The notes beneath the pieces were generated by a model, which made no database searches, had not been told where the DNA came from, and saw only the letters and a list, made by a program, of their open reading frames with translations. Below, one piece after another: positions 1 through 64,000 of a stretch of DNA of 64,000 bases. Numbering within the stretch: position 1 is the first letter of the stretch; each line of letters starts with the position of its first letter. The stretch is from Candidatus Saccharimonadota bacterium (GTDB lineage: Bacteria > Patescibacteriota > Saccharimonadia > Saccharimonadales > JAXHMH01). Both the position numbers and the translations under genes were made by a program. The DNA lies in NCBI GenBank assembly GCA_034521515.1, contig JAXHMH010000002.1, forward strand, positions 280,379 through 344,378, written 5' to 3'.

Positions 1-183
1 CATAGAAACCGGCTTTTCCCCGACCATAGCTGTACCAAGAACAACTGTATCACCATAGCGCACAATAACTGACGCAGATGAGCGAAAACCAACACGCCCA
101 ACTTCGAGCGATAGCTGGCGGCCGCAGAATTCCGTTTCTACTTTAATAATGTCTTTACCAAAAGGGTTTATAGTTCGTCCCAT
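1..183 (-). CDS. pnp: polynucleotide phosphorylase, N-terminal fragment (gene runs off the window start)
   Basis: Reverse translation from the ATG at 183 gives MGRTINPFGKDIIKVETEFCGRQLSLEVGRVGFRSSASVIVRYGDTVVLGTA, a typical PNPase N-terminus. It lies directly downstream of rpsO, as in the conserved rpsO-pnp operon. Confidence 0.8.
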   Translation of the reverse strand, partial: MGRTINPFGKDIIKVETEFCGRQLSLEVGRVGFRSSASVIVRYGDTVVLGTAMVGEKPVSM

Positions 184-315
184 TTGTCTCTCTTTCTTCG
201 AAGTAGCCATCAACAAGGTGCAAATATACACTGACTACCCCTTGTGCGTAACTGGGTGCTGTATATCTGGTATCTGTTGACGTCTACTGTTTAGTATTTA
301 ATGTGCACAAGTTCA

Positions 316-339
316 TCCCTCACCTTAAGTGGTGAGGGA
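316..339 (-). promoter_or_regulatory. stem-loop between rpsO and pnp (attenuator or processing hairpin candidate)
   Basis: TCCCTCACC (316-324) pairs perfectly with GGTGAGGGA (331-339), a 9-bp stem. No U-run follows on the minus strand, so it is not a classic terminator. Confidence 0.4.
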
Positions 340-353
340 CTAATCTATGCAAA

Positions 354-620
354 TTACCTTCTAATACCGAGTTTCTTGATTAGATCTAGATACTCTTGAC
401 TATCATGTTTAGCGATGTATTTTAGCAATCGTTTGCGCTTCCCGACAGCCTGTAGCAAACCGCGACGAGCCATAAAATCATGTTTATGTGTCTTTAGGTG
501 CTCAGTGAGCTCCTTGACTCTTTCGGTTAAAATACCGGCCTGAACTGCAGCAGAACCAGTGTCTTTCTTGTCTTTTTGCAGACTAGCAACTACTTTGCTT
601 TTCTTCTCGGTTGAGATCAT
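354..620 (-). CDS. rpsO: 30S ribosomal protein S15
   Basis: 88-aa ORF with an S15-like sequence (GSAAVQAGILTERVKELTEHLKTHKHDFMARRGLL) sitting upstream of pnp. Confidence 0.95.
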   Translation of the reverse strand: MISTEKKSKVVASLQKDKKDTGSAAVQAGILTERVKELTEHLKTHKHDFMARRGLLQAVGKRKRLLKYIAKHDSQEYLDLIKKLGIRR

Positions 621-727
621 TCACTTCCTTAAACTCTTAGACTAATAATAAAGAGAACTGATGGCGTTACTCAGGATTCTACCATACCTGTCCCTGTTAC
701 GCAAGCCTAGTAACCTGAATTATGTGT

Positions 728-2386
728 TCAACTGCCCACGTAAACTGTTTCGCCACCAATATTGTTCACAAAATAGGTGTCATGGCTGATATATAAAATG
801 GCGCCATGATACTGGTTTAAGGCACTCTCCAATTCTTCAATACTGGGTAAATCAAGGTGGTTAGTCGGTTCATCTAAAATGAGTACCTGGGGGTCATTCG
901 CAAGCATGCTGATCAGTTGAAACCGAGCTTTTTGACCTCCGCTAAGCAGTTTGAGAGGCATTGCGCCGTCGGTTTGTGGGTTAAATAAATAGTCGCTTAA
1001 AAGCTGTTTGATTTTTTGACCACCAATTTTCACATCTTTTTGAAGATATACTTGTTCAATAGCCTGTTCCAGCGTTTTTTCAAGTAACTTTGGAGCAATT
1101 TCTTGCTCGTAATTACCTAAGGTCAGCTCTTTCTCGGTTAGTATATCGCCCGCCAGCATCTGGCTCTCTGTCTTTTCGTCACCTGCATGAGCCAAAATTG
1201 ACTTTACTAGCGTGGTTTTGCCTGCGCCATTACGACCATGCAAACGTAGCCTATCACCTTCCCGTAGCTGGAAGTTCATATCATTAAATAACGGTATCTT
1301 ATTATAGCCTAGTGATAATTTACTAGCCTCAACGAGCAAACGGTTGGATTTTGTTTCAGCAGTACGAGCCCTGATTCTAATGTTTCGAGTTTTGTGCTCC
1401 TCGTAGGAGGCGCTCATTTTAGTATTAAGCCCCTGCGCTGATTCTTTATCTATCCAAAACGACGGCTTATCAATCTGTTGCAGCTGAGCAAGTTCTTTTT
1501 TAGCTCGAGCTTCTAGTGATTTAAAACGAGCAATTGTACCTGGGTCGCGAGCTCGCTCTTTAAGCCTTTTAAATCGCAGGACATCGTCTTGCAGGTTGGC
1601 AATGCGTCGCTGAGTAACTTCGTATTCGTTAACTTCGGAAGTAATTTTAGATGTATTTATTTTTAGATACGCGTCGTAATTGCCCGGCGAGCTAATGGCT
1701 CGGCCGTCTCGGACTTCTACAATCCTATCAACCTTGCTCAATACATCGCGATCATGCGTAATCACTACCACTGCCTCTGGAGTCTTGCCAAACCAGCTCA
1801 AGAAACGTTCTTTTGCTATAAAATCCATGTGGTTGGTTGGCTCATCAATTAACGCCAAGTCGGCCTTAGCGTGCTGCACTTTAACGAGCTCCACGAACCG
1901 CTTTTGCCCTCCAGAAAGCTGACCAATCTGACCGCGAATTTGTAATTCATCCAAACCATACGCTTCTAGGCTCTGAATAATCTCCTCCTCAACCATAAAA
2001 TAACCAAGTGTAGAGAACTGCTCTAATGCATCGCTATATTGACTGATTTTTTTATTGTTTGGACTCATCGCATCGGGAAATGTGTCAATTATATGCTTCA
2101 GTTCAGCGTACTTAGGTAGGTCATCTAATATGTATCCCAATACAGGGGTGTCTTCAAGACCCTGATGCTCTTGCCGGGAAGAAATCGTGATAAGGTTTTT
2201 TCTATATTCAATCGTGCCGTCAAAGTCTTTATCTAGTCCAGTCATCATGTTAAACAACGTGGTTTTTCCCGTACCATTACGACCAATCAGCCCAACCTTT
2301 TCCTTAGATTGTAGCTGCAATGAAAGCCCTTGGTACAGGACATTACCTCCAAAGGATTTTTCAGCTATATTAATGTTGGCAATCAT
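728..2386 (-). CDS. ABC-F family ATPase (two tandem ABC domains, no transmembrane domain)
   Basis: Two Walker A sites (GRNGTGKTT, GRNGAGKTT), two LSGGQ signatures and an inter-domain charged linker. Confidence 0.85.
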   Translation of the reverse strand: MIANINIAEKSFGGNVLYQGLSLQLQSKEKVGLIGRNGTGKTTLFNMMTGLDKDFDGTIEYRKNLITISSRQEHQGLEDTPVLGYILDDLPKYAELKHIIDTFPDAMSPNNKKISQYSDALEQFSTLGYFMVEEEIIQSLEAYGLDELQIRGQIGQLSGGQKRFVELVKVQHAKADLALIDEPTNHMDFIAKERFLSWFGKTPEAVVVITHDRDVLSKVDRIVEVRDGRAISSPGNYDAYLKINTSKITSEVNEYEVTQRRIANLQDDVLRFKRLKERARDPGTIARFKSLEARAKKELAQLQQIDKPSFWIDKESAQGLNTKMSASYEEHKTRNIRIRARTAETKSNRLLVEASKLSLGYNKIPLFNDMNFQLREGDRLRLHGRNGAGKTTLVKSILAHAGDEKTESQMLAGDILTEKELTLGNYEQEIAPKLLEKTLEQAIEQVYLQKDVKIGGQKIKQLLSDYLFNPQTDGAMPLKLLSGGQKARFQLISMLANDPQVLILDEPTNHLDLPSIEELESALNQYHGAILYISHDTYFVNNIGGETVYVGS

Positions 2387-3168
2387 ACGCTGGCCTCTGG
2401 TAATCCTTTTAGATGTTCCTCGATAACATCAGCGTTTATGTTGTCCAAGGAAACGGCGTCATCAATGTTAAAGTCGCCCACTGCGGTGCGGCGTAAATCT
2501 GCCATGTACGCCCCCGTGCCAAGCTCTTTGCCTATGTCATCTACCAAACTTCTAATGTATGTACCAGAGGAAACGTCAGCCGTAAACGTAAGCTCTGGGT
2601 AATCGTAGCCCGTAACTTGTGCGCTATAGACTTTTGCTCGCCTTGGCTCTAGCTCTACCTTTTTACCAGCTCGAGCCAATTTATACGCTCGCTGACCATC
2701 CACCTTAATTGCCGAGTACGCCGGTGGCACCTGCCAATACTCATAACCCTGCCTCTCAATAAACTGTGCGATGGCATTTTTTATTGTGAGTTCTGTTGGT
2801 TGCGTAGAGGATATTGTGGTGAGTTGACCCTCTTTGTCGCCAGTTGTACTAGTTTTGCCTAGCTCTACAGTGACCTGATAGGTTTTATCAAGCTTAGAAA
2901 ACTCGCTGGCTCGTTTGCAATAGGTGCCGATTGTCAAAACCAACAATCCTGTTGCCAAAGGGTCAAGTGTCCCAGTATGACCAACTTTTGTCTTCGGTAA
3001 ACGAGTTGAGGGTTTAAAAGTTTGAAAGTCTAAGGGCTCTGAGCTCTTTTCACTTTCTACTTTATACCTTTCTACGAGCGCATGCTGTCTCAGCATGCCA
3101 CGTACTTTGGCGACCACATCAAAACTAGTCCAACCTTTGGGCTTATCAACCAATAGAATTCCATTCAT
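2383..3168 (-). CDS. truB: tRNA pseudouridine(55) synthase
   Basis: N-terminus GILLVDKPKGWTSFDVV plus the HTGTLDPLATGLL catalytic motif. Confidence 0.9.
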   Translation of the reverse strand: MNGILLVDKPKGWTSFDVVAKVRGMLRQHALVERYKVESEKSSEPLDFQTFKPSTRLPKTKVGHTGTLDPLATGLLVLTIGTYCKRASEFSKLDKTYQVTVELGKTSTTGDKEGQLTTISSTQPTELTIKNAIAQFIERQGYEYWQVPPAYSAIKVDGQRAYKLARAGKKVELEPRRAKVYSAQVTGYDYPELTFTADVSSGTYIRSLVDDIGKELGTGAYMADLRRTAVGDFNIDDAVSLDNINADVIEEHLKGLPEASV

Positions 3169-3183
3169 CAGGCGCAGTATAAC

Positions 3184-4986
3184 CTATAACGGCGCATCAA
3201 ACTGTGTGTTCGGCTTATCCTGATTATGGTTAGGCTGGTTTTTAGACTGGCCAAAAGATGGTGGCATCATAGGCGGCGGCACGGCTGGTGGAGCTGTTGG
3301 ATCATTTACCTGTGGCTTTTGCGGCGAAGGTGTGGAACCTTGCGAGTTAGCGTTTGGTTGCTGGCTAGAATTTGGTAAACCCGTGCTCTCATCAATGCTA
3401 GAAACGTCAAAATACTCTTGTTTTTGTGGTTTATTGTCGGGGCTCTGTTTTTCGTGAGATAGATTAAGCTCGCCAGTTGCTCCAATATCCTCTTTTGGTG
3501 TTGCAACCGGTCCCTCTGGTGCAGCCGACGTTGCTGCTTCAACCGCCTGGCGTGCTGAATCAAGATCCGGTGTCGCTGGCGGCGCTTCTGACGAAGAAGC
3601 ATCCTGTGTGCTGGGACTATCGTGTGGTGCATTATTTTTTACATGTGGACTATGTACAGACTGCTCAATTTCCTCGAGCGTTTGTTTTGGCTCCTGTGGC
3701 GAATTTAACTTTGGAGTATTATCAGACTTTTGATCTGTAGCTTTTTTAGCTGGAGTATCCGTGCTACTTGCAGGATTTACCCCATTTTTATGAATTGACT
3801 GTTTGTCGGTCTCGGGTGCCGGTGATTCAGCCTTATCACCACTTGATTGTGGTTTATTATTATCGTGACTTAAAATTGGCGCATCGACTGGTGGCAAGCT
3901 AAGAGGATCGACTGTTTGTTCTTTATCCTCATGCTGTGTACTGCCCGTCAATGTGCCGCCTCTCGACGGAGGCTCATTTGCAAACCGGTTTGATTGTTCT
4001 GTTGGTTTTGTTGGCTTTGATTCCGATTGTTGAGTTTCCTGAGCGGTTTGCTCAGTCGTACCAGCAGGCTCGTCGTGGTGTTTTAATGTACCTTCTTCGT
4101 CAATATGGATATTTTGCACTGGTTGTTCTTTAGGCTCTTTATCATGAGCAATACTCAGCGAGCCATCAGTAGCCGGCTTGGTCTGCTCTGATTTATCATA
4201 AGTGTCAGTATTTGTTTTTGTATCAGTCGACTCTGGTTTTGGTTCTGATTTTTGCAACTTACTAGCAACCAGTTGTTGGTTGGCACCAGCATTCATAAGT
4301 TGAGCACTAATGTTCATAGTTGCCGAGGAAGTTTTATCATTACTAAACCGATCGGTCTCAGCAACAATACCAGTAAGTAGTGCCGTTGCCATCTGTGCAT
4401 CAATAACATCTTTTTTCAGATTCATTATAATGTCGGTGAGCATTTCACTTAAACTACTCGCATTTTGATCCACCCAATCAACCGAACCTAACTGGCCGGC
4501 ATCTTTTGTATTAATTGTGATAACCGTCGCATCATGCAATATGCGCCCATGGGAAACAATTGCCTGATCTAAATCTTTTTGTTCATGTACCCCGAGCGCC
4601 AAAACTGCATCAACGTTAAAGTCGCCTTGACTAAACACAAGGTCTTTCTCGCTTATAGATGTGTGATATGGAGTAATAAAAATTTTGACCTGAGTGTCTT
4701 GAACTTTATAGCGTAGCTTGTCGGCTTTGGACTTATCGAGCGCAATAATAAAATCACGTAAACTGTCGGTGTTTTTCTCAATGGTGTCTTCTGGCTTCAA
4801 AAACTCGATAGTAGAAGGTATTGAACCACTAAAAACAGCCGTCGCGTGCTTGCCAAGCTTATTTAACGCCAAAGTTATACCGATAGCACTCGCTAGCTGA
4901 TCAACCGACGGGTCGGAACTCACGGTCACGAGGACATTGTTCGATTCCTTGACACGTTCAATAATTGAGGTTTTTGTATTTTCCAT
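3184..4986 (-). CDS. DHH/NrnA-like protein with degenerate catalytic motifs and a ~360-aa low-complexity C-terminal tail
   Basis: The first ~235 aa follow the NrnA layout (VLVTVSSDPSVDQLASAIG..., TALLTGIVAETDRFS). The DHH position reads NTK. The rest is a P/Q/S/T/K/E-rich tail. The position upstream of truB matches the common nrnA-truB linkage. Confidence 0.5.
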   Translation of the reverse strand: MENTKTSIIERVKESNNVLVTVSSDPSVDQLASAIGITLALNKLGKHATAVFSGSIPSTIEFLKPEDTIEKNTDSLRDFIIALDKSKADKLRYKVQDTQVKIFITPYHTSISEKDLVFSQGDFNVDAVLALGVHEQKDLDQAIVSHGRILHDATVITINTKDAGQLGSVDWVDQNASSLSEMLTDIIMNLKKDVIDAQMATALLTGIVAETDRFSNDKTSSATMNISAQLMNAGANQQLVASKLQKSEPKPESTDTKTNTDTYDKSEQTKPATDGSLSIAHDKEPKEQPVQNIHIDEEGTLKHHDEPAGTTEQTAQETQQSESKPTKPTEQSNRFANEPPSRGGTLTGSTQHEDKEQTVDPLSLPPVDAPILSHDNNKPQSSGDKAESPAPETDKQSIHKNGVNPASSTDTPAKKATDQKSDNTPKLNSPQEPKQTLEEIEQSVHSPHVKNNAPHDSPSTQDASSSEAPPATPDLDSARQAVEAATSAAPEGPVATPKEDIGATGELNLSHEKQSPDNKPQKQEYFDVSSIDESTGLPNSSQQPNANSQGSTPSPQKPQVNDPTAPPAVPPPMMPPSFGQSKNQPNHNQDKPNTQFDAPL

Positions 4987-5165
4987 TTTTTATTTTATTT
5001 GACCTCTGTTATTATCCTACCACAATTGCTTATGGTTGTCCATATCATTTAGCCATATATCGTAAAACTCCTATCAATCTCTTGAATCCTCTCTTTACAA
5101 TCAGAGGTAAAAGTGGTACATTCAATTCCGACATTTAATTATAAAATACGTAACTGAGGAACCAG

Positions 5166-5528
5166 ATGCCGATTATTCAGTCAGCCAAGAAGCGCGTGCG
5201 AGTCGCCCGCAAAGCAACCGTGCGGAACTTCAAAACTAAACGAACAATGCGTAGCGCAATAAAAGACTTTCAAGGTGCCCTATCCAGCGGTAAGAAAGTT
5301 GAGGAGGCACGAAAAACTGCCCAAAGCACTATCGATACTGCTGCCAAAAAAGGCATTATGCACAAGAACAAAGCTGCTCGTAAACAACGCCAGCTCGCAG
5401 CTCAAGCGAAAAATGCTAAAGGCGCCAAGAAAACAGCCAGCGCAGCAAAATCATCTACGAAGAAAACATCTACTGCTAAAAAACCAGCCTCAAAAAAGAC
5501 TACAACCAAGAAAACCACAAAAAAGTAG
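5166..5528 (+). CDS. rpsT: 30S ribosomal protein S20 with a lysine/alanine/threonine-rich C-terminal extension
   Basis: MPIIQSAKKRVRVARKATVRN is a canonical S20 start. At 120 aa it is longer than the usual ~86 aa, because of the tail AKKTASAAKSSTKKTSTAKKPASKKTTTKKTTKK. Confidence 0.9.
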   Translation: MPIIQSAKKRVRVARKATVRNFKTKRTMRSAIKDFQGALSSGKKVEEARKTAQSTIDTAAKKGIMHKNKAARKQRQLAAQAKNAKGAKKTASAAKSSTKKTSTAKKPASKKTTTKKTTKK

Positions 5529-5556
5529 ATAATTTATAGTCTACAATTAACAGCTT

Positions 5557-5581
5557 ACCCGCTCACCGGAGCGGGTTTTTA
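5557..5581. terminator. hairpin terminator shared by the convergent rpsT and holA genes
   Basis: ACCCGCTC (5557-5564) pairs with GAGCGGGT (5569-5576) and is followed by TTTT. Confidence 0.6.
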
Positions 5582-6499
5582 TGTACTAACCTGTAGTAAG
5601 TAGTATTGAATCGCTTCATCAGCATCAATCGATGTTGACTTAAGCCGAATATCGAGTATGTGCAATTCGTGAACGAGTTGTTTTATCCGAGAAAACGGTA
5701 TTTTTTTTGCAATTGTAGTGGTTTTTTGTAGAACAAAAGGGCTGATTTTCGCCTCTTTAACAATTTCTGATTGAGACTTCTGACCAGCAGCCTTAATAAC
5801 CGACAAGACATGTAATTGCCAGGCAATCATCGGCACAATTGCCATCGGATCAACGCCTTGTGATCGTTGGTCTTCATACAGTTGCTGCACACGCTTTTTA
5901 TCGCCCGAGAATGCGGCGTCAAGTAATTGGAAAATAGTGCTTTGTGGCATCCTCTCACATAAAAGCTCAATTGACTGGCGAGTTACATTAGTATCATAAG
6001 TAATAAGCTTGCGTAGCTCAGCATCAAGAAGCTGCTGATTTGCACCAACGCGGTCAATTAAGTATCTAGCGTCTGAAGACTTAAGCGTAGCTTTACGTTC
6101 TTTAGCTGTTTTAACCAACCAGTCTGCAAGTTGGTAAGTGTCTAGTTCGTTATACTCCTGATAGCTCGTCAATTTCTTTAAGTTTTTAAAGTAGCTCGAT
6201 CGCTTATCAAGTTTAGGCTCAATAATAAGTACGTCGTTGCTGTCTGGAATAATATCTAGCAACTGCTCAAGTTTTTCGGTAAACTCTTTCTGAGCACTGG
6301 GCTTATGTAGCACAATCAGTCTCTTGTCGGCCAAAAAAGGCAGCGCTTGAACCGCTTCCACAATGCGCTGATAACTAGCCTCTTCTCCGTCAACTCGCTC
6401 CAAAGCAATGTCGCCATACTTAGCCAAAAAGGCGTCGGTTTGCCGGCTAAGCTCTTGCTGTAGCAAAAAAGTATTCGACCCAGTTAACGTAGTAATCAT
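5579..6499 (-). CDS. holA: DNA polymerase III subunit delta
   Basis: The protein is about 306 aa and starts MITTLTGSNTFLLQQELSR. Size and layout fit the delta subunit. The ORF extends to 6529, but the internal Met at 6499 is the likelier start. Confidence 0.75.
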   Translation of the reverse strand: MITTLTGSNTFLLQQELSRQTDAFLAKYGDIALERVDGEEASYQRIVEAVQALPFLADKRLIVLHKPSAQKEFTEKLEQLLDIIPDSNDVLIIEPKLDKRSSYFKNLKKLTSYQEYNELDTYQLADWLVKTAKERKATLKSSDARYLIDRVGANQQLLDAELRKLITYDTNVTRQSIELLCERMPQSTIFQLLDAAFSGDKKRVQQLYEDQRSQGVDPMAIVPMIAWQLHVLSVIKAAGQKSQSEIVKEAKISPFVLQKTTTIAKKIPFSRIKQLVHELHILDIRLKSTSIDADEAIQYYLLQVST

Positions 6500-6590
6500 G
6501 CAGCTAGCTCCTGTTGGCATTTTAGGCATACGTGGGTTCCACCCCAGTAGTAAACTCCTCCTGAGTTACTACGAGGCAAGCGCCCAGCAA

Positions 6591-7640
6591 CTACTCTTTT
6601 TGGCATTTTGTACATATGTGCGTTCCTCTTCCAGCAACTCTTATTTTCTGAATGAATATACCCGGATGACGTGGGCATTGTTGCCCTTCGCGCCTAAATA
6701 CTCGCGCAAAACTGAGATAACTACCGCGCTTTCCCTCGGCGCTGACATAATCTTTATCAGTGCTGCCGCCTTTTTCTATAGCCAGCTCCAGCACATAGCG
6801 CAGTTCTTGAAATAATGTGTTCAGCTTGGCTGCAGGCACATTCTTGACCAGCGTTTTTGGATTAATTTTTGCCCCCCAAAGCGACTCGTCGGCGTAAATA
6901 TTGCCTACTCCGGCAAGAACCGTCTGGTCTAATATTGCTGCTTTTATGTTGGTGTTCTTACGCCGCTGCAAACGTTCTATAAATTGATCGGCAGTAAAAC
7001 TAGTTTCTAGCGGTTCTGGCCCAACTTTTTTCATAAAATCAATGTTAGGAACTTCAATTGTTGGGATAAGTTTGACCCACCCAAACTTGCGTTGGTCATT
7101 AAAGAAAAGATGCGCACCACACTGCTGTGCTTTTTGGCCAAGCCAAAAATCTTGCCAGTGTTCTTGACCTACTGCGGTGTCAACTGCTCCAGTACTCAGG
7201 CGCCGTACGTCATGTACGACTTCTTCCGTGCTTCGCAGTTTCCTTACATTAGACTCAAGTGCATCATCTCTTCCTTGCAGACAGAGTATTACCCTTGTTG
7301 ATTTATCCGGCAGTCTATCAACTAAGCTACTGTTAGGGTGTCCGGCACCAAACCGTTCCTCTTGACGCTTGACGCTTGACGCTTGACGCTTGACGTACAC
7401 CATCTGGCCGGTCATTTTCAAGTGACATACTAGTGAATACTGGCTATCCAGCTCAATCAATAAGACCTTAGCCCGACGCTTCACAGCCGTCACGCAAGCG
7501 CCAATTAAAAACTGCTCAACATCTGACTCGGCGTTCGGAAACGACTTAGCCCAATCATGCCAAACCGCAGCCACTCGTTTTCCAACAATTAGCTCTGATA
7601 ACCCACGCCTGACGGTCTCAACTTCAGGCAACTCTGGCAT
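6591..7640 (-). CDS. mutM: formamidopyrimidine-DNA glycosylase (Fpg/MutM) with a large internal insertion
   Basis: MPELPEVETVRRGL is the catalytic N-terminus (Pro2, Glu3). A C-terminal zinc-finger-like CPRH...CTKC is present. At 349 aa it exceeds the usual ~270-280 aa. Confidence 0.85.
   Translation of the reverse strand: MPELPEVETVRRGLSELIVGKRVAAVWHDWAKSFPNAESDVEQFLIGACVTAVKRRAKVLLIELDSQYSLVCHLKMTGQMVYVKRQASSVKRQEERFGAGHPNSSLVDRLPDKSTRVILCLQGRDDALESNVRKLRSTEEVVHDVRRLSTGAVDTAVGQEHWQDFWLGQKAQQCGAHLFFNDQRKFGWVKLIPTIEVPNIDFMKKVGPEPLETSFTADQFIERLQRRKNTNIKAAILDQTVLAGVGNIYADESLWGAKINPKTLVKNVPAAKLNTLFQELRYVLELAIEKGGSTDKDYVSAEGKRGSYLSFARVFRREGQQCPRHPGIFIQKIRVAGRGTHICTKCQKE
7363..7397. repeat. heptanucleotide tandem repeat (TTGACGC x4 plus one imperfect copy) inside mutM
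   Basis: Read directly from the sequence: ttgacgc ttgacgc ttgacgc ttgacgc ttgacgt. It encodes YVKRQASSVKRQ on the minus strand. Confidence 0.95.
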
Positions 7641-7824
7641 ACTCGCCCCTCACACCACACCAGCATACAACCGAACCAGTAGCCTGTCCTGTTGGTGTTC
7701 TTGACACATTTTGCATCTTTTCTCTCCAGTACTCAGTCACGGTACCTATTGTACCGCTAATTGCGGTGCTTCAAGAATAAAATCCAAACTGTACACAAGT
7801 GTGAAATGCGAAAGACAATATATA

Positions 7825-8070
7825 ATGGTCAACATGTCCGATAATATTGGCGATTTACTAAAGCAACGTAATTACGACGAGCCGCCAGAAGTTACGGCAA
7901 TCAAAAAGTTCATGCACGAAAAGTTTAATGCCGCTGGCACAGTTTCTGTACGCGACTCCCAAATTATTATCGCAGTCCAGTCTGCAGCACTCGCTGGTAC
8001 ACTCCGTATGCATCAGCCAGAGCTGCAAAAATTAGCCGGTGACAAAAAGGTTATTCTGCGGATTGGATAG
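7825..8070 (+). CDS. DUF721/DciA-like small protein
   Basis: From the internal Met the protein reads MVNMSDNIGDLL...VSVRDSQIIIAVQSAALAGTLRMHQPELQKLAG..VILRIG. This resembles the DUF721 pattern, recalled from memory. Confidence 0.5.
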   Translation: MVNMSDNIGDLLKQRNYDEPPEVTAIKKFMHEKFNAAGTVSVRDSQIIIAVQSAALAGTLRMHQPELQKLAGDKKVILRIG

Positions 8071-8272
8071 AACGAACTTCTGTTGACGCATGAATTACTA
8101 GTGCGCCTGCACACCACTCACCCTCTGGAACTCTTGTAACTTCTTGCCCTCGACGAAGAGCGATGAGGGCAGCACTATCCCAAGGCAAACCAGAGAACTC
8201 TGCTGGAACGTCTTCTTCCTGCTCATAGCTAAAGCTATCGGCTCCTGAACCAGCTTTTTCTAACAGTGACAT
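8051..8272 (-). CDS. hypothetical small acidic protein
   Basis: 73-aa ORF with an AAGGAA-like ribosome-binding site upstream of the ATG. No recognisable family. Confidence 0.35.
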   Translation of the reverse strand: MSLLEKAGSGADSFSYEQEEDVPAEFSGLPWDSAALIALRRGQEVTRVPEGEWCAGALVIHASTEVRSIQSAE

Positions 8273-8380
8273 ATTTGTTTTCCTTTTTTAATTTATAGGA
8301 ACTATATAACAGTAAAAACCTCGCTACATCCACTGTCAATAGCGTCCCATAAAGTTATCAAACAACCATCGTTTTTTATA

Positions 8381-8962
8381 TCACTTATGGTCTAAATCGG
8401 CCAATATTCGCTTAAGCTCTTGCTTAAGCTGTTTTAAATCACGGTAAACAACTGCCTGCATACCAATATCTCGAGCCGCCTCACAATAGCGCTCAATGTC
8501 GTCAATCATGACTGCTTCTTGTGGCTCGACATTAAGCTTTTTGCAAACCAATTCAAAAATCTGTGGATCCGGCTTTGTCATTCCCGTCTCATAAGAAAAC
8601 ACCATGGCATCAAATAACTCTTGCTCGTCTGGGGTTAAGAATGAATCGGTAATCCACGGGGTTGCCACGTTGCTAAGCAAACCGATTTTATAGCGCGGCT
8701 TTAACTGCTTAATATAAATAAGCAGTTGTTCATTTTTTATGGTGTTTTCTACCCTTATGTCTTCCAGCTCAGTGAAAGTACTTCCTGTTGCTTGTTTAAT
8801 CTGTTCTGCTGCCGTTTCTTTGTCTAGTAACCCAGCATCGTACGCCCTGTGTGTTTCACGTGCCGCATTAGTATCGGCGCTCTCTGGCAAGCTATCAATA
8901 AAAGCCCGCCACGTATCAGTAGTCAAAACACCGAAGCAATCAAAGATTATCGCTTTAATCAT
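8381..8962 (-). CDS. HAD-superfamily hydrolase
   Basis: Motif I IIFDCFGVLT, a later LLSN motif and a MIDD motif. Confidence 0.8.
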   Translation of the reverse strand: MIKAIIFDCFGVLTTDTWRAFIDSLPESADTNAARETHRAYDAGLLDKETAAEQIKQATGSTFTELEDIRVENTIKNEQLLIYIKQLKPRYKIGLLSNVATPWITDSFLTPDEQELFDAMVFSYETGMTKPDPQIFELVCKKLNVEPQEAVMIDDIERYCEAARDIGMQAVVYRDLKQLKQELKRILADLDHK

Positions 8963-8979
8963 ACCTCTAGTCTAGCAAA

Positions 8980-9582
8980 CTATCTGATGCCAAGACCGCT
9001 GGTAAGATCTCGGTAATCCGTAATCTGTGCCTCAAAGAGTTTCCGTACAGTACTCATGTCGCCACCGAAGCTTCCGTCTCTACGGGAACAAGATGTCGCC
9101 CACAATCTAGATACCTCATCGCCTTCTTCTTCAATTTCCATAATAAACCGGCGTCCAAAAGGACACATCCCACGTTCGTCATCGCTACGAGCTACCTGCT
9201 CCTCCGTATAACCGGCTTTGTCTAGAGCGTATAAGAACGCCTCGAACGCCGCCTGGTTATTTGGATAAGTTTGTCTGTTAACAACCGACCCTGTGTAACC
9301 ACTAAGCTGTTCGACAGTTCGTCGACCCTTAGTAACACTAATACGCACCGCGTTAAACTCATCTTGACCAACAATATTACCTTGCACCGTATAGCGCACA
9401 GTTGCTGAGGTATCAACATAATCAGTCACGTCAACTTGCTCGACTGGTATATCGGCACTGGGAGTCATTAACCTAACCGCAATCAATACAACGATTACGA
9501 TTACAGCAATTATTGCTCCCAATAGCGCCAATCCATACCTGTTCATAAGCATTATTATAACACGCTTATAGCTATTTTTCAA
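8980..9582 (-). CDS. membrane-anchored hypothetical protein
   Basis: N-terminal hydrophobic helix LALLGAIIAVIVIVVLIAV followed by a soluble domain. The start codon is uncertain (Met1, Met11 or Met13). Confidence 0.5.
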   Translation of the reverse strand: MKNSYKRVIIMLMNRYGLALLGAIIAVIVIVVLIAVRLMTPSADIPVEQVDVTDYVDTSATVRYTVQGNIVGQDEFNAVRISVTKGRRTVEQLSGYTGSVVNRQTYPNNQAAFEAFLYALDKAGYTEEQVARSDDERGMCPFGRRFIMEIEEEGDEVSRLWATSCSRRDGSFGGDMSTVRKLFEAQITDYRDLTSGLGIR

Positions 9583-10049
9583 TAGTTTCTACCCTTAAAT
9601 GTCACAAACATTCGTTATAAATTAACAATCGACGCCTACCTTAGTGGTAAACGCCGATTGTAAGCGGGTGTGACGGTGTAAGAATCCTATAAAACGTGTT
9701 TTACTCTCGCGGGGACAAGATTACGTAAAACAGCGATTTATAGTTGAGTTTTGGCCTGTCGTTCCCTAGCACACATCACCCTGCTGCAATTGAGTAAGAA
9801 GGGAGTTAGATCGGTTACGCCACTTGCTCGGTTATCACATAGGCGTCCATCTAATAGTGATAACGTCAACGCACCCTAACTCAATTGTGCCCACATTATA
9901 GTACTTTTTGTAATTTATGTCAATGCTTGAGCAGCGTTTACTTAAGCAGTTCCGTAAACTCTGCGGGATACTTATGACTTAGGCGTGTGACTGCCGCCTT
10001 CGCAAACCGGACACCAAAATCAATAATCTCTTTTTCTAGTACCTGCATA

Positions 10050-12712
10050 TTATAGTTCGCCCCAGTTTTTGCCGGTTACTACGTCTACATCTAGTTTTAC
10101 AGGTAAGGTGTGAATGCTTTCCATAGTGGTTTTTAGCATGTCGGCCATGCCTTCCGCCTCTGATTCCGGACATTCAATCAGGATACTGTCGTGGATTTGC
10201 AGCAGCTGCTTGCATGGCGTCCCTTCCAGCTTTTTCTGCACTTCTATCATGGCCATTTTCATCAAATCTGCCTCGGTACCTTGTATCGGCATATTAATGG
10301 CAGCGCGTTCAGCTGCTTGGCGCACCGCAAAATTACTAGAGTGAATATCCGGCATTGGGCGACGGCGACCAAACAGTGTCTCCACATAGCCGTCTTCACG
10401 AGCCTTTTCTTTAAGATGATTCATGTACTCCAAAAGTGGTTTGCGTAGCTCGAAATATTTTTCGATAAAGTGCTGGGCGGCATCGCGCGTCATACCCGTA
10501 GCAATACTTAACCCATGTGGGCTCATGCCATAAAGTACACCAAAATTAATCACTTTAGCGTCACGGCGCATGCTCTTGGTCACTTCATCCGGTTGACGAT
10601 TGTACACTTGGGCGGCGGTAGCGGTATGAATATCGGCACCACCATTAAACATCTCGATTAGCTCGGTGTCGTTTGCCAGATATGCTGCCAAGCGGAGTTC
10701 AAACTGCGAGTAGTCAGCACTGATAAGTACCTTGCCTTTGCCGGCCACAAAAGCAGTGCGAATTCTACGGCCGAGATCTGTGCGAGTTGGTATATTTTGT
10801 AAATTAGGGTCGGTGCTGGATAATCGGCCAGTCTGAGCAATTGTCAGGTTAAACGTGGTATGCAAACGCGAGTTCTCGTCAACCATTTCTGGCAAGGTAT
10901 CAACATATGTATTTTTAAGCTTGGTGACCTCACGATAGTGAGTAATTAAATCAATTATTTCATGCTGTCCACGTAGTTTATCTAACTCACTGGCAGCAGT
11001 TGAGTAACTGGTTTTTCCTTTTTTAATACCTTGAGTTGGCAACTTCAGTTTATTGAACAAAATTTCACTCAATTGTGCCGGGCTACCGATGTTAAACTCT
11101 TCGTCAGCATATCCATAAATCTGCTGCTGCAAATCGCTTATCATGTCATCCAGCTCGTCATTCATCTCTTTTAGGTATTTTGTATCTAGCTCAATACCCT
11201 CGTATTCCATGGCTGCAAGCACCGGAATTACTGGCCATTCTATATCGTGCGCAAGTTTTTTAACTTTTGGCAGACTTTCAAGATCTTTGGCTTGCTGTTT
11301 ATATAACTCATTTATAATCGACAGCACTTCACCGCTACGAGTCACCAAATCTTCGTTAGGCATCTCTTCTAGTGATGAGCCTTCGTAGCCCAGGTCAGCA
11401 CTGGCCAGTTCGGTAAGTGTTTGTTCTCTTCTTAAGCTATTAATCAAAAAGGCACCGACCAGTACATCATGGCCAACATTATGCAGTTGTACTCCAATCG
11501 AATAACAAGCCTTGATAAATGACTTAACATCATAGCCAACCAGCTTCATTGCCGGTAATAAAGCTGCCAAAACAGTCTTGAGCTTATCTGCCGACACCTT
11601 ATCTACGTCAATAACGTACACTGTCTTTCCATCAAAACTAAGTAGCAAGAATTTTGGGTCACGGCCGTGCTTACCAGCGCATCGAGCGTGCACCAGAACA
11701 CTTTCTGACTCAATCCCAGCTATTTTATCTAGAGCCTTGTCTGACTGAATCACAATATGTTTCAAGGGCTTGTTATTCGCATCAGACAAATCAACTTCAT
11801 GGTGTTCTAACACCTGCATAGCTTCAGGTAATTGCCTTACCAAAGTGCGAAACTCAAATTTTTGGAGTGATTCACGTATCTTGTGCGGATCGCAGTTTTT
11901 TACGTCTAAGTTCTTTAAATCAAGCTTGATAGGCGCATCCGTCCAGAGCGCTCCGATTTTTTTGCTCAAATATGCAAGATCTTTACCAGCTACTAATTTT
12001 TTGCGCACACTTTCTTTAATCAGGTCGATGTTTTCATAAACTCCGTCTAGAGTTTTATGATCCTGGAGCAAAGCAACGGCTGTTTTTTCACCAATTCCCG
12101 GAACACCTGGAATATTATCCGAACTATCGCCTTTGAGTGCTTTTAGATCCAAAAATTGTTCCGGCTCTAACCCATATTTCGCCGTGAAGCTTTTTGGACT
12201 GTATAGCTCAATGTTACTTAAGCCTTTTTTAAGCGCAAACACGTGCACGTGCGGATCGATTATTTGAAGCATATCCAGATCAGACGTTACCAACATTGTT
12301 TCGATGTCCTTTTGTTGTAGCTTGAACCGCTGAAGCTGCCCATAATATCGTCCGCCTCATAATCATCTAGCTCATATAGCGGCCAGCCAAAGGCCTGCAA
12401 TAACTCCTGTAATAATGGGATTTGTTCATAAAAATCTGGTGGTGGTGGTTTGCGGCCAGCTTTATATTCGGGGTATATCTCGACACGTTTACGTATATTA
12501 GTTTTGGGCTTATCCCACGCCACACAAACATAGTCTGGCTTAAGCCGCTTGATTACTTCTAGTGCCATAACCGCAAAACCAAAAACCCCGCCAGTTGGCG
12601 TACCATCTTTTGTGCTCAAATACGGCATCGCATAATAACCACGATAAAAAACACTCTTGCCATCTATAATGGCGAGTTTTTTCTTCCTAGTATTCACCGC
12701 CGACTCACTCAT
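10050..12712 (-). pseudogene. polA: DNA polymerase I, split into two ORFs by a frame break inside the 5'-nuclease domain
   Basis: ORF 12287-12712 carries the 5'-nuclease N-terminal half (ending EADDIMGS). ORF 10050-12296 continues with LVTSDLDMLQ, the H3TH motif GIGEKTA and polymerase motifs DYSQFELR and RRDAKVINFGVLYG. The frames join if one A is added to the AAAA run at 12310-12313. Confidence 0.7.
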
Positions 12713-12930
12713 ACTGCACCTCCTGTGGAGGTAATTTTCAATTTACAATTAACAATGTTCAATGATTTAACAATTTCCAGTCTACTCGCCCGGCTCTTGT
12801 ACGTTCTAACCACAAAGGTGTTCGCCGCTACTAAGAAACAGACATCCTGAATATATTGCACACATTTAGTACGACACCTAGCGTATATCATGCCTTCAAG
12901 TATACGCTACCGCCTTAGAGTTGAATATTA

Positions 12931-13449
12931 CTACTGGTTAGTCTTTTCAGTAACTATCCTATCTAGGCGCACATCATGAGCTTCAACTGGTATTTTATCT
13001 ACTTTGCTAAGCTCAAACGCCAGCCCAATTTTTTGTGCACTTAGATGCGATGCCAAAAACTTGTCGTAGTAACCGCCACCGTACCCAAGCCTATTATTAT
13101 TTGTATCAAATCCCAAGCAAGGCACTAAAACAACATCCAGCTTGGGCAGTTCAGATATTATTTTAAACTCGCCTGCTTCCAACAACCCGTGCTGCCAGCT
13201 ACTTTCAACTTTTCTTGACGTAAAAACTTTAATCTGCGGATAATTATCCTCAAGGTAAGCAAATATAGCGATAGTATCCGGTTCATTCATTTCAGCGATA
13301 GATGTAAAACAGTGCAGAGCCGAAACACTGCCCCAATCAATAATCTGCTTTACCCGCTCAACAATCACCCCACTTTTATTTCTCACATCATTAGGCATAA
13401 GAGATCGACGCTTGTTCAGTAGTTTTTGACGTAGTGATTTTTTAGTCAT
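12931..13449 (-). CDS. 5-formyltetrahydrofolate cyclo-ligase
   Basis: VLVPCLGFDTNNNRLGYGGGYYDKFL is the family signature. Confidence 0.85.
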   Translation of the reverse strand: MTKKSLRQKLLNKRRSLMPNDVRNKSGVIVERVKQIIDWGSVSALHCFTSIAEMNEPDTIAIFAYLEDNYPQIKVFTSRKVESSWQHGLLEAGEFKIISELPKLDVVLVPCLGFDTNNNRLGYGGGYYDKFLASHLSAQKIGLAFELSKVDKIPVEAHDVRLDRIVTEKTNQ

Positions 13450-13501
13450 ACAGACTAGTGTAATTTAAATGGTTCTTGAAACCATGCATATTTGCTACTC
13501 T

Positions 13502-14071
13502 ATGTCTGTGAAAGATGTAAAAATTATCGCTTTAGTGGGCATGCCGGGTTCTGGTAAAGGAACCTGTACGGATTATTTGCATGAAAAGTACGGTTATCCC
13601 GTCGTACATTTTGGCAATATGGTATATGAAGAGGTTCAGCGACGCGGACTAGATAACGTAAAAGATGAAAAGTTTGTCCGGGAAGACATGCGCAAACAAG
13701 AGGGGTCAGCTGTACTAGCCAAGCATGCGTCTAAAAAAGCTGATGACTACCTAGCTAATAATTTGGAAACGGTGGTATTTGACGGACTTTACAGTTGGAG
13801 CGAATTTAAGTACTTGTCAAAAAAATACGGATCTAGCCTGCTGGTTATCGCCGTTGCTGCCCCGCGCCAAGAACGCTACAGACGAATACTCGACCGACAT
13901 GATTCACATCGCAAGTACAAATCCCCAGACCAAATCGAAGAGCGCGACATTGCAGAAATAGAAAATTTAGAAAAAGGTGGCCCGATTGCTTTTGCAGACT
14001 ACACAATAGTAAACGACAAAACGCTTGATGATATGCTTATCAAACTCAAATCAATCATAGAAAACCAATGA
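13502..14071 (+). CDS. P-loop nucleotide kinase (UPF0200 / dephospho-CoA-kinase-like family)
   Basis: Walker A GMPGSGKGT near the N-terminus, and the size and layout of small nucleotide kinases. The ORF opens at 13469, but Met at 13502 is the likelier start. Confidence 0.55.
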   Translation: MSVKDVKIIALVGMPGSGKGTCTDYLHEKYGYPVVHFGNMVYEEVQRRGLDNVKDEKFVREDMRKQEGSAVLAKHASKKADDYLANNLETVVFDGLYSWSEFKYLSKKYGSSLLVIAVAAPRQERYRRILDRHDSHRKYKSPDQIEERDIAEIENLEKGGPIAFADYTIVNDKTLDDMLIKLKSIIENQ

Positions 14072-14252
14072 CTATCCCAAGGATGCGAGACGTTGCGCTT
14101 GGATGCAGTGCACGAAAAGGCGCGAAGCACGGATCAAGACGTATTGAAATACGGCGAGGGAGTACTGGAACGGCTGACACAGCAATGCGCCAAGAAGCCA
14201 GTAGTGTTTCTGGCTCTGCCAGAAAGCAGGCTGGCTGGGGCGCAGCGTCTCG

Positions 14253-15344
14253 CTATTTTATGTAATCGTGCAGTCGTTTACTGTCACGGTGTTTCCGCAG
14301 CTTGGCAAGAGCTTTGGCCTCGATCTGGCGAATACGTTCGCGGGTAACTGAAAATTCCTGGCCTACCTCTTCTAAAGTGTGGTTTTTGCCATCCTCTAGG
14401 CCGAATCGCAATTTTAGGATCTTTTGTTCGCGCTCGGTCAGACTACCTAACATATCTTTAACGTGCTCTTTAAGTAACTGTCCGGTAGCCGATTCTTCCG
14501 GGCTAGCCGTGTCTTCATCTTCAATGAAATCCCCAAGAACTGAATCTTCCTCATCGTCACGTACACTTGCATCAAGACTTGATATGTCTTGCTTAATTTT
14601 CATAATGTGTACCACTTTTTCGACCTCAATCTCCATCGCATCGGCAATCTCTTTGTTGGTTGGCTCACGGTTTAACTCCTGGGTTAACCGACGTTGAGTG
14701 CGTAAGAGCTTATTAATCGTCTCTACCATATGCACCGGAATGCGAATTGTTCGTGCTTGATCCGCAATTGCTCGAGTAATCGCCTGGCGTATCCACCACG
14801 TAGCGTAGGTGCTAAACTTAAAGCCTTTATCAGGATCAAACTTTTCAACTGCTCGCAACAGCCCGGTGTTCCCTTCTTGTATAAGGTCGAGCAAGTCAAG
14901 ACCACGGCCGACATAACGTTTGGCAATAGATACTACAAGCCGCATATTGGCTTCTGCCATTTTGTCTTTGGCGCGTTTATCGCCTGAAACGACTTTTTGC
15001 GCCAACTCCAGTTCTTCTTCGGCTGTCAGAAGAGGTATCTTCCCAATTTCGCGTAAATACAACCGTACAGAATCATCGGCCACGTCATCAATATAAGCTT
15101 GCGCTTGAGCGTTCACCTCATCTTCATCGTCTTCTACCCATTCATCTGTAAATGCGCCGCCAGCGACACCCGTGATAGCAATTCCAGAATCAGCCAACTC
15201 TGTATACAAGCTATCCAGCACGTCGGCGTTATCTGGTGTATCGGGTATGGCGGCAAAAATTTCCTTTTGATCTAATTTGTTTGCTTTTTTGGCCTTCTCA
15301 AGCAATTCATTCTTTGCGTTTTCTAAAGCGCCATCTTCAGCCAT
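14253..15344 (-). CDS. rpoD: primary RNA polymerase sigma factor (sigma-70 family)
   Basis: Region 2 [27 protein letters not shown], region 4 [24 protein letters not shown], and the position downstream of dnaG. Confidence 0.9.
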
Positions 15345-17310
15345 TCATGGCCTCCTTCTGTTTATCCATTAATAATGCATCAAGTTCTCGAACTTCTTCG
15401 AGTAATTGTTTTGTTCGTGTTTCATTTGCGTTTTCTAACTCTTTGGTTAGCGAAAGTTTTTTCGTTCTGACATATTGTTCTATCAGTCGAGTTCTAAGCC
15501 GCCGAGCTTCATACTCGAGCTCCAGCTCGTCGATATCTTGATAGAGTGTCTCGTATTGTAACCCCAATATTTTAACATACTCCTCCAAACCACGCAGCGT
15601 GTCGCCCTGCTGACGAGCAGAGCTCGACACTCTGGCGTCACTGTCGGCACTCCGCTGTGTTGTATCCTCCGCTACTCCCTCGCCGTATTCTATATGCGGC
15701 TCGATCCGTTGCTCGGTTTCGCCGTGCGTAGCACTCGGCTGCGTGTTTTGGGCTGCAGTTTTGAGTTTGGATAAATTTTTGCCGTTAAAGTCTGGATTGT
15801 TGCGCAAAAACTCAAGCAAAGTTCGAGCTTGTTCAACTGGAAGCATTTGCTTATCTATGCCCTGAATAAATGTGCGCAAAGACGGCTTATAAAACATAAT
15901 CGCAAGTAAGTGATCCTGTAATTTATTCAGTTCTACCAGTGCTTTTTCCGCCTGCTGCGGCGAAGCGGTCTTTTTCTGCTTTAGACGCGATTGATTATTA
16001 GTTGATGACTCACGCAATTTTGTACGCATAGCCTCCTCACTAACACCTACACGTTCAGCCAATTTTTGTAGGTAATGATCTTGTTCTACACTATCTTTGA
16101 GCTGGCGTACTACAGCTAGCAATGTATCGCTAAAACGACGTTTCCCTTCAGCGGTACTTAAGTTTTCGTTGACTGCGTGCCGCTCAATCAACCAGTCAAG
16201 CGCATACTGATTTTGTCCGAGTATCTTTTCCCAAAGCTTAGGATCTTTCTTAATTAAATCATCTGGGTCTTTGCCGTCTGGTATTGTAATGATACTTAGT
16301 GAAACGTCCGTTTTGCTAGCCAGCGGAATTGTACGTTCTGCAGCAGCCTGACCCGCTTTATCTTGATCAAATGCAATACGTATGTCCGTAGTTAAGCGTC
16401 CTAGTGTCTTAAGATGCGATTCTGTCATTGCGGTTCCTGCAGTAGCTACAACCTGTTTAATGCCGGCTTGGTGGCTGGCAATAACATCCAAGTTCCCTTC
16501 AACCACAACTGCAAACTTACTTAGCCTAATAGCCTCTTTAGCCAGATGCAAACCAAACACATGTCGACCTTTGTCATACAGTAGTGTCTGCGGTGTATTG
16601 ATGTACTTTGGTGCATCGGGGTCATCGACCAATAATCTTGCCGTAAACCCAATCACTCTACCCTGCGCATCCATTAGCGGTACCATAATCCGGCCTCTAA
16701 ACATATCTCCTGCCCCACGATATCGATGCGTGATTAGACCGGCTTTTTTCATTTCTTCTTCAGAAAAGCCTTGTTTTTTTAGAAATTTCATAAGCGCATC
16801 GCCAGTATTTGGTGCATAGCCAAGCCTAAATGCCAGCGCCACTTCCTTAGTAAATTTCCGCTTTTTAAAAACATAATCAAGTGCGTTGCTGTTCTTAGAA
16901 AACTGTACCTGATAAAACTTAGCCGCCTGATCAAGAGCTGAATATAATCGTTCTTTTAGCTTACTTCTGTCGGCCGAGTGACCGCTACGATATTGGCTCA
17001 AGTCAAGTCCGGCTTTACGGGCAAGCAGTTCCAGTGCACCCTTAAAATCAAGCCCCTCCATCTCCATGACAAAGCTAAACGCATCACCGCCTTTACCGCT
17101 GCTAAAATCGTGCCATATCTGTTTTTCTGGGCTAACCATAAAACTCGGCGTCTTCTCGTTACTAAACGGGCTGAGCCCTTTATAGTTACGCCCAGAACGT
17201 TTTAATTGCACGTATTCGCTTACTACGTCCTCAATACTCAAACGAGTCTTTATGTCTTCTACAGCATCCATCAGTCGCTCCCCCCAGGAGCCCCAATTTT
17301 CAATGTCCAA
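15337..17310 (-). CDS. dnaG: DNA primase
   Basis: Primase N-terminal domain [30 protein letters not shown] and Toprim region [10 protein letters not shown], in the dnaG-rpoD operon order. The start could be Met14 (17271). Confidence 0.9.
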
Positions 17311-17495
17311 TTTTCAATAGCCGATAAAACATCGGGTAGCAACTTATGATATTCCCAGAAAGACCTCTCAACCATCATACCCACAGTTTAAAGTGAAACG
17401 GATAAAGTAGAAAGCATGAAAGGAAAGCTTGGTTTCTGCAAAGTGAATTTACTCTATTTTTAACTTTTAACTTTATGACTTTCCACTCTTAAGCT

Positions 17496-18095
17496 ATGCT
17501 TATGGTAATGCAAAACGAACAAGATCAATACGATTTTATTTTAAACGATAAAAAAGGTTCCAAAAAAAGCTTACTACCCGCCATGGATCCCAAAAAGAAA
17601 CGCCTGCTCTTAATATTTGGGGGTGGCGTATTATTTATCACACTTATAGTTATTATTTTTGGACTCATTAGCAGCTTAAACAACAAAGACCGAGAGTTTT
17701 TAATTAACATGGTGCAACAACACGCTGAGATTGTGCGCGTGGCAGAGATTGGGGAGGATAAAGCACGCAATCAGGCAACCCGTAATCTTGCCGTTACTAC
17801 TAAACTAGCCCTGCAATCATCACAAGACGACATAGTAAACATAGCTAATAAAACTGGTAAAGTCAGCAGCGCGGATATTGCTGGCGGCATGAGCGTTCAA
17901 ACAGACGAAGAGCTCGAAACCGCCGAACAAAACAACAGTTTTGACGAGGCGTTCGAAGAGATATTGTATGAACTCCTTGAAGAATATCGGGCAACTCTTG
18001 TTGAAGCTTATGATATTTCCACCTCAGAAGCTAACAAGCAAGTTTATAGCGATACTTTCAATCAAATTCGCGCTCTACTCCCGCCTGAAGATTAA
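17496..18095 (+). CDS. membrane-anchored hypothetical protein
   Basis: A single N-terminal transmembrane helix (LLLIFGGGVLFITLIVIIFGLI). No recognisable family. Confidence 0.5.
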   Translation: MLMVMQNEQDQYDFILNDKKGSKKSLLPAMDPKKKRLLLIFGGGVLFITLIVIIFGLISSLNNKDREFLINMVQQHAEIVRVAEIGEDKARNQATRNLAVTTKLALQSSQDDIVNIANKTGKVSSADIAGGMSVQTDEELETAEQNNSFDEAFEEILYELLEEYRATLVEAYDISTSEANKQVYSDTFNQIRALLPPED

Positions 18096-18203
18096 CCAAA
18101 TAAAACTCTAGCAACTTATTAAATAATCGCTAATCAGTGCCGAGTTAAAGGCGCTTCACCCGATAAAAATACTGCTTATTGATACAGTTGTTTTGCAGTG
18201 GTG

Positions 18204-18611
18204 TCAAATTTTTGGAATTTCGGTTCCGGCTTTTGTAACTAAATCGTAGCTATGCCTAATAAAACCTTGAATTTCTTCCCACGGCAATTGGCCACTTAAA
18301 ATAATCGTGTTCCAGTGTTTTTTGTTTAGATGATAACCCTCCAGCACGGTCTCGTATTTTTCACGTAGTAGCTTGGCGAGCTGCGGATCACACTTGAGAC
18401 TTAGCCGAACTGGGTCTTTCCCCTCCGCCACCAATGCAAACATCTTCCACTCGCCCTGCGCTACATCAACGTCCGCGCCACCGGACGGCACAAAAACTTT
18501 ATACACGGCCACTTCCTCGCCAAAAGGATAATCCAACTTGGTATTTGGCATACTTAGTAAGTACTCTTCAACAGTCTTATGATCCACAGTTAACTTTGCT
18601 CCTTGAGCCAA
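18204..18611 (-). CDS. YjbR/MmcQ family protein
   Basis: KLDYPFGEEVAVYKV...KMFALV...LKCDP...GYHLNKKHWNTI matches the family pattern. Confidence 0.7.
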   Translation of the reverse strand: MAQGAKLTVDHKTVEEYLLSMPNTKLDYPFGEEVAVYKVFVPSGGADVDVAQGEWKMFALVAEGKDPVRLSLKCDPQLAKLLREKYETVLEGYHLNKKHWNTIILSGQLPWEEIQGFIRHSYDLVTKAGTEIPKI

Positions 18612-19147
18612 TTTAGGTAGTGCTCTAGCTCGGCTATTGAGGCTTGTATGTCATCGAAGGCGCGATGAACTTCTTGTTTTTCAAACACTACGCCGTATTT
18701 GCCTTGCATTAGAACCTTAAGGGCACTTACATCCAACATGCGGTAATGAAGCTTTAAATCAAGCGACGGCCACCAACGGGCAATAAATTTTCGATCATTA
18801 TGGATCGAGTTACCCGCTAGTATTGCCGGTTCATCGCCAAAATGTTTCTTAACCAGCTCTATAAGCTCATCCTCGACCACCCCAAGCGGCTGAGCCTCGT
18901 TAAGCTTATCCAAAAAATCGTCACGGTTTGCTGGGTAATCCTTCCACCAGACATTGGCTTGCATGCGGTTGACCACCGTATTGCGGTTGCCGCCGCGCAC
19001 TCGCGCCTCATAAGACTCTAGTGTCTTGAAGTTAAAATCCGTCACCTCCACGGCGACCTCCAAAATCACGTCCTTATCAGGGTCAAGCCCAGTCATCTCC
19101 AAATCCATCCATAGTAACTTCGTTGGTACAGGGTTTGTGTTCTTCAT
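18590..19147 (-). CDS. orn: oligoribonuclease
   Basis: LLWMDLEMTGLDPDKDVILEVA (DEDD exo I motif) plus the later H-x4-D motif HRAFDDI. Confidence 0.85.
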   Translation of the reverse strand: MKNTNPVPTKLLWMDLEMTGLDPDKDVILEVAVEVTDFNFKTLESYEARVRGGNRNTVVNRMQANVWWKDYPANRDDFLDKLNEAQPLGVVEDELIELVKKHFGDEPAILAGNSIHNDRKFIARWWPSLDLKLHYRMLDVSALKVLMQGKYGVVFEKQEVHRAFDDIQASIAELEHYLNWLKEQS

Positions 19148-19809
19148 TTAATTCTCCTTATAAGTCTCGGGTTTTTCTGGACAAATCTATGCACCCAGGG
19201 CGCAATAAAACCTCTCTTTGGTTTATCAATATACTGTACTGCAGCAACTGCCACAACCAATGCGCCTACAGCATTCACAATCATATCCCACATTGTATCG
19301 TCGAGATCACGCTGCATATTAAATCCAAGCAAACCATCAACCACAAATTCATAAATCTCCCAGATAGCTCCTAGAGCTACCGCAAACAAAAATATACATA
19401 TGCCGATAAACCACCTGCCAGCACGAATTTTTCTCTGACGCATGTTCAGGTACAGTGCCAAAAATCCGGCAAACCCAAGTATAAATCCTGCACTTATATG
19501 CAGCATTGCATCCCACCACCAAAACTGGTAATAAGCCCCGCCAACACTACCTAAAAATACCGACAGATAGACAAACAGCGCCAGAATCAGATCAAACTCA
19601 ACCGGTAATTTAATACTTATCTTTGAACTAATAAACGCCGGAAGAAGCATAAGTATAAGAGTTAACATATAAAAGAAAAGCTCTTCCCACATACTGGCGC
19701 TAAAGGCCACAAAAATTGCTGCCACAACCGAAAGACGCAAAAATGTCACAAAATAATGCATTATCCGATGTTCAATCGGCCACTCACGTTTCGGCAATAT
19801 ACCAATCAT
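19144..19809 (-). CDS. multi-pass membrane protein (possibly DUF2238/YjdF-like)
   Basis: Several hydrophobic helices. The motif DDTMWDMIVNAVGA resembles the YjdF family, recalled from memory only. Confidence 0.5.
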   Translation of the reverse strand: MIGILPKREWPIEHRIMHYFVTFLRLSVVAAIFVAFSASMWEELFFYMLTLILMLLPAFISSKISIKLPVEFDLILALFVYLSVFLGSVGGAYYQFWWWDAMLHISAGFILGFAGFLALYLNMRQRKIRAGRWFIGICIFLFAVALGAIWEIYEFVVDGLLGFNMQRDLDDTMWDMIVNAVGALVVAVAAVQYIDKPKRGFIAPWVHRFVQKNPRLIRRIK

Positions 19810-19833
19810 GCCTTGATTATACCCTAACCTGCC

Positions 19834-21012
19834 TTAGCGAAGCTGCTGTAATGTTTGTTGCCAATTCATACGCTCCTCAACCGCTCGTTGAACCTCAGCT
19901 GGTGCGCGTTCTGTTACAATCTTATATCCGTTTACACTAGCTATCATGTCAAACTCAAAATCCGGGTTAAACTTTTCTAGCCTTTGATCACGAGCCATCT
20001 CTAAACAATTATTTATTCGTTTATGAGCTTCACATTTATCACCAAGTTCGACCCAACGCTTAATATTATCGGTATAGTCAAGCTTCATTGTTACGTCAAT
20101 ATTGGCAGCTCGATTAGTCTCCTTATCAAGCTGATCAAAAATAAAATTACCGGTTGAATACACAATCAACTTGTCTTTATACGCCTCAGTATTTTGTACC
20201 CAATGTGGGTTGTTGCCTATAACAAACTCGGCTCCGAGGTCAATTAGTTTACGATTAAGCTCCACTTGGTCTGACTGCGCCGTTGCATAGTATTCAAGAC
20301 CCGAGTGAGTAAAAGCAAACACCGGCATAACTTCTGCGTAATCTTCCATAACCTCGAGCTCACCGGGCTGCGGTTCACGTAAAAAATAGTGCCAGGCACA
20401 GAATGCAAACGGCAAAGCTGAGGCTTGTTCAGCTCCATCAGACATCTGTAGTCTGACTGGCAGGTCAACAACCCTGCAGGTTTCGTCTTTTACCGCTGGA
20501 TCATAGTGGCCAAATGCCTGGCTCTCTGTCTCATCAAACCGCTCCTGTGTCTCGCGGAAGGCCTCCTCACCCAGGTCTCCAGAGTGATTATTGGCGAGAT
20601 TTATCAGATTAAAATACTTAGTCACACCGGGCATGAATTTAGGAGGACAATTAAACGTTAGTGTGTTCACTTGCTCACGGAAAGACAGTTGCCTGTCAGT
20701 TACGGGACACTCAAAATCCACAGACCAAGCGTCGTATTTTTCCGGCGAAAACGTATCAAGCCTAGAGAACGGTTGCATAGGATCACCGAAAGCTTGCTGC
20801 TCAACACCACGAGCCGGCACGATAGTTCCGCTTAATAGGTACCGCCCTTCAACTGTTTCAAATTGAAGCTCCTCGCTATTGGCCGGTGTTTTCTTCGTGA
20901 CACTCTCATCACTGGTTGATGAGTTTAGATCAGCATAATAGTACATAGCAACAAAGCCGGCCGCTACAAGCAGACCAATAATAACGATAATTCCAAGTGT
21001 CTTGCGCTTCAT
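19834..21012 (-). CDS. CapA-like metallophosphoesterase, membrane-anchored
   Basis: N-terminal transmembrane helix, LANNHSGDLGEEAF, and a later GNNPHWVQ motif. Confidence 0.6.
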   Translation of the reverse strand: MKRKTLGIIVIIGLLVAAGFVAMYYYADLNSSTSDESVTKKTPANSEELQFETVEGRYLLSGTIVPARGVEQQAFGDPMQPFSRLDTFSPEKYDAWSVDFECPVTDRQLSFREQVNTLTFNCPPKFMPGVTKYFNLINLANNHSGDLGEEAFRETQERFDETESQAFGHYDPAVKDETCRVVDLPVRLQMSDGAEQASALPFAFCAWHYFLREPQPGELEVMEDYAEVMPVFAFTHSGLEYYATAQSDQVELNRKLIDLGAEFVIGNNPHWVQNTEAYKDKLIVYSTGNFIFDQLDKETNRAANIDVTMKLDYTDNIKRWVELGDKCEAHKRINNCLEMARDQRLEKFNPDFEFDMIASVNGYKIVTERAPAEVQRAVEERMNWQQTLQQLR

Positions 21013-21056
21013 TACTCCCCTTATAATGTTCTATTATAACGTGACCTTGCCATGAG

Positions 21057-21941
21057 ATGGCGTATTATATATATATGACTCGCATCAAAACTAAATTTGT
21101 TCGTTATTTGCTTACTGTTTTTGGGATTTTATTCATTGCGACCATAATTGCGTTATTTTGGACAAACAATACCGGCGCTCCCGGCCAAAACGAATCTCAA
21201 CAGAACTCTCAGCCTGCCGCTATTGAAGAAGTGGAAGTAGTTGAGCCCCTTGAACCGGTTGTCGATTTACAACCTACGGTTGATACATGGACTTCTGAGC
21301 AATCCGGTGTTGCAAGTGTTGTAATCTATGACCTGACCGCCGAGGAAGAGGTAGCGTCGCATAATCCAGACAAGATTTACTTTGGTGCCAGTATCTACAA
21401 ACTTTATGTAGCTTATATCGGCTACCAGAAGATTGCCGACGGTACATATAGTCAAGCTGAACCTTATTATGGAGATTTGACCCGTGGAGATTGCTTGGAC
21501 GAAATGATACGGACATCTCATAGCCCTTGCGCAGAAAAGATGCGCTTGGAGCTTGGAATAGATTGGCTCGATAAAACTTTGCAGGACTACGGTATTCAAC
21601 ACTCCGCTATGGGTGATATTAGTACATCGGCTAGTGACGTATCGCGTATACTTCGCCGCTTATACGAACGCCGTGATCTTACCAATGAACACGCGGATGC
21701 AATGCTCGCATCCTTGAAAGACCAGATATATCAAGATGCACTAAAGGCTGGTTTTTCAGAGTCAACCGTACATAACAAAGTGGGCTTTCGAGGGTTAGTC
21801 GAGTACCATGATGTTGCAGTTGTGGAGTTCCAAAGTGGACAAGCTTATGTTATGAGCGTCCTTTCAGAAAATATCGGCGCACAAAATATTGCAGATCTGG
21901 CTACTCGCGTTGAGACAGCCGTGCTAGATGCAATCGAATAA
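21057..21941 (+). CDS. serine hydrolase, class A beta-lactamase-like
   Basis: N-terminal transmembrane helix and the S-x-x-K motif in FGASIYKLYVA. Confidence 0.55.
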   Translation: MAYYIYMTRIKTKFVRYLLTVFGILFIATIIALFWTNNTGAPGQNESQQNSQPAAIEEVEVVEPLEPVVDLQPTVDTWTSEQSGVASVVIYDLTAEEEVASHNPDKIYFGASIYKLYVAYIGYQKIADGTYSQAEPYYGDLTRGDCLDEMIRTSHSPCAEKMRLELGIDWLDKTLQDYGIQHSAMGDISTSASDVSRILRRLYERRDLTNEHADAMLASLKDQIYQDALKAGFSESTVHNKVGFRGLVEYHDVAVVEFQSGQAYVMSVLSENIGAQNIADLATRVETAVLDAIE

Positions 21942-21971
21942 GCCATAAATATATCGTATACTTGACTATAC

Positions 21972-22739
21972 ATGTCAAAAAAAGCTGTACTAATCACCTC
22001 TATTGTTAGCCTAGGCCTTCTGTTAGCCGGATTGTTTTTATACTTCACACAAATAGTAAAAGAGGATGCGCCACGTGAGACTTCTCACCAAGCTCCTGTT
22101 TCTAATACAGAGGAGGAGTCAAATGATGAACCGGACGAAGCGGCGTTTGATAAGACAACTTACTCGCTAACCGAACCCGGCAGTATCTGGCAGGTTGTTA
22201 ATAAGCAACGAGCCATATCAGCCAATTATGTGCCTGACGATCTTGTGGTGCCAAATGTTCGCCTACGTTTAGCGGCTAGCGCTGAACAAATGCAATTTAG
22301 AGAGGTGGCTACTGACGACCTAGAAACTATGTTTTCTGCAGCAGACCAAGAAGATATCATTTTGGTGTTTGGTAGCGGGTATCGTTCATACCAGCTACAA
22401 AAACAGTTCTACGACAGCTACGTTGCTCGTGATGGTCAAGCTGCGGCCGACCGTTACTCTGCCAGACCAGGAACCAGCGAACACCAAACTGGTATAAGTT
22501 TTGATGCCACTATCCCAGACCAGACATGCCACCTAGAAATTTGTTTTGAGGATACACCACAAGGCCAGTGGTTGGCTGAAAATGCTCACAAATACGGCTT
22601 TCATTTGCGCTACCGTGAGGGCAAGGAAAGCATTACTGGCTACCAGTACGAACCGTGGCACTTCCGCTACGTCGGCAAGGATCTCGCCAACGAGCTTCAC
22701 CGGCTCGATCTCACCATGGAAGAATTCTTCAACCTCTAA
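21972..22739 (+). CDS. D-alanyl-D-alanine carboxypeptidase, M15B/VanY family
   Basis: SGYRSY, ARPGTSEHQTGISFD and EPWHFRYVG are the metal-site motifs. Confidence 0.8.
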   Translation: MSKKAVLITSIVSLGLLLAGLFLYFTQIVKEDAPRETSHQAPVSNTEEESNDEPDEAAFDKTTYSLTEPGSIWQVVNKQRAISANYVPDDLVVPNVRLRLAASAEQMQFREVATDDLETMFSAADQEDIILVFGSGYRSYQLQKQFYDSYVARDGQAAADRYSARPGTSEHQTGISFDATIPDQTCHLEICFEDTPQGQWLAENAHKYGFHLRYREGKESITGYQYEPWHFRYVGKDLANELHRLDLTMEEFFNL

Positions 22740-22786
22740 AAAGGCTTATGCTTGCGGTGCGCCCCTTGAAAGCGTACTGTAAAAAT

Positions 22787-23053
22787 ATGGAGAATATCAC
22801 AGAACAACCATTCGATGCCTCACTGGGTGAAACAACCGTTGCACGACACCCAGGCGTATTTGGTAGATTGGGTAACCTCGTATGCTTACCTGACAATAAC
22901 GAAGAATACTCTACCTACCGCGAAAAGCGCGATATGGCCTGGGAGTCAACATTCGATGCAGACGGTCAAGCGCCGCACTGGGTACATGACTATCGCTACG
23001 AACCGGCTGACTGCCCCCGTTTAAATAAATGCGGCGACTGCCCAAACAAATAG
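22787..23053 (+). CDS. hypothetical small protein
   Basis: 88 aa counted from the internal Met (MENITEQPF...). The upstream part of the ORF overlaps the VanY gene. No family recognised. Confidence 0.35.
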   Translation: MENITEQPFDASLGETTVARHPGVFGRLGNLVCLPDNNEEYSTYREKRDMAWESTFDADGQAPHWVHDYRYEPADCPRLNKCGDCPNK

Positions 23054-23059
23054 AACCAA

Positions 23060-23850
23060 TAATTGTATAGTTTGTCGGCTTCATGCCGAACAGTCTGAAT
23101 ACGCAAGTCGGCTTGCGTATTCAGCAAATTCGAAATTTTAGGCTAGCGAAAGACGTTTCGACGGTCGCTTACAGCGACCTGTCCGACATACTTTCTTGTG
23201 TTGACAAGAAAGTAAGCAAAGAAACAACTGGCGACTGAAAAACACTGTAGCCTGTCTGAGCACGTCCAGGTCGCGGTCGCAAAGAACTCCCGCTGGTCGG
23301 TTCTGTTCTATTTTCTTAGTTACCTCGAACAGAACTGACTTTGCAGCAATTACTCGACCTGGTCGAACTCGCCAGGCTCCGGTTTTTCAGAGCCAGAACT
23401 CCGTGATGTACCAAACGGTACATCACGTATAGGAGTGTTCTTAGTTAAGAACACATTTAGTTGGGGTCACATCTGAAAGACAGAAGCGAAGGAGTGCTGG
23501 TTGGACGAGTCAAGCCGGTAGTCAAGCTCCGCCAAAGTAACTAGAAAAACTGGCGGAGCCGCTTGTCGTTCTGCCGGCGCGGCCAACCAGTGCTGCTTCG
23601 TGCTCTTGTTCTTTCAGTCGTGACGAGGTTTTTGGTTACTTTTGTCGGTAAAAAAGTAACAGGGTATTTGATTCTCCCGGCCTTCGCAGCAGTAAGCCTA
23701 TTTCCAAGACCTGGTCTTGGAAATAGCGATAATATTGTATAACTATCTTGTTGTTCGCTATGGCGGAGTAGGCTTGGAAGAGAAGGTTAACAGAAGCTTT
23801 CGTTTGCGGTGTTTTACTAAACGCGCCAGTCGAGTGGCGCGTTTAAATTG
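23060..23850. other. hairpin-dense non-coding tract (candidate large structured RNA or decayed palindromic-element cluster)
   Basis: At least 11 perfect or near-perfect stems were read directly. They lie at 23095-23124 (13 bp), 23163-23179, 23190-23213, 23300-23335, 23402-23427 (11 bp), 23435-23454, 23526-23559, 23635-23660, 23698-23726 (14 bp) and 23818-23845. A long imperfect pair joins 23466-23504 with 23583-23624. Confidence 0.6.
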
Positions 23851-24039
23851 CAGGCTATTAACGCTGCGTTGTTAGGTGATAGCCAGAACAAACCGGGCAT
23901 CTGTAGACACGGGTAGGTTTTTGGATATTTTTTAAGGTAAAAATTCAACGAGATAGAAGGTCGCCTAGGAGACAGCCGAAAGTATTGCTGAATCAAAGTG
24001 GAATATATTTTGTATTCTAGAATAAGCTGAAAAACAATT

Positions 24040-25227
24040 TTAGTATTCATCCGAACCAATAACCGGTACCTCTATATATCGGTTGAGAATTTGTTGCACC
24101 CATTGCGTCTGAGCTTCAACCGTAGTGTCGTGCGTACTTTGACGCAAAAGCTCGTCAGCTTGGTCTAGTGGCACCATAGAAAAGTTGTGGCGAGATAATA
24201 AATCTTCTTCTTCGCGCTGCTGAGCCGTCCATTCATAGTGTTGATACACCGGCATAAATTCTACGTTTTCGACAAATAGCTCCTCCTGATTGATATCAAT
24301 TATTGCAAAGCCACCTATCAAAGTCTCAATATCAATCTGGGAGTTTAAGAAGTTACCAAGTGAGAACCAAACAATCCCTTCCCGGCCGTTTGTGTCAGCT
24401 ATTCGTTTAACTGGTTGCAACACATGTGGGCCGTGTCCAAAAACAAAATCCGCGCCGGCGTTCACAACTTCTTGGGCAATCTCATTTTGCTCAGTATTTA
24501 TTTCAGTGCTGTACTCGGTGCCCCACCGCATACTCACGATTACAAAATCAACTTCGTCACGAGCGGCAGAGATTTCTTGCTGTGCCGTCTGTGAGTCATA
24601 CATGTTTAGCCCGTACGGCGTTAGATTCTGGTTATTGCTATAGGTTGTGTAAGCCAAAAAGCCAAAACTTACGCCATCAACTGTAAAAGTTCTAAGCTGT
24701 GCCTGTTCTTCTGCCGATCTGTTAGCTCCAGCATACGCCAAAACACCATCTTGGCGCTCCCATTCAGCTACCGTAGCATCAATCTGTCGCTTCCCCTTAT
24801 CGTTAATGTGATTTGACGCTAAATTAACGACGTTGCAACCAACTTTCACCATGTCTTGAGTGAATGCAAATGGTGCATTAAATACCGGGTAACCACTGAT
24901 GCCAAGCCTTTCGCCCCCTGCAGCGGTAGCTTGGTTGCAAAATCTCACATCAGCTTGCTGAAAGAAAGGTTGCATATCACTCATAAGCGATAAATAATCA
25001 TAGCTACCATCATCTTGACGAGCGTTTTCATTGATAGAGTCATGGGCGATCATGTCACCGGTCGCCACAATTCTGAGCAGACCATCGTCAGCCTCTGTTT
25101 CAGACTGCCCAGACTCAGGCTGCTCACTCATTTCCGTACTGTCATCACGAATCGCAAACCACCAGCCGGTAAAAACTAATCCGCCGGCCACAAGAGCAAC
25201 CAGTACGATTAAAGCAATCTTTTTCAT
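24040..25227 (-). CDS. CapA-like metallophosphoesterase, membrane-anchored (paralog of 19834-21012)
   Basis: N-terminal transmembrane helix, IVATGDMIAHD, NLASNHINDKG and FGHGPHVLQ motifs. Confidence 0.65.
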   Translation of the reverse strand: MKKIALIVLVALVAGGLVFTGWWFAIRDDSTEMSEQPESGQSETEADDGLLRIVATGDMIAHDSINENARQDDGSYDYLSLMSDMQPFFQQADVRFCNQATAAGGERLGISGYPVFNAPFAFTQDMVKVGCNVVNLASNHINDKGKRQIDATVAEWERQDGVLAYAGANRSAEEQAQLRTFTVDGVSFGFLAYTTYSNNQNLTPYGLNMYDSQTAQQEISAARDEVDFVIVSMRWGTEYSTEINTEQNEIAQEVVNAGADFVFGHGPHVLQPVKRIADTNGREGIVWFSLGNFLNSQIDIETLIGGFAIIDINQEELFVENVEFMPVYQHYEWTAQQREEEDLLSRHNFSMVPLDQADELLRQSTHDTTVEAQTQWVQQILNRYIEVPVIGSDEY

Positions 25228-25230
25228 AAA

Positions 25231-25620
25231 CTACTTGACCTCCTCTGACTTAAAATCAAGACTAAGTGAATTTACGCAAAACCGCATACCAGTCGGCTGA
25301 TCCGGAGCATCGTTAAACACATGGCCCAAATGCCCGCCACAATTCACGCAAGTTATTTCAACGCGATGCATACCCTGGCTGGTATCGTGAGTTAATTTTA
25401 CCGCTTTGGGATCTGCCACATCATAAAAGCTTGGCCAGCCCGATCCTGAGTCAAATTTTGTTTCACTATGAAACAGCTTGTTGCCACAAGCTGCGCAGAC
25501 ATACAGGCCAGCAGATTTATTGTGCAAAAATGCGCCAGAAAAGGGTGTCTCGGTTTGGCGGTTAAAAAGCACGTCTTTTTGCTCCGGTGTAAGGTGTGTG
25601 TACTTTCGCTTACTAGCCAT
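25231..25620 (-). CDS. msrB: peptide-methionine (R)-S-oxide reductase
   Basis: Two CxxC pairs (CAACGNKLF, CVNCGGHLGHVF) and the catalytic RFCVNS. Confidence 0.9.
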   Translation of the reverse strand: MASKRKYTHLTPEQKDVLFNRQTETPFSGAFLHNKSAGLYVCAACGNKLFHSETKFDSGSGWPSFYDVADPKAVKLTHDTSQGMHRVEITCVNCGGHLGHVFNDAPDQPTGMRFCVNSLSLDFKSEEVK

Positions 25621-25732
25621 TGTTACCTCTATAAGTTTGCAATGATAGCGTTTTTAATTTTGAGACAGCTTGTATAGTTAATCTATCTCGCCAACTTCTC
25701 GCTATCTATGAGGTGCATTATAACTTGGTTGA

Positions 25733-26974
25733 TTAGTTTGGCAACTGCGCCTCTCTTTGGCGTTTGGCAGCAATAATTCGTTCGACTGCAACCGTATAGG
25801 CCGCCTCCTTGAATGAGCAACTATGTTGTTGGCTGGCCTTATAAATTGATTCAGTGGCTGACTCCAGATATTCACGAAGCATTGTATTAACTCGGTTTTC
25901 TTCCCAGTGCTCCCGCTGCTTGTTTTGCAGCCACTCGATGTAGCTTACTGTAACACCACCAGCATTAGCTAGGATATCTGGTATAACGTCTACACCCCTG
26001 TTCGTGAGTAACTCATACGCCTCACCATCAACAGGCCCATTAGCAAGCTCGAGTACATAACGTGCTCGTATATCGTGGGAATTTTTTTGTGTAACCACTC
26101 CAGCAGCAGCAGCCAGCACCATTACATCACAATCAATACTGTAGATACTCTCCGGCTCAATCTCCTCACTACTGTCTGTCTTATAGCCGGCAAAGCTTCG
26201 ATTATTGTTTTGCTTATATTCCAGTAAATCTTGAGCATCAAAGCCATTTTCATCATACAAACCGCTGACTGAATTGGTTACTGCCACAAGCTTCCATTTG
26301 GGGCGTTCTTCCTGCATAACAGTTGCGAAAAATGAGCCGACATTACCGTACCCCTGCAAAGCAATCTTTAGAGGTTTATTGCCCTTTCCAGTTAGATCTA
26401 ACAAGCGCTCCAAAACCATCAGCCCGCCTCGCCCGGTTGCTGCCTCACGCCCTTGGCTACCATTATTGTTAAGCGATTTACCTGTAAAACTTGCTTTGGT
26501 TTTATCTCCGGTTTTCTTCTCAAACTCGTCTACCATCCAGTCAATAACTTTGGCGTTGGTATTCATATCAGGAGCTGGGATGTCCTTATCAGGTCCAATG
26601 TACTCATATAATTGAGCAACATACTTGCGCGAGACTTCCTCTAGCTGCTTATCGTCCAAATGTCTGCCGTCAATCTGCACTCCCCCTTTCGCTCCGCCCA
26701 AAGGCAGGCCTATTGCAGCTGTTTTAAGGGTCATAAGCAATGCTAACGCACGTACCTCATCAAGTGTGACGCCTAAACTAAACCTGATTCCTCCCTTATA
26801 CGGACCCAGTTCGTTGTTATGCTGCACGCGATAAGCCTTATGTATATTTCCATCATCAAGCTTAAACTTGAAACTATGCTCCGCATTTGCTTTCAACAAG
26901 TAATCTGTTTCTTGGTTTGTTAGATCGAGTTTTTTGGCAACACGACGAACGGCCTCATGAGCGGTTTGAAGCAT
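25733..26974 (-). CDS. Glu/Leu/Phe/Val-family amino-acid dehydrogenase
   Basis: GPYKGGIRF, GLPLGGAKGG and the Rossmann motif QGYGNVG. Confidence 0.85.
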   Translation of the reverse strand: MLQTAHEAVRRVAKKLDLTNQETDYLLKANAEHSFKFKLDDGNIHKAYRVQHNNELGPYKGGIRFSLGVTLDEVRALALLMTLKTAAIGLPLGGAKGGVQIDGRHLDDKQLEEVSRKYVAQLYEYIGPDKDIPAPDMNTNAKVIDWMVDEFEKKTGDKTKASFTGKSLNNNGSQGREAATGRGGLMVLERLLDLTGKGNKPLKIALQGYGNVGSFFATVMQEERPKWKLVAVTNSVSGLYDENGFDAQDLLEYKQNNNRSFAGYKTDSSEEIEPESIYSIDCDVMVLAAAAGVVTQKNSHDIRARYVLELANGPVDGEAYELLTNRGVDVIPDILANAGGVTVSYIEWLQNKQREHWEENRVNTMLREYLESATESIYKASQQHSCSFKEAAYTVAVERIIAAKRQREAQLPN

Positions 26975-27029
26975 CTGTCATTTCTCCTCAGGATTTATAA
27001 TTTTTAAAATGGAGCGGTGCATGATCGTT

Positions 27030-28688
27030 TTATAGCCTATCTGGCGCCGGTATACCAAGAAGCTGCAAACCATCTTTTAAAACGTCGGCATATTGTTTAA
27101 CTATCGCCACCCGGATAGATTCTCGCTTATCACCGATAACTCGGTTGTGTTCATAAAACCGATTAAACTGCTGCGCAAGTTCATATAGATAGTTACAAAC
27201 ATGGTGCGGCATTAATTCTACGACAGCTTTTTGTAACATATCTTCGTATTCAGTAATCTTGCGGACAAGTGTTCGCTCATCTGATTCAAGTTCAACTTCC
27301 TGTTTTGTAGTCTGTTTGGCTTTCGCAAGAACACTTCGAGCTCGAGCGTGGGCATATTGCAAATACGGGCCAGAGTTACCTTCCAGGCTTATAGCATCGT
27401 TAATGTCAAAAATAACATCGCCACCAACACGTACCCTCAACATTGTGTAGCGTAAGGCACCGATAACTCCGTCAGCAACAGTTGATTCATTTTTAGTCCG
27501 ACGACGAATCGCCTTTTCAAGCTCATCAAACAACCAACCAATATTTATGGCTGTCCCTTTACGTGAACTCATTTTTCCAGTAGCCAACTTCACCATACCG
27601 GTCGATATATTATACGTCTCGCTGTTGATATCCGTCATAGAAAGCTCGGCTGCTTTTAAAACAACTTTAAAATATTCTTGTTGTTCATTGGCTGTCACAA
27701 CGTAACTTGATTGCGGGCGAAACTCGTACTCTTTCAATTGTATAAGACCGAGATCGCGAGCTTCATAAAGCGTGTTGTCACGAGCATTGATAAAAACCCT
27801 GGTGTGTAAATCGTACTTCTCGCCTGGGAAAATCACTGCACCATCGCTTTTTTCAAAAACCTTTCCAATATGACGTTCCACGATAGATCGACCTACTCGG
27901 TCTGTTTCGCGTTCCAGATATTGTCGTTTTGTAGGCTTACTGCCCAACGCTTTAAAAGCTTGGTTAAAATAATCAAAACTCCATTGCTTACAAGTTTCGT
28001 AAACTTGTTCAAACAACGGGTCATCAAGCACAAAGGATTGTTGAGCCAACACTTCAATTTGCTCCTTTGCCAAATCATCTTTTTCGTAGGTGTCAGCTCC
28101 TTCAGCATACATTTTGCTCAGAAACGTCGAGCGCTCGCTTTCTGCTATAGCACCAAGCGAAGCCGGATTATTATCAATTGATCTGAGTATCGCCCACATG
28201 CTTTTGCCAACATGTAAACCAACGTCGCCGTGATAGCTAACTCGATGAACGCTACCTTGACCCGCCTCAAGTAAATTGGCAATGCTATCAGCAACAATGG
28301 AATTGTAAGCATGGCCTATGTGTAAATCCTTGAACGGATTAGGGTTATTTGTCTCGATGACAATATCTTGTTCAAAATAATTTACTGGTGGCCTTATACC
28401 GGCATACAACTCGTCTAGTAACGCTTGGTCGCTTAACCTAAAGTTTATAAAACCCGGCCCGGCAACACTAATGTCATCAATATCTGTATTTAGTATATCT
28501 CGTAATTTACCAACTAACTCTTCGGCGACTGTTTGTGGTGATTTACCGACTTTTTTACTCAACTGCAGTGCAATATTGGTTGCATAATCACCAAATTGTT
28601 CATCCGTACGATTCAGTTCCGGATTTATGTCAATATTGTATACATTTTTTGCTGTTTCCCGTAAGCTGGTGGATATTTTTTTCCTCAT
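27030..28688 (-). CDS. argS: arginine--tRNA ligase
   Basis: HIGH-type motif NPFKDLHIGHAYN, an MSSRKG (KMSK-like) motif, and a C-terminal anticodon-binding domain with a terminal RL. Confidence 0.9.
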   Translation of the reverse strand: MRKKISTSLRETAKNVYNIDINPELNRTDEQFGDYATNIALQLSKKVGKSPQTVAEELVGKLRDILNTDIDDISVAGPGFINFRLSDQALLDELYAGIRPPVNYFEQDIVIETNNPNPFKDLHIGHAYNSIVADSIANLLEAGQGSVHRVSYHGDVGLHVGKSMWAILRSIDNNPASLGAIAESERSTFLSKMYAEGADTYEKDDLAKEQIEVLAQQSFVLDDPLFEQVYETCKQWSFDYFNQAFKALGSKPTKRQYLERETDRVGRSIVERHIGKVFEKSDGAVIFPGEKYDLHTRVFINARDNTLYEARDLGLIQLKEYEFRPQSSYVVTANEQQEYFKVVLKAAELSMTDINSETYNISTGMVKLATGKMSSRKGTAINIGWLFDELEKAIRRRTKNESTVADGVIGALRYTMLRVRVGGDVIFDINDAISLEGNSGPYLQYAHARARSVLAKAKQTTKQEVELESDERTLVRKITEYEDMLQKAVVELMPHHVCNYLYELAQQFNRFYEHNRVIGDKRESIRVAIVKQYADVLKDGLQLLGIPAPDRL

Positions 28689-28730
28689 TGTTCATTTAGT
28701 ATAACAGGATACGCTATACTAAAGCCTATC

Positions 28731-29375
28731 GTGGCCATAATTGATAATGTTTTAGACATACCTAGAGATCTTATTCGCTCTCTTATGCGAAGAGTGGCTA
28801 GCTGGCTTCATGCCGTTAGTGGCGGTAGGTTAAGTCCTAACCTAGTAACGTACACCGGGCTAATTGCCCACTTGCCAATCGCCTGGCTTATATCCCAAGG
28901 TTACTTTGGATATGCGGCTTTTGGTTTAGTTTTTTTTGGTCTGTTTGACACGCTCGATGGCGAACTGGCACGCCTGCAAAACAAAGCCAGCAATGCTGGT
29001 ATGTTGCTAGATGCCACCACTGACCGCATGAAAGAAACCATCCTATACGCTGGTGTTGCCTACGTGTTTGTTTTGAGCGGACAGCCATACTACGCAGTTT
29101 GGGCTGTGACTGCTGTAGGCGGTAGTATATTGGTTAGCTACGTCAAAGCAAAAGGCGAAACCGCCGTAAAAGACCTGAAACTAACACCGAACCAAATTAA
29201 CCGGTTATTTTCTGATGGACTTATGAGATTTGAGGTTCGTATGGCCTTACTGGTTGTTGCGCTACTTCTAAACTACCTGGCGGCAGCAATCGTTATTATC
29301 ACGTTGCTGACTTGGGTAACAGCGTTGGGGAGACTTTTCAAAATTAGCCGAAAGCTGACCGCTCATGAAGATTGA
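28731..29375 (+). CDS. CDP-alcohol phosphatidyltransferase
   Basis: DTLDGELARLQNKASNAGMLLDATTDRMKE matches D-G-x2-A-R-x8-G-x3-D-x3-D. Multi-pass membrane protein with a GTG start. Confidence 0.8.
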   Translation: MAIIDNVLDIPRDLIRSLMRRVASWLHAVSGGRLSPNLVTYTGLIAHLPIAWLISQGYFGYAAFGLVFFGLFDTLDGELARLQNKASNAGMLLDATTDRMKETILYAGVAYVFVLSGQPYYAVWAVTAVGGSILVSYVKAKGETAVKDLKLTPNQINRLFSDGLMRFEVRMALLVVALLLNYLAAAIVIITLLTWVTALGRLFKISRKLTAHED

Positions 29376-30015
29376 TCTCCACACTCATTCTATTGCTTCG
29401 CATGACGGCGGCATTTCCGCCGAACAGTATAAAAATTCTCTCCACAACGGACAGCTAGACTATATTGCCATTACTGACCATAATCGCATAGATTTTGCGA
29501 CACGACTTAATGATGAACTCGGCGAACAAATCATCGTTGGCGAAGAAATCATGACTACGGCTGGTGAAGTTATTGGTTTATATCTAAAAAAGCCAGTGTT
29601 GGCTGGACTATCACTGCGTCAAGCGGTTGATGAAATCAAAAAGCAAGACGGGCTGGTTTATATACCCCACCCGTTTGAAAATGCCCGCAAAGGTCTTCAG
29701 TCTGAAGCTCTCGAACAAATCTTGGATGACATTGATATTTTTGAAGTTTGTAATGGACGAGCCTTTTTGCAAAATCGTGGCCAACAAGCGGTGGTTTGGG
29801 CACGACTCAATCGTGTAGCTACAGCTGCCAGTAGTGACGCTCATGGGTCACGTGGTCTGGGCAAGACTGCCACACTCATAGATGAACCACCTGCCCGAGA
29901 TAACTTAGTCCAAGTTCTCGGCAGAGGAACGCTACTGACTGACCGACCAGGAATCCGAAGTCTCCTCTATCCGAAGTATCATCGTTTACGTAAAAAAATA
30001 GGACGAACGGAATGA
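29365..30015 (+). CDS. PHP-domain phosphoesterase
   Basis: MKIDLHTHSIASHDG, ITDHN and a later SDAHG metal-ligand motif. It overlaps the upstream gene by 11 nt, which suggests translational coupling. Confidence 0.75.
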   Translation: MKIDLHTHSIASHDGGISAEQYKNSLHNGQLDYIAITDHNRIDFATRLNDELGEQIIVGEEIMTTAGEVIGLYLKKPVLAGLSLRQAVDEIKKQDGLVYIPHPFENARKGLQSEALEQILDDIDIFEVCNGRAFLQNRGQQAVVWARLNRVATAASSDAHGSRGLGKTATLIDEPPARDNLVQVLGRGTLLTDRPGIRSLLYPKYHRLRKKIGRTE

Positions 30016-30100
30016 GAAATTTTACATTTTATATTTTACATTTCACAATTAATTATCATTGGGTACGCAAGGATAATTTCAAAATGGCAACTGCAAAATC

Positions 30101-30128
30101 AATGGCAAATGGCCAATGGCCAATGGCC
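30101..30128. repeat. heptanucleotide tandem repeat (AATGGCA, then AATGGCC x3) at the 5' end of the CarS-like gene
   Basis: Read directly from the sequence: aatggca aatggcc aatggcc aatggcc. Each unit contains an ATG. Confidence 0.9.
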
Positions 30129-30151
30129 AAATCTTACCTTGGAGGTGCAAG

Positions 30152-30676
30152 GTGAATGAATGGTGGGAAGCGTTTTGGTTCTTTTTACCAGCCGGCTTTG
30201 CTAATATGAGTCCGATTTTGGCCGCACGACTGCCTCTTTTAAGACACTGGGGCACACCGATTGACTTCGGTGTTAAGTACAAAGGCGAACGATTACTGGG
30301 TGCCAACAAAACCTGGCGTGGCTTATTGTTTGGCGTGCTGGTTGGAGTTTTAGTAGCACTATTTCAATATCGTTTCATTGCCAGCAGTGCAGAATCAGTC
30401 GGTTTTATTGTTTTAGTTGGGGCGGCGCTAGGCTTTGGCGCACTGGTTGGCGATGCGGTTGAAAGTTATTTTAAGCGTCGCAGCCAGGTACCGGCCGGTG
30501 AAAGCTGGTTTCCATTTGACCAAACCGACTATATCGTCGGTGGCGTATTATTCGCTAGCTTGTTTGTCTCACTTGGTCTAGCTGACATTCTCCGTATCAC
30601 ACTCATATATTTCGGACTGCACCTAATGATGAGTTATGTCGGCTACCTAACGGGAGTCAAAAAGCGCCCTATCTAG
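30152..30676 (+). CDS. CDP-archaeol synthase-like protein (CarS/DUF46 family)
   Basis: FLPAGFANMSP, GANKTWRG, GDAVESYFKRR and FDQTDY match the CarS pattern as I recall it. The GTG at 30152 follows GGAGG by 6 nt. The ORF itself opens at 30116, inside the heptamer repeat. Confidence 0.65.
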   Translation: MNEWWEAFWFFLPAGFANMSPILAARLPLLRHWGTPIDFGVKYKGERLLGANKTWRGLLFGVLVGVLVALFQYRFIASSAESVGFIVLVGAALGFGALVGDAVESYFKRRSQVPAGESWFPFDQTDYIVGGVLFASLFVSLGLADILRITLIYFGLHLMMSYVGYLTGVKKRPI

Positions 30677-31446
30677 TGTTCTGACCGAGGTCTGCTCCAA
30701 GTGATATCAGCTCTGTCCGCTCGCACGTAACCTTCTTTTGACAACGCTTCGCATAGCCGTTTGGCGCCAACCTGTTTAAACATACCCTCGGTTTGCGAGG
30801 GCATTACCCTAAGAGCCTCACACTTAGTCCGCGCGATATTCTCGGGCAACTGTAAGAACATGTCGCAATCTTTTGCCTTAACAAGATTAGGCTCTTCTAA
30901 GTTGAAGTAGATGTCAAATTGCTCATCCAACTCTTTAAAATAACGTTCGTATTGTTCTTTGAGATCTACCGTAAAATATACTGTTGCTGACGGGCAATAC
31001 TGCTCAGCAGCTTGGAGCGCCCAGCGCGAAACACTCACGTGATCCATATGCCCTGTGCCGCCGCTTGGCGGAAAAGTAATAATACTATCCGGCTGATAAA
31101 TTTTTAATAGCTCACCGATCTTACTGATTGCTTCATGGTGCGGCACGTCTTGACAGGCACCGTCTTTATATCCTAGCCAGTGGTGATGCTTAACACCGAT
31201 TACCTTCATCGCTGCGTTCATCTCAGATTCACGTACAGCGTGAAGTTTGTCGGCTGGCCATTTAATCTCATCCTGCACGCCAGCCTCGCCTCGCGTTGCA
31301 GTTATACAGGCGACTGATTGCTCATTGGCTGTTGCAATAGACATTAACCCGGCAGATGTGAAAGATTCATCATCAGGATGCGCCCACACACCAACAATTG
31401 TGCCGAGATTTGCAACGCGTTGTCTAATATCTGACATACCGGTCAC
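30673..31446 (-). CDS. PIG-L/LmbE family deacetylase
   Basis: VGVWAHPDDESF signature plus a later HMDH motif. Confidence 0.8.
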   Translation of the reverse strand: MTGMSDIRQRVANLGTIVGVWAHPDDESFTSAGLMSIATANEQSVACITATRGEAGVQDEIKWPADKLHAVRESEMNAAMKVIGVKHHHWLGYKDGACQDVPHHEAISKIGELLKIYQPDSIITFPPSGGTGHMDHVSVSRWALQAAEQYCPSATVYFTVDLKEQYERYFKELDEQFDIYFNLEEPNLVKAKDCDMFLQLPENIARTKCEALRVMPSQTEGMFKQVGAKRLCEALSKEGYVRADRADITWSRPRSEH

Positions 31447-31452
31447 ACCTAT

Positions 31453-32493
31453 TTACTTATTTAATTGCTTTTTGAATTTTTCTATCAAATCAACAGGAGC
31501 TGGATCAAGCCCGTTAAGTAAACCTAGATACATACTGACAAAATCACCAAGCATCATTGTCCACAGCAGTTGTTCAAGTAACGTGCTGCCTTTGGCTTGC
31601 ACGATTTCCGGAGCTGGTCGTTTACCAGATAGTAGACGCTCAGTTACCTCAAAACGTTTTTGAACTCGTTCGTGCTCCAGATCGCTGCGTAAATCTATGA
31701 CTGTGTATGGTTTATCCACCGGGTGCGATGACCAGCCTAAAAACTCGTTATGATTAAACTCCGGAAACGCGTTACACCACGCCACATTTTTGGCATTCTC
31801 GTTAAAATTTATCTTCCATTTATATGCCGCCGGATAGAGTTTTGGACCCGCGTAAATCACCGGTGATCGACCCATACATTCTTGTGCAAGACGTTTAGCG
31901 GGATTCTTTGCCGTTGGCACTGTTGGCAACCAGTCGGCAGTTTGGTTGCTCAACCATTTTGCAGCCTCGTGCAGCTCGTTCTCTGTTTTATCATTCGCCG
32001 TAATACCAGCACGCTCTAAAATAGTAATCAGTGCTTTAAAGTTATACAGCACCGCGTGACGTGGCTGAATACCGGATGGCAGCTGAGCCAGTGGGTAATT
32101 ATGCTCTTTGGCAATTTCTGCTAGCTTACCACCTGCACTAATAACTGCAACGTGGGCACCCTTGTCTGCCGCTTGCTTAAGAGCGCTGATAGTTTCCTCG
32201 GTGTTACCAGAGTAACTACTGGCGATAAATAACGTTTTGTCAGATACGTAAGCTGGAACGTCGTAGTTCCTGCAGATTTCAAACGGTAGATTATAGCCCG
32301 GCCAACTCAAAGATAACGTGGCCGCCAAAGCTGATCCACCCATACCGGCAAACACGATATTATCTACCGGAAACTTCATCTCAGGCAGATCAAACTCATG
32401 CAACAACTGCTGAGCTTGTTTTTCGGTTATGCCAAGCGCGTCACTTTTATCTTTGTCGTGTATGTATTTAATATCATCCAGCATATTACCCAT
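31453..32493 (-). CDS. bifunctional phosphoglucose/phosphomannose isomerase (SIS domain)
   Basis: GMGGSALAA and SYSGNTEET SIS motifs. The size and C-terminal region are typical of the PGI/PMI family. Confidence 0.7.
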   Translation of the reverse strand: MGNMLDDIKYIHDKDKSDALGITEKQAQQLLHEFDLPEMKFPVDNIVFAGMGGSALAATLSLSWPGYNLPFEICRNYDVPAYVSDKTLFIASSYSGNTEETISALKQAADKGAHVAVISAGGKLAEIAKEHNYPLAQLPSGIQPRHAVLYNFKALITILERAGITANDKTENELHEAAKWLSNQTADWLPTVPTAKNPAKRLAQECMGRSPVIYAGPKLYPAAYKWKINFNENAKNVAWCNAFPEFNHNEFLGWSSHPVDKPYTVIDLRSDLEHERVQKRFEVTERLLSGKRPAPEIVQAKGSTLLEQLLWTMMLGDFVSMYLGLLNGLDPAPVDLIEKFKKQLNK

Positions 32494-32617
32494 TCTACCC
32501 TCACCTCTTTGAAATTACTATTTATGACTTTATTTAATATCGCTTATGCCGTATTATAGGACTCGTAACATTAGAAGTTTTGGAACAGCCGTTACAGCGG
32601 TATAAGGGGGTGGAAAT

Positions 32618-33136
32618 ATGTTTGGTGACGATAAACAAAAAAATGATGAGCAATCGCAGGATATGAGCACAATGGCGCTGCCTCCACAGCAGCAACCGGA
32701 ATCTCCTGACAGCTCTGAAGATAGCAATGGGCAAACACCAACAGATTCGAACCAATCAGATAATTCGACTCCGCCAGCCGATCAACCAAAAAAATCTGAT
32801 GACAAAAAAATCGATGATATACAAATGACTGCCCCAGAACCCGTAGCTGACACAAACACTCCCCCACAAGCCTCTCATGACGATGACGAAACAGGCCTGC
32901 TGGACATCAAAAAAGAAGCTTTATCACAACTCGGACCATTAGTTGGGCACCTAGATCAGTCGCCGGAAGAAAAGTTCCGCACCACTATGATGATGATTCA
33001 GGCGACCGATGATCAAAGCATGGTCAAAGACGCGTATGATGCCGCCCAGGCAATATCTGATGACAAAGCTCGCGCCCAGGCACTCCTGGATGTTATCAAC
33101 GAAATCAACTACTTCACCCAAAAAGATAGTAACTAG
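32618..33136 (+). CDS. hypothetical acidic protein
   Basis: 172-aa ORF with a low-complexity D/E/P/Q N-terminal half and a helical C-terminus. No family recognised. Confidence 0.45.
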   Translation: MFGDDKQKNDEQSQDMSTMALPPQQQPESPDSSEDSNGQTPTDSNQSDNSTPPADQPKKSDDKKIDDIQMTAPEPVADTNTPPQASHDDDETGLLDIKKEALSQLGPLVGHLDQSPEEKFRTTMMMIQATDDQSMVKDAYDAAQAISDDKARAQALLDVINEINYFTQKDSN

Positions 33137-33207
33137 TAGACAGAAACTAGCGGGTAAACACTCCTGTAAAATGCTAGTTTCTAGTTGCTAATTCCTGATT
33201 ACCGCAA

Positions 33208-33651
33208 TCAAAGATTGCTTGAAGGGCCGGTGCTCGGTAACGCACTCGGGCCAGTTGTTGGCGTTGTGGTCGGTGTGGATTCTGATTGCGTTGCATCGTC
33301 CTGATCAGCGTCCGTATCGTTATCATTGTCGTCGCTCTCGTCAACATCATCGCCTGGCAAACGAACCGGTTCATCGGTCGAACGCGGCGCGTTATCAACA
33401 CTACCGTCGTCCTGAACTTCTTGCTCCATCTCTGTCTCGGTTGTTGTGTCGTTATCAAAAACCGCGCGGTATGCCCAACGCCCACCAAGAAAAATTCCTA
33501 GTGCAATCAGGAGTGTTGCAAGCAAAGTAACGACCGCCAATAGCCATGCCATGCCAGTTTTTTCACGTCGTTGTGCTTGATAATACTCCTGCGCTTCATC
33601 AGGCAGAGGTTGCTGATCTTGTTTGGTTCGCCTAAAAGGTAGTCGTGCCAT
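33208..33651 (-). CDS. membrane-anchored acidic hypothetical protein
   Basis: A transmembrane helix (WLLAVVTLLATLLIALGIFLGG) followed by a D/E/T-rich tail. The overlapping ORFs in other frames are rejected. Confidence 0.5.
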   Translation of the reverse strand: MARLPFRRTKQDQQPLPDEAQEYYQAQRREKTGMAWLLAVVTLLATLLIALGIFLGGRWAYRAVFDNDTTTETEMEQEVQDDGSVDNAPRSTDEPVRLPGDDVDESDDNDNDTDADQDDATQSESTPTTTPTTGPSALPSTGPSSNL

Positions 33652-33795
33652 AATTTCTCCCGTTATTCTCTAACTCTACCATAGTACAAATTGGCATATA
33701 TTGCAACTTTTTATAAAACCTACTTTTTGTTTAATAAAAGAAGGCTCGGGCATTACACCCGAGTCTTCTGCAAAACCTAACGATGTGGCGGACTT

Positions 33796-35457
33796 TTACA
33801 TGCCCATCATACCGCCGCCCATACCACCCATTCCACCTGGGTCAGGCGCTGCTGCAGATTCTTTGTTTTCAGGCACGTCAACTACCAACGCACCCATTGT
33901 TATTGCCGTACCGGCAATACTTGTAGCGTTCTGAATCGTCCCTTTTGTGACACGAGCTGGATCAACCACGCCAGCTGTTTTAAGATCAACCAGTTTTTTT
34001 GGATTGTTGACGTCCAGACCTTGACCGGCTTTAGCTGCTTTGACCAGCGGCAACCATTCATCTGCATTGAGCCCAGCATTTTCTAGCAGGTTCCTAAACG
34101 GTTGTTCAAGCGCCTTCTTTAGCAATTGAGCACCAGCGTCGGCTGAATCACTTCCACCTGCCTTGATTTCTTTTATAAGATTAACTAGCGTTACGCCGCC
34201 ACCGGGAACAATACCTTCATCCAAAGCAGCTTTCACAGCTGCCACGGCATCATCAACCCTAAACTTCTTCTCTTCGATCTCTGTCTCGGTTGCCCCGCCA
34301 ACTTTAATGACTGCAACCTTACCTTGAAGTGCCGCACGGCGCTTTTCAAGGTTTTCTTTATCGTATTCGCTGGTTGCTGCCTCAGCTTGGGCACTAATTT
34401 GATCAATCCGTGCTTTTAGCTCGGTGACCGTGCCGTCACCCTCAATTATCGTCGTCTCGTCCTGGGTAACGATAACACGACGCGCCGAACCAAAATCATT
34501 GTCCGTAAAGTCGTCAAAGTTACCGGCTGTATCATCGCTAATTACGCTACCGCCAGTTAGTATGGCAATATCGTTCAGTACATCCTTACGGCGGTCACCA
34601 AATGCCGGTGCTTTAACAGCCACAACGTTGAGTACGCCTTTGAGCTTGTTTAATACCAAAGTGCCTAGCGCCTCACCTTCGAGATCTTCGGCGATCAAGA
34701 TGATATCTTTTTTGCCAGCCTGGGCGGCACGCTCTAATACCGGCAAAAATTCTTGAATAGAACTGATTTTCTTATCGGTTATGACGATTTGTGGCTTATC
34801 AAGCACTGCTTCCATGCGAGCCGTATCAGTAACCATGTACGGGCTAACAAACCCACGGTCAAACGTAAATCCTTCTACCACTTCTGATTCAAGCGCCAAG
34901 CCTTGACCTTCTTCGACAGTCACCACGCCGTCTTTGCCAACCTGGTCAATTACGTCAGCGATTAGCTTACCGATTTCGCCGTCACCGGCACTGATAGTGG
35001 CAACTTCAGCCACGCGCTCTTTGTTGGCCTTAATGTCCTCGGCCATAGTCCCAAGTTTTTTAATGACGTCCTGGGATGCAGCTTCTAACCCTTTCCTAAG
35101 CTCCATTGGATTGTGCCCAGCAGCAATCAACTTGTTGGCTTCACTCAAAATATGGTAGGTCAGTACAGTTACGGTGGTGGTCCCATCACCGGCTACATCA
35201 TTCATTTTGTTAGCGGCTTGTTTGATAAGCTCAGCGCCAACTTTATAGCCAAGCGTTTCGTCATCAACATCGGCAATCTCAACACCTTTGGCGACCGTAA
35301 CACCGTCGTGCGTTACAGTTGGCCCACCATATGATTTACCAATCACCGCGTTGCGACCCTTCGGCCCCATTGTCGTCTTTACTGCGTCGTATAGTATTTG
35401 TGCTCCGCCAAGAATTCGGCGACGAGCGTCATCATCGTAAAATACTTTCTTTGCCAT
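33796..35457 (-). CDS. groL: chaperonin GroEL
   Basis: MAKKVFYDDDARRRILGG...AVKAPAFGDRRK, with a C-terminal GGM repeat. Confidence 0.95.
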   Translation of the reverse strand: MAKKVFYDDDARRRILGGAQILYDAVKTTMGPKGRNAVIGKSYGGPTVTHDGVTVAKGVEIADVDDETLGYKVGAELIKQAANKMNDVAGDGTTTVTVLTYHILSEANKLIAAGHNPMELRKGLEAASQDVIKKLGTMAEDIKANKERVAEVATISAGDGEIGKLIADVIDQVGKDGVVTVEEGQGLALESEVVEGFTFDRGFVSPYMVTDTARMEAVLDKPQIVITDKKISSIQEFLPVLERAAQAGKKDIILIAEDLEGEALGTLVLNKLKGVLNVVAVKAPAFGDRRKDVLNDIAILTGGSVISDDTAGNFDDFTDNDFGSARRVIVTQDETTIIEGDGTVTELKARIDQISAQAEAATSEYDKENLEKRRAALQGKVAVIKVGGATETEIEEKKFRVDDAVAAVKAALDEGIVPGGGVTLVNLIKEIKAGGSDSADAGAQLLKKALEQPFRNLLENAGLNADEWLPLVKAAKAGQGLDVNNPKKLVDLKTAGVVDPARVTKGTIQNATSIAGTAITMGALVVDVPENKESAAAPDPGGMGGMGGGMMGM

Positions 35458-35567
35458 AATTGTTCTCCTTTCAGTCAAGAATTGTCACTTTGCATTTACC
35501 ATTTTTCAATGCCTAACAAATGGTAATTTGGTAAATAAATGAAAATTGTAAACTGTTAAATGTTAAA

Positions 35568-35840
35568 TTATTTTATCGTTGCAACAATATGCTCTTGTTT
35601 GATAATAGTATAGTCTTGTTTATTCATAGTCACGGTCTTGGTTTTACCATACTCTTCTACGAATAAAACCATGTCGCCAATTTTTACGTCTTTGACGTCT
35701 TTACCGACTGCTATAACTTTGGCAGCTTCAGGTTTTTCCTGGGCACTGCCAGCTAATAAAATGCCGCTGGCGGTTTTTTCGGGTGCCTTTTCTTGTTGAA
35801 GCACCACATAACCAGCTCGGGGCTGAATCTTTACGCTCAT
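35568..35840 (-). CDS. groS: co-chaperonin GroES
   Basis: MSVKIQPRAGYVVLQ...ASGILLAGSA, with a GGAGGA ribosome-binding site upstream of the ATG at 35840. Confidence 0.9.
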   Translation of the reverse strand: MSVKIQPRAGYVVLQQEKAPEKTASGILLAGSAQEKPEAAKVIAVGKDVKDVKIGDMVLFVEEYGKTKTVTMNKQDYTIIKQEHIVATIK

Positions 35841-35877
35841 TGGTTCCTCCTCTGTTTTACCCTGTCTTTTCACAAAA

Positions 35878-35904
35878 TTAGCACTTCCACATTGAGAGTG
35901 CTAA
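35878..35904. promoter_or_regulatory. CIRCE operator (HrcA binding site) upstream of groES
   Basis: TTAGCACTT-N9-GAGTGCTAA, a near-perfect match to the CIRCE consensus TTAGCACTC-N9-GAGTGCTAA. Confidence 0.85.
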
Positions 35905-36025
35905 TATCACCTTCAATCATACGAACGCGCGCTACGACTGTCAAGACCCCAGGCAGAACACAGGCAGTAGTTAGGGATAAAGGTCGTATACTTTTGGGTC
36001 GCCTTCAATGATGCGTCGCTGCGGG

Positions 36026-36298
36026 CTAGCATTCTCCGTTAACTGCGTGCATCTGAATAAGCGTGCTACATACCGGTAATTTAGTGTCTACACGTTTGGG
36101 CTCTGTTATCCAACGAATAATTTCATCTTCTACATCAATCACGCTAGTATCGAGTATCGCTTCAACCACACCTTGTTTTGAAATTACACGCCTCTCAACT
36201 CCGTTTTTCCAAACTTGTTCAACAAATATTTCGTTGGATTTGACAGCCCACAAATAGTGTCTGGTTCCCAATATCAGCTTCTGTGGGTACTGGCACAT
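36026..36298 (-). CDS. hypothetical protein (possibly the 3' part of the same gene)
   Basis: 90-aa ORF. A 1-nt shift near 36255-36265 would fuse it to 36219-36620. Confidence 0.3.
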   Translation of the reverse strand: MCQYPQKLILGTRHYLWAVKSNEIFVEQVWKNGVERRVISKQGVVEAILDTSVIDVEDEIIRWITEPKRVDTKLPVCSTLIQMHAVNGEC

Positions 36299-36620
36299 AC
36301 GCCTTAACGGCTTCTAGTACCCCTGTTTTATCAAAATCTTTGAGACGTACAAGCATTGATAATGTGAGTTTTGTCGCGTCTTCTACCTGAGAGGCATTAA
36401 AGGGCTCAACGACTGTGTATAACTCCGTTTCCTGACCTAGTGTTTTTGATTTATTAATCTCTTCAATATCCTCAAGCCTTAGCACGCAAACGGCGTCAAA
36501 TACAAAATCGAGCACCTGCTCACGCATTCGCTCAGCTTCTACATTAAGCTCTTCGCTGCCCCTCTCATTGAGCCTTTTTAGCTCAAAAGAGCGCCCTGAC
36601 TCTGGATAATGTTCTGTCAT
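36219..36620 (-). CDS. hypothetical protein (possibly the 5' part of a frame-broken gene)
   Basis: 133-aa ORF whose last 80 nt overlap the next ORF in a different frame. Confidence 0.4.
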   Translation of the reverse strand: MTEHYPESGRSFELKRLNERGSEELNVEAERMREQVLDFVFDAVCVLRLEDIEEINKSKTLGQETELYTVVEPFNASQVEDATKLTLSMLVRLKDFDKTGVLEAVKAYVPVPTEADIGNQTLFVGCQIQRNIC

Positions 36621-36720
36621 TGTTTATATATAACACCAAATATTTTTGGTATTGTCAATTATTATTTGCGGGTGTCATGATCCCAGTCATCCTGCCCCTA
36701 CAACAGTAAGGATGCACCTT

Positions 36721-37038
36721 ATGGGTTCAAGAACAGCGCCAGCAGTGAGCCAGTCGAAGCGCTTCAAGACGAAGGGTGTTCGTCCAATTGATCGAGATGC
36801 TCTCGCAAAATCGATCATGAACATTCGGGAGGTCTGCGAGGTCAGCATCGACGGCAACCACATGGTGGTCGTGTACGATACGACTGGCTGGAGCCGCCAG
36901 ACACGCAAGAAGCGAATTCCCGACTTGGACAGCATGGTTTGCAAGCTGATCGCACACCGGTCAGCCAATCCGCGACCAACCAAGAAGCGAGGGAACAAGT
37001 TCAACAACCGACCGCCAGCAATGCTGGGCAAGAAGTAG
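36721..37038 (+). CDS. hypothetical basic protein in a locally GC-rich segment
   Basis: AAGGA lies 9 nt upstream of the ATG at 36721. The protein is K/R-rich. A 168-aa ORF on the opposite strand makes the strand assignment uncertain. Confidence 0.35.
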   Translation: MGSRTAPAVSQSKRFKTKGVRPIDRDALAKSIMNIREVCEVSIDGNHMVVVYDTTGWSRQTRKKRIPDLDSMVCKLIAHRSANPRPTKKRGNKFNNRPPAMLGKK

Positions 37039-37204
37039 GGCCGGAACCCGGACGGGCGACGTTGCAAACACGTGATGCAACGAAACCCGTCCGGGACCCG
37101 GGCTTGGTAGAAGAACGTCTTTTGGACAAAACGTCGCAGGCCATCGCCTCCGTTTCTTCTCACTATTACCAATTCAACCAAGCCCACACTCACTTTTTGT
37201 ATTT

Positions 37205-37232
37205 AAACAGCCCCTAAAGCTAGGGGCTGTTT
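37205..37232 (+). terminator. hairpin terminator candidate
   Basis: AAACAGCCCCTA (37205-37216) pairs with TAGGGGCTGTTT (37221-37232), a 12-bp stem, followed by a T-rich tail. Confidence 0.5.
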
Positions 37233-37356
37233 ATATTTAGCGTTCAGTTTATTACTGTCTACGGCCAGATGAATATGCTCCACTCTGTTCTTGATCGCCA
37301 CTAAGAATGGGCTCCGCCTCTTTCGTGGAAGCTATAGCTCCGTCAGGTTAGCTGAA

Positions 37357-37512
37357 CTAGCTCCACGGAAGTGGCTGCGCTCCCGATCCAGCAGCACGGT
37401 CTTGCGCGACTTCTTCACGCCAAGCCTCAACCGTAGCTACCTCATCTGGAGTTTTTGCTCCAGCTGCTAATTCATCAACAGCTAATTCTGCGGGAGATTT
37501 TTCTGCACTCAT
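37357..37512 (-). CDS. small ORF (51 aa), hypothetical
   Basis: Hand translation gives MSAEKSPAELAVDELAAGAKTPDEVATVEAWREEVAQDRAAGSGAQPLPWS, with AAAGGAA upstream of the ATG. It falls below the ORF-track length cut-off. Confidence 0.25.
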   Translation of the reverse strand: MSAEKSPAELAVDELAAGAKTPDEVATVEAWREEVAQDRAAGSGAQPLPWS

Positions 37513-37599
37513 TTGTAGTTCCTTTTTGATTTTTTATGTTAGTGATAACGATAACTATACTATCAGTTGTTTATCGTTTTGTCAAGTTTGTGTTATTAA

Positions 37600-37887
37600 C
37601 TACTCCTTCGTCGGTGAGCAGTTTCTGTCATACTTCTTCGTTATTTGGTGTCTGTGATCGAAGATGCGCCTCCAGAGCCCAGTTTGAGCAAGCCGCAAGC
37701 CCGCAATAAGACCTTGAGCATAATTATAATCAGGATCAGTGTCAGGTAACCTGGTAGCCGGAGAGGCTTGAAGTGAGTCTATCCTATTCTGACGCTGGTC
37801 TGTTGATCTCTTTAATTCGTTATGTAAATCAACCGTGTCGTCAACAAATTGGCGTAGTTCTGGGTTTACTTTTCCATTGTTAAGCAT
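37600..37887 (-). CDS. hypothetical protein
   Basis: 95-aa ORF with no recognisable family. Confidence 0.35.
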   Translation of the reverse strand: MLNNGKVNPELRQFVDDTVDLHNELKRSTDQRQNRIDSLQASPATRLPDTDPDYNYAQGLIAGLRLAQTGLWRRIFDHRHQITKKYDRNCSPTKE

Positions 37888-37920
37888 TTCTATACTATAA
37901 CTGAGTAATTTGCAAGCTTT

Positions 37921-39216
37921 CTACTCCTCCGTTAATGCGCTTCTGCGGGCAATCTCCCGTTCATCCCACTCCTGCTTTTCGCCACCCATATTGCGGTAAT
38001 TTTGATGCCCTATGCCTGTTAGCAGCACCGTGTCTCCTGGTTTCGCAGAGCCCAGAGCTGTCTTAATGGCCTCTAGCCTGTCGTCGATCACCGTAGTTTT
38101 TGACTTGCCACCAGCTTGCTCTATACCGGCAAACACCGCCTGACGAATAGCTTCTGGAGCCTCGGTGTAAGTTTCATCGTCTGTTAAGTAAACTTTATCG
38201 GCCAGCTCAGCGGCAATTTTACCCATAATCGGTCGCTTGTCTTTATCTCTATCGCCAGTTGCGCCAAAAACCAAGTGAACATTACCTTTGGTGACAGACT
38301 GCACAGTGGTAAGCACCACTTTGAGAGCCTCTGGCGTGACGGCGTAATCCACAATCACATTAAACGGCTGACCAACCTCAATCCGCTCCATCCGCCCCGC
38401 CACACTTTGCAGTGAAGCAATACCACGCTCTATATCTGTTTTGTTCAAGCCAACTGCACGGCCAACCGCTACCGCGGCCAGAGAGTTATAGATGTTAAAA
38501 TCACCTGGCAACCGGCACTCAATATCATAAGATTCATCTTTAATAACCGCTTTATAGGTGCTGCCATCCGGCCGCAGTTGAATATTTTGCGCCTGCAATT
38601 CACCATCTTTAGTGCCATAAGTTACTGGATTCTTGATAGCTCCGGCAAACTTCCGAGCACTTGGGTCATCAACGTTCACTACCCCTGTCTTAAGCCCTCG
38701 GTGGTGATTTGCTTGCTTAAATAATTTAACTTTAGCGGCCACGTAGCGCTCAAACGTTTTATGATAATCCAGGTGCTCGTGCGTCACATTGGTCATTACG
38801 GCAATTTCATATGGCACGGCCCATACCCGGTGCTGCGCCAAAGCATGGCTGGAGGTCTCTAATACTACCCACTCTGCGCCGTTTTGCCGGCACTTTTTTA
38901 ACATCCCCAGTAGCTGCCTCACGCTTGCTGTAGTCAGCCCAACGGTGCTAGGGCGCTCACCTTTGCCGTCCGCTATGTCTACCGATACGGTTGTCAGCAA
39001 CGAAGCTTTTACGCCCGATTCTCGCAACATCTGATAAATCATGGTGCACGTTGTGGTCTTACCGTCCGTACCAGTCACACCAATTACTTTGAGCCCACGT
39101 GTGGGCATACCCATGGCAAGGTTTACTAAGACCGCCTCACCCCAGTGACCAAGCGGCTCGATTTTCTCAAATACACCTTTGGGTATAAGTTTTTTTACAA
39201 TACTCCGTATTCTCAT
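37921..39216 (-). CDS. murE: Mur ligase, MurE-like
   Basis: VIGVTGTDGKTTT P-loop plus the Mur ligase middle and C-terminal domains. The likely start is MRIRSIVKK at 39216. The residue-specificity motif is atypical (TDDETYTE where DNPR is usual). Confidence 0.7.
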   Translation of the reverse strand: MRIRSIVKKLIPKGVFEKIEPLGHWGEAVLVNLAMGMPTRGLKVIGVTGTDGKTTTCTMIYQMLRESGVKASLLTTVSVDIADGKGERPSTVGLTTASVRQLLGMLKKCRQNGAEWVVLETSSHALAQHRVWAVPYEIAVMTNVTHEHLDYHKTFERYVAAKVKLFKQANHHRGLKTGVVNVDDPSARKFAGAIKNPVTYGTKDGELQAQNIQLRPDGSTYKAVIKDESYDIECRLPGDFNIYNSLAAVAVGRAVGLNKTDIERGIASLQSVAGRMERIEVGQPFNVIVDYAVTPEALKVVLTTVQSVTKGNVHLVFGATGDRDKDKRPIMGKIAAELADKVYLTDDETYTEAPEAIRQAVFAGIEQAGGKSKTTVIDDRLEAIKTALGSAKPGDTVLLTGIGHQNYRNMGGEKQEWDEREIARRSALTEE

Positions 39217-39238
39217 AACTTCAAGTATACTAGTTAAC

Positions 39239-40504
39239 GTGAAAATACTAGGGATTGAAACCAGTTGTGATGAAACTGCAGCTGCGGTAGTTGAGGATGG
39301 CAAGCGACTATTGTCTAATGTTGTACTGTCTAGCATGGACTTACACGCAGCCTACGGCGGCGTAGTCCCGGAGATTGCCGCCCGCAGCCATATAGAGTCA
39401 ATCATCCCAGTTATCGAAAAGGCTCTTGCTGACGCTTTTTCTCTAGAGAATGGAGGAAAGAGGTTAGAGGTTAGAGATAATAGTCCGAACTCCAATCTCT
39501 CTACTCCATCCTCTACTTCTGATCCGTGGGATCAGATAGACGGCATTGCGGTGACATATGGTGCTGGACTCGGCGGCAGTCTACTCGTCGGCGTCATGAC
39601 CGCTCGTACCTTGGCGATTACTAAAAACAAGCCGCTGTACGCTGTTAACCACGTAGAGAGCCACATCTACGCCAATTTCTTAACAGAGACTTCCCCTTCC
39701 CTATCTACTAGCTACCAACTACCAACAACCAACCCTAAGTTCCCGATGCTTGGGCTGATAGTCAGCGGTGGGCACTCGCAAATCGTCTTGTGGCGCGACC
39801 ATTTTGACTACACTTTACTTGGTCAGACCCGCGATGACGCCATCGGCGAAGCGTTTGATAAAGTCGCTAAAATCATCGGCCTACCCTACCCTGGCGGCCC
39901 GAGCATCAGCGAATATGCCAAAAAGGGCGATCCGCATAAGTTCAAATTCCCAAAAGCAAAAGTCAACTCTGTATCTCCAGCTCTTGAGAAGCTTAGAAAT
40001 GAAATGCAAGCCACCAGCACCTTGCGCCACAACAGCAATGGCAGGAGCTTTGCTTCAGGGAGGACTGGTGTGGCGCAAGGTGCTGGGTATGATTATAGCT
40101 TTTCTGGGGTCAAAACAGCCGTCTTAAGGGCTGCTCAAGAGCTAATCGGTGAAGATCACCACTTCCCTTCCCATAAGCTATCAGAGCGGCTCTCTGACAC
40201 CCAGAAGGCAGACATTGCAGCCAGCTTCCAGCGTATAGCCGTCGAAACAGTGGTAGATAAGTTAGTCGAAGCCTTTGACGAGTTCCAGCCCAAATCGGTT
40301 GTGATCGGCGGCGGTGTGGCCGCCAACACTGAACTACGACGCCAACTGGCGGATCGATTACCGCTACCAATTGAGTATACAGACATGAAACTCTGCACCG
40401 ACAACGGCGCCATGATCGCCACCCTTGGCTGCTATAAAGTGGCGCTGAATCAACCCGCAGCCGATCCATTTACGCTAGATATCGCTCCCAATCTCAGTAT
40501 GTAG
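39239..40504 (+). CDS. tsaD: tRNA N6-adenosine threonylcarbamoyltransferase with several insertions
   Basis: The GTG start gives KILGIETSCDETAAAVV, followed by HIESI and GGVAAN motifs. Low-complexity inserts (for example ENGGKRLEVRDNSPNSNLSTPSSTSD) bring the length to ~421 aa. Confidence 0.85.
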   Translation: MKILGIETSCDETAAAVVEDGKRLLSNVVLSSMDLHAAYGGVVPEIAARSHIESIIPVIEKALADAFSLENGGKRLEVRDNSPNSNLSTPSSTSDPWDQIDGIAVTYGAGLGGSLLVGVMTARTLAITKNKPLYAVNHVESHIYANFLTETSPSLSTSYQLPTTNPKFPMLGLIVSGGHSQIVLWRDHFDYTLLGQTRDDAIGEAFDKVAKIIGLPYPGGPSISEYAKKGDPHKFKFPKAKVNSVSPALEKLRNEMQATSTLRHNSNGRSFASGRTGVAQGAGYDYSFSGVKTAVLRAAQELIGEDHHFPSHKLSERLSDTQKADIAASFQRIAVETVVDKLVEAFDEFQPKSVVIGGGVAANTELRRQLADRLPLPIEYTDMKLCTDNGAMIATLGCYKVALNQPAADPFTLDIAPNLSM

Positions 40505-40619
40505 CCGTACCCTCCCGTTTGCCGATTCCGAGCAGCAAGCAATCAGGTTGTGAAAAAATGAAAAAGCGCGGGAATCCTTACACCCTAGCCATCGCTGCCC
40601 ATATTTCCGTGTAGATAAA

Positions 40620-41174
40620 CTATACTTCGTCAGGCAACAATAACTCGACACTGTTATGAAAAATCAATCTCAACACCTCTGTATAGCCATAAATATGCTG
40701 AGGTTGCAATTTCTCTCCATATACTGCGTCAAGTAATTCGCCTGCTTGTAGCATACGCGCCATATAGGCATTGCCATATAGACCTATATCATCAGGAGTT
40801 GCTTCTGCTACGTCAGGCATTTTTGGTATGTATGTAAACCAATCCCCTCCGGGCTGTGCTGGTTTATAAATTGCAAATTCTTCGTATGCTGCCGGTTCAT
40901 CACCTTTCGGCTCGTATGTTATATGAACAGAACTTTCTACCGTTTGCTCACCGGCAACAATTCGCCCTACTTCAACCGCTGCGTCAGTATCAGGGTGTTT
41001 ATAGCGTTTCAGCAGTACTGACCGGTTGAAGCGAAGCGGTGCGTGCATAAGCTCCTCGTCTGTAACGAGCATACGCACGATGCCATGAAACCGCCGCGCT
41101 TGATCACGAAGTTCAGCCTCATATTTAGCTCCAGATTCGTCGGGGTTTTCTTGTGAATGACATACATCCCGCAT
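40620..41174 (-). CDS. hypothetical protein
   Basis: 184-aa ORF with no recognisable family. Confidence 0.45.
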   Translation of the reverse strand: MRDVCHSQENPDESGAKYEAELRDQARRFHGIVRMLVTDEELMHAPLRFNRSVLLKRYKHPDTDAAVEVGRIVAGEQTVESSVHITYEPKGDEPAAYEEFAIYKPAQPGGDWFTYIPKMPDVAEATPDDIGLYGNAYMARMLQAGELLDAVYGEKLQPQHIYGYTEVLRLIFHNSVELLLPDEV

Positions 41175-41281
41175 AATATCATATTAGCATAAGTAGTTCA
41201 GTTTGTCAATGTTGCGCCTCTGTTACATTTTTGTTATGCTTATTTTTGAAAACAAAAACCATGATCCCCATTTGTCCGGGG

Positions 41282-41369
41282 TTTTCGACAAGAACGTATC
41301 GTAAAAAGGGTTCACCCTGAGCCAGTTGAAGGGTTCATCCTGAGCGAGCGAAACGAGTCGAAGGGTGGG
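41282..41369. repeat. dispersed short-repeat copy related to the tRNA-Ser trailer units
   Basis: ttttcgacaag followed by gggttcaccctgagcc...gggttcatcctgagcg...tcgaagggtggg. The cores ttcgacaag and ccctgag also occur in the units at 47275-47424 and 60084-60240. Confidence 0.5.
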
Positions 41370-41685
41370 CATGTACTTTGTGAAAGAAAAACCGGTTGTG
41401 GACAGTTTGATTGAGAGGTTTCTTGTGAAAACCTTTGAGTTATTTTGTTCAAATTTCACATGAAAATTACCTCTGTTTTACCTTTTGATAACTGAGGCGA
41501 GTCGTGTTATTCTGTTAGTGATACACGCTTCTTGCACGTAAGTGCAATACACGGAAGATGTGAGTAGCAAAACGAGGCATACAATCACAACAATACGCCA
41601 GCGAGCAACAAAACATTTGACACAGTAACATGCAGAGTCACGAGCTCTGCTCAGAAGCAAGCAAGCGTGATGCAAGGAGTTAGCC

Positions 41686-44247
41686 ATGAAGCTGCCAAAG
41701 GTATACGAACCACATTTATACGAATCTGATATATACGCACTCTGGGAAAAAACCGAGTCTTTCAAGCCAAAACATCGTGGATCCAAAGATAATTACAGTA
41801 TTGTCGTACCTCCACCAAACGCAAACGGCGATTTACATCTTGGCCACGGCTTAACGCTGGCTCTTGAAGATATCGCTATTCGCTATCATCGGCTAAAAGG
41901 AGATGCAACATTGTTCGTACCCGGGGCAGATCATGCCGGGTTTGAAACCCAGGTTGTTTATGAGAAGCAGCTGGCCGCAGAAGGGAAGAGTCGGTTCGAT
42001 TTTACCCGAGAAGAGCTCTACGACCGTATATGGGATTTTGTTGCCCAAAACAAGCAAAACTACCTGTCACAGTTCCGTAAATTAGGCGCTAGTGCCAGCT
42101 GGGATCACTATACATTTACACTGGATGAAAAAATTGTTAAACAGGCCTACGGCAACTTTAAAAAGATGTGGGACGAAGGTCTAGTTTACAGAGGTGAAAG
42201 ATTGGTTAACTACTGTACACATCACCGCACAGGATTTGCCGATGTCGAGGTAGTCTATGAAGACGAAACTACTCCGCTATATTACATGCAATACGGGCCG
42301 TTTGAGCTGGCAACTACCCGACCAGAAACTAAGTTTGGCGACACCGCAGTAGCAGTACACCCTGAGGATGACCGCTATAAGCAATATGTTGGACAAGTCA
42401 TAACCGTCGAGGGCGTCAACGGTCCGTTTGAGATCCAAGTCTTGGCCGACGAAATGGTCGACAGAGAATTTGGAACAGGGGTAGTTAAGATAACACCAGC
42501 CCATGACCCTAACGACTGGGAGGTTGCCCAGCGCCATAATCTACCCGCCGTACGCGTTATAAATCATGACGGCACCATGAACGAACACGCCGGACGTTTC
42601 CGAGGAATGACAGTTATGGATGCCCGCCAAGCCGTTGTTGATGCGCTCAAAGAAAAGAATCTGCTCATTAAGGTAGACAAAGATTATACCAACAGAGTAG
42701 GGAAGTGCTATAAATGCGGTACAGTAATCGAACCAATGTTGATGAAACAGTGGTTCATTAATATGCAACCACTAGCCAAACCTGCCATCAAAGCTCTTAA
42801 ACAAAAGAAGATTATGTTCTATCCAGACTCTAAGAGAAAACAACTCATCAGCTATCTAGAGGGGTTGCACGACTGGAACATTAGCCGTCAAATAGCCTGG
42901 GGTATCCCTATCCCGGCTTTCCAGAACGTTGATGACGAGGATGATTGGATTTATGACGAGCACGTAACAGAGGAAATCATAACCGTAGACAACAAAACTT
43001 ATCATCGTGATCCGGACGTCTTTGACACTTGGTTTTCTAGCAGCAGCTGGCCGTACGCCACACTTGGCGGATCGGGCACCAAGGACTATGAACAGTTCTA
43101 CCCATTGAGCCTGATGGAAACCGGTGCCGATATTCTCTACCCCTGGGTAAGTCGCATGATAATGTTCGGCCTATACAACACCGGTAAAGTACCGTTTGAA
43201 TCAGTATATCTGCACGGTTTAGTACTGGATCCGCACGGCGCCAAAATGAGCAAAAGCAAGGGCAATGTCGTCGACCCGATGGAAAAGATAGATACGTTTG
43301 GTTCTGACGCCTTTAGGATGGGGATTGTCGCTGGCCAAACACCTGGTAACAACCAACCATATGACGAAAGTAAATTGATTGGCGCGAGAAATTTTTGTAA
43401 TAAATTATGGAACATTGCCCGCTACGTTGAAGGCAAGCTTGGCGATGAATTTAAGCCGGGTAACTCACCTCATCCCAAATCGGTGGCCGATTACTGGGTG
43501 ATTAATAGAATTAATTATATTTCCAAGCAAGTTTCGTCTCTGTTAGATGAATACCGCTTTAGCGAAGCCTACGAAACGCTCTATCATTTCGTGTGGGACG
43601 ATTTTGCCGACTGGTATATCGAGGCATCTAAAGTACATCTCAACAAAGACACCATAGCCTACGGGTTAGAATCTATCCTCAAACTGGCACATCCGTTCGC
43701 ACCATTCGTAACCGAAACAGTCTGGCAAACCCTCGGCTGGCGCGGCGATAAGCCGTTAGCAATTTCTGACTGGCCAAAAACAAGCGATTCAAATACCACA
43801 AAAGCTGATACTTTTGAAGAAATTAAGCTCATTGTGAACGAAGTACGATTTATTAAAAACGAGCTTGGTGATGCCGATTTACAGCTGTTTTACACCGATG
43901 AGAAATTCTTGGACGAAAACGGCATTTTAATTCAGAAACTTGCCAAACTCAAAGGCGTACAAAACGTGAAAGACGGTTATGGATTGCACCTAACCCAAAC
44001 CCGCTATCAATGTTGGCTCAACGTTGATGAACAAGCCGCTCAACGATTTATAACCTCGCTGGCTAATAAAAAAGCTCAGCAAGAAAAGAACGTCGATCAA
44101 CTGGAAAAGCGCCTAGCTAACAAAGCCTACGTAAAACAGGCACCTAAGGAGTTAGTCGCACAAAGTAAACAGCAGCTAAAAGAGGCTAGGGAACTGCTCG
44201 AAAAAGTCACCGAGGAATATAAACGATTCAATAAACCGAGCGCGTGA
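41686..44247 (+). CDS. valS: valine--tRNA ligase
   Basis: PPPNANGDLHLGH (HIGH motif), KMSKSKGN, and a C-terminal coiled coil. Confidence 0.95.
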   Translation: MKLPKVYEPHLYESDIYALWEKTESFKPKHRGSKDNYSIVVPPPNANGDLHLGHGLTLALEDIAIRYHRLKGDATLFVPGADHAGFETQVVYEKQLAAEGKSRFDFTREELYDRIWDFVAQNKQNYLSQFRKLGASASWDHYTFTLDEKIVKQAYGNFKKMWDEGLVYRGERLVNYCTHHRTGFADVEVVYEDETTPLYYMQYGPFELATTRPETKFGDTAVAVHPEDDRYKQYVGQVITVEGVNGPFEIQVLADEMVDREFGTGVVKITPAHDPNDWEVAQRHNLPAVRVINHDGTMNEHAGRFRGMTVMDARQAVVDALKEKNLLIKVDKDYTNRVGKCYKCGTVIEPMLMKQWFINMQPLAKPAIKALKQKKIMFYPDSKRKQLISYLEGLHDWNISRQIAWGIPIPAFQNVDDEDDWIYDEHVTEEIITVDNKTYHRDPDVFDTWFSSSSWPYATLGGSGTKDYEQFYPLSLMETGADILYPWVSRMIMFGLYNTGKVPFESVYLHGLVLDPHGAKMSKSKGNVVDPMEKIDTFGSDAFRMGIVAGQTPGNNQPYDESKLIGARNFCNKLWNIARYVEGKLGDEFKPGNSPHPKSVADYWVINRINYISKQVSSLLDEYRFSEAYETLYHFVWDDFADWYIEASKVHLNKDTIAYGLESILKLAHPFAPFVTETVWQTLGWRGDKPLAISDWPKTSDSNTTKADTFEEIKLIVNEVRFIKNELGDADLQLFYTDEKFLDENGILIQKLAKLKGVQNVKDGYGLHLTQTRYQCWLNVDEQAAQRFITSLANKKAQQEKNVDQLEKRLANKAYVKQAPKELVAQSKQQLKEARELLEKVTEEYKRFNKPSA

Positions 44248-44257
44248 CCCTAAATAA

Positions 44258-45115
44258 TCAGTTGTCAAACTCTAGGGCAGAACGTACTCGTTCTGAACTC
44301 TCATCGGGACGGTAATCGTCAAACCACAACACCTTCCAGCCAATGCGTTGTGCAGCCATAATATTAGCTCGCGAATCATCGACCAACAGTATTTCCTCTG
44401 GTGAAACTGCCGCTTTAGTGGTAGCTATCGCAAAAATCTGCTCTTCTGGCTTGATACTCCCGACCTCTGATGAATCAACAATCGCATCGTAATCCAGCTT
44501 GGGCAATAAACCATTCTCTAACATTGATGCTATCAACCCCGGCATGATATTACTCAACAGACCAACACGGTAGTGTTTAGCTACCCACTCAGCCAGTTCA
44601 TGCATTTCCTGAATTGGTTCGATTGCTTCCAGATAATAGTCCCGCCAATCGAACTCGGCCAACCTAAAACGCCCGCCTAGTGTCTCGTTGAACTCTTCCA
44701 TAGACAGCTCGCCGCGACATACCGCATCATTAAAATGCCAGAATGTAGTTTCAATAATATCTGCCGAGAGGCCGCTCGCCTCTGATACTTTGCTGAACGC
44801 CCGATGATAAAACCTAACCAGACAACCGTTGACATCAAAATAAACAAACCGAACACCGCTTTTTGAACGTTTCTTAGCGTCTACAGGCTCTTGTACGTCA
44901 GCAGGCGGTAAATCACCCACCAAACCGCTTAAAGTCACTCCAAGCACTGCCGCAATGCTCTGAATCGTAAAGATTGAGGGTGCCTTGATCGCTCCGCGCT
45001 CAATCTTAGCTAGTGTCGAGTAGCTGAGATCGGCTTTTTGGCACAGTTCTTGCTGCGTAATACCCGCCTTTTTGCGCGCAGTTTGCAGTGTTTTTCCAAG
45101 GCTTATCTCATCCAT
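44258..45115 (-). CDS. XRE-family HTH domain fused to a HAD-like hydrolase domain
   Basis: N-terminus LGKTLQTARKKAGITQQELCQKADLSYSTLAKIERG. The C-terminal half carries FDVNGCLV, LLSN and LVDDS HAD motifs. The likely start is MDEISLG at 45115. Confidence 0.65.
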   Translation of the reverse strand: MDEISLGKTLQTARKKAGITQQELCQKADLSYSTLAKIERGAIKAPSIFTIQSIAAVLGVTLSGLVGDLPPADVQEPVDAKKRSKSGVRFVYFDVNGCLVRFYHRAFSKVSEASGLSADIIETTFWHFNDAVCRGELSMEEFNETLGGRFRLAEFDWRDYYLEAIEPIQEMHELAEWVAKHYRVGLLSNIMPGLIASMLENGLLPKLDYDAIVDSSEVGSIKPEEQIFAIATTKAAVSPEEILLVDDSRANIMAAQRIGWKVLWFDDYRPDESSERVRSALEFDN

Positions 45116-45279
45116 GCCGCGTCTCACTTGTGCGAATCGATACAACACCACCACTGTCACACTGTTTCATCGTTTACATTCCACCCTTAACTACTATTCC
45201 TGCCAAAACTGCAGGTTGATAGCTCCATAATACTGATTACGGCGCAAAAAAGCTAGCAAAACTAGCCATTTAGTACTAA

Positions 45280-45453
45280 TTACATAATAAAGCCCAGCAA
45301 CGTAACTACAAATAGAAACGTGCCAAAGCCGGCAATTGCAGCAACAATCAATGCATTCTGAATATTACTACCGGTTTTTTGATAAGTCTTAGAATAAACC
45401 CAGGCTGCAAAACCTAGACCGGCGAATAACCCCACAACAGCGTTAGATAGCAT
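45280..45453 (-). CDS. small membrane protein (57 aa), hypothetical
   Basis: Hand translation gives MLSNAVVGLFAGLGFAAWVYSKTYQKTGSNIQNALIVAAIAGFGTFLFVVTLLGFIM, with two hydrophobic helices. Confidence 0.35.
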   Translation of the reverse strand: MLSNAVVGLFAGLGFAAWVYSKTYQKTGSNIQNALIVAAIAGFGTFLFVVTLLGFIM

Positions 45454-45517
45454 ACGCCCATTTTACACTGACTCGTTTTAACTCGCCAGAGTTTTACTTG
45501 CCAAATTACGAGTAACC

Positions 45518-45913
45518 CTAGAATGCCAACTTCTTAGCAGTTTTAGCAAGCGCTTCATGATCTGGTTCCTTTGAGGCTCGGTTCTTATCACCGTAAAAAT
45601 CTTGAGCATTATCGCAAGGATATACGTGTACGTGAGCGTGCGGTACATCAAAGCCTTCAATACGCAAACAGGCTCGCTGTCGTCCGAATATTCGCTTCTG
45701 TCGCTGCGCAATTTTTCGAACGACATCAAAAACCGCTTCATAAACCTCGTCCGGCAGCTCGTCAAACTGGTCAACCTGAACTTTTGATACCACTAAAACA
45801 TGCCCGGTCTGTATTGGGTGAATATCCAAAAAAGCCAGCACTTTGTCATCCTCATATACCTTATGGCAAGGAATCTCCCCCTTAATAATCCGCGTAAATA
45901 ATGAATCTTCCAT
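45518..45913 (-). CDS. HIT (histidine triad) family protein
   Basis: MEDSLFTRIIKGEIPCHKVYEDD plus the HAHVHV triad. The ORF extends upstream, but Met at 45913 fits the family N-terminus. Confidence 0.85.
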   Translation of the reverse strand: MEDSLFTRIIKGEIPCHKVYEDDKVLAFLDIHPIQTGHVLVVSKVQVDQFDELPDEVYEAVFDVVRKIAQRQKRIFGRQRACLRIEGFDVPHAHVHVYPCDNAQDFYGDKNRASKEPDHEALAKTAKKLAF

Positions 45914-45959
45914 ACGTTTAGTATAGCGCGCAGTGCAAAATATAGGGTAGACTGGGGGC

Positions 45960-47039
45960 ATGAAAGCCGCGCGTAAACTTGGCCGCATCCTTAGTGCCAT
46001 AGTTCTCAAACTGAGCCTGGTTGGGTTTGCCGTGGCATTTGCCCTATTAGCGGTTATCGGCACGCCAGAACCACTAAAAACTAGCCTGGGACAATCCGGA
46101 GTCTACTCTGCGGCCGTTGATAGTGTTATAGAAGCGTCAGCTGAAGAAACTGATCAGAGCTTGCCACTCGACGAGCCGGCTATACAACAAGCTGCCCGTG
46201 ACGCCTTCAATCCTTGGCTTCTGGAGCAATCGGCTCACCGCATGATTGACGGGCTTTATGCTTGGCTAGAAGGGGATACCGATGAGATAGAGTTTACGAT
46301 TGACTTAAGTGACGCCAAAGCTTTATTCATCGAACGTGTTGCCGATTATGCTGAGCAGCGTGTCAACAATCTACGTCCTTGCACGCAAGCCGAGGCCTTT
46401 CAGCTAGCCCAGCAAGACTCAATAGATCCGTTTGAGCTTGATTGCCGGCCGCCAGTGGTTATAAGTCAATACCGAGACGACATAATTCGTGAACTCGAAC
46501 AATCCGAGGATTTTTTGGACGACCCGGTTATCACAGCTGAATCACTTGCCGACCAAGAAGGAGCAACGACTAATGAACCGTGGCAAGAAGCACCGGCAGC
46601 ATTTCAACGGCTGCAATGGATGCCACTCGCGACAGGGTTATTTGCTTTTGCAGCCGCCGTATTCCTAATAGCATTGCACGCCAATCGCCGAAGCGGCTTG
46701 AGGCAGGTCAGCATGATTATCTTTTCTACTGGTGTATTGGTGCTCATCAGTGCACTTGTCTTGGACTATTTAATACGTCACAACATAGCTCAAGGCATGT
46801 TGTTTGATATGCAGGATACTGTCCTACAGGGCGCACTGGTAAGTACATCTGTGGCACTTTACGGTTACTTTAGCCGCGCTTTTATTCTCATATCAGCAAT
46901 TTACCTTATGTCTGGTGCAATTTCCCTCGGTATCTTTTGGTTACTCAGAAAACCAAAAAACACTCCAGATACAAGCCAACCTCCCCGCCAGCCAAACTCA
47001 GCCTCTCATGGCAAAAAGCCCACAAAAAATACCAGATAA
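45960..47039 (+). CDS. multi-pass membrane protein, hypothetical
   Basis: An N-terminal helix and three or four C-terminal helices. No family recognised. Confidence 0.5.
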   Translation: MKAARKLGRILSAIVLKLSLVGFAVAFALLAVIGTPEPLKTSLGQSGVYSAAVDSVIEASAEETDQSLPLDEPAIQQAARDAFNPWLLEQSAHRMIDGLYAWLEGDTDEIEFTIDLSDAKALFIERVADYAEQRVNNLRPCTQAEAFQLAQQDSIDPFELDCRPPVVISQYRDDIIRELEQSEDFLDDPVITAESLADQEGATTNEPWQEAPAAFQRLQWMPLATGLFAFAAAVFLIALHANRRSGLRQVSMIIFSTGVLVLISALVLDYLIRHNIAQGMLFDMQDTVLQGALVSTSVALYGYFSRAFILISAIYLMSGAISLGIFWLLRKPKNTPDTSQPPRQPNSASHGKKPTKNTR

Positions 47040-47115
47040 AATACGTGTACTTCGACTACGTACTCGACAATTAGCTACATAGCTTTCATAAATGAACCTC
47101 AAATAATCTCTTAAT

Positions 47116-47156
47116 CTCCCCCTTTGTTCACGATCGTGAACAAAGGGGGAGGTTTT
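47116..47156 (+). terminator. rho-independent terminator of the 45960-47039 gene
   Basis: CTCCCCCTTTGTTCACG pairs with CGTGAACAAAGGGGGAG (17 bp), followed by GTTTTT. Confidence 0.8.
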
Positions 47157-47219
47157 TGGTTGATAGTTTTATCTATTTGAACCTGCTAATTGCCTGATTG
47201 TTTAGATCTAAATTCAAAT

Positions 47220-47443
47220 CCACCGTTTCAACAGAAACAAAAAAACCCACCTGAACAGTGGGTTCTTTTCTTCCTGGCTTGTCACCCATCGATCTTGAGC
47301 CTCAGGGTCGAAAGATGAGCCTGTCGAATGGGCTTGCCGTGAGCCTGTCGAATGGACTTGCCATGAGCTTGTCGAATGGGCCTGCCGTGAGCCTGTCGAA
47401 TGGGCTTGCCATGAGCCTGTCGAATGGCGGAAGGAGAGGGATT
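47220..47443 (-). repeat. orphan tRNA-Ser trailer
   Basis: On the tRNA-sense (minus) strand the order is as follows. First ATCCCTCTCCTTCCGCCA-type 3' end (47425-47443). Then four TTCGACAGGCTCAYGGCARGYCCA units (47317-47424), then one long unit (47275-47316). Last comes a 58-bp block that also occurs at 47546-47603. Confidence 0.9.
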
Positions 47444-47600
47444 ATAGCCTCAGGCCAGGCAGCCTATTTTGTCTAGTTACTTTGGCTGCTTGGCTTCAGC
47501 ATATAATCTCGCTAACCGCTCGATTATCTGAACCCGGGTTCGAACCCACCGTTTCAACAGAAACAAAAGAACCCACCTGAACAGTGGGTTCTTTTCTTCC

Positions 47601-47691
47601 TGGCGGAAGGAGAGGGATTCGAACCCTCGGTGCCGTTGCCGGCACAACTGTTTTCGAGACAGTCCAGTTCGACCACTCCTGCACCCTTCCA
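47601..47691 (-). tRNA. tRNA-Ser (anticodon CGA), CCA encoded
   Basis: Hand fold: acceptor GGAAGGG/TCCTTCC, anticodon stem ACTGT/ACAGT, loop CTCGAAA, long variable arm, T-arm GAGGG TTCGAAT CCCTC. Confidence 0.9.
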
Positions 47692-47713
47692 CGGTTGCTA
47701 TTCTAACAAAAGA

Positions 47714-48223
47714 CTAACTTAGCGACACAATAGCGCCCATGTAGCTCGTCGGGATACGTCTTTTACAGATTTCTACCCGTCCGCGTTTTGCACTGGCGTG
47801 TATATACCTGACCGTTTCATCTTCTACCGTCAACACTATACCCATATGCCCTGGCATTTCAGTTTGCTGGTCGCCAATATCGTAGTACTTTTGTGTGATT
47901 AATAACGCTCCTGCCTCTAGAGCAGATTGCTTAAACATTACTTGCTCAGTTTGTGCGTCATTCCACATATCTCGCACATGCCGCACTTGATCAGGCCAAT
48001 CACTAGGCCTCAACCCTTTCACGTCGCAGATAGATTTTATAACAAAGCCTGAGCAATCAAATTCATCTGGTCCAATCCCTATTTCTGGGCAGTTTTCACG
48101 GGGCAGTGCAATACAATCACCGGCTACAAAATGATGGTAAATTGCCGGCTTATACAGGTACGCACCTGATGCTTGAATGAGTTCTTGCCCGAAGGTCTCA
48201 ATCTTGGTTTTGATATCCCCCAA
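47714..48223 (-). CDS. NlpC/P60 family cysteine peptidase
   Basis: FDCSGFV (catalytic Cys), PGHMGIV (His) and IHAS. No obvious signal peptide. TTG start. Confidence 0.6.
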   Translation of the reverse strand: MGDIKTKIETFGQELIQASGAYLYKPAIYHHFVAGDCIALPRENCPEIGIGPDEFDCSGFVIKSICDVKGLRPSDWPDQVRHVRDMWNDAQTEQVMFKQSALEAGALLITQKYYDIGDQQTEMPGHMGIVLTVEDETVRYIHASAKRGRVEICKRRIPTSYMGAIVSLS

Positions 48224-48282
48224 ATAAATTACAGCAAGTCTAGCACCGATATATACGTACAGTAAATTGCTCCCGCTTAAAG

Positions 48283-50016
48283 TTAAGAGCTATCAATAGG
48301 CTGCTTCTTAGTAAAACGCTCCTTTAGGTTAGCGATGTCATAACGCCATTCCCATACTCCATAGCCTGCAGCTAACGCCACCATAAAGCCGGCAAACCAC
48401 CAACTCAGCGGTGTCGGACGCGCCACCGTTGTAACATCACGCACGTTCATCTCCGGCAGTTCGGTCATCGCTGCTGCCACATTCCGGCAGCGGTTAGTTT
48501 CTGGATTGCGTTCTTGCCCAGGACTACACGGCTTTAGCCCGGACGTTTGATTAATATTACGGCAACGGTTAGTTTCTGGGTTTCTTTCCTGGTGAGGCTT
48601 ACAAGGTACCAGTTGGCGGGTACTACTTGTTACAGAACGGCATCTGTTTGTTTCTGGATTGCGTTCTTGCCCAGGACGGCATGGCACTAGGGAAGAGCCA
48701 GAGTCAATCTTCCGGCAACGGTTCGTCTCTGGATTGCGTTCTTGATCCGAATCACACGGCTTGAGCTCAGAGGTGCTGCTCACGATATTGCGACAACGAC
48801 CGGTATCTGGATTGCGCTCCTTACCTTCCTTGCAATCGGCGTATTCTTGATATTTATTCTCTTGACCCAGGGTTAGTTCATAAGTCTGCCGCCAGTCATC
48901 ATCACCAAACCAAGCCCATGAGGTTTCCGGCCGTAAATCAGAATATTTCTGGGCATCAACCTCTTCTTGTCCGTCAGATGACAATACATATACTGTGCCG
49001 GTAGTTGTTTTGGTAAGTGTCAGTTCCGTGTTTGCAATCTGTATCGTCAAATAATCATGCGGCTCTACAACCTCATCGGCAAACACATAGGTGTTATCGT
49101 TGCGATTGGTTTGCAACTGGCAACCATCCAACTCAGCTTCCTGGTTGGTCAGATTATGCAGCTCTATGAACTGTTCGTCTAAGTTAGCTCCAATTTCAGA
49201 TATCACTACACCCTCGCAAATGTTTATGTCGTCTTCTGGTGCCGTTTCTTGATCAGTATCGAGCTCTTTATCAACCTTTTGGCTTAAATCATCGTCGGGT
49301 TCATCCTCAGGCTTTTCACCGGACTGTTCTTCAGGTTCTTCCTCATCGTCTGGCTCAGGATCAGGCTCAGGCAAGGGACATTCCAGACCAGCTCCGGGCA
49401 TAGGTATCTCGTTGATGGTAAAATCAAGCGCGTTATTACCGGTATCAACTATCAGGCCATCCTGGCCAAAACACCGTATAAGGGACTGGTCTGGCTGCGG
49501 CGCCCCAGCTGGGCTCGTAAGGTAATGCTCGGGGTCACCGTAGCCAACCATATCTACAAGCTCCCCGTCGTTATCAAACAGCCTGATAGTCCCATCATGG
49601 TAGTTTAAGTAACCTGAGGCTGTCCGAGAATCGAGTAGGAAATTCGCCTCCGGCAGATAGCTTTCATAGCTCACCACAAAAAACCCATCAGGCTGTATTT
49701 CGTAACCTACATCTGCATCAGAATCATCCTCAAACAAGACTATAGAACGGGTTGTTGTGCCCTTTTCATTTGCAAACTCTAGCTCCCACCCATCAAGCGA
49801 TACGGTCTCATTGTGCGGGTTATATAGCTCTATAAACTCGTGAGTTCCAACTACGCTACCAGCATCTTCTCCGTCATCTACTGTGCCTCTGTTTTGAAAC
49901 TCACTAATCAAAATCAATGTTTCCGTTGCCGGGGAGTCCTCTGCAACGGCACCGGCAGCCCAAAATAACGGCAAAACAAATCCCAAAACCAGTGCCCATA
50001 CCCACCGTTTGTTCAT
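48283..50016 (-). CDS. surface protein with two lamin-tail-like domains, five Cys-bracketed repeats and a C-terminal membrane anchor
   Basis: Signal peptide. LTD-like segments (HEFIELYNPHNETVSLDGWELEF and EQFIELHNLTNQEAELDGCQLQ). Five copies of C-x4-(Q/K)ERNP(E/D)T(N/G)RCR. A terminal transmembrane helix. Confidence 0.7.
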   Translation of the reverse strand: MNKRWVWALVLGFVLPLFWAAGAVAEDSPATETLILISEFQNRGTVDDGEDAGSVVGTHEFIELYNPHNETVSLDGWELEFANEKGTTTRSIVLFEDDSDADVGYEIQPDGFFVVSYESYLPEANFLLDSRTASGYLNYHDGTIRLFDNDGELVDMVGYGDPEHYLTSPAGAPQPDQSLIRCFGQDGLIVDTGNNALDFTINEIPMPGAGLECPLPEPDPEPDDEEEPEEQSGEKPEDEPDDDLSQKVDKELDTDQETAPEDDINICEGVVISEIGANLDEQFIELHNLTNQEAELDGCQLQTNRNDNTYVFADEVVEPHDYLTIQIANTELTLTKTTTGTVYVLSSDGQEEVDAQKYSDLRPETSWAWFGDDDWRQTYELTLGQENKYQEYADCKEGKERNPDTGRCRNIVSSTSELKPCDSDQERNPETNRCRKIDSGSSLVPCRPGQERNPETNRCRSVTSSTRQLVPCKPHQERNPETNRCRNINQTSGLKPCSPGQERNPETNRCRNVAAAMTELPEMNVRDVTTVARPTPLSWWFAGFMVALAAGYGVWEWRYDIANLKERFTKKQPIDSS

Positions 50017-50063
50017 ATTATAAACAGCATACCGTTTATGCTTACTTTATGTCAAAAAGCTTA

Positions 50064-51518
50064 CTAAATCGGTGTTTCTTTTCTAAAATCATGGCCTGTT
50101 TTACGCCATATATACACCGCAACAAGCACCATAGCGATGTAGCTCATAACTAAACCAGGTATCGATAGCGAAGATTCATGATGCGCCCACGGTATTGATG
50201 ACAGCCAACCTGTCAGACTTGTCATATACCACAACACAGCGTAGGCCGGCAGTCCGATTAATCCCGCTAGCATTGGTAGTAGTGCGCTGCTCATGCCAGC
50301 CACTACCGTCAGTAGCATGACAACTGGCACCAGGGGTAGGATCAAAAGGTTAGACAACAACGCCAATGGCGAATAAAAACCAAAGGTCACTAAGACAATC
50401 GGCAGGGTGGTAATCTGTGCCGCTGTTGTCGCCACCAGCAAATCACGCACGTAACCCGGTTTTTTACTGCCCCAAAAATAACGGTGCAGTAACGGTGCCA
50501 GGATAATGACGCCCGAAAATGCTGCAAACGATAAAAACCAACCAACATCTCCCCATATAAACGATGGGTTTATCAGCAAGGTCATAGCAGCAACCAGTAA
50601 CAGCAAAACAACTGGGTGAACCACCCGTCCGTAATACCACGCGGTTAAACTCAAGCCTGCTACAAGCGAGGCTCGCGTCATGGACGTGCTAAAACCAGTT
50701 AGTAGTAAAAACCCTCCGATCATCAAGCCACTAAAAAACATTGCTAGATACTTGGAACGACCAGCCAATGCTTTACGCGTTGCTTTCACAATAATAGTCA
50801 GATGAAACCCGCTGGCAACCACCAAATGCGACAAGCCCAGAAGCCTAAACTCGTCGCTAAGGGTTTGTGGTAATGCTCGCTTTTGGCCGGCAACGTAACT
50901 CACTCCCAGGCTGGCTTCCGGCTCCGGTACGCTGCCGCGGACTTGCTCGGTAAACCAATCACGAACTTGCCGGGCAACATCTCCCGGCTCAGGCCGCTCG
51001 GCCTCAATAAGTTCTGCCCTAAACATCGAGCCTGACAAGGTACCGAAACCATCATTCAAAACCCCTTTCACGACCACTACGTCGCTACGTTTAATCTCGG
51101 CATTTGAGGTCGTACTAATCCAAACGTATCCAGGCAAAGGCTCGCCATCAATCACGACGTCACCTAATCTGAGCCGCTGATCACCGCTGGATCCGCGCGT
51201 TGTGTCATCGGCCACAACACCTTGCAGCCTAACTTGACGGCCATAAAATGGTTCGTAGCTTTGTAGCTGCCATAGCTCTGAAGTACCTCTATACAACCCG
51301 ACAAAACAACCGCTTATGAACGCCAAAAGCACAAACAATAACTCTCGCTTTAATAGCGCAATACTCAATAGTGCGCCAGCTACCACGAGCCAGGGCAGGG
51401 CGGCAAACAAGCCCGGTGGTATAAGCAACGAACCAGCTGCACCGACAAGCACGCCACCGGCAGTTGCAGCAAAAATCCATGACACATGAATCGGTTTATG
51501 GAACAGCCTGGCTCGCAT
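50064..51518 (-). CDS. comEC: ComEC/Rec2 DNA internalisation channel (membrane core only)
   Basis: Multi-pass membrane protein with LGLSHLVVASGFHL, the competence-domain signature. Confidence 0.8.
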   Translation of the reverse strand: MRARLFHKPIHVSWIFAATAGGVLVGAAGSLLIPPGLFAALPWLVVAGALLSIALLKRELLFVLLAFISGCFVGLYRGTSELWQLQSYEPFYGRQVRLQGVVADDTTRGSSGDQRLRLGDVVIDGEPLPGYVWISTTSNAEIKRSDVVVVKGVLNDGFGTLSGSMFRAELIEAERPEPGDVARQVRDWFTEQVRGSVPEPEASLGVSYVAGQKRALPQTLSDEFRLLGLSHLVVASGFHLTIIVKATRKALAGRSKYLAMFFSGLMIGGFLLLTGFSTSMTRASLVAGLSLTAWYYGRVVHPVVLLLLVAAMTLLINPSFIWGDVGWFLSFAAFSGVIILAPLLHRYFWGSKKPGYVRDLLVATTAAQITTLPIVLVTFGFYSPLALLSNLLILPLVPVVMLLTVVAGMSSALLPMLAGLIGLPAYAVLWYMTSLTGWLSSIPWAHHESSLSIPGLVMSYIAMVLVAVYIWRKTGHDFRKETPI

Positions 51519-51521
51519 GCC

Positions 51522-52268
51522 TTAAAAATCTCCAACAACTGGGAGTATTTGACCTGGGCAAGTTTGTAGCACTCGTTTTATCGCGTTATGCTCATTACGA
51601 GTTACCCATAGATCATACTCCAGCTTTATAGCAATTTGGCGAGCAACATATTGGCACCTATATCTTTCGTGGGGCAGCCAGTCGGCGGCATCTTTGTCGC
51701 CTTTCTCCATATTGGACGCACCATCAACCGCTATTAAAATGAGCGGGTCGTTATAGAACTCTTGTCTGCGTTTGTAATCAAGCTGCTGAGCTCCTTTCTG
51801 CCAAGCGTCCGAGACCGCCACTATATGCTCGATATGGATATCTCCGCTTGTTTCACGACCACGCTGGAAGGGGATTGTCTGGGCAGTAAACGGATCATCC
51901 GGCAAAACCCCCGACAAAACGGTACAATTATCATCATCCAACACAACTTCCTGTAGGTCGCGCTGCAAGATACGATTGCGCATATCACAACCAGCAACTT
52001 CCGCCCAGCCTGGGCTAAACTTATCACGTGCATAACCATCTAGCGATACACGATCTTTAACCGCCAGCTTTCCAAGCGATTCTATGGCTGACACGCGTAG
52101 CTCTTGGGGAACGCTTTGGACAGACAAGGTCTGCGGCGATTCAACAACTTGTTGGGGTTGAAGATAATCAAGCAAGGCTACGATTAAAAACCCCACAGCT
52201 AATAACAAAACTACCGTAAACCGTCGCCGTCTATGCGGCGAGGCTCGTCCCACCAACTTCATGCCCAA
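51522..52268 (-). CDS. membrane-anchored extracellular nuclease, DUF1524/HNH-type
   Basis: N-terminal transmembrane helix, then IHIEHIVAVSDAWQKG...NDPLILIAVDGASNMEKGDKDAADWLP, typical of the DUF1524 nuclease fold. Confidence 0.65.
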   Translation of the reverse strand: MGMKLVGRASPHRRRRFTVVLLLAVGFLIVALLDYLQPQQVVESPQTLSVQSVPQELRVSAIESLGKLAVKDRVSLDGYARDKFSPGWAEVAGCDMRNRILQRDLQEVVLDDDNCTVLSGVLPDDPFTAQTIPFQRGRETSGDIHIEHIVAVSDAWQKGAQQLDYKRRQEFYNDPLILIAVDGASNMEKGDKDAADWLPHERYRCQYVARQIAIKLEYDLWVTRNEHNAIKRVLQTCPGQILPVVGDF

Positions 52269-52312
52269 AACTATAACATAACACTAACTAAGCTGTTCTA
52301 ATCATCGATTAA

Positions 52313-52349
52313 GCTAAACGCGCCAGTCGAGTGGCGCGTTTAGCTTTTT
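52313..52349. terminator. hairpin (GCTAAACGCGCCA / TGGCGCGTTTAGC) with a T-run; its 29-nt core is also present at 23817-23845
   Basis: A 13-bp stem read directly, with TTTTT on the plus side. It lies 18-23 nt downstream of the minus-strand gene 52367-52696. Confidence 0.55.
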
Positions 52350-52366
52350 CAACAAATACCCTAACT

Positions 52367-52696
52367 TTAAGCCGCTCTATCTTGATCTTCAGCAGCTCGC
52401 TCAAGAACTGCTGCTGCATCCTCAAATCTTTGATAGTTGCCACCAATAAAATCTGGTGATAACTGGTTATCGTTATGTACGTTAATGTATACGTCGTACA
52501 CGTCGTCTTCTTCGACAAACCCACGAAGCCTACCGCCAGAATAGTAACCGTAAACTGCACCTAGACCAGCGTCAGGATTAACATACGCCCATATATCTTC
52601 GTTATTCTTTATTCGCACATGCGTCTCACTGGCACCGAACTCTAAAATTTCTATTTTACTCTGTTTATTTTCTTGTGGCTGTAGAGTTTCTCCCAT
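52367..52696 (-). CDS. hypothetical protein
   Basis: 109-aa ORF with no recognisable family. Confidence 0.45.
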   Translation of the reverse strand: MGETLQPQENKQSKIEILEFGASETHVRIKNNEDIWAYVNPDAGLGAVYGYYSGGRLRGFVEEDDVYDVYINVHNDNQLSPDFIGGNYQRFEDAAAVLERAAEDQDRAA

Positions 52697-53022
52697 GTTT
52701 TCTCCCTACATATGTTGTATACCAACCACAAACAAACCGCAAGGCGATACAGCAATATAAACCAGCCGACAAAGGCTAGTATTTACCTCTGTTCTATGCT
52801 AAAATCCACCCTGTTCGAGCCAGTTTGAGGCGAGTCATCGCCAATTGCGCACCCGTAGCCCCGCCTGCCTGTTCGAGCCCCCTGTCTTTCTGACAAGAAG
52901 GCCAGGCAGAACGGGCAGGTCAGCTGCCCCGATAGGGTAAAGACAATTAGCGTCACGCGCTCTATCCAGCTGATTTGCGAGAAGCAAGGTTAACAATCAA
53001 CGGTAAATTATTGCCAATTTAA

Positions 53023-53099
53023 GCACCCGTAGCTCAGCTGGATAGAGCGTCTGTTTGCGGTACAGGAGGTCGTAGGTTCGAATCCTGCCGGGTGTACCA
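53023..53099 (+). tRNA. tRNA-Arg (anticodon GCG by hand fold), CCA encoded
   Basis: Acceptor GCACCCG/CGGGTGT, D-arm GCTC AGCTGGATA GAGC, anticodon stem TCTGT/ACAGG, loop TTGCGGT, T-arm GTAGG TTCGAAT CCTGC. Confidence 0.85.
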
Positions 53100-53105
53100 C
53101 GTTAA

Positions 53106-53130
53106 AACCCGCCCATTTGGTCGGGTTTTT
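53106..53130 (+). terminator. rho-independent terminator after tRNA-Arg
   Basis: AACCCG pairs with CGGGTT, followed by a T-run. Confidence 0.7.
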
Positions 53131-53144
53131 GCGTGGTTCTTTTC

Positions 53145-53287
53145 GGCAGGTTCGGTTCTACGACTCAGCAGCTTGCTGATGAAAGTCGTAGGTTCGGCGT
53201 AGCGAAGTGCAGAAAAGAAAGCACCGTAGGTATTTTCTTTTCAAGCTAGCGGAGGAGGCTTTAGCCGCTATCCTGCCGGGTGTACCA
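53145..53287 (+). repeat. tRNA-Arg-derived structured module M1 (T-arm split by a 73-nt two-hairpin insertion, ends in the tRNA-Arg 3' end with CCA)
   Basis: gtcgtaggttcg (53185-53196) equals tRNA positions 53069-53080. atcctgccgggtgtacca (53270-53287) equals tRNA positions 53082-53099. The insertion 53197-53269 lies inside the T-loop. Confidence 0.8.
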
Positions 53288-53300
53288 GGAGAAATATAAG

Positions 53301-53323
53301 CCACCTTGCAAAAGGTGGTTTTT
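53301..53323 (+). terminator. rho-independent terminator directly after module M1
   Basis: CCACCTT pairs with AAGGTGG, followed by TTTTT. It starts 14 nt after the M1 CCA. Confidence 0.7.
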
Positions 53324-53372
53324 ATTTCTGCTCGATGCTCGAGCCGGGATTTGAACCGTCAAGCGAGCTTAT

Positions 53373-53523
53373 GCGGGCGGAAGGTTCGGTGTAGCGCCGC
53401 TCAGCCGAGAAAGCGCTTTAGCATTTTCTCGGCAAGCAAGCGGAAAAGGACTTTAGTCCGCTATCCTGCCGCCCGCCTGTCTTTCTGGCAAGAAGGCCAG
53501 ACAGGACGGACAGGGGTGTACCA
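53373..53523 (+). repeat. tRNA-Arg-derived structured module M2 (homolog of M1, with an extra 38-nt hairpin element before the final GGTGTACCA)
   Basis: gcgggcgg-aaggttcgg, then a 73-nt insertion, then atcctgccgcccgc. The 38-nt element follows at 53477-53514, then ggtgtacca at 53515-53523. Confidence 0.75.
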
Positions 53524-53687
53524 CTACTGAGTTTTCTGTCATTATGTTATTAAACATCCCCATAGAGCGGGGTCAATATGTCCTGGACGGATGTAAATGT
53601 AAAATATTGATATATATCGATGATTTTGCTAGTATTTCTGGTAAGACCTTCGGCCGTGGTTTCTAAGCCACACTGCGGAAGGCCTTT

Positions 53688-54065
53688 TTAATTTGCGTTT
53701 TTAATTGGGAAAACGGACATGAACTCTTTACGATTTGTACGCTTATTTTCTTTTATTTGCACACAAAAGCGTTCTCCGGTTGCGTTTTGACCATAGAACC
53801 TATGAAGTAATATATTTTTCTCTAAGTTGCTAAAAATAGTATCAGGCGTTTCTGTTGTATTGCGCATTACATCAATTGCACATACGTAGAGCTTGAGGCG
53901 TCTGATTCGTTCTTTTGGCGATTTTTGGTTTAGGTGCTCCCAAAAATTGTTAATAAATATCTTGTCTTTTGTAAAATACTTTGAACGAACATAGGGTGCT
54001 CTGCGCGGTGACCGTTTTTGAATGGCATGATATTTCCCACGCGCTAATTTCGTAAGTTCTTTCAA
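53688..54065 (-). CDS. hypothetical basic protein
   Basis: 125-aa ORF with no family that I can name confidently. Confidence 0.45.
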   Translation of the reverse strand: MKELTKLARGKYHAIQKRSPRRAPYVRSKYFTKDKIFINNFWEHLNQKSPKERIRRLKLYVCAIDVMRNTTETPDTIFSNLEKNILLHRFYGQNATGERFCVQIKENKRTNRKEFMSVFPIKNAN

Positions 54066-54358
54066 GTCAGTACCAGGCAGTTCTCCGTATTTTGATTTAT
54101 ATACACTAATCGGTTCATTCTAGCAGTTTAAATCTATTGCACAGTCATAACATCTCTTGCCATGCATAACACCTTACATATCTACATCCTAGCTTAGTTA
54201 CTCGCGTAAGGGAGTTCGAACCGTAAAAGGTTCGGCATATGTGAGTCCGCTAGCCAGCGGACGAACGAAGAAGCCCATCTTTTAGGGGAGCCCTGCCGCA
54301 GACATGAATAAATAGCTCATGCTTGTTATAAACCCCGATGCTCGTTTAAATTAAGTCT

Positions 54359-55057
54359 ATGGAGCATGGACAAAAGGCAACGCTACCATCAACTGAGCTA
54401 GGCGACTCTAGGTGTTTCCAGATCGAGTACTTTGGGCATGGCGATATATTTATGGTTGCCTGGGAGGGCTCTATTGACTTTGAACCATCTGCCGACGACT
54501 CTACATCTGCTTGCTTTGGGTTTTCACACGGCAGCGATGTGACAATACTTGCGGCACTGGGTGGATATTTGAGGCGTATAGGACACACCGTAGACGAAAC
54601 AAGAGATGTACTTCTTGAAGCCGGTACTGACGTATTAACCGCCAACTATCCTGAGTACCAGCTTGACCGCAGCAGGCACAATAGTTTGCTCGGGAAAGTT
54701 GCAGTCGGTCAGGAGTTTAGGAATTATGACCTCGATGGCATCACAGGTTTTGAGCACTCTTTATCCTGCCTTCTTCCTCCTGTGCCAGACAGACCCGGTC
54801 AAATTGGAAAAACAGGGGGAACCGGTATTTACACAACTCCGTCGCAGGCAGACCAAGAACATCTTGTCTTTGTGTCGCTTGCCCCAAACACAGCCTTACC
54901 GCACGAAGAAAACTTAACGGTCAGCCATACGGCCGAGTTCTGCGAGCAAGACGTCCAAACAATCGCTAAACTGGTGTGCGACGTTGCATTAGGTGAGTAC
55001 CGGATAGACGTCTATGCGTTTTTAAAAAATTTCGGGATGGGGAGTGAAGAAGCCTAG
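54359..55057 (+). CDS. hypothetical protein
   Basis: 232-aa ORF with no recognisable family. Confidence 0.45.
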   Translation: MEHGQKATLPSTELGDSRCFQIEYFGHGDIFMVAWEGSIDFEPSADDSTSACFGFSHGSDVTILAALGGYLRRIGHTVDETRDVLLEAGTDVLTANYPEYQLDRSRHNSLLGKVAVGQEFRNYDLDGITGFEHSLSCLLPPVPDRPGQIGKTGGTGIYTTPSQADQEHLVFVSLAPNTALPHEENLTVSHTAEFCEQDVQTIAKLVCDVALGEYRIDVYAFLKNFGMGSEEA

Positions 55058-55091
55058 ACTACTATCCGTTTATACTTTTTTGCCGTAGGGG

Positions 55092-56252
55092 TTACTCCCC
55101 AGCCAGAGCAACATCGCCGAGCTGGTTGACGTAGCCTATCTCTAAAACGCGCTTACACAACACTATGTATTGATAGAATGTTTCGGTAGTTTCTGGTGGC
55201 AAATTATGTATGTGGCTGCGCACATGGGAAAAGAATGTGTCTGAGATAAAATCACCATATTGCTTACGAATCTCATTACCGTCATGAAAGTGCATGAAAG
55301 CCTCGTGCAGCTTATCTAAGGTGTTTTTATCCTGTATGCCGGCTAGCTCAAACAACGTTCGCAGAAAGGCTTCATTTGGCTGGTTAAACGGATTGAGCGT
55401 AAAAACGCCGTACTCTGGATTGTGGCCAGCATCGGTATCCCAATCGCCAAGCTCATCAGCAATCCGCACCACCACGTTACATATCTGGATCAACTCCACC
55501 ATTATCGGGTCATCATAAACTTCCTGCAGGGAAGGTAGCGAAGAATCGTGCTGCCGATAGATTGCGTAAAGTGAGGATGAGACGCTTGGGAACCCCGCAT
55601 CCACCGTAATAAGCTGAGCTAACCTCTTGCCGTGCTCGTCCATAAAAGCTTGTTTATCAACTGCTCCTTGATAATCTTCACTTAAGTTACGCACATATAC
55701 TTCGTTGAGTAGCACCTGTTCACTAAAACAAGCCAAAACAAACGGGTAATCTTCTGGTAGTGCCAGCTCATCAATTTTGGTCTCTATGTTTTTTAGAGAG
55801 GCTAAACGTGCCTGAACTTTATCGGCTATATCTTTTGGAACAGGAATGTCTTGACCGGCCAACAGCTGCACAGCGTATGACATAATGTCGTCGCCTCTAT
55901 CCATTGTTTGATCTCCCCAATACATCAGCCCTATTGCTACCGATATGGCCTGAAGACGTGTAGTGTCGTCCAGTTCACCAGCAACCAAGGCAGGACAAAA
56001 GCCTACGGTTTTTGGCGCAATCTGCCCGACAAGGTCAGCTACTTCTTTTGCTGAAAATTCTGGCACGCCTTGAGCTATAAATTGCTGTAACTCATTACTA
56101 AACCCACTAGAAATAGTGGCAATTTGGTGTTTTATGTCGTCCATTTTAGCCATCGATTCTGAATCAAAGGAGTCACCGAAAATCGGGCTTTTGTAGGTTT
56201 CTTCTAGTAACTTCTGTAAAATTTTGGCAGACATTAAATATAGAACTTTCAA
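55092..56252 (-). CDS. terpenoid-synthase-fold protein (candidate class I terpene synthase or head-to-head prenyltransferase)
   Basis: Asp-rich segment YWGDQTMDRGDDIMSY and a second acidic segment RIADELGDWDTD about 150 aa later. Predicted to be all-helical. It lies in a cluster with idi and a polyprenyl synthase, separated from them by a small opposite-strand gene (56302-56709). Confidence 0.35.
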   Translation of the reverse strand: MKVLYLMSAKILQKLLEETYKSPIFGDSFDSESMAKMDDIKHQIATISSGFSNELQQFIAQGVPEFSAKEVADLVGQIAPKTVGFCPALVAGELDDTTRLQAISVAIGLMYWGDQTMDRGDDIMSYAVQLLAGQDIPVPKDIADKVQARLASLKNIETKIDELALPEDYPFVLACFSEQVLLNEVYVRNLSEDYQGAVDKQAFMDEHGKRLAQLITVDAGFPSVSSSLYAIYRQHDSSLPSLQEVYDDPIMVELIQICNVVVRIADELGDWDTDAGHNPEYGVFTLNPFNQPNEAFLRTLFELAGIQDKNTLDKLHEAFMHFHDGNEIRKQYGDFISDTFFSHVRSHIHNLPPETTETFYQYIVLCKRVLEIGYVNQLGDVALAGE

Positions 56253-56301
56253 GTATTATTTTGTTGTTTACTCGTTACGTTTATGCCTATAGTATACCTG
56301 T

Positions 56302-56709
56302 ATGGGTGCGAAAAATACTGACAAAAACAAAACTGTAGATAAAGGTGACCACGGCTACTCAGTCGAACATAAAGGTGATTACATTCACCTAAAGACATGG
56401 GGGCGTCTCCATCTAGAAGATTTAAGTGAACCGGCTGAAACCGCACTTAAACTTGCTAAAAAAGAGAAGGCCAAAATGTTGATAGATGATATCCGTGAGG
56501 TTCACTCCCCATTTGTTGACCTGCAAGTTCAAGCCAAAGGTGTCAGTGTTTTGTGGAAACTAAAAGAATTCCACAAGGTCGCGATTGTTTTTAACGAAGG
56601 TGAGCTAGAGAAATTGTTTTTCTCCTCATTAGAAGCACTGCGACTGGGCGGTAATTTCAAAGGCTTTGATAACGTTGACGATGCAGTTGCCTGGCTAAAA
56701 GAAGATTAA
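56302..56709 (+). CDS. STAS/SpoIIAA-like small protein, hypothetical
   Basis: 135 aa. The layout KMLIDDIREV...KVAIVF... resembles the SpoIIAA-like fold families. Weak call. Confidence 0.3.
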   Translation: MGAKNTDKNKTVDKGDHGYSVEHKGDYIHLKTWGRLHLEDLSEPAETALKLAKKEKAKMLIDDIREVHSPFVDLQVQAKGVSVLWKLKEFHKVAIVFNEGELEKLFFSSLEALRLGGNFKGFDNVDDAVAWLKED

Positions 56710-57278
56710 ATAGCCGCTTCATTTAGTTGCTTGAGCCATGTGTTGAAAGCAGACGAATTCTCCAGGTGCTGGAGTTGATCTTTAGCCCAGTAAGAATATT
56801 CAGCTGCTCTTTCACGTAGCTCTGTTTTGTAAACTTCCCAATTGAGCCACTTATAATTAGCAACTTCCTCAAAGTTCAAGGCTGGGTCGGTGGTGGTTCG
56901 GGACACATAAATCGGACAAAACTCGTGTTCTATCACGCCATTCATAGCCGGAGTTTTATAGATATAATCTGGCACAACGCAGGTGAGGTCTGTAAGATCC
57001 GTTAAGCCGAGCTCATGTGCTGCCCGGCGGCTAATAGCGTCTTGTTGCGGCTCTCCCGGAGCAGGGTGGCCACAGACGCTGTTTGTGAGCACACCCGGCC
57101 AGACCTTTTTACTCAACGCGCGCTGCGTGACCAGAAATTGGCCTTTATCGTTAAAAATGTAGCAGGAAAATGCCAGGTGTAGCCGCGTCTTCATGTGGTG
57201 GCTAGCCAGTTTGGGACCAGTTTCGCCAGTAGGCTGACCGGACTCGTCTACAAATACAATACGTTCTTCTTCGGTCAT
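56706..57278 (-). CDS. idi: isopentenyl-diphosphate delta-isomerase, type 1 (Nudix)
   Basis: LHLAFSCYIFN, TNSVCGHP (catalytic Cys) and EHEFCPIY (catalytic Glu). Confidence 0.8.
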   Translation of the reverse strand: MTEEERIVFVDESGQPTGETGPKLASHHMKTRLHLAFSCYIFNDKGQFLVTQRALSKKVWPGVLTNSVCGHPAPGEPQQDAISRRAAHELGLTDLTDLTCVVPDYIYKTPAMNGVIEHEFCPIYVSRTTTDPALNFEEVANYKWLNWEVYKTELRERAAEYSYWAKDQLQHLENSSAFNTWLKQLNEAAI

Positions 57279-58381
57279 CGGTCGCGTTTCTCCAGAAACT
57301 CCACAAAACCGCGCAAAAAACGGCGCAAATCTTCCGGAATATCAATTTCATCCAACTGCTGTAAACACTCTGTTTTATAGTGTGACATCAACGCTTCTGT
57401 CTGGGATAACCCACCACTACGGTCAACGATATCGCGCACCTGTTGGGCTTGCTCTTTGGTAATATCAGGCTTGCCAACCAACTCGTTAAGTACTTGCTTA
57501 TCTTCGGCCGTGGCGCTAGAGAAAGCTAACCACATCGGCAGCGTTTTTTTGCCTTGTGATATATCGCCATCATTAGATTTACCGGTGTCATCAGGCTTGC
57601 CAAACAACCCAATTATGTCATCGCCGGTCTGAAACAATAGACCAAGCGTATCGGCTAGTTTTTCTAAGCCGGCTGGCGGGGGAACACCAGCAACTCCGTA
57701 GCCAAATAACAGTGGTAATTTTATAGAATATTTTCCAGTCACCCAGGCCATAGAGGTTTCTATACGCCCTTGGCTTAACTCCTCTGAGTCAAGCGGCAGA
57801 TAGTCCATTAAGAACTGGTCGTACCAACCCCAAGCTACTTCTTCCGTGGCCTCAATCAGTAAGCTTATGAGCTCAAGCTTGTTAGCGTTTGTCAGATGAC
57901 TGTTTAATACAATCTTATATGACCCAGCTGCAAGCAGGTCGCCACCAATAATTGCTAATGAATTACCAAAATGCTCCTGATCTGCCTTTTTACGGCACAA
58001 TTTGGCCAGATTTGCATGAACAGTTGACGCATTATAACGAACATCATCTCGATCAATAATATCGTCGTGAGTTAATAGAAACTTATGGAACGCCTCCAGT
58101 GCGAGATGAGGGGCGATATCTGACTTACCGAAGCTTGAGGCGGTCACATAAGCTAAAGCTGGACGGAACCGCTTACCTCCCTCTGTAGCAAACCGGCATA
58201 TTTTATCTCTTAACACGTCTTGTTCAGGAAACGAAGTCGCCAAGTACTGCTTAAGCTTCATATTCTGTTCCAATTGAGACACAGCATTTTTGTAGGTTGC
58301 CCAAAAGTAGCCCTGGCCAGATACGTTTTTTTCAGACTTTGACACGTTGTTGTCTTTTTTGTTTTGTGGGCTGGTCTTCAT
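57275..58381 (-). CDS. polyprenyl diphosphate synthase (short-chain, GGPP/FPP-synthase-like)
   Basis: GGKRFRPAL, first Asp-rich motif HDDIIDRDD, and a second motif FQTGDDIIG in which Gly replaces the usual third Asp. Confidence 0.75.
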   Translation of the reverse strand: MKTSPQNKKDNNVSKSEKNVSGQGYFWATYKNAVSQLEQNMKLKQYLATSFPEQDVLRDKICRFATEGGKRFRPALAYVTASSFGKSDIAPHLALEAFHKFLLTHDDIIDRDDVRYNASTVHANLAKLCRKKADQEHFGNSLAIIGGDLLAAGSYKIVLNSHLTNANKLELISLLIEATEEVAWGWYDQFLMDYLPLDSEELSQGRIETSMAWVTGKYSIKLPLLFGYGVAGVPPPAGLEKLADTLGLLFQTGDDIIGLFGKPDDTGKSNDGDISQGKKTLPMWLAFSSATAEDKQVLNELVGKPDITKEQAQQVRDIVDRSGGLSQTEALMSHYKTECLQQLDEIDIPEDLRRFLRGFVEFLEKRDR

Positions 58382-58399
58382 TACAGTAGATACTCTAGC

Positions 58400-59335
58400 T
58401 CAAAACCGGACTTTGCGCATCAGTTTATCGACCGTGTCTGGCGGACGATCTTCGTGCGGCAAGAAATTAGCAAGTGTCTCTACAATTTGATCGCCTTGCT
58501 CTGGCGGGAAATAGATTGTTATGCCGGGCATGAACCGTTTGAGCGGCATAAGCATAATCGACTCGATACCGCCTTCATCCTGAACAGTGAAGGTTCGAAA
58601 CATTTCATACGGATAATGATTTTGAGAAATAGTGATACCGCTGTCATCGATTTGATAATTTAGAACCTGTGGTTTACGCATCGCAAAAACTCCAAAAGTT
58701 ATCGCCACTACAATAATGACAATCGGCGTTATTAAATCACCAGTCAGTGCATAAAGACCGCCGGCCACTATCAGCGAAATAACGCCGAGAGCTACGTACC
58801 AGCCGGCGCCCTTATCATGGGCAACATATTCCGAGGCAGACCATTGGATCGCGGGTATATCGTCTTGAGTATCTGCACCAGCTTGATTGTTATTTGCTGG
58901 CGTCCAGGAAGGAGGGTTAGCCTCTGCCTGAGTTCTACCTGGCGGTTCTGTTGCAGGCTGGGTTTCATCCGCTTGAACCTGATTTGTAGCCGGTTGTATT
59001 GCCTCCGTAGCTGGTTTCTGCTCCATAGGTTGAGCTGGCTGAACTGGCTGTGTATCCTGCACACTTGAAGTATCTGTAGCATTATCAGCAGATGGTTGGC
59101 TATCTTGGCTTGATGCTGGGGTATTATTCGTGGCAGTTGGTTGTTGTATCGAAACATTATCCGTAGAAGACTGTTTTTCTGCCAAATCAGGGGTTGATGG
59201 TGCTGGCTGAGGAGACGGCTGCGCAGCAGGAGCGACCGGTTCTGGAGTCTTTGCCGGTTCAGTGCCGTTATTATCCGACTTATTAATGGGGTTGATTGTT
59301 TCACCTGGCTGCATACTAACCATATTGTACCGCAA
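58400..59335 (-). CDS. membrane protein with a P/Q/T/A-rich N-terminal region and a bacterial-PH-like C-terminal domain
   Basis: Two adjacent transmembrane helices (WYVALGVISLIVAGGLYAL, ITPIVIIVVAITFGVFA) followed by a ~90-aa domain. The family call is weak. Confidence 0.45.
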   Translation of the reverse strand: MRYNMVSMQPGETINPINKSDNNGTEPAKTPEPVAPAAQPSPQPAPSTPDLAEKQSSTDNVSIQQPTATNNTPASSQDSQPSADNATDTSSVQDTQPVQPAQPMEQKPATEAIQPATNQVQADETQPATEPPGRTQAEANPPSWTPANNNQAGADTQDDIPAIQWSASEYVAHDKGAGWYVALGVISLIVAGGLYALTGDLITPIVIIVVAITFGVFAMRKPQVLNYQIDDSGITISQNHYPYEMFRTFTVQDEGGIESIMLMPLKRFMPGITIYFPPEQGDQIVETLANFLPHEDRPPDTVDKLMRKVRF

Positions 59336-59563
59336 AGCCTTTTATGCTTACACCTCTTTACGAAACAGATGGAATACAAGCGGGTAGTTTGTTATAATCT
59401 ACTTCTGTTACAATCTGTAATTACAGCCCGGCCAATTGGCCAAACCAGGCAGCCTGCCCGCTGTTTGGAATTTTGAGAGGAGAAGACTTGTTTGGATAGC
59501 TATTTTTGCCGAGTAAACTTGTTTTGTCGGCGAATGAGCTATCCAAGCTTCACACTTCGACGA

Positions 59564-59869
59564 GGAGAGGTACCCAAGTGGCTGCTGCGTGAAACGTGAA
59601 TTGTTCGACGGTTTGCGGCAAACCAGATAAGGTAACAGGTATACTGCACATTACAATTCAAATACGGATAAATACCCGAGTGGCTGCTGCGTGAAACGTG
59701 AATTGTTCGACGGTTTGCGGCAAACCAGATAAGGTAACAGGTATACTGCACATTACAATTCAAATACGGATAAATACCCGAGTGGCTGCTCAAGTGAAAC
59801 GTGAATTGTTCGACGGTTTGCAGCAAACCAGATAAGGTAACAAGTATAATGCACGTACAGCTAGAATAC
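59564..59869 (+). repeat. three tandem 102-bp units, each beginning with a tRNA-Ser 5' acceptor/D-arm-like sequence
   Basis: The units span 59564-59665, 59666-59767 and 59768-59869. Unit 1 starts ggagaggtacccaagtggctg, identical to the first 21 nt of the adjacent tRNA. Units 2 and 3 start ggataaatacccgagtggctg. All three contain gacggtttgc, which also occurs in the tRNA anticodon arm. Confidence 0.95.
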
Positions 59870-59962
59870 GGAGAGGTACCCAAGTGGCTGAAGGGGACGG
59901 TTTGCTAAATCGTTAGGGGGTGGAAACACCCCGCGAGGGTTCGAATCCCTCTCTCTCCGCCA
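59870..59962 (+). tRNA. tRNA-Ser (anticodon GCT), CCA encoded
   Basis: Acceptor GGAGAGG/TCTCTCC, anticodon stem ACGGT/ATCGT, loop TTGCTAA, long variable arm, T-arm GAGGG TTCGAAT CCCTC. Confidence 0.9.
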
Positions 59963-59993
59963 TGAACCATATGGTTCATAGCTATGGTAGTAC

Positions 59994-60083
59994 GGAAGGG
60001 TGACCGAGTGGTTGAAGGTACTTGTCTTGAAAACAAGCGTGCCGGCAACGGTACCGTGGGTTCGAATCCCACCCCTTCCGCCA
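59994..60083 (+). tRNA. tRNA-Ser (anticodon TGA), CCA encoded
   Basis: Acceptor GGAAGGG/CCCTTCC, anticodon stem CTTGT/ACAAG, loop CTTGAAA, long variable arm, T-arm GTGGG TTCGAAT CCCAC. Confidence 0.9.
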
Positions 60084-60240
60084 TTCGACAAGCTCATGAC
60101 AAGCCCATTCGACAGGCTCATGGCAAGTCCATTCGACAAGCTCATCTTTCGACCCTGAGGCTCAAGATCGATGGGTGACAAGCCCGTTCGACAGGCTCAT
60201 CTTTCGACCCTGAGGCTCAAGATCGATGGGTGACAGGCCA
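60084..60240 (+). repeat. tRNA-Ser trailer repeats: two 24-nt units and two ~54-nt units, three of the four ending in CCA
   Basis: TTCGACAAGCTCATGACAAGCCCA (60084-60107), TTCGACAGGCTCATGGCAAGTCCA (60108-60131), and long units at 60132-60185 and 60187-60240. Confidence 0.95.
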
Positions 60241-60251
60241 GGAAGAAAATT

Positions 60252-60277
60252 ACCCGCCATGCAGGTGGGTTTTTTTG
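60252..60277 (+). terminator. rho-independent terminator of the tRNA-Ser operon
   Basis: ACCCGCC pairs with GGTGGGT (one G-U pair), followed by TTTTTTT. Confidence 0.75.
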
Positions 60278-60401
60278 TTTCTGTTGAAATGGTGGATATT
60301 AATTTAAATCCAAGCAAACAAGCTATTAGTCGATTCATACGGATAAACCGATCAATCAAAAAACACCCCTTTTGTTCACGATCGTGAACGGAGAGGGTAG
60401 T

Positions 60402-61064
60402 TTATTGTTTTTGGGCAAAGGCGGTAGCGTATACCTTTTTGGTGCCAGCTTGTTTAAGTTCTCTAGCAGCTGCTTCCAGAGTAGCCCCAGTGGTTGTTAT
60501 GTCATCAACCAACAGCACTGGTGACTTTATAACAGAAACTGGACGGAAGGCTCCTTGTAGCTGCTCAACTCGCGTCGTTTTATCAGATCCAACTTGCCGG
60601 CTGTGACCCTTCCTGGCCAACAAAGTTTTATGCCTTAATCCGCAACTGTTGGCTAACGACCTAGCAAGCAACTCTGCTTGATCATAGCCTCGCTGACGTC
60701 GCCTGCTAGTGGCAGTCGGCACATGAGTTACTAGAACATCCTTAGAAATATATGGCAGAGCCTCTATCATTAAACCGCTAATCACTTCCGCTGCAGCAAC
60801 TGTACGCTCAAACTTAAGCTTGTGGGTAAGATGGCGGGCGAGCGGAGTATAATCGGTGCGTATCCATACATGCTTTAACACTGATTTCTTTCGGCAACGC
60901 GAACAGGTTGCCGATTCTGTAGTCTGTGCCTGACACATATAACAACGTGGGGGCAGAGGATCGAATGCTTCAAACTCACACCACCTACACAGCAAGCTTC
61001 CTTCTTTCTTGCACAAGACACATCGATGAGGCGCCACCAAACCAATAAGCTTATCCACTATCAT
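60402..61064 (-). CDS. comF: ComF family protein (phosphoribosyltransferase-like, ComFC type)
   Basis: N-terminal Cys clusters (CVLCKK...CRWC, CYMC...CSRC) and the PRTase motif VLLVDDITTTGATL. Confidence 0.8.
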   Translation of the reverse strand: MIVDKLIGLVAPHRCVLCKKEGSLLCRWCEFEAFDPLPPRCYMCQAQTTESATCSRCRKKSVLKHVWIRTDYTPLARHLTHKLKFERTVAAAEVISGLMIEALPYISKDVLVTHVPTATSRRRQRGYDQAELLARSLANSCGLRHKTLLARKGHSRQVGSDKTTRVEQLQGAFRPVSVIKSPVLLVDDITTTGATLEAAARELKQAGTKKVYATAFAQKQ

Positions 61065-61089
61065 GTACGAGACATCGTACCATCAATCA

Positions 61090-61370
61090 CAAAGCTTCAG
61101 GCTTGAGTGCAGCATCCAGAGCCACGTGCTTGGTGGCTCTGCGCGGCGCAAATGAAGCACGGACCGGGTTCGTTGAACGAACACCGTAAGGCTCCGAACA
61201 GTGCGTCCAGAGGTTCAGGCTTGAGTGCGGTGTGGTCATATGACTGAGGAGGCGCAGTAAAGCGTACATTTAGTACGCTGCACGAGCACCGGAAGTCATA
61301 TGGCCGCAATGCGCCAAGAATATCGGCAGAGCTCGTGGCTCGGCCACGAGACAGACCGATATGACCTGAA
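61090..61370. other. GC-rich multi-hairpin intergenic segment (candidate ncRNA, strand unknown)
   Basis: Stems at 61120-61140 (GAGCCAC/GTGGCTC), 61168-61183, 61262-61278 and 61331-61349 (CTCGTGGC/GCCACGAG). The last of these is nested inside ATATCGG/CCGATAT at 61321-61361. The 15-mer ttcaggcttgagtgc occurs at about 61096 and 61213. Confidence 0.4.
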
Positions 61371-61508
61371 TCTCTGGGGTGTTGTTATTAATGTGTTGTA
61401 AATAATAGCTCAAACTGTTGCTACTCCGGCCCCATTCAAGCTATACTTACAACTAACAAAAAACGCAAACTGATTAACATATAATCTGAAACGTGGAGGG
61501 TACCACTT

Positions 61509-61997
61509 ATGGCGCGGAAAGATCGCGATGAAGATCTATTAATGGAAGACGAGCTGACAGCAGCTTTTCTTGGTGATGAAGATATGGCACCGGCACAAAC
61601 CGACAACGGACAACAAGCTCCTCAAGCGGGCGATGGCGGAGTTACAGAGGATTGGGACGAGGACGATGCAGTCCCAGGACAATTAGCAGTAGACGTATAC
61701 GAGACTAAAGAGAAGCTCGTCGTCAAAGCTCGAACTGCTGGCGTCAACAAGAGTGAACTAGATGTCAGTATCGCCGACAATACACTTAGTATCCGCGGAA
61801 CTCTGTCTGCAGGTAACGAGGAAGATGTTGAGAATTATTTTGTTCAAGAGTGTTACTGGGGCGAATTTAGCCGCAGCATCGCCTTGCCAGTACCCGTCAA
61901 AGAAGAAGAGATTGAGGCAGTCCTAAAAGACGGTGTGCTTACTATCAGCTTTACTAAGGTCAAGCAAGATACCGTCAAGAAAATTCAAATCCAGTAA
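61509..61997 (+). CDS. small heat-shock protein (Hsp20/alpha-crystallin)
   Basis: DVYETKEKLVVKARTAGVNKSELDVSI...GEFSRSIALP...GVLTISF. GGAGGG ribosome-binding site, and TATAAT at 61480-61485. Confidence 0.85.
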   Translation: MARKDRDEDLLMEDELTAAFLGDEDMAPAQTDNGQQAPQAGDGGVTEDWDEDDAVPGQLAVDVYETKEKLVVKARTAGVNKSELDVSIADNTLSIRGTLSAGNEEDVENYFVQECYWGEFSRSIALPVPVKEEEIEAVLKDGVLTISFTKVKQDTVKKIQIQ

Positions 61998-62021
61998 AAC
62001 AAACACTGATTACATAAAAAC

Positions 62022-62056
62022 ACCCGCAGCTACACGCAGCCGCGGGTGTTTTTATT
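62022..62056 (+). terminator. rho-independent terminator of hsp20
   Basis: ACACCCGC pairs with GCGGGTGT, followed by TTTTT. Confidence 0.8.
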
Positions 62057-62297
62057 TGGCGTGAGCACTTATTATAGCGTCAGCTTTAGTGACTATAATA
62101 TAGAACCACTGTGTCGCATGGACACCAGTAAACTACCCGTGTGAACCTCAGCTGAAACGTAAAAAAACGCAAACCATACATATAGACGCATAAACACCGG
62201 CTAAACCCAACAAAAGGCAGAATCAGAAGGTAGACTAGCCAAACATAAACCCCGCTAAAATTGAGCGGGGTTTATGATCTAGATCGAGTATTACTGT

Positions 62298-62717
62298 CTA
62301 GACATTACCGGCTACTTGGCCGAGCACGAACCGCACAATAATTTGCGCCAACGCTACCACGACTAGACCGACAATAGCATAGAGTATGGTGTTCTTAGCC
62401 CCAGTAACATTACCGGCATCACCGCCAGATATAATGTACTTAAGACCACCGATGATTATCATGATGACCGATACAACACCGACTACTAGTGAGAAAATAT
62501 TAATAACCAGCTGAATAAGATCCGAGACTCTTTCTTCTGCATTTGGATCAGCATCTGGATCGGTAGCTACGGCTCCTCCTGATAGACACTCCCCAATGCC
62601 GTCACAGTCTTGCAAGTTCTGTGCCCCTACGCCAGCTGGCGCAACCAATGCAAGTGGCGCAGCCAATAGACCAAAGATACCTATACTTAAAATCATCTGT
62701 TTCATTCTTCTCATCAT
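62298..62717 (-). CDS. VirB2/TrbC-like pilin paralog 1
   Basis: Signal peptide, two hydrophobic helices, and the shared motif IIGGLKYIISGGDAGNVTGAKNTILYAIVGLVV. Confidence 0.65.
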   Translation of the reverse strand: MMRRMKQMILSIGIFGLLAAPLALVAPAGVGAQNLQDCDGIGECLSGGAVATDPDADPNAEERVSDLIQLVINIFSLVVGVVSVIMIIIGGLKYIISGGDAGNVTGAKNTILYAIVGLVVVALAQIIVRFVLGQVAGNV

Positions 62718-62809
62718 TCTTTTTATGCCTTTCTTAGTTTGTTACTTACTTTATAGCAGGATTTCACATCTTAAACAACCCAAAAACATCATCTTATTGG
62801 CTTGTAGAC

Positions 62810-63187
62810 TTAGGAAAGCCTCCCAAGCACAAACCGCACCAATACCTGAGCAAGCGCGGCTATTACTAAACCGATAATCGCATATAAAATTGTGTTTTTG
62901 GCGCTGTTAATATTATTACTGTCACCGCTGGATATAATGTACTTAAACCCGCCAATGATGAGCATGATAACTGCAGCAATACCAACCACTAAGCTAAATA
63001 AGCTTATCGCGGTTGCAACAACACTTTCAACTTCCGGGGTACCACCAGGAGATAGGTCATCGACCCCACCACGAGCGCTGTCTATAGCAGACTGAGCCTG
63101 CACGGCAACAGTAAACAGGGCGCTGTATATTACCCCCAAGCTACTGGCCAACATAATTTGTTTAGTTTTATACTTTAGTTTCGTCAT
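62810..63187 (-). CDS. VirB2/TrbC-like pilin paralog 2
   Basis: Same architecture. Motif IIGGFKYIISSGDSNNINSAKNTILYAIIGLVI. Confidence 0.65.
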   Translation of the reverse strand: MTKLKYKTKQIMLASSLGVIYSALFTVAVQAQSAIDSARGGVDDLSPGGTPEVESVVATAISLFSLVVGIAAVIMLIIGGFKYIISSGDSNNINSAKNTILYAIIGLVIAALAQVLVRFVLGRLS

Positions 63188-63200
63188 CTATATATAGCTC

Positions 63201-63614
63201 CTATAATCTATTTAACACAAACAGTACAATAGCTTGAGCCATCGCTGCAACCGCCAGACCTACAATAGCGTAGAGTATAGTGTTCTTAGCTGCATTAATA
63301 TTGTTTGGATCTCCACTGGCTAGTATGTAGCGTAGACCGCCAATCATAATCACGACTACCGAGGCAAAACCTATAACGATACTTAGCAAGTTTAAAACTG
63401 TAGCTACTATACCGCCCGAGCCAAACACGCTTTCGGTTCCGCCGCCTTCACGGAGCTCTGTACAAAACGCCGCATCCGGGTTATCTTCACAGATCTCCTG
63501 ATTAAAACTTGTGCCTGCATTCTGAGATTGATCCTGTGCTTGCACGGGCAGAGCAGGGCTAAACAAAAACATGCTAGAAATTAGGCCTATGATTGTAAGC
63601 TTTACATATCTCAT
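63201..63614 (-). CDS. VirB2/TrbC-like pilin paralog 3
   Basis: The start MRYVKLTIIG gives a signal peptide. Motif MIGGLRYILASGDPNNINAAKNTILYAIVGLAV. Confidence 0.65.
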   Translation of the reverse strand: MRYVKLTIIGLISSMFLFSPALPVQAQDQSQNAGTSFNQEICEDNPDAAFCTELREGGGTESVFGSGGIVATVLNLLSIVIGFASVVVIMIGGLRYILASGDPNNINAAKNTILYAIVGLAVAAMAQAIVLFVLNRL

Positions 63615-63904
63615 AGCGCATCCAGCACAAAAGTTACAATCGCAAACGCCATTATACAAACCACCAGCCCAATAAGTGCATACAGTATGGTGTTCTTAGC
63701 CTTAGCCGTAGATTGCGGGTCGCCCATTGATAAAACATATTTAAGCCCAGCAATCATTATTATTATGACCGCTACCGCACCAGCCGTAGCAAATACAATT
63801 TGTAATACATTTTCCACAGTAGCATCGTTAAATGTTGCCTCTGGAATATTCACATCATCAGAGCTCAGTTGAGCCAATTTTGTAAGTGCTACCGGTATGT
63901 TCAC
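63611..63904 (-). CDS. VirB2/TrbC-like pilin paralog 4
   Basis: Motif MIAGLKYVLSMGDPQSTAKAKNTILYALIGLVV. GTG start with a 4-nt overlap with the upstream paralog. Confidence 0.6.
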   Translation of the reverse strand: MNIPVALTKLAQLSSDDVNIPEATFNDATVENVLQIVFATAGAVAVIIIMIAGLKYVLSMGDPQSTAKAKNTILYALIGLVVCIMAFAIVTFVLDAL

Positions 63905-64000
63905 GACAATATTGCTCCTGCTACAATATTTATAATTATAGTGCCTGATACGGCAATACCAAGTCCGATTAGCGCATTGATGATTGTGGTGCGGGCGCCT
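63901..64000 (-). CDS. VirB2/TrbC-like pilin paralog 5, C-terminal fragment (gene runs off the window end)
   Basis: Hand translation gives GARTTIINALIGLGIAVSGTIIINIVAGAILS followed by a stop, matching the C-terminal helix pattern of the paralogs. Confidence 0.5.
   Translation of the reverse strand, partial: GARTTIINALIGLGIAVSGTIIINIVAGAILS

Follow-up and report, generated by a model that had tools for sequence, protein, structure and literature searches.

A heptanucleotide array at an insertion-prone loop of fpg in a Saccharibacteria genome, and its potential for reversible frameshifts

The fpg gene and its heptanucleotide array

The stretch of DNA analysed here (64 kb, hereafter the window) encodes a formamidopyrimidine-DNA glycosylase (fpg, or mutM) of 349 amino acids on its minus strand, and within this gene lies a perfect tandem array of a 7-nt unit (Table 1). 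Pfam identified the domains Fapy_DNA_glyco (1.6e-25), H2TH (1.7e-25) and zf-FPG_IleRS (2.8e-5) in the predicted protein. The Fapy_DNA_glyco N-domain and H2TH both exceed the curated Pfam cut-offs, and Fpg/MutM chains in the PDB match the open reading frame with E-values as low as 7e-46. The protein begins MPELPEVE, and its Pro2 and Glu3 are invariant across 26 sequences. Also invariant in the alignment with 25 relatives are the columns of Lys58, Met76, Arg184-Lys185-Phe186 and Arg338. We take Lys58, Met76, Arg184/Phe186 and Arg338 to be the equivalents of DNA-contact residues of E. coli Fpg. The zinc finger has the form C322-x2-H325...C343-x2-C346, and the Pfam zinc-finger model covers residues 330–348 only. 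Its variant first knuckle is common to the sequences P0006, P0027, P0029, P0041 and P0103. Judged by its sequence, the open reading frame is a bona fide Fpg/MutM. The first-pass annotation, which was made from the DNA letters alone, had considered the enzyme otherwise intact; this is correct for Pro2/Glu3 and for the domains, and a zinc-finger region is present with the first knuckle altered to CPRHPG.

MDZ7744399.1, from the metagenome-assembled genome (MAG) of a Candidatus Saccharibacteria organism, has the identical protein sequence, and the next relatives are only ~70% identical. Records of the species come from a single run, SRR26473340, and a Logan contig from this run is the only one beside the MAG. 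Five copies of the unit are present in both the MAG contig and the Logan contig, which differ by 1 base in 7050. Among the matches listed by a GTDB genome scan, most were distant Fpg, and the window's species and the 341-aa relatives were absent.

Table 1. Features of the fpg locus, in coordinates of the window
Feature	Position	Strand	Detail	Basis
fpg/mutM ORF	6591..7640	(-)	349 aa, formamidopyrimidine-DNA glycosylase	Pfam, PDB matches, alignment
Catalytic Pro2-Glu3 codons	7632..7637	(-)		Invariant in alignment
Perfect heptanucleotide array	7361..7395	(-)	CGTCAAG x5 (plus strand CTTGACG x5)	Tandem Repeats Finder, sequence read
Repeat-encoded codons V83-Q93, variable site 1	7362..7394	(-)	VKRQASSVKRQ, hairpin tip	AlphaFold model
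Predicted TAA stop, 3, 6 or 9 copies	7333..7335	(-)		Simulated alleles
Predicted TAG stop, 1, 4, 7 or 10 copies	7322..7324	(-)		Simulated alleles
Variable site 2, G123-G175	7116..7274	(-)	53-aa insertion, conserved in one Saccharibacteria Fpg clade	Alignment
C-terminal zinc-finger region, C322-C346	6603..6677	(-)	First knuckle CPRHPG, not CPRCG	

Tandem Repeats Finder reported the array with a period of 7, 5.0 copies, 100% matches and a score of 70, and it is the top short-period tandem repeat of the window. Chance is a negligible explanation, as only ~1e-12 self-matches of 28 bases at an offset of 7 would be expected in 64 kb. The first-pass annotation had read the tract as four copies of TTGACGC plus an imperfect one, at 7363-7397. 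Both readings describe one array, with an offset of two bases; the imperfect copy was an effect of the register, and with CTTGACG as the unit all five copies are perfect. The peptide predicted from the minus strand, VKRQASSVKRQ, was correctly given and corresponds to V83-Q93. The sequence (CGTCAAG)n is free of stop codons in all three frames and translates as a cycling seven-residue repeat, VKRQASS. Thus, the tract would be able to grow indefinitely as (VKRQASS)n.

No further occurrence of the doubled unit (the 14-mer CGTCAAGCGTCAAG, with up to two mismatches allowed) was found in the window. Period-7 repeats number 11 in the window, versus 1.4 expected. Only one other simple sequence repeat (SSR) was identified in the 64 kb by PhasomeIt-type cut-offs, so a large repertoire of phase-variable genes is not indicated. 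A scan of positions 6400-8200 for promoters and terminators was negative, which leaves the TTGACG units unsupported as -35 boxes. Rfam gave no match for window positions 6400-7900, and for seven relatives' loci it gave only a sub-threshold chance match to a plant miRNA family. The loop of the window allele has a minimum free energy (MFE) z of +0.6 and is without hairpin or palindrome.

Alignment of the window Fpg with 25 relatives distinguished two variable sites. The first directly follows HLKMTGQMVYV, and the extra sequence that the window has at this site is the repeat. The second lies 29 codons downstream of the repeat, and is not part of it. The repeat had been placed inside a lineage-specific insertion of ~70 amino acids, which is wrong: the alignment indicates a small insertion of its own, apart from the one of 53 amino acids. 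Relatives had been proposed as a check on both elements, and here the outcomes diverge, as the nearest ones (~70% identity) have no array at site 1, whereas the insertion at site 2 is kept in a clade of relatives.

An AlphaFold model (mean pLDDT 78) places residues 85-94 between the strands 79-84 and 95-100, at the tip of a hairpin, and gives residues 127-171 of site 2 a pLDDT below 50. Site 2 is homologous solely to the same position in the fpg of relatives. Its sequence has no second copy in the window or the fetched loci and its fold z of -1.6 is not significant, and on these grounds site 2 was rejected as a mobile or structured element. At site 1, the stretch from Gln79 to [FW]G[AG]GHP spans 8–9 amino acids in most of 99 Saccharibacteria-type loci, and 15–68 amino acids of unrelated sequence in ~20 of the 99. 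The site-1 β-hairpin loop is tolerant of insertions.

Reading frame, copy number and origin of the array

Alleles with 0–10 units were rebuilt in silico and translated. The simulated alleles keep the reading frame, and yield full-length Fpg, with 2, 5 or 8 copies only. With 1, 3, 4, 6, 7, 9 or 10 copies, a stop codon is predicted 9–13 codons past the array, and the out-of-frame products, of 96–117 amino acids, are without the Arg-Phe loop, the H2TH domain and the zinc finger. These alleles bear out the earlier argument that a change of one or two units shifts the frame and a change of three units keeps it. The cut-off of PhasomeIt for SSRs with units of 6–9 nt is at least three copies (PMC5953494), which the array passes with five perfect copies of its 7-nt unit. 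The array therefore counts, by accepted sequence cut-offs, as a candidate phase-variable SSR.

The DNA of the nearest relatives at this position is repeat-free, and in one of them reads GTC TAC GTG AGC ACT CAA AAA CGC TTT (VYVSTQKRF). Also repeat-free is a second near relative, with GTC TAC GTT GAT GAT ATG AAA CGC TTT and the protein sequence VYVDDMKRFG. The predicted two-copy form of the window allele, TAC GTC AAG CGT CAA GAG GAA CGG TTT (YVKRQEERF), is one codon longer than the relatives. The first and last units of the array blend into the native flanking codons, and the five-copy allele adds seven residues (ASSVKRQ) to the two-copy state.

A native seed, TAC GTC AAG CGT CAA G, with about two copies of CGTCAAG, would be the starting point, and slipped-strand mispairing would grow it into the five-copy array at the tip of a surface β-hairpin. 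A two-copy tract would gain one unit per slip, so the way from two to five copies by simple slippage would pass through the out-of-frame states of three or four copies, implying at least one Fpg-null intermediate. From five copies, a change of one or two units would truncate Fpg about 10 codons on and abolish repair of 8-oxoguanine and Fapy lesions, and a further slip may restore the frame. Because the unit is of 7 nt, the gene would be liable to reversible frameshifts. With only five copies, the rate of these is probably modest. We infer the slippage origin, the out-of-frame intermediates and the rate, and regard as shown the array, its effect on the frame, the permissive loop and the recurrence among relatives.

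Copy-number variants were sought in several collections. Exact look-up of the products of 1–10 copies in a collection of 15 billion proteins returned the five-copy form only, for a species that is sampled once. A two-flank, variable-gap DNA pattern gave 0 matches in JGI metagenomes, and a search with the N-terminal 86 amino acids of the window Fpg gave no fragment above 78% identity. The equivalent N-terminal search for variants of the array of a second locus, L151 (see below), gave no relative above 79% identity. Thus, only the five-copy (ON) allele has been seen for the window's species, in two assemblies of one run.

Recurrent arrays and hairpin inserts at the same loop

DNA was obtained for 20 other long loops at this site in Saccharibacteria fpg; periods of 2–12 nt were compared, with significance taken as an empirical p <= 0.01. 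Autocorrelation at 7 nt is significant in 12 of these 20 inserts, and 7 is the best of the periods compared in 11 of them (binomial p 2.7e-7). Tandem Repeats Finder identified arrays of period 7 or 14 in 11 loops, often two per loop. The units vary by loop, and include GCAAAAA, AACAAGT, AGAGGGA/CATCTGC, GAGAATC/CAATTCC, CAGTCGC/CAGTCAA, AGTAGTC and AGCTAAC. Perfect arrays occur in three of 21 long loops, the window's included, with 4–5 copies each.

Outside the loop, in 358 kb of the same loci, periods of 9, 12 and 15 are enriched, and period 7 was counted 14 times versus 5.7 expected. Period 7 in other phyla (22 versus 10.9 expected) is similar to that of Saccharibacteria outside the loop. 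A genome-wide 7-nt bias in Saccharibacteria is thus unsupported. The periodicity belongs to the locus and not to the genomes, because the 358 kb outside the loop show the usual triplet pattern.

Several pairs of loci inform on the history of the arrays. L112 and L151 carry an identical perfect (GCAAAAA)x4.4 array over 30 nt, and compared with each other have proteins that are 66% identical and flanking DNA that is ~63% identical. The sister lineages L138 and L153 (flanks 74–80% identical) have loops that are both of 117 nt and share the same two-array architecture. Their units differ between the two loops and are homogeneous inside each array, which is the signature that concerted evolution by continued slippage would leave. 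Weak similarities of arrays also link distant lineages (L153 with L163, L144 with L151, and L082 with L138). If such arrays share ancestry, independent events would be fewer than 12. The most economical idea is that period 7 was inherited from an old array via concerted evolution, with which the weak similarities between lineages fit. In a rough neighbour-joining tree, the long inserts are scattered among short-loop lineages. No length change was found in loops with degenerate arrays within clusters at >=90% identity, in which the loops are identical. The loop is in frame in all of the ~96 Saccharibacteria-type loci sampled as DNA.

Many of the long loops also encode structure. Eleven of 19 fold far better than shuffled sequences (MFE z -3 to -6.2). 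A typical hairpin consists of the LVFVG codons followed directly by their own reverse complement (e.g., GGTTTTTGTG-GGA-CACAAAAACC), and the ..E.RFG codons are similarly preceded by their own reverse complement (e.g., GCGAAGC-GGA-GCTTCGC). The two central arrays of hairpin loops pair with one another. Many of the hairpin stems are inverted copies of each lineage's own fpg flanks, which suggests local template switching, and by their sequence the inserts look like products of template-switch (inverted-duplication) mutagenesis. An 87-nt insert with three hairpins is present in L094 and L166 in opposite orientation, ~80% identical, within gene DNA that is only 56–66% identical. No dispersed copy of any relative's insert was found in ~830 kb of fetched DNA. 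The hairpin-free array of the window is the simplest of the series and probably the youngest.

Arrays of CGTCAAG with at least four copies were found in 7 IMG/VR contigs, and in five of these the array does not fall within a long open frame. The counts for three control heptamers, with a base composition close to or the same as that of the unit, were 0, 3 and 2, and a link to phage via these arrays was dropped. The core of the L094/L166 element is absent from viral contigs.

Broken alleles of fpg were also identified. A cluster of 11 N-terminal Fpg fragments (P0312) diverges exactly after LVFR. One locus, L172, on a 10-kb contig, has a hairpin insert of ~105 nt (z -5.2) in the loop with an in-frame TGA, and the downstream part of its fpg can still be recognised in that frame; other members of the P0312 cluster run on in other frames. 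A cluster with Candidatus Minimicrobia vallesae and a Nanosynbacter MAG has fpg fragments of 54–127 amino acids only. A simple gain or loss of units accounts for none of these lesions, and sequencing errors may underlie some of the truncated Fpg records. Given that fpg is broken or fragmentary in these other clades, its loss is survivable in the phylum.

The recurrence of non-triplet 7-nt arrays and hairpins at one loop of Fpg is a robust pattern and apparently undescribed. We hold with moderate confidence that this loop is a hot spot in many Saccharibacteria fpg, where 7-nt arrays and hairpin inserts arise, turn over and decay. The array of the window is the cleanest instance found of this lineage-wide process.

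Comparison with known systems and interpretation

The closest parallel in form is neuO of E. coli K1, on the CUS-3 prophage, which has a translated heptanucleotide VNTR, (AAGACTC)n, of 3–53 copies that varies by strand slippage, with 7% of cells measured off the modal copy number (PMC13001214). Both genes have an in-gene 7-nt unit that encodes a seven-residue peptide repeat, with a full-length product only if the copy number fits the frame. The tract of neuO, however, is at the 5' end of a surface-modification gene carried by a phage, whereas the array here occupies codons 83-93 of 349, in the catalytic N-domain of a chromosomal repair gene, and its five copies are known from one sample.

Repair genes provide two other comparisons. 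A passage in PMC8875331 (citing Huang, Kang and Blaser 2006) describes frameshifts in a homopolymeric tract of H. pylori mutY that give rise to a mutator subpopulation, with an effect measured at ~26-fold. Like mutY, fpg encodes a base-excision-repair glycosylase of the 8-oxoG (GO) system with a simple repeat at which frameshifts occur or, for fpg, are predicted. The mutY tract is mononucleotide, in a pathogen, and its mutator effect has been measured, whereas that of fpg is heptanucleotide, in an uncultured bacterium of the Candidate Phyla Radiation (CPR), and its effect is predicted from sequence. In Salmonella mutL, a 6-bp tandem repeat acts as a 'genetic switch' between functional and defective alleles via slipped-strand mispairing (PMC2955026). 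In mutL, too, a DNA-repair gene contains a short tandem repeat, and changes in its copy number alter function (as predicted for fpg), but the 6-bp unit stays in frame and acts through the protein, whereas the 7-nt unit of fpg shifts the frame.

Heptanucleotide tracts of Haemophilus and Neisseria share the unit length. They include an intragenic (AACAACC)1-13 in a TonB-dependent receptor gene of H. influenzae, with frameshifted alleles among strains (PMC2651432), TGAAAGA upstream of hmw1A/2A in the same species (PMC2651432; PMC5953494) and a CATTTCT tract of 3–26 copies in Neisseria (PMC5953494). The fpg array is intragenic, as is AACAACC; unlike the fpg array, the tracts of these genera are in surface or uptake genes with documented copy-number variation among strains.

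Our preferred interpretation, to which we assign about an even probability, is that the array is a young product of slippage at an insertion hot spot shared across the lineage, and exposes fpg to reversible frameshifts. We consider a tolerated by-product of the hot spot likelier than a switch that is dedicated and under selection; a mutator switch that has evolved as such is nevertheless plausible. Specifically, the array might be maintained as a contingency (mutator) locus, at which stochastic, reversible loss of Fpg yields a subpopulation with a G:C to T:A mutator phenotype that aids adaptation of an ultra-small episymbiont; the decayed arrays of relatives would then be switches locked ON. 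We entertain this tentatively, and consider it rather unlikely. The array does fit the sequence criteria for phase-variable SSRs (at least three copies, within an ORF, non-triplet; PMC5953494), and the passages on H. pylori mutY (PMC8875331) and Salmonella mutL (PMC2955026) provide precedents for repair genes with repeat switches. Recurrence of non-triplet 7-nt arrays at the loop, in genomes that elsewhere favour triplet periods, is unlike the normal outcome of neutral slippage and purifying selection on coding sequence. The array that L112 and L151 share, the continued slippage implied by concerted evolution in the sister-lineage arrays, and the survivable loss of fpg (broken exactly at the loop in the P0312 cluster and L172, fragmentary in Nanosynbacter and Minimicrobia) also favour a contingency locus. 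Against it, no ON/OFF polymorphism in copy number was observed among the alleles examined, and every sampled Saccharibacteria-type locus is in frame. The few perfect arrays are of 4–5 copies, whereas established loci usually have long perfect tracts, and five copies are towards the low end for a hypermutable tract. Within clusters at >=90% identity the degenerate loops do not differ, the window's nearest relatives are without the array, and the window contains but a single further SSR.

It is unlikely that the array is inert, or of consequence only to the protein. The insertion would then be a one-off duplication that added seven harmless or useful basic and polar residues, with the tract too short to slip meaningfully and its DNA periodicity a mere historical trace. 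The loop accepts 0–60 extra residues of unrelated sequence, both assemblies have the same copy number, and five is near the lower bound of variable heptanucleotide tracts (PMC2651432; PMC5953494), all of which is consistent with inertness. However, a perfect 35-nt tract without substitution is young and, by its structure, slippage-prone. Selection at the protein level would need neither identity at the DNA level nor a non-triplet unit, and growth from two to five copies would already have taken at least two slippage events.

The most far-reaching alternative extends the switch to the lineage. The Saccharibacteria Fpg loop after HLKMTGQxVxV would be a long-lived hypermutable cassette that reversibly switches 8-oxoguanine repair, and with it the mutation rate, in ultra-small episymbiotic bacteria, and the window would hold a 'live' allele. 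We consider this doubtful. The features of such a cassette would be heptanucleotide arrays homogenised by slippage, hairpin inserts derived in part from inverted copies of the flanks, and inserts that are shared across distant lineages or flipped.

Very improbable is an origin from a small mobile or invertible structured insert aimed at the loop, instead of local slippage. The strongly hairpin-forming inserts of relatives (11 of 19 loops, and L172) and the flipped insert of L094 and L166 point in this direction, and resemble the palindromic elements of Rickettsia, which are reportedly in-frame palindromic insertions in protein genes. The relatives' inserts are likewise hairpin-forming and in frame in a surface loop, and one occurs in both orientations. 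Unlike the Rickettsia elements, they have no dispersed copies in the fetched DNA and many of their stems derive from their own flanks. The array in the window is itself non-palindromic, its end units merge with native flanking codons, and it has no second copy in the 64 kb.

An artefact of assembly or sequencing is extremely improbable: assemblers may collapse or expand tandem repeats, but two assemblies by different software agree on five copies in unbranched contigs of 706 kb and 8.8 kb, the 35-nt tract is shorter than one read, and the reading frame and its homology continue on either side of the array. Logan uses k = 31, and no k-mer of that size recurs within a 35-nt tract, so any greater length would have broken the Logan contig.

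Coding repeats capable of frameshifts are already known as a kind; the setting in a lineage-wide hot spot is unusual and apparently undescribed. The recurrence at the loop stands independent of switching. Elsewhere these genomes favour triplet repeats, and the loop offers a natural system in which to study the building of protein insertions by slippage and template switching. If the tract slips, fpg would become the earliest case described in the CPR of a candidate phase-variable gene, and also of a DNA-repair gene switched by a repeat. Local hypermutation would then be tied to the global rate of mutation in bacteria that have tiny genomes and obligate partners.

The Fpg protein and its second insertion

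Besides the insert at the variable loop, the window's Fpg carries 53 further residues (G123-G175) at a second hairpin of the N-domain (see table). The sequence of this insertion is kept throughout one clade of Saccharibacteria Fpg, with the motif ALExxARKxRS...STG..D.A.GQE.W.SFGL..KAGQ, and structure modelling gives it a predicted pLDDT below 50. No further copies were found in the window or in the other loci, and the corresponding DNA has no significant nucleic-acid fold. The zinc finger is also modified. The usual CPRCG is replaced by CPRHPG, a Cys-to-His change plus one extra residue, and this variant is common to five relatives' proteins (P0006, P0027, P0029, P0041 and P0103). Over 7,050 aligned bases the MAG differs at a single base, position 10476, from the Logan contig assembled from SRR26473340, the only other record of this species; this difference is a hint of some heterogeneity between strains in the sample.

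Coordinates of repeats, inserts and associated features (window positions unless a locus is named)
Feature	Position	Strand	Remarks
Fpg insertion G123-G175, 53 aa	7116-7274	minus	at a second hairpin of N-domain
Fpg zinc finger	6603-6677	minus
Second heptanucleotide repeat, AATGGCA/AATGGCC	30101-30132		4.4 copies, 3 perfect
CarS-like gene	30116-30676		CDP-archaeol synthase family
24-nt repeat, ATGAGCCTGTCGAATGGGCTTGCC	47315-47427		4.7 copies
tRNA-Ser	47601-47690	minus
102-nt tandem repeat	59571-59890		3.1 copies, 92% match
tRNA-Ser(gct)	59870-59962
tRNA-Ser(tga)	59994-60083	plus
Reverse complement of ATGAGCCTGTCGAATGGGCTTGCC, plus 55-nt repeat	60081-60239		2.7 copies; 12.7 kb from first array
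Perfect (GCAAAAA)x4.4 array, 30 nt	L112:796-825; L151:1641-1670		same fpg loop
Near-perfect hairpin insert, ~105 nt	L172:1750-1854		in-frame TGA
Three-hairpin insert, 87 nt	L094:327-411; L166:576-660		opposite orientations, same fpg loop

Other repeats in the window

By PhasomeIt cut-offs, the AATGGCA/AATGGCC repeat is the only SSR in the window besides the fpg array. It overlaps the listed start of the CarS-like gene, and each of its units contains an ATG. Across the whole window TRF reports 11 period-7 arrays, versus 1.4 in dinucleotide shuffles; outside fpg none of these arrays is perfect, and most are AT-rich and lie between genes. This excess was not seen in other Saccharibacteria loci.

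Longer repeats adjoin tRNA-Ser genes. The 5' part of tRNA-Ser (GGTACCCAAGTGGCTG) is copied at the start of every 102-nt unit, and the array ends within the tRNA-Ser(gct) gene, which is followed by tRNA-Ser(tga). Both 24-nt arrays lie directly downstream of tRNA-Ser genes, the first of the gene at 47601-47690 and the second of tRNA-Ser(tga). The interval between them encodes, among other products, ComEC, NlpC/P60, a GmrSD-like nuclease and a polyprenyl synthetase. A scan of ten ORFs revealed no integrase.

The fpg loop heptamer in viral contigs

Arrays of CGTCAAG, the heptamer of the window's fpg, occur with 4 to at least 10 copies in seven IMG/VR viral contigs (L173-L179), and in five of these no long open frame contains the array. 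Copy numbers are 7, 7 and at least 10 in three related contigs with common upstream sequence. As controls, three heptamers with a base composition similar or identical to that of CGTCAAG gave 0-3 matches in IMG/VR, and thus we do not claim a link between the viral arrays and the window.

Arrays, hairpins and breaks in the loop of relatives

Tandem arrays of 7-nt, often 14-nt, units make up the loop inserts after HLKMTGQ in fpg genes of other Saccharibacteria (loci L082, L136, L138, L142, L144, L153, L162, L163, L165, L167 and L168). Two arrays per loop, able to pair with each other, are frequent in these relatives, and the arrays are bordered by hairpins in which codons from the gene's own flanks recur as inverted copies.

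A different clade has fpg broken exactly at this loop (locus L172; proteins P0312, P0314, P0383, P0388-P0390, P0367 and P0393). L172 carries there the near-perfect hairpin insert with its in-frame TGA (see table), and members of the cluster run on in different frames. Only Fpg fragments of 54-127 aa are present in another cluster, to which Candidatus Minimicrobia vallesae and a Nanosynbacter MAG belong.

Two distant lineages (L094 and L166) share the three-hairpin insert, read in frame in both. The copies are ~80% identical, whereas the surrounding gene is less conserved (56-66% identity). The (GCAAAAA) arrays of L112 and L151 are identical, although the proteins are only 66% and the flanking DNA ~63% identical. 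This identity could reflect convergence, long-term homogenisation or transfer.

Follow-up and report, generated by a model that had tools for sequence, protein, structure and literature searches.

The window, a stretch of 64,000 nucleotides, contained two core genes that converge on a non-coding tract, encoding a VanY-type D-Ala-D-Ala carboxypeptidase on the + strand and a CapA/PGA_cap protein on the - strand (Table 1). The DNA between their ends (22740-24039) was composed of three parts: a small Cys-motif accessory gene, a hairpin-dense core and a plain spacer of about 190 bp. The cumulative GC skew showed no turn at the tract.

Table 1. Features of the VanY-CapA gap, its flanking genes and the dispersed hairpin copy (window positions; energies and z-scores from folding).
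Feature	Position	Strand	Evidence
VanY-type D-Ala-D-Ala carboxypeptidase gene, left flank	21972-22739	+	Pfam VanY, E = 3.9e-43
Small Cys-motif protein gene, 88 aa, MDZ7744417.1 (U5K77_01505)	22787-23053	+	Codon score, homologues
Hairpin-dense non-coding core	23054-23850		Fold z-scores; 7 of the 16 perfect hairpins of the window
Hypothetical 51-aa ORF, MDZ7744418.1 (U5K77_01510)	23083-23238	+	GenBank annotation, exact look-up
13-bp perfect hairpin, loop TCGG	23095-23124		DNA fold -13.7 kcal/mol
11-bp perfect hairpin, loop GTTG	23189-23214		Inverted-repeat search
169-nt extended imperfect hairpin	23228-23396		-73.9 (+), -75.7 (-) kcal/mol; z -7.2 on both strands
11-bp perfect hairpin, loop AAAC	23402-23427		
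8-9-bp perfect hairpin	23435-23454		
159-nt extended imperfect hairpin	23466-23624		-81.1 (+) vs. -68.2 (-) kcal/mol; z -7.1
9-bp perfect hairpin, 8-nt loop	23635-23660		
Module M, extended hairpin with the 14-bp palindrome 23698-23726	23680-23795		
GC-rich terminator-type hairpin	23817-23845		Duplicated exactly (29 nt) at 52314-52342
Spacer 3' of CapA, with little or no structure	23851-24039		z +0.4 for 23900-24039
CapA/PGA_cap gene, right flank, convergent with VanY	24040-25227	-	Pfam PGA_cap, E = 1.7e-60
Terminator-type hairpin, dispersed copy with a 15-bp stem	52311-52346		TTTTT next on the + strand

No credible ORF was found in the tract, as the original prediction had held: its small ORFs had no Pfam match, and each reading frame contained 12-25 stop codons. 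An ORF hidden under a recoded stop was rejected, and an altered genetic code cannot rescue one because all three kinds of stop codon were present in every frame. The annotated 51-aa ORF ran across perfect hairpins (three in all, including 23095-23124 and 23189-23214), had no match in Pfam, PHROG, NCBIfam or PDB, and is doubtful as a real gene.

The small Cys-motif gene had an in-frame codon score of 0.142, which is in the range of genes and higher than that of all off-frame windows. Distant homologues (P0122, P0123 and P0125; E = 6e-9 to 9e-5) shared an invariant C...CPR...C..CP pattern. The homologues occupied variable accessory contexts: an identical homologue (P0127) had several different left flanks, was always convergent with an HTH-Fic gene and was found twice near TraG/T4SS genes, and P0123 was located near a large serine recombinase. 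The gene is the cargo of the insertion described below, and its family moves; the cargo protein had no member in Logan. A viral origin was rejected (no PHROG match and no viral locus for the family), as was a hairpin tract travelling with the gene, the DNA 3' of the homologues being unstructured (z -1.8 to +1.5). The tract had no residual similarity to the HTH-Fic gene, the usual partner of the homologues, and a decayed copy of it was rejected.

CapA and VanY adjoined at their last codons, or were at most ~140 nt apart, in nine relatives from the Saccharimonadales, except in one locus (L001) with a 120-aa ORF between the two ends; 22740-24039 is therefore a lineage-specific insertion. The tract, for which conservation in the orthologous intergenic regions had been proposed as a check, was missing from the syntenic site in all nine, with synteny otherwise intact, though this absence is a weak test because no relative was closer than 61% CapA identity.

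A sister strain was represented by Logan short-read assembly contigs from run SRR26473340, the sole run carrying this organism. Its flanks differed from the window at 3 bases in 8.9 kb (99.97% identical). Contig L019 equalled the window across 5,681 nt (99.965%) and departed from it at 22738, the second base of the VanY stop codon, which is the left breakpoint of the insertion. After the divergence, L019 contained about 8 unmatched nucleotides followed by the reverse complement of 23716-23794 (blastn core 23716-23772, 52/57 or 91% identical, E = 3e-16, then indels out to 23794), an inverted copy diverged by about 10%, and ended inside the 14-bp palindrome 23698-23726; the alternative allele was read for only 97 nt. 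Three of the four substitutions at predicted pairs of this module broke the pair and none was compensated, in a comparison that rests on 57-79 nt and one weak sub-helix. On the CapA side, contig L008 matched the window down to 23975, so that the sister strain shares at least 23975-24039 of the spacer. The short-read contigs halted at 22836 and 23975, on either side of the tract, and did not reproduce it; Logan contigs elsewhere also broke at palindromes, even though they matched the metagenome-assembled genome (MAG) at 100%. Missing in all the relatives and rearranged in a near-identical strain, the tract therefore has the look of accessory palindromic DNA that changes fast and not of a large, conserved RNA gene.

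The claim that the tract is packed with hairpins was confirmed, the cluster being far above chance. Sixteen perfect hairpins (stem of at least 9 bp, loop of at most 8 nt) were detected in 64 kb, seven of them inside 23095-23845, whereas shuffled windows contained 1.75 ± 1.2 per 64 kb; their density was about 9 per kb in the tract vs. 0.05 per kb across the ~137 kb of fetched loci, which included the nine relatives. The perfect Watson-Crick stems were 9-14 bp long and enclosed 1-8 nt; as read from the sequence, neither GNRA nor UNCG occurred among the short loops. Three imperfect hairpins of 100-170 nt were located beside these stems. All five stems named in the original prediction were recovered at their coordinates, and the long-range pairing it had considered possible (23265-23272 with 23355-23362) was among them, lying within the pairing 23258-23273/23355-23370 that forms hairpin 23228-23396 together with an inner stem (23296-23339). 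Within hairpin 23466-23624 a segment of 12 bp was perfectly paired and an inner stem (23526-23559) measured 9 bp, and the arms of the 14-bp palindrome were separated by 1 nt. The palindromes of the tract are mutually unrelated; no modular or tandem repeats were found inside it besides the palindromes themselves, and direct 7-8-mers were mildly enriched.

The premise that a non-coding tract of this length is conspicuous in so compact a genome was partly right, though the window contained about a dozen ORF-less gaps longer than 250 nt, several of them equally structured. Outside the tract the window had ~0.14 perfect hairpins per kb vs. ~0.03 in the loci of the relatives, which suggests a lineage-wide tendency to accumulate palindromes. 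One structured gap consisted of tandem units (53186-53475) with 5 compensatory pairs between copies, from which the organism may carry real structured RNAs of new kinds; a covariance model of these units found no copy in the tract.

For 23054-24039 the predicted folding energies were -382 (+) and -342 (-) kcal/mol, with z-scores of -11.9 and -9.4, and the two strands exceeded their shuffles by nearly equal amounts (about -95 vs. about -90 kcal/mol). The z-scores ranged from -5.2 to -7.4 for sub-segments of 23060-23624 (either strand) and from -2.1 to -3.7 for 23625-23920; the structured portion was 23060-23850, and 23900-24039 was unstructured. The minimum free energy structure contained 36 G-U pairs on the + strand vs. 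18 on the - strand, wobble-compatible transitions between arms were 18 vs. 4 overall (about 7-9 vs. 3 in helices picked without strand bias), and hairpin 23466-23624 folded 13 kcal/mol better on the + strand. The shuffled mean energies of the two strands were already 35 kcal/mol apart, and the G-U bias arises largely because the + strand has more G than C. An assignment to the + strand from this bias was accordingly rejected as suggestive but largely explained by composition and a strand-biased choice of helices.

The hairpin at 23817-23845 was identical to 52314-52342 at 29/29 positions, loop included (blastn, nhmmer). Its stem (23818-23845) had 11 perfect bp, or 14 bp at 93%, and the sequence after it read TTTAAATT (+ strand) or TTTAGTAAAA (- strand). 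The terminator scanner left it unflagged; its exact copy at 52311-52346 has TTTTT, and it was built like the hairpins just past other gene ends in the window (37204, 47565 and 62244). Judged by its sequence, it looks like a terminator. No second copies of the other stems or modules were found when 22740-24040 was compared with the rest of the 64-kb window (blastn and nhmmer; 64 of 706 kb, ~9% of the genome). There were no terminal inverted repeats or target-site duplications at the hairpin flanks or the ends of the insertion, and no transposase, RAYT or recombinase was encoded in the 10 scanned window ORFs beside other gaps or in the syntenic neighbourhood. A graveyard of palindromic elements from a dispersed REP/MITE family is documented for one hairpin, whose copy was found, whereas the other stems were single-copy in 64 kb. 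The tract was extragenic, absent from the nine relatives and differently arranged in one near-identical strain.

Two explanations had originally been put forward, a large ornate ncRNA and DNA-level elements; the second, to which the prediction inclined, fits better and the first was unsupported. The Rfam 15 library, which is meant to contain the large RNA families named at the time (GOLLD, ROOL, HEARO and OLE), had no match at the gathering score in the whole window, and at E ≤ 10 only four sub-threshold chance hits were obtained for 22900-24200 (the best being mir-137, 22.7 bits vs. a cut-off of 56.7). Promoter-like and terminator-like sites in the tract were at shuffle expectation. Conservation together with compensatory changes, as in a conserved structured RNA, was absent from a comparison with relatives of at most 61% CapA identity and one weak sub-helix.

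We consider it somewhat probable that the tract is about 800 bp of strain-variable DNA between the 3' ends of VanY (+) and CapA (-), made of DNA-level palindromes that incidentally serve as a two-way transcription stop. The palindromes would be objects of the DNA, not helices of a conserved RNA gene, and may arise and stay perfect through template switching or inverted duplication, through small non-autonomous elements of hairpin type that insert into the DNA, or through both routes. Both flanking operons presumably transcribe into the tract, so that read-through RNA would form its stems as well. With the putative terminator hairpin 23818-23845, they could act as an insulator, stopping transcription from both sides and protecting 3' ends.

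An unlikely but serious possibility is a new large structured RNA confined to this lineage (or several such RNAs in a row), transcribed on the + strand from about 23060, 3' of the small gene, to the putative terminator hairpin 23818-23845, and one of several in the genome. It is favoured by the z-score of the + strand, by the clearly better + strand folding of hairpin 23466-23624, by a terminator-type hairpin where the structured part ends in the + direction, and by the other equally structured gaps, one with compensatory pairs between tandem copies; the twofold G-U pairs and the wobble-compatible mismatches biased to the + strand are weak evidence that mostly tracks composition. The strand-symmetric energy excess argues against such an RNA, as do the long, perfect stems without GNRA or UNCG loops, the lack of an Rfam match, promoter-like sites no commoner than in shuffles, absence from nine relatives, and a sister-strain module that is inverted, diverged and altered by uncompensated pair-breaking changes. 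We regard as rather unlikely an extension of the same idea, namely that several new, very large RNAs built as hairpin arrays evolve fast in this lineage (23060-23845 and the similarly structured tracts 53097-53687, 61065-61508, 47040-47603 and 37039-37599) and that the strain rearrangement reflects diversifying selection, for example on decoy or defence-related RNAs, not neutral turnover.

The tract might instead be the remnant of non-coding, cis-acting DNA from a mobile element, for example a single-strand origin, an oriT, or a packaging/intergenic region of the filamentous-phage type; it would have come in with the cargo gene, and its hairpins would function in single-stranded DNA. The mobile contexts of the cargo family (TraG/T4SS, serine recombinase, Fic cassette) and the joint absence of tract and gene from the relatives, and probably from the sister strain, are consistent with this, and long imperfect hairpins (100-170 nt) combined with short perfect ones presumably resemble those of single-strand origins and filamentous-phage intergenic regions. 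No replication, transfer or phage gene was adjacent, however, synteny was otherwise intact, and the DNA 3' of homologous small genes was not hairpin-rich. Phage and plasmid collections gave no blastn match, viral contigs matched neither three exact hairpin patterns nor the protein family, there was no dif-like site or residual Fic coding signal, and such a remnant seems distinctly improbable. A metagenome scan with the central palindrome returned 3 chance hits on unrelated contigs. Very improbable is a DNA switch of the shufflon or inverton type, with segments flanked by inverted repeats flipping within the population: inverted repeats do fill the tract, and the Logan strain had 23716-23794 reversed, on a contig ending in the 14-bp palindrome, but the divergence and indels of the inverted copy and the unrelated bases at the VanY join misfit a clean reversible inversion, no recombinase was encoded in the 10 scanned window ORFs or the syntenic neighbourhood, and most “invertible” segments would be nearly all stem. 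That the tract is an artefact of assembling the 706-kb MAG contig is scarcely credible: short-read contigs did stop on both sides, but others broke at palindromes while matching the MAG perfectly, the small gene in the inserted DNA is native in its codon usage and has real homologues, 23716-23794 was independently present in short reads (though inverted), one hairpin recurred exactly elsewhere in the window, and artefacts do not produce many different perfect stems of 10-14 bp. Two other identities were rejected: an integron attC array (no RYYYAAC ... GTTRRRY cores in the hairpins and no integrase in the scanned window ORFs) and a XerCD/dif module (IMEX), for which four dif consensus sequences matched the window at 18-19/28 positions at best, outside the tract.

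If the DNA-level reading is true, the locus would be a compact natural case of palindrome build-up and turnover in a very small, host-dependent (CPR) genome, in which strains 99.97% identical differ by the rearrangement of palindromic modules at one convergent gap. This bears on genome stability and hairpin tolerance in these organisms, and also on metagenome assembly, because short-read contigs break at such sites. If the RNA reading is true, several new large structured RNAs would be added to a phylum with almost none described. For ncRNA discovery, the locus is a warning that a fold z-score near -12 alone is no mark of an RNA gene.

A literature search on structured RNAs or palindromic elements in Saccharibacteria/CPR bacteria returned nothing relevant. 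The tract was compared with known systems. Like OLE, GOLLD, ROOL, HEARO/omega RNA and raiA, it is an intergenic segment of 0.6-0.8 kb with many stems and strong predicted folding; unlike these large ornate ncRNAs it had no covariance-model match, was non-conserved and variable in near-identical strains, and combined long perfect stems and non-canonical tetraloops with a strand-symmetric folding excess. Bidirectional intrinsic terminators share with 23818-23845 the GC-rich stem, the A/T-rich extension and the location between converging operons, but one terminator would suffice, whereas the tract contained more than 10 further hairpins that were AT-richer, lacked T-runs and were not flagged above shuffles. 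The cis regions of ssDNA replicons (rolling-circle single-strand origins, the filamentous-phage intergenic region, oriT) are likewise ORF-less over several hundred bases, with varied extended imperfect hairpins, and the tract adjoins a gene family found in mobile contexts; it differed from them in the absence of Rep, relaxase or phage genes and of phage or plasmid sequence matches, and in that the homologous small genes had no such tract. REP/BIME arrays and hairpin MITEs (Correia, RPE, ERIC, BOX) have many copies and a shared consensus, whereas all stems of the tract but one were unique within 64 kb, and no GTAG-type head, terminal inverted repeat, target duplication, RAYT or transposase was seen. 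As in these elements, the tract consists of non-coding, strain-variable stem-loops between genes, especially convergent ones, which would fold in read-through mRNA and could act as terminators or stabilisers, and one of its hairpins (23817-23845) has an identical dispersed copy.

The hairpin density of the non-coding tract between the VanY and CapA genes (about 23054-24039) was real and extreme, and all the stems of the original prediction were found where it had placed them. Seven of the 16 perfect hairpins in the 64-kb window (stem of at least 9 bp, loop of 8 nt or less) lay within 23095-23845, against 1.75 per 64 kb in shuffled sequence. The fold z-score of the entire tract with respect to shuffles was -11.9 for the + strand and -9.4 for the - strand; structure stopped near 23850, and 23900-24039 folded at shuffle level. 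Long perfect stems enclosed loops of 1-8 nt (TCGG, GTTG, AAAC, AGTT, CTG, GTCGAG), with no GNRA or UNCG among these short loops, and the stems were also stable as single-stranded DNA (-5 to -14 kcal/mol).

Features of the tract, of its neighbours and of other structured gaps in the window (fold z-scores of gaps are for the + strand)
Feature	Position	Strand	Remarks
Beta-lactamase-like gene	21057-21941	+	
VanY carboxypeptidase gene	21972-22739	+	
88-aa ORF	22787-23053	+	
Extended imperfect hairpin	23228-23396		z about -7
Extended imperfect hairpin	23466-23624		z about -7
Extended imperfect hairpin	23680-23785		z about -3
CapA/PGA_cap gene	24040-25227	-	convergent with the VanY side
ORF-less gap	37039-37599		z -4.6
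ORF-less gap	47040-47603		z -5.3
Second hairpin copy	52311-52346		15-bp stem, then TTTTT on + strand; between two - strand genes
ORF-less gap	53097-53687		z -11.4
ORF-less gap	61065-61508		z -9.3
ORF-less gap	61998-62297		z -6.2

The source was an uncultured Candidatus Saccharibacteria (single 706,252-bp contig; GenBank proteins MDZ77444xx, locus tags U5K77_). Stop codons of each of the three kinds were numerous in all six frames of the tract, and no family match was found for its short ORFs. A 51-aa hypothetical protein annotated by GenBank at 23083-23238, whose ORF crosses three perfect hairpins, had no match in Pfam, PHROG, NCBIfam or PDB; we take it for an ab initio call, doubtful as a real gene. 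The 88-aa ORF, with an in-frame codon score (0.142) that was inside the gene distribution and exceeded every off-frame window, is a real gene; a full HMMER scan gave distant homologues (E = 6e-9 to 9e-5), and the invariant residues C...CPR...C..CP were common to all of them.

The neighbourhood (ArgRS, GDH, MsrB and CapA facing VanY) was kept in nine Saccharimonadales relatives, whose CapA was 44-61% identical to that of the window, with nothing closer in the protein database. In eight of the nine, the coding ends of CapA and VanY adjoined or were at most about 140 nt apart, so that all of 22740-24039 is specific to the lineage of the window. The ninth (locus L001) carried a 120-aa ORF between both genes (L001:7268-7630). 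This ORF, in the opposite orientation and without the Cys motif, showed a weak likeness to the 88-aa protein at the N-terminus (MGNTTEQ..LGETS) and C-terminus (AEGASPQW; BLASTP E = 0.006 and 0.1).

Strain variation was the most informative result on the tract. Among the Logan assemblies, SRR26473340 was the only run with this organism. Its contig L019 matched the window over 5,681 nt (2 mismatches) to base 22737, departing inside the VanY stop codon (TGA for TAA); in the final 97 nt, after about 8 unmatched bases, 23716-23794 appeared as its reverse complement (blastn core 23716-23772, 52/57, 91%, E = 3e-16; indels distally), and the contig ended within the 14-bp palindrome. On the CapA side, contig L008 had 1 mismatch in 3,209 nt and stopped at 23975. 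The small 88-aa protein had no member in Logan; both its gene and the left portion of the tract are therefore probably missing from that strain. Divergence was about 0.03% in the flanks vs. about 10% in the shared, inverted module. As a control, contig L020 matched another structured gap (61230-61508) at 100%. These three contigs ended at or beside large palindromes (61230, 62233 and inside 23698-23726), so that k-mer assemblies of this organism's genome are systematically broken up by hairpin-rich gaps.

The reading we favour, as slightly more likely than not, is that the tract is strain-variable accessory DNA of DNA-level palindromes. It would have entered the gap between the two convergent genes along with a small mobile cargo gene, and would provide an incidental two-way transcription stop by means of its hairpins and one probable terminator. 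The main rival, a new + strand structured RNA, is unlikely. Points counted against a DNA-level origin were the absence of a second copy within the 64 kb of any tract stem except the hairpin at 23817-23845, the lack of visible TIRs or target duplications, a scan of 10 ORFs next to other gaps of the window that gave no transposase or recombinase, and the G-U pairs (36 in the + strand fold vs. 18 in the - strand fold); wobble-compatible mismatches were likewise biased (18 vs. 4, or about 7-9 vs. 3 without helices chosen from the + strand fold), though much of this bias follows from the excess of G over C in the + strand. Points in favour of it were an energy excess over shuffles that was almost equal for both strands (about -95 vs. 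about -90 kcal/mol), the long perfect stems with their stability as single-stranded DNA, and the second copy of the 23817-23845 hairpin. In the predicted inner hairpin of the module, a single weak sub-helix, three of four substitutions at paired sites broke the pair, one changed G-U to G-C and none was compensated, resembling fast-turnover DNA rather than constrained RNA. The large ncRNA families raised by the original prediction had no match in the tract: Rfam 15 gave no family at gathering score, and only four sub-threshold chance matches at E <= 10 over 22900-24200.

A remnant of the cis region of a mobile element is improbable: blastn against phage and plasmid collections gave no match to the tract, and viral contigs scanned with three hairpin patterns gave no exact match. 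A metagenome scan gave chance matches only. The inverted module would suit an invertible switch, which we consider very improbable. An assembly artefact, given the contig ends at palindromes and the intact control gap, is scarcely credible.

The hairpin at 23817-23845 is probably the sole clearly dispersed element of the tract. It was identical to 52314-52342 over 29 nt, loop included, which points to a small terminator-like element dispersed in this genome, and it is probably a terminator since its build was shared with other window hairpins just past gene ends.

Structured gaps also occurred elsewhere, with a density of long Watson-Crick helices similar to that of the tract, but lower, and Rfam matches to tRNAs only; perfect hairpins in the window without the tract were about five times as frequent as in the relatives' loci. 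Hairpin richness is thus a property of the intergenic DNA of this genome. The gap at 53097-53687, just past a tRNA (53023-53096), contained two units of about 97 nt in tandem (53186-53282 and 53378-53475) with the conserved cores AGGTTCGGYGTAGCG and CCGCTATCCTGCCG; five of the 28 predicted pairs of their consensus fold had compensatory changes between copies, so real unknown RNAs may exist in this genome. Their covariance model found no third copy in the window and none in the tract, and Rfam gave no match; the units may represent a new structured RNA motif or a tRNA-linked repeat. The 47040-47603 gap, beside a tRNA (47604-47690, -), held a 24-nt unit (TGAGCCTGTCGAATGGGCTTGCCG) repeated about five times in tandem (about 47290-47420), an att-like 57-nt direct repeat with terminator hairpin (47220-47276 and 47547-47603) and a perfect loopless 36-nt palindrome (47116-47151). 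The 444-nt ORF-less leader of the HSP20 gene (61509-61997) contained a near-continuous hairpin of about 190 nt (61197-61386) and a repeated TTCAGGCTTGAGTGC motif, had no Rfam match, and showed no difference from the Logan strain across 61230-61508; it could be a 5' UTR with a thermosensing or regulatory role. The gaps at 37039 and 61998 had long perfect helices and terminator-type hairpins (37204-37233 and 62244-62276). A c-di-GMP-II riboswitch aptamer (9800-9885, -; 58.8 bits, above Rfam gathering score) lay in a 497-nt gap upstream of a 748-aa gene (10050-12296). Several genes (e.g. 21972, 27030-28688, 48283-50016) lacked a Shine-Dalgarno and had a TATACT-like -10 box about 10-20 nt from the ATG, suggesting leaderless or very short-leader mRNAs.

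The family of the 88-aa protein is accessory. The gene of an identical 96-aa homologue (P0127) had several different left-flank contexts, with a convergent HTH-Fic gene in every one and TraG/T4SS genes nearby in two; a large serine recombinase was near the gene of another homologue (P0123). DNA downstream of homologues was not hairpin-rich (z -1.8 to +1.5) and the tract had no trace of a Fic gene remnant, and the hairpins are therefore not a fixed companion of the small gene. In other Saccharibacteria contigs (L021-L030, L015) the small Cys-motif family, with no Pfam, PHROG or NCBIfam family, formed a conserved two-gene cassette with the convergent HTH_3-Fic gene in differing contexts (adjoining TraG/T4SS or PLD nuclease genes twice, a large serine recombinase nearby once); this cassette is an accessory or mobile Saccharibacteria module that has no name.

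Follow-up and report, generated by a model that had tools for sequence, protein, structure and literature searches.

A conserved three-gene operon of Saccharimonadales combines a CarS-family protein with a transferase and a PHP phosphoesterase and may build a polar head group on a glycerolipid

CarS is regarded as an archaeal hallmark of the 'lipid divide', with CdsA playing the corresponding part in bacteria; here a CarS-like gene is found in the genome of a Saccharimonadota bacterium. The gene lies in a 64-kb stretch of DNA, analysed as a whole and referred to here as the window, in which a first-pass annotation had placed three genes at 28731-30676 and read them as a CDP-alcohol phosphatidyltransferase, a PHP phosphoesterase and a CarS-like protein. 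All three are indeed + strand open reading frames at these positions, and the locus is laid out as follows.

28731..29375, + strand: gene 1, CDP-alcohol phosphatidyltransferase, PIP/AIP synthase-like (214 aa; Pfam PF01066)
29365..30015, + strand: gene 2, PHP-family metal-dependent phosphoesterase (216 aa; Pfam PHP_C, PHP weak)
30016..30151, + strand: AT-rich spacer separating the PHP gene from the CarS-like gene (read from the sequence)
30152..30676, + strand: gene 3, predicted CarS-family CTP:lipid-phosphate cytidylyltransferase (174 aa from a GTG start; Pfam PF01864)
30673..31446, - strand: PIG-L/LmbE-family deacetylase, convergent neighbour (257 aa; Pfam PIG-L)

Genes 1 and 2 have 11 nt in common, and the spacer at 30016-30151 contains a promoter-like site (TTTACA-17-CACAAT at 30021-30049, a consensus match only), short AATGGCC/AATGGCA repeats and a GGAGG ribosome-binding site. 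The longest reading frame of gene 3 runs from 30116 to 30676 (186 aa); its true start is probably the GTG at 30152, downstream of the GGAGG site, its homologues being ~174 aa long.

Gene 3 is a CarS-family protein, and CdsA is excluded. It scored 103.1 bits (E 2e-29; cut-off 22) against the CarS family PF01864, compared to 34.8 bits against CTP_transf_1 (PF01148), a match limited to the 62-residue stretch from 64 to 125, and 140.1 bits against the NCBIfam CarS equivalog NF003114, narrowly missing its cut-off of 148 bits, compared to 20.7 bits against the CdsA model PRK11624 (cut-off 385). The CarS-like assignment of the first-pass annotation is thus confirmed by the PF01864 search, and at no point did CdsA models outscore CarS models. 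The blocks PAGxAN, KTxRG, GDxxxSxxKR and DQxD are invariant among 22 homologues, so that the CarS motifs listed in that annotation are present and invariant, save that its 'SFxKRR' actually reads SYFKRR. A PDB profile search with the 22 homologues returned 5GUF (ApCarS) as its sole match (E 3.8e-20; 29% identity between gene 3 and ApCarS) and no CdsA structure at E<=1. The AF2 model of gene 3 (pLDDT 89.6) has five helices, and Foldseek aligned it to 5GUF with E 2.4e-6, TM 0.71/0.82 and an rmsd of 2.1 Å, as opposed to TM 0.44-0.49 and E > 0.3 for TmCdsA. The model therefore shows both the five-helix ApCarS fold and its conserved cytoplasmic motif blocks, which align with those of ApCarS (PAxxAN, KTxxG, GDxxxSxxKRR, DQxD and a C-terminal LH...GLKK), and it does not show the nine-helix fold of CdsA. 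ApCarS and AfCarS (AF1740) share with gene 3 the Pfam family, the fold and a similar size (174 aa), whereas CdsA (TmCdsA, 4Q2E/4Q2G; E. coli CdsA) belongs to the same CTP-transferase superfamily but is larger (261-269 modelled residues in the TmCdsA chains). We rejected membership of gene 3 in the CdsA family on the partial PF01148 match, the poor TM-scores and the lack of a CdsA match in the PDB search. By family membership, gene 3 would catalyse the cytidylyltransferase reaction in which CTP and a lipid phosphate yield a CDP-lipid. As opposed to archaeal CarS, it is encoded by a bacterium of the CPR, where its gene shares an operon with those of a transferase and a putative PHP phosphatase, falls just below the NCBIfam equivalog cut-off, has no visible G1PDH, GGGPS or DGGGPS partners and would probably act on acyl lipids instead of DGGGP.

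The reading of gene 1 as a CDP-alcohol phosphatidyltransferase held up in the Pfam search (CDP-OH_P_transf, PF01066, 53.5 bits). Its best NCBIfam models were archaetidylinositol-phosphate (AIP) synthase at 89.8 bits and PIP synthase at 81.8 bits, both below the equivalog cut-offs of 180 and 170 bits, respectively, and its best solved relatives are the mycobacterial PIP synthases 6H53 and 6WM5. The CAPT motif Dx2DGx2AR...Gx3Dx3D is present as FDTLDGELAR...GMLLDATTDR, with D73, D76, G77, A80, G90, D94 and D98 invariant in 24 homologues and the motif arginine R81 conserved in at least 90% of them. We compared the residues that contact inositol-1-phosphate in MtPis/MkPis (R94, S132, Y133, K135, R137, R152, R155 and R195) and found counterparts in R99, S136, Y137, K139, K141 (Lys for Arg) and R201 of gene 1, each invariant or at least 90% conserved among the 24 homologues; R166 and R170 probably correspond to MtPis R152 and R155, in a stretch outside the HMMER alignment. 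Similar basic residues, however, bind glycerol-3-phosphate in PgsA. With its closest similarity to PIP/AIP synthases, gene 1 would most likely use 1L-myo-inositol-1-phosphate as acceptor and give a phosphatidylinositol-phosphate-type lipid. The window ORFs that were scanned include no MIPS gene, and K01858 is missing from the gene table of a closed Saccharibacteria relative (PMC6031116), so the proposed inositol-phosphate acceptor is without a visible source.

Gene 2, called a PHP phosphoesterase in the first-pass annotation, which proposed that it could remove the head-group phosphate, scored 24.6 bits against PHP_C, above the cut-off, and 23.4 bits against PHP, just below it. The metal ligands typical of PHP proteins are all invariant (H6, H8, D14, H39, E61, H102, D158 and H160), and a basic C-terminal tail, LLYPKYHRLRKK, is conserved. 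Its AF2 model (pLDDT 84.7) matched the PHP structures 7UG9, 3E38 and 2ANU (E 4e-10 to 1e-9), and in fold it matches RNase AM, TM0559 and BVU_3505, all of them PHP phosphoesterases, so that both the fold and the His/Asp/Glu metal ligands of the superfamily are present. The fold search yielded generic PHP phosphoesterases and RNase AM only and indicated no substrate. Gene 2 is not homologous to the PgpA, PgpB or PgpC families, whereas the only proven bacterial PIP phosphatase, BT_1525, belongs to PgpA (PMC9246714). Judging from gene position only, gene 2 is a candidate head-group phosphatase that would convert a lipid-inositol-phosphate or lipid-glycerol-phosphate into the free head group, a step that would parallel the PgpA-family phosphatases adjoining CarS-like or PIP synthase genes elsewhere. 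It would come from a family with no prior link to phospholipids, and the corresponding head-group phosphatase step is still unassigned in archaea and mycobacteria.

The trio is conserved as a unit. Its gene order and strand are kept in 70 of 80 related Saccharimonadales loci, with the PHP gene between the transferase and the CarS-like gene in as many; the median intergenic gap in the relatives is -4 nt, and there the PHP and CarS-like genes mostly overlap or abut. A relative is encoded by at least 510 species representatives. Hundreds of Saccharibacteria species have a CarS-family enzyme as a conserved part of the operon, and further CPR lineages have such enzymes as well; some oral lineages seem not to have the operon. 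When 150 cluster representatives and ApCarS were placed in a neighbour-joining tree, drawn without taxon labels, one Saccharibacteria clade stood among many other clades at similar distance. Outside Saccharibacteria, the transferase and CarS are naturally fused in three proteins (P0435, a PF01066 + PF01864 fusion from a closed Nomurabacteria genome, P0439 and P0501). Elsewhere the two genes overlap (locus L087), follow one another in the order CarS, transferase, transferase (L089) or converge next to an LtaS/EptA-type sulfatase-family gene (L086), while at L084 pgpA comes after the CarS-like gene. A fusion of a transferase with a DAG-kinase catalytic domain adjoins the operon in three related loci; no lipid genes were found among the other neighbours in divergent related loci. 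Given the kept operon order, the fusions and overlaps in CPR and the pgpA gene at L084, the trio can be taken as a unit for lipid activation, head-group transfer and dephosphorylation, and the same succession of steps, put forward in the first-pass annotation, is backed by the operon conservation and the natural transferase-CarS fusions. In full-text literature searches we came across no paper that connects CarS with Saccharibacteria, CPR or Patescibacteria.

Two known routes offer a comparison. In the mycobacterial and Bacteroides PI route (PgsA1/PIP synthase and PIP phosphatase; BT_1523 and BT_1525), to whose PIP synthases gene 1 is most similar, the phosphatase gene is co-operonic in the Bacteroides cluster as it is here, but it is of the PgpA family in that route and of the PHP family here. 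Unlike that route, moreover, the cluster contains no MIPS, nor is one visible in the relative genome, and the CDP-lipid synthase is part of the same operon and of archaeal type. The archaeal archaetidylinositol route (CarS, AIP synthase, AIP phosphatase) has the same three formal steps as the operon, and both KEGG and NCBIfam put gene 1 nearest archaeal AIP synthase. Here, however, the host is a bacterium with no visible ether-lipid core pathway, and the archaeal route has no assigned AIP phosphatase with which the PHP gene could be compared.

In light of these data we favour, on balance, the view that this conserved Saccharimonadales operon puts a new polar head group on a glycerolipid with acyl tails, in three steps: (i) the CarS-family membrane enzyme would use CTP to turn a phosphatidic-acid-type lipid phosphate into a CDP-lipid; (ii) the CDP-alcohol phosphatidyltransferase would move the lipid-phosphate onto a phosphorylated alcohol, likeliest 1L-myo-inositol-1-phosphate; (iii) the PHP phosphoesterase, placed here by gene position only, would take off the head-group phosphate. 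Some points weigh on the other side. Archaeal CarS prefers the geranylgeranyl-ether substrate DGGGP over diacyl phosphatidic acid, and AfCarS fails to rescue an E. coli cdsA mutant (review PMC9385802); to act on acyl lipids, gene 3 would have to differ from it in the lipid groove. The structural matches of the PHP protein, moreover, are confined to generic PHP phosphoesterases and RNase AM.

Additional support comes from the closed Saccharibacteria genome, whose Table S2 (PMC6031116) lists the same trio in the same order (210/215/186 aa; K17884/COG0613/K00981). The word 'cytidylyltransferase' occurs once in this gene table, for the CarS-like gene, and the genome also has pgsA (K00995) and a cardiolipin synthase (PMC6031116), enzymes that need a CDP-lipid or products of one. 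The CarS-like protein thus appears to be the sole CDP-lipid synthase of this relative, in place of the missing CdsA, and a replacement of CdsA by CarS is the best reading for these bacteria; the genome-wide absence of CdsA and ether-lipid genes is that of the relative, as read from its published gene table. Gene 3 would then share the proposed role of CdsA, namely the supply of CDP-activated lipid for all CDP-alcohol phosphatidyltransferases. The relative's table shows no PlsC, PlsY or DAG kinase (PMC6031116) and thus no visible source of the phosphatidic acid. The 72 intact polar lipids of a small-cell fraction enriched in CPR were acylglycerols without exception (PMC7242380). The lipids handled by the operon most likely carry fatty-acyl tails, scavenged from the host or neighbouring bacteria, and not isoprenoid ethers, because genes for fatty-acid and ether-lipid synthesis are lacking and the measured CPR lipids are acylglycerols; the transferase fused to a DAG-kinase domain beside the operon in three related loci points the same way. 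The operon would most likely rebuild head groups on such scavenged lipids rather than make archaeal ether lipids. If gene 3 is active on fatty-acyl lipids, it would be a naturally occurring archaeal-type enzyme that works for a bacterial membrane, and a ready system for the determinants of tail specificity in CarS versus CdsA. The operon also bears on the remodelling of scavenged lipids by ultrasmall symbionts that have no fatty-acid synthesis.

The same module might instead make phosphatidylglycerol, with glycerol-3-phosphate (G3P) as the acceptor of gene 1 and the PHP protein as phosphatidylglycerophosphate phosphatase, an explanation that we hold to be unlikely. JGI labels many homologues of gene 1 phosphatidylglycerophosphate synthase, similarly placed basic residues bind G3P in SaPgsA (review), pgpA follows the CarS-like gene at L084, and an inositol-phosphate synthase was found neither among the window ORFs nor in the closed relative's table. 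However, the NCBIfam matches of gene 1 were to PIP and AIP synthases, with no PgsA model among them at E<=0.01, and its PDB profile search matched PIP synthases, AF2299 and DIPPS, with no S. aureus PgsA at E<=10. KEGG, too, puts the relative's orthologue in K17884, while that genome has a separate pgsA (K00995).

In a second alternative, of low probability, the CarS-like enzyme activates an isoprenoid or otherwise unusual lipid phosphate that is not made in the cell by the archaeal route, be it from lipids scavenged from archaeal partners or a polyprenyl-type phosphate. The isoprenoid preference of archaeal CarS would then need no change, and prenyl chemistry is encoded in the window. Moreover, the close CarS-like relative at L084 adjoins PTH2 and TruD genes, neighbours that suggest an archaeal, possibly DPANN, genome and hence gene exchange between ultrasmall archaea and CPR. 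On the other hand, the hosts known for Saccharibacteria are Actinobacteria (bioRxiv 10.1101/2023.05.02.539146), the CPR lipid measurements gave acyl lipids only, and the genes beside the CarS-like ones encode ordinary enzymes of phospholipid metabolism (transferases, PgpA, a DAG-kinase domain and an LtaS-type protein).

The first-pass annotation had seen in the cluster, together with idi and a prenyl synthase at 56.7-58.4 kb, part of an archaeal-type isoprenoid ether-lipid pathway, whose head-group end it would form, with CarS activating the unsaturated archaeol phosphate derived from GGPP. We consider this very unlikely. It agrees with the strong CarS membership of gene 3 (29% identity to ApCarS, a near-equivalog NCBIfam score and the same fold) and with gene 1 scoring slightly better against the AIP synthase model, which is archaeal, than against its bacterial counterpart. 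Both idi and the prenyl synthase are real, and the latter is a short-chain enzyme with Phe at position -5 of the first Asp-rich motif, which would be compatible with C15-C20 products. But no G1PDH, PcrB/GGGPS or UbiA/DGGGPS gene lies within the 64-kb window, as that annotation had itself stated, the same three are missing from the 80 related genomes as far as 5 kb from the operon, and K00096, K17104, K17105 and UbiA are missing from the near-complete gene table of the closed relative with the same operon. With no partner ether-lipid genes in the window, the 80 loci or the relative's table, and acylglycerols only in the CPR-enriched fractions (PMC7242380), the ether-lipid pathway is unsupported. 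A link of idi and the prenyl synthase to the operon was rejected as well: they lie 26 kb from it and are missing from the 80 related loci, and they are not linked to the operon in relatives. They are compatible with carrier-lipid synthesis, and the relative genome with the same genes also encodes undecaprenyl-dependent enzymes.

A broader version, which we regard as similarly improbable, would have Saccharibacteria and other CPR bearing the module handle archaeol-type lipids, activated by CarS and given inositol-type heads, whose cores come from unrelated enzymes or archaeal neighbours; if true, a major bacterial radiation would have mixed or archaeal-type membrane lipids. Least probable of all is that no membrane lipid is involved and the transferase and PHP protein make a phosphodiester, either soluble or attached to the wall, such as a solute resembling di-inositol-phosphate or a polymer resembling teichoic acid, beside a CarS-like gene that is a mere neighbour: gene 1 does also resemble DIPP synthase (4MND) and AF2299, and DIPP needs a phosphatase step, but its match to DIPPS is weaker than that to PIP synthases, no soluble inositol-phosphate cytidylyltransferase lies nearby, and transferase genes are fused to or overlap those of the integral-membrane CarS-like enzyme in several lineages, which argues for a CDP-lipid donor.

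Whether the convergent PIG-L deacetylase belongs to the three-gene unit is uncertain. Its gene overlaps the stop codon of the CarS-like gene by 4 nt on the opposite strand and occupies the same position in only 40 of the 80 related loci. The protein scored 103 bits against Pfam PIG-L, with BshB2, Mca and MshB as its best NCBIfam models, each below cut-off. We considered it for GlcNAc-PI or GlcNAc-inositol chemistry; by these scores it is nearest to thiol-pathway deacetylases.

In this Saccharibacteria (CPR/Patescibacteria) genome, three consecutive ORFs on the + strand at 28731-30676 lie exactly where the first-pass annotation had placed them, and profile searches bear out the first two families that it had named:

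28731-29375, + strand: gene 1, CDP-alcohol phosphatidyltransferase, 214 aa (Pfam PF01066, 53.5 bits)
29365-30015, + strand: gene 2, PHP-family phosphoesterase, 216 aa (Pfam and NCBIfam), overlapping gene 1 by 11 nt
30116-30676, + strand: gene 3, CarS-like protein, longest ORF (Pfam PF01864, 103.1 bits, E 2e-29)

The comparison set beforehand for gene 3, archaeal CDP-archaeol synthase (CarS) versus its bacterial counterpart CdsA, came out for CarS. The CdsA-family model PF01148 covers only a 62-residue stretch (34.8 bits, against 103.1 for PF01864), and the NCBIfam CdsA model scores 20.7 bits. The only solved structure matched by the gene 3 homologue profile in the PDB was archaeal CarS (5GUF, E 3.8e-20), CdsA being absent from the matches at E≤1. 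Similarly, an AlphaFold model computed from 22 sequences (pLDDT 89.6, five helices) superimposed on 5GUF with TM-scores of 0.71/0.82 (rmsd 2.1 Å, 29% identity), as opposed to 0.44-0.49, with E above 0.3, for Thermotoga CdsA. These scores, the PDB search and the poor TM-scores rule out CdsA, and the CarS motifs picked out in the first-pass annotation are present and invariant in 22 homologues. Sequence and fold alike place the gene 3 protein in the CarS family, although it differs from archaeal CarS in falling slightly below the cut-off of the NCBIfam equivalog model (140.1 bits; cut-off 148) and in lacking the defining partner genes in the window and in the relatives covered. 'CDP-archaeol synthase' is already the NCBI and JGI label for such proteins. 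Because homologues are ∼174 aa long and a GGAGG site precedes the GTG at 30152, this codon is the likely start. The spacer between genes 2 and 3, which carries short AATGGCC/AATGGCA tandem repeats (30085-30135), is missing in most relatives, where the genes overlap.

The enzymes nearest to gene 1, judged by sequence, are those using inositol phosphate. Archaetidylinositol-phosphate synthase (89.8 bits) and phosphatidylinositol-phosphate (PIP) synthase (81.8 bits) lead its NCBIfam matches, both below their equivalog cut-offs, and PgsA is not among the matches listed. In the PDB, the mycobacterial PIP synthases ranked best (profile E 9e-15), followed by AF2299, Renibacterium PIPS and DIPPS, and S. 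aureus PgsA was unmatched even at E≤10. The aspartates of the CAPT motif are invariant across the aligned homologues, and R99, S136, Y137, K139, K141 and R201, the counterparts of the inositol-phosphate contacts R94, S132, Y133, K135, R137 and R195 of mycobacterial MtPis/MkPis (PMC9385802), are invariant or at least 90% conserved; a match to the R152/R155 stretch is plausible at most. In gene 2 the metal ligands of the PHP family are kept, and the C-terminal tail is basic and conserved; a structure search with its model (pLDDT 84.7) brought up RNase AM and otherwise only PHP phosphoesterases of a generic kind, fold matches that point to no particular substrate.

CarS-like relatives occur in at least 510 species representatives (one genome scanned per species), the best 80 being nearly all labelled Saccharibacteria or Saccharimonadales. 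In 70 of these 80 loci the three genes keep order and strand, with median gaps of -4 nt, and most departures are contig ends. The conserved block comprises ArgRS, a DUF1361 membrane protein (missing in the window), the operon, a PIG-L deacetylase, PGI/PMI, two acidic hypothetical proteins and GroEL. The closed 1.45-Mb Saccharibacteria genome 'T. rhizospherense', whose gene table (PMC6031116 Table S2) was covered to at least 1.386 Mb, has the same genes in the same order (210, 215 and 186 aa; K17884, COG0613/K07053 and, weakly, K00981). As 'cytidylyltransferase' occurs there once, the CarS-like gene is the table's only candidate CDP-lipid synthase. Its authors took that gene for a phosphatidate cytidylyltransferase through which scavenged diacylglycerol phosphate enters the synthesis of PGP, cardiolipin and PI (PMC6031116). 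Also tabulated are pgsA, cardiolipin synthase, phospholipase D, undecaprenyl-dependent enzymes, two idi genes and one GGPP-synthase-type gene. The gene tables of the oral Saccharibacterium S. epibionticum hold no CarS entry and a single PgsA-like transferase, so the operon may be a feature of less reduced, environmental lineages.

Outside Saccharibacteria, too, CarS-like genes are physically coupled to transferases. An exhaustive profile search over 1.84 billion cluster representatives returned 3,015 clusters at E≤1e-3 (353 at E≤1e-30); among the best 150 of the 3,015, three naturally carry a CDP-alcohol phosphatidyltransferase domain fused ahead of the CarS domain, and one of the three is encoded in a closed Candidatus Nomurabacteria genome (PF01066 + PF01864). 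On further contigs the CarS-like gene overlaps a transferase gene (L087), precedes two (L089), or converges with one beside an LtaS/EptA-type sulfatase-family gene (L086). On L084 (6001-7495), pgpA and a gene for a PTH2-type peptidyl-tRNA hydrolase come after a close CarS-like relative, and TruD is not far off, a gene set suggesting an archaeal, possibly DPANN, contig; CarS sequences of CPR and ultrasmall archaea may be closely related. PgpA is also the family of Bacteroides BT_1525, the one PIP phosphatase so far proven in bacteria (PMC9246714). Three of the more divergent Saccharibacteria loci have, divergently adjoining the operon, a gene that joins a CDP-alcohol phosphatidyltransferase domain to the catalytic domain of a diacylglycerol kinase:

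L045 1979-3670, - strand: transferase-DAG-kinase fusion
L058 2646-4308, - strand: transferase-DAG-kinase fusion
L069 2588-4201, - strand: transferase-DAG-kinase fusion

Such fusions, overlaps and neighbours suggest that the CarS-like enzyme supplies a CDP-activated lipid to the transferase, and that a head-group phosphatase slot beside it is occupied here by the PHP protein. We lean, if only slightly, towards a three-step scheme with acyl lipids, in which the CarS-like enzyme would convert a phosphatidic-acid-type lipid phosphate and CTP into CDP-lipid, gene 1 would move the lipid-phosphate to an alcohol phosphate (inositol-1-phosphate being the likeliest), and the PHP enzyme would take off the head-group phosphate. 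Against this, no source of inositol-1-phosphate is visible in the scanned window ORFs or the 'T. rhizospherense' table, and the table shows none of phosphatidic acid (K01858 or MIPS, an acyltransferase and a diacylglycerol kinase are all absent from it). Since glycerol-3-phosphate is bound by similar basic residues in PgsA (PMC9385802), it may be the gene 1 acceptor instead; that the same module makes PG nevertheless appears unlikely next to the mycobacterial matches. In vitro, archaeal CarS disfavours diacyl phosphatidic acid (PMC9385802), which speaks against acyl tails, yet a scavenged or unusual isoprenoid lipid as substrate seems improbable. Starr et al. assigned these genes to a bacterial PI pathway, leaving the CarS identity, the PHP role and the operon unremarked, and among the papers searched in full text none discusses CarS in CPR; what appears new here is a putative archaeal-type CDP-lipid synthase within a probable bacterial operon for head groups that also encodes a candidate PHP phosphatase.

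The first-pass annotation had likened the operon, together with idi and a prenyl synthase, to part of an archaeal-type isoprenoid-lipid head-group pathway. Both of these genes are real:

56706-57278, - strand: type-1 IPP isomerase idi (214.9 bits; cut-off 127), 4-nt overlap with the prenyl synthase
57275-58381, - strand: short-chain trans-prenyl synthase, 368 aa, overlapping idi

The synthase has Phe at position -5 of its DDIID motif, which fits C15-C20 products. Their link to the operon did not hold up: they lie 26 kb away, are absent from the related loci, and are no less suited to making carrier lipid (undecaprenyl) than to any other role. For an archaeal ether-lipid pathway itself, which despite the CarS fold we consider highly improbable, the evidence points the other way. 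G1P dehydrogenase, PcrB/GGGPS and UbiA/DGGGPS, already noted as missing from the window, are not among the window genes scanned, the 80 related loci have none of them up to 5 kb from the operon, and the 'T. rhizospherense' table has no entry for K17104, K17105, K00096, UbiA or 'glycerol-1-phosphate'. Moreover, the 72 intact polar lipids of a CPR-enriched small-cell fraction were all acylglycerols, from which the authors concluded that CPR lipids are fatty-acid-based and taken from other organisms (PMC7242380). That the product is not a lipid seems the least likely reading of all.

Near idi, a 386-aa ORF (55092-56252, - strand) without family match carries Asp-rich motifs (GDDIMSY, RIADELGDWDTD) reminiscent of terpene synthases. 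The PIG-L/LmbE-family deacetylase (30673-31446, - strand; best-scoring models BshB2, Mca and MshB) faces the CarS-like gene tail to tail in half (40) of the 80 loci, and a DinB/MDMPI_N (mycothiol-type) protein lies close by in 10 (for example L018 6231-6812), a hint that these bacteria, with their mycothiol-making hosts, may handle low-molecular-weight thiols or GlcNAc-inositol. The two acidic hypothetical proteins (32618-33651; 172 aa, + strand, and 147 aa, - strand) are of low complexity without family match, and more than 60 of the 80 loci have them in the same place, flanked by PGI/PMI and GroEL (about 7400-8900, L001-L080). Elsewhere in the window, a cyclic-di-GMP-II riboswitch aptamer (9800-9885, - strand; Rfam RF01786, 58.8 bits, gathering score 53.5) lies upstream of a 200-aa ORF without family match (8980-9582, - strand). 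DNA polymerase I (10050-12712, - strand) is in two overlapping ORFs, the 5'-3' exonuclease N-terminal domain (12287-12712) and the remainder (10050-12296), which could come from a frameshift or a sequencing error, unless the gene is truly split. Further - strand genes encode an HTH-HAD hydrolase fusion (44258-45160), a 577-aa lamin-tail-domain protein adjoining comEC (48283-50016) and a GmrSD_C-type restriction endonuclease domain protein (51522-52268).
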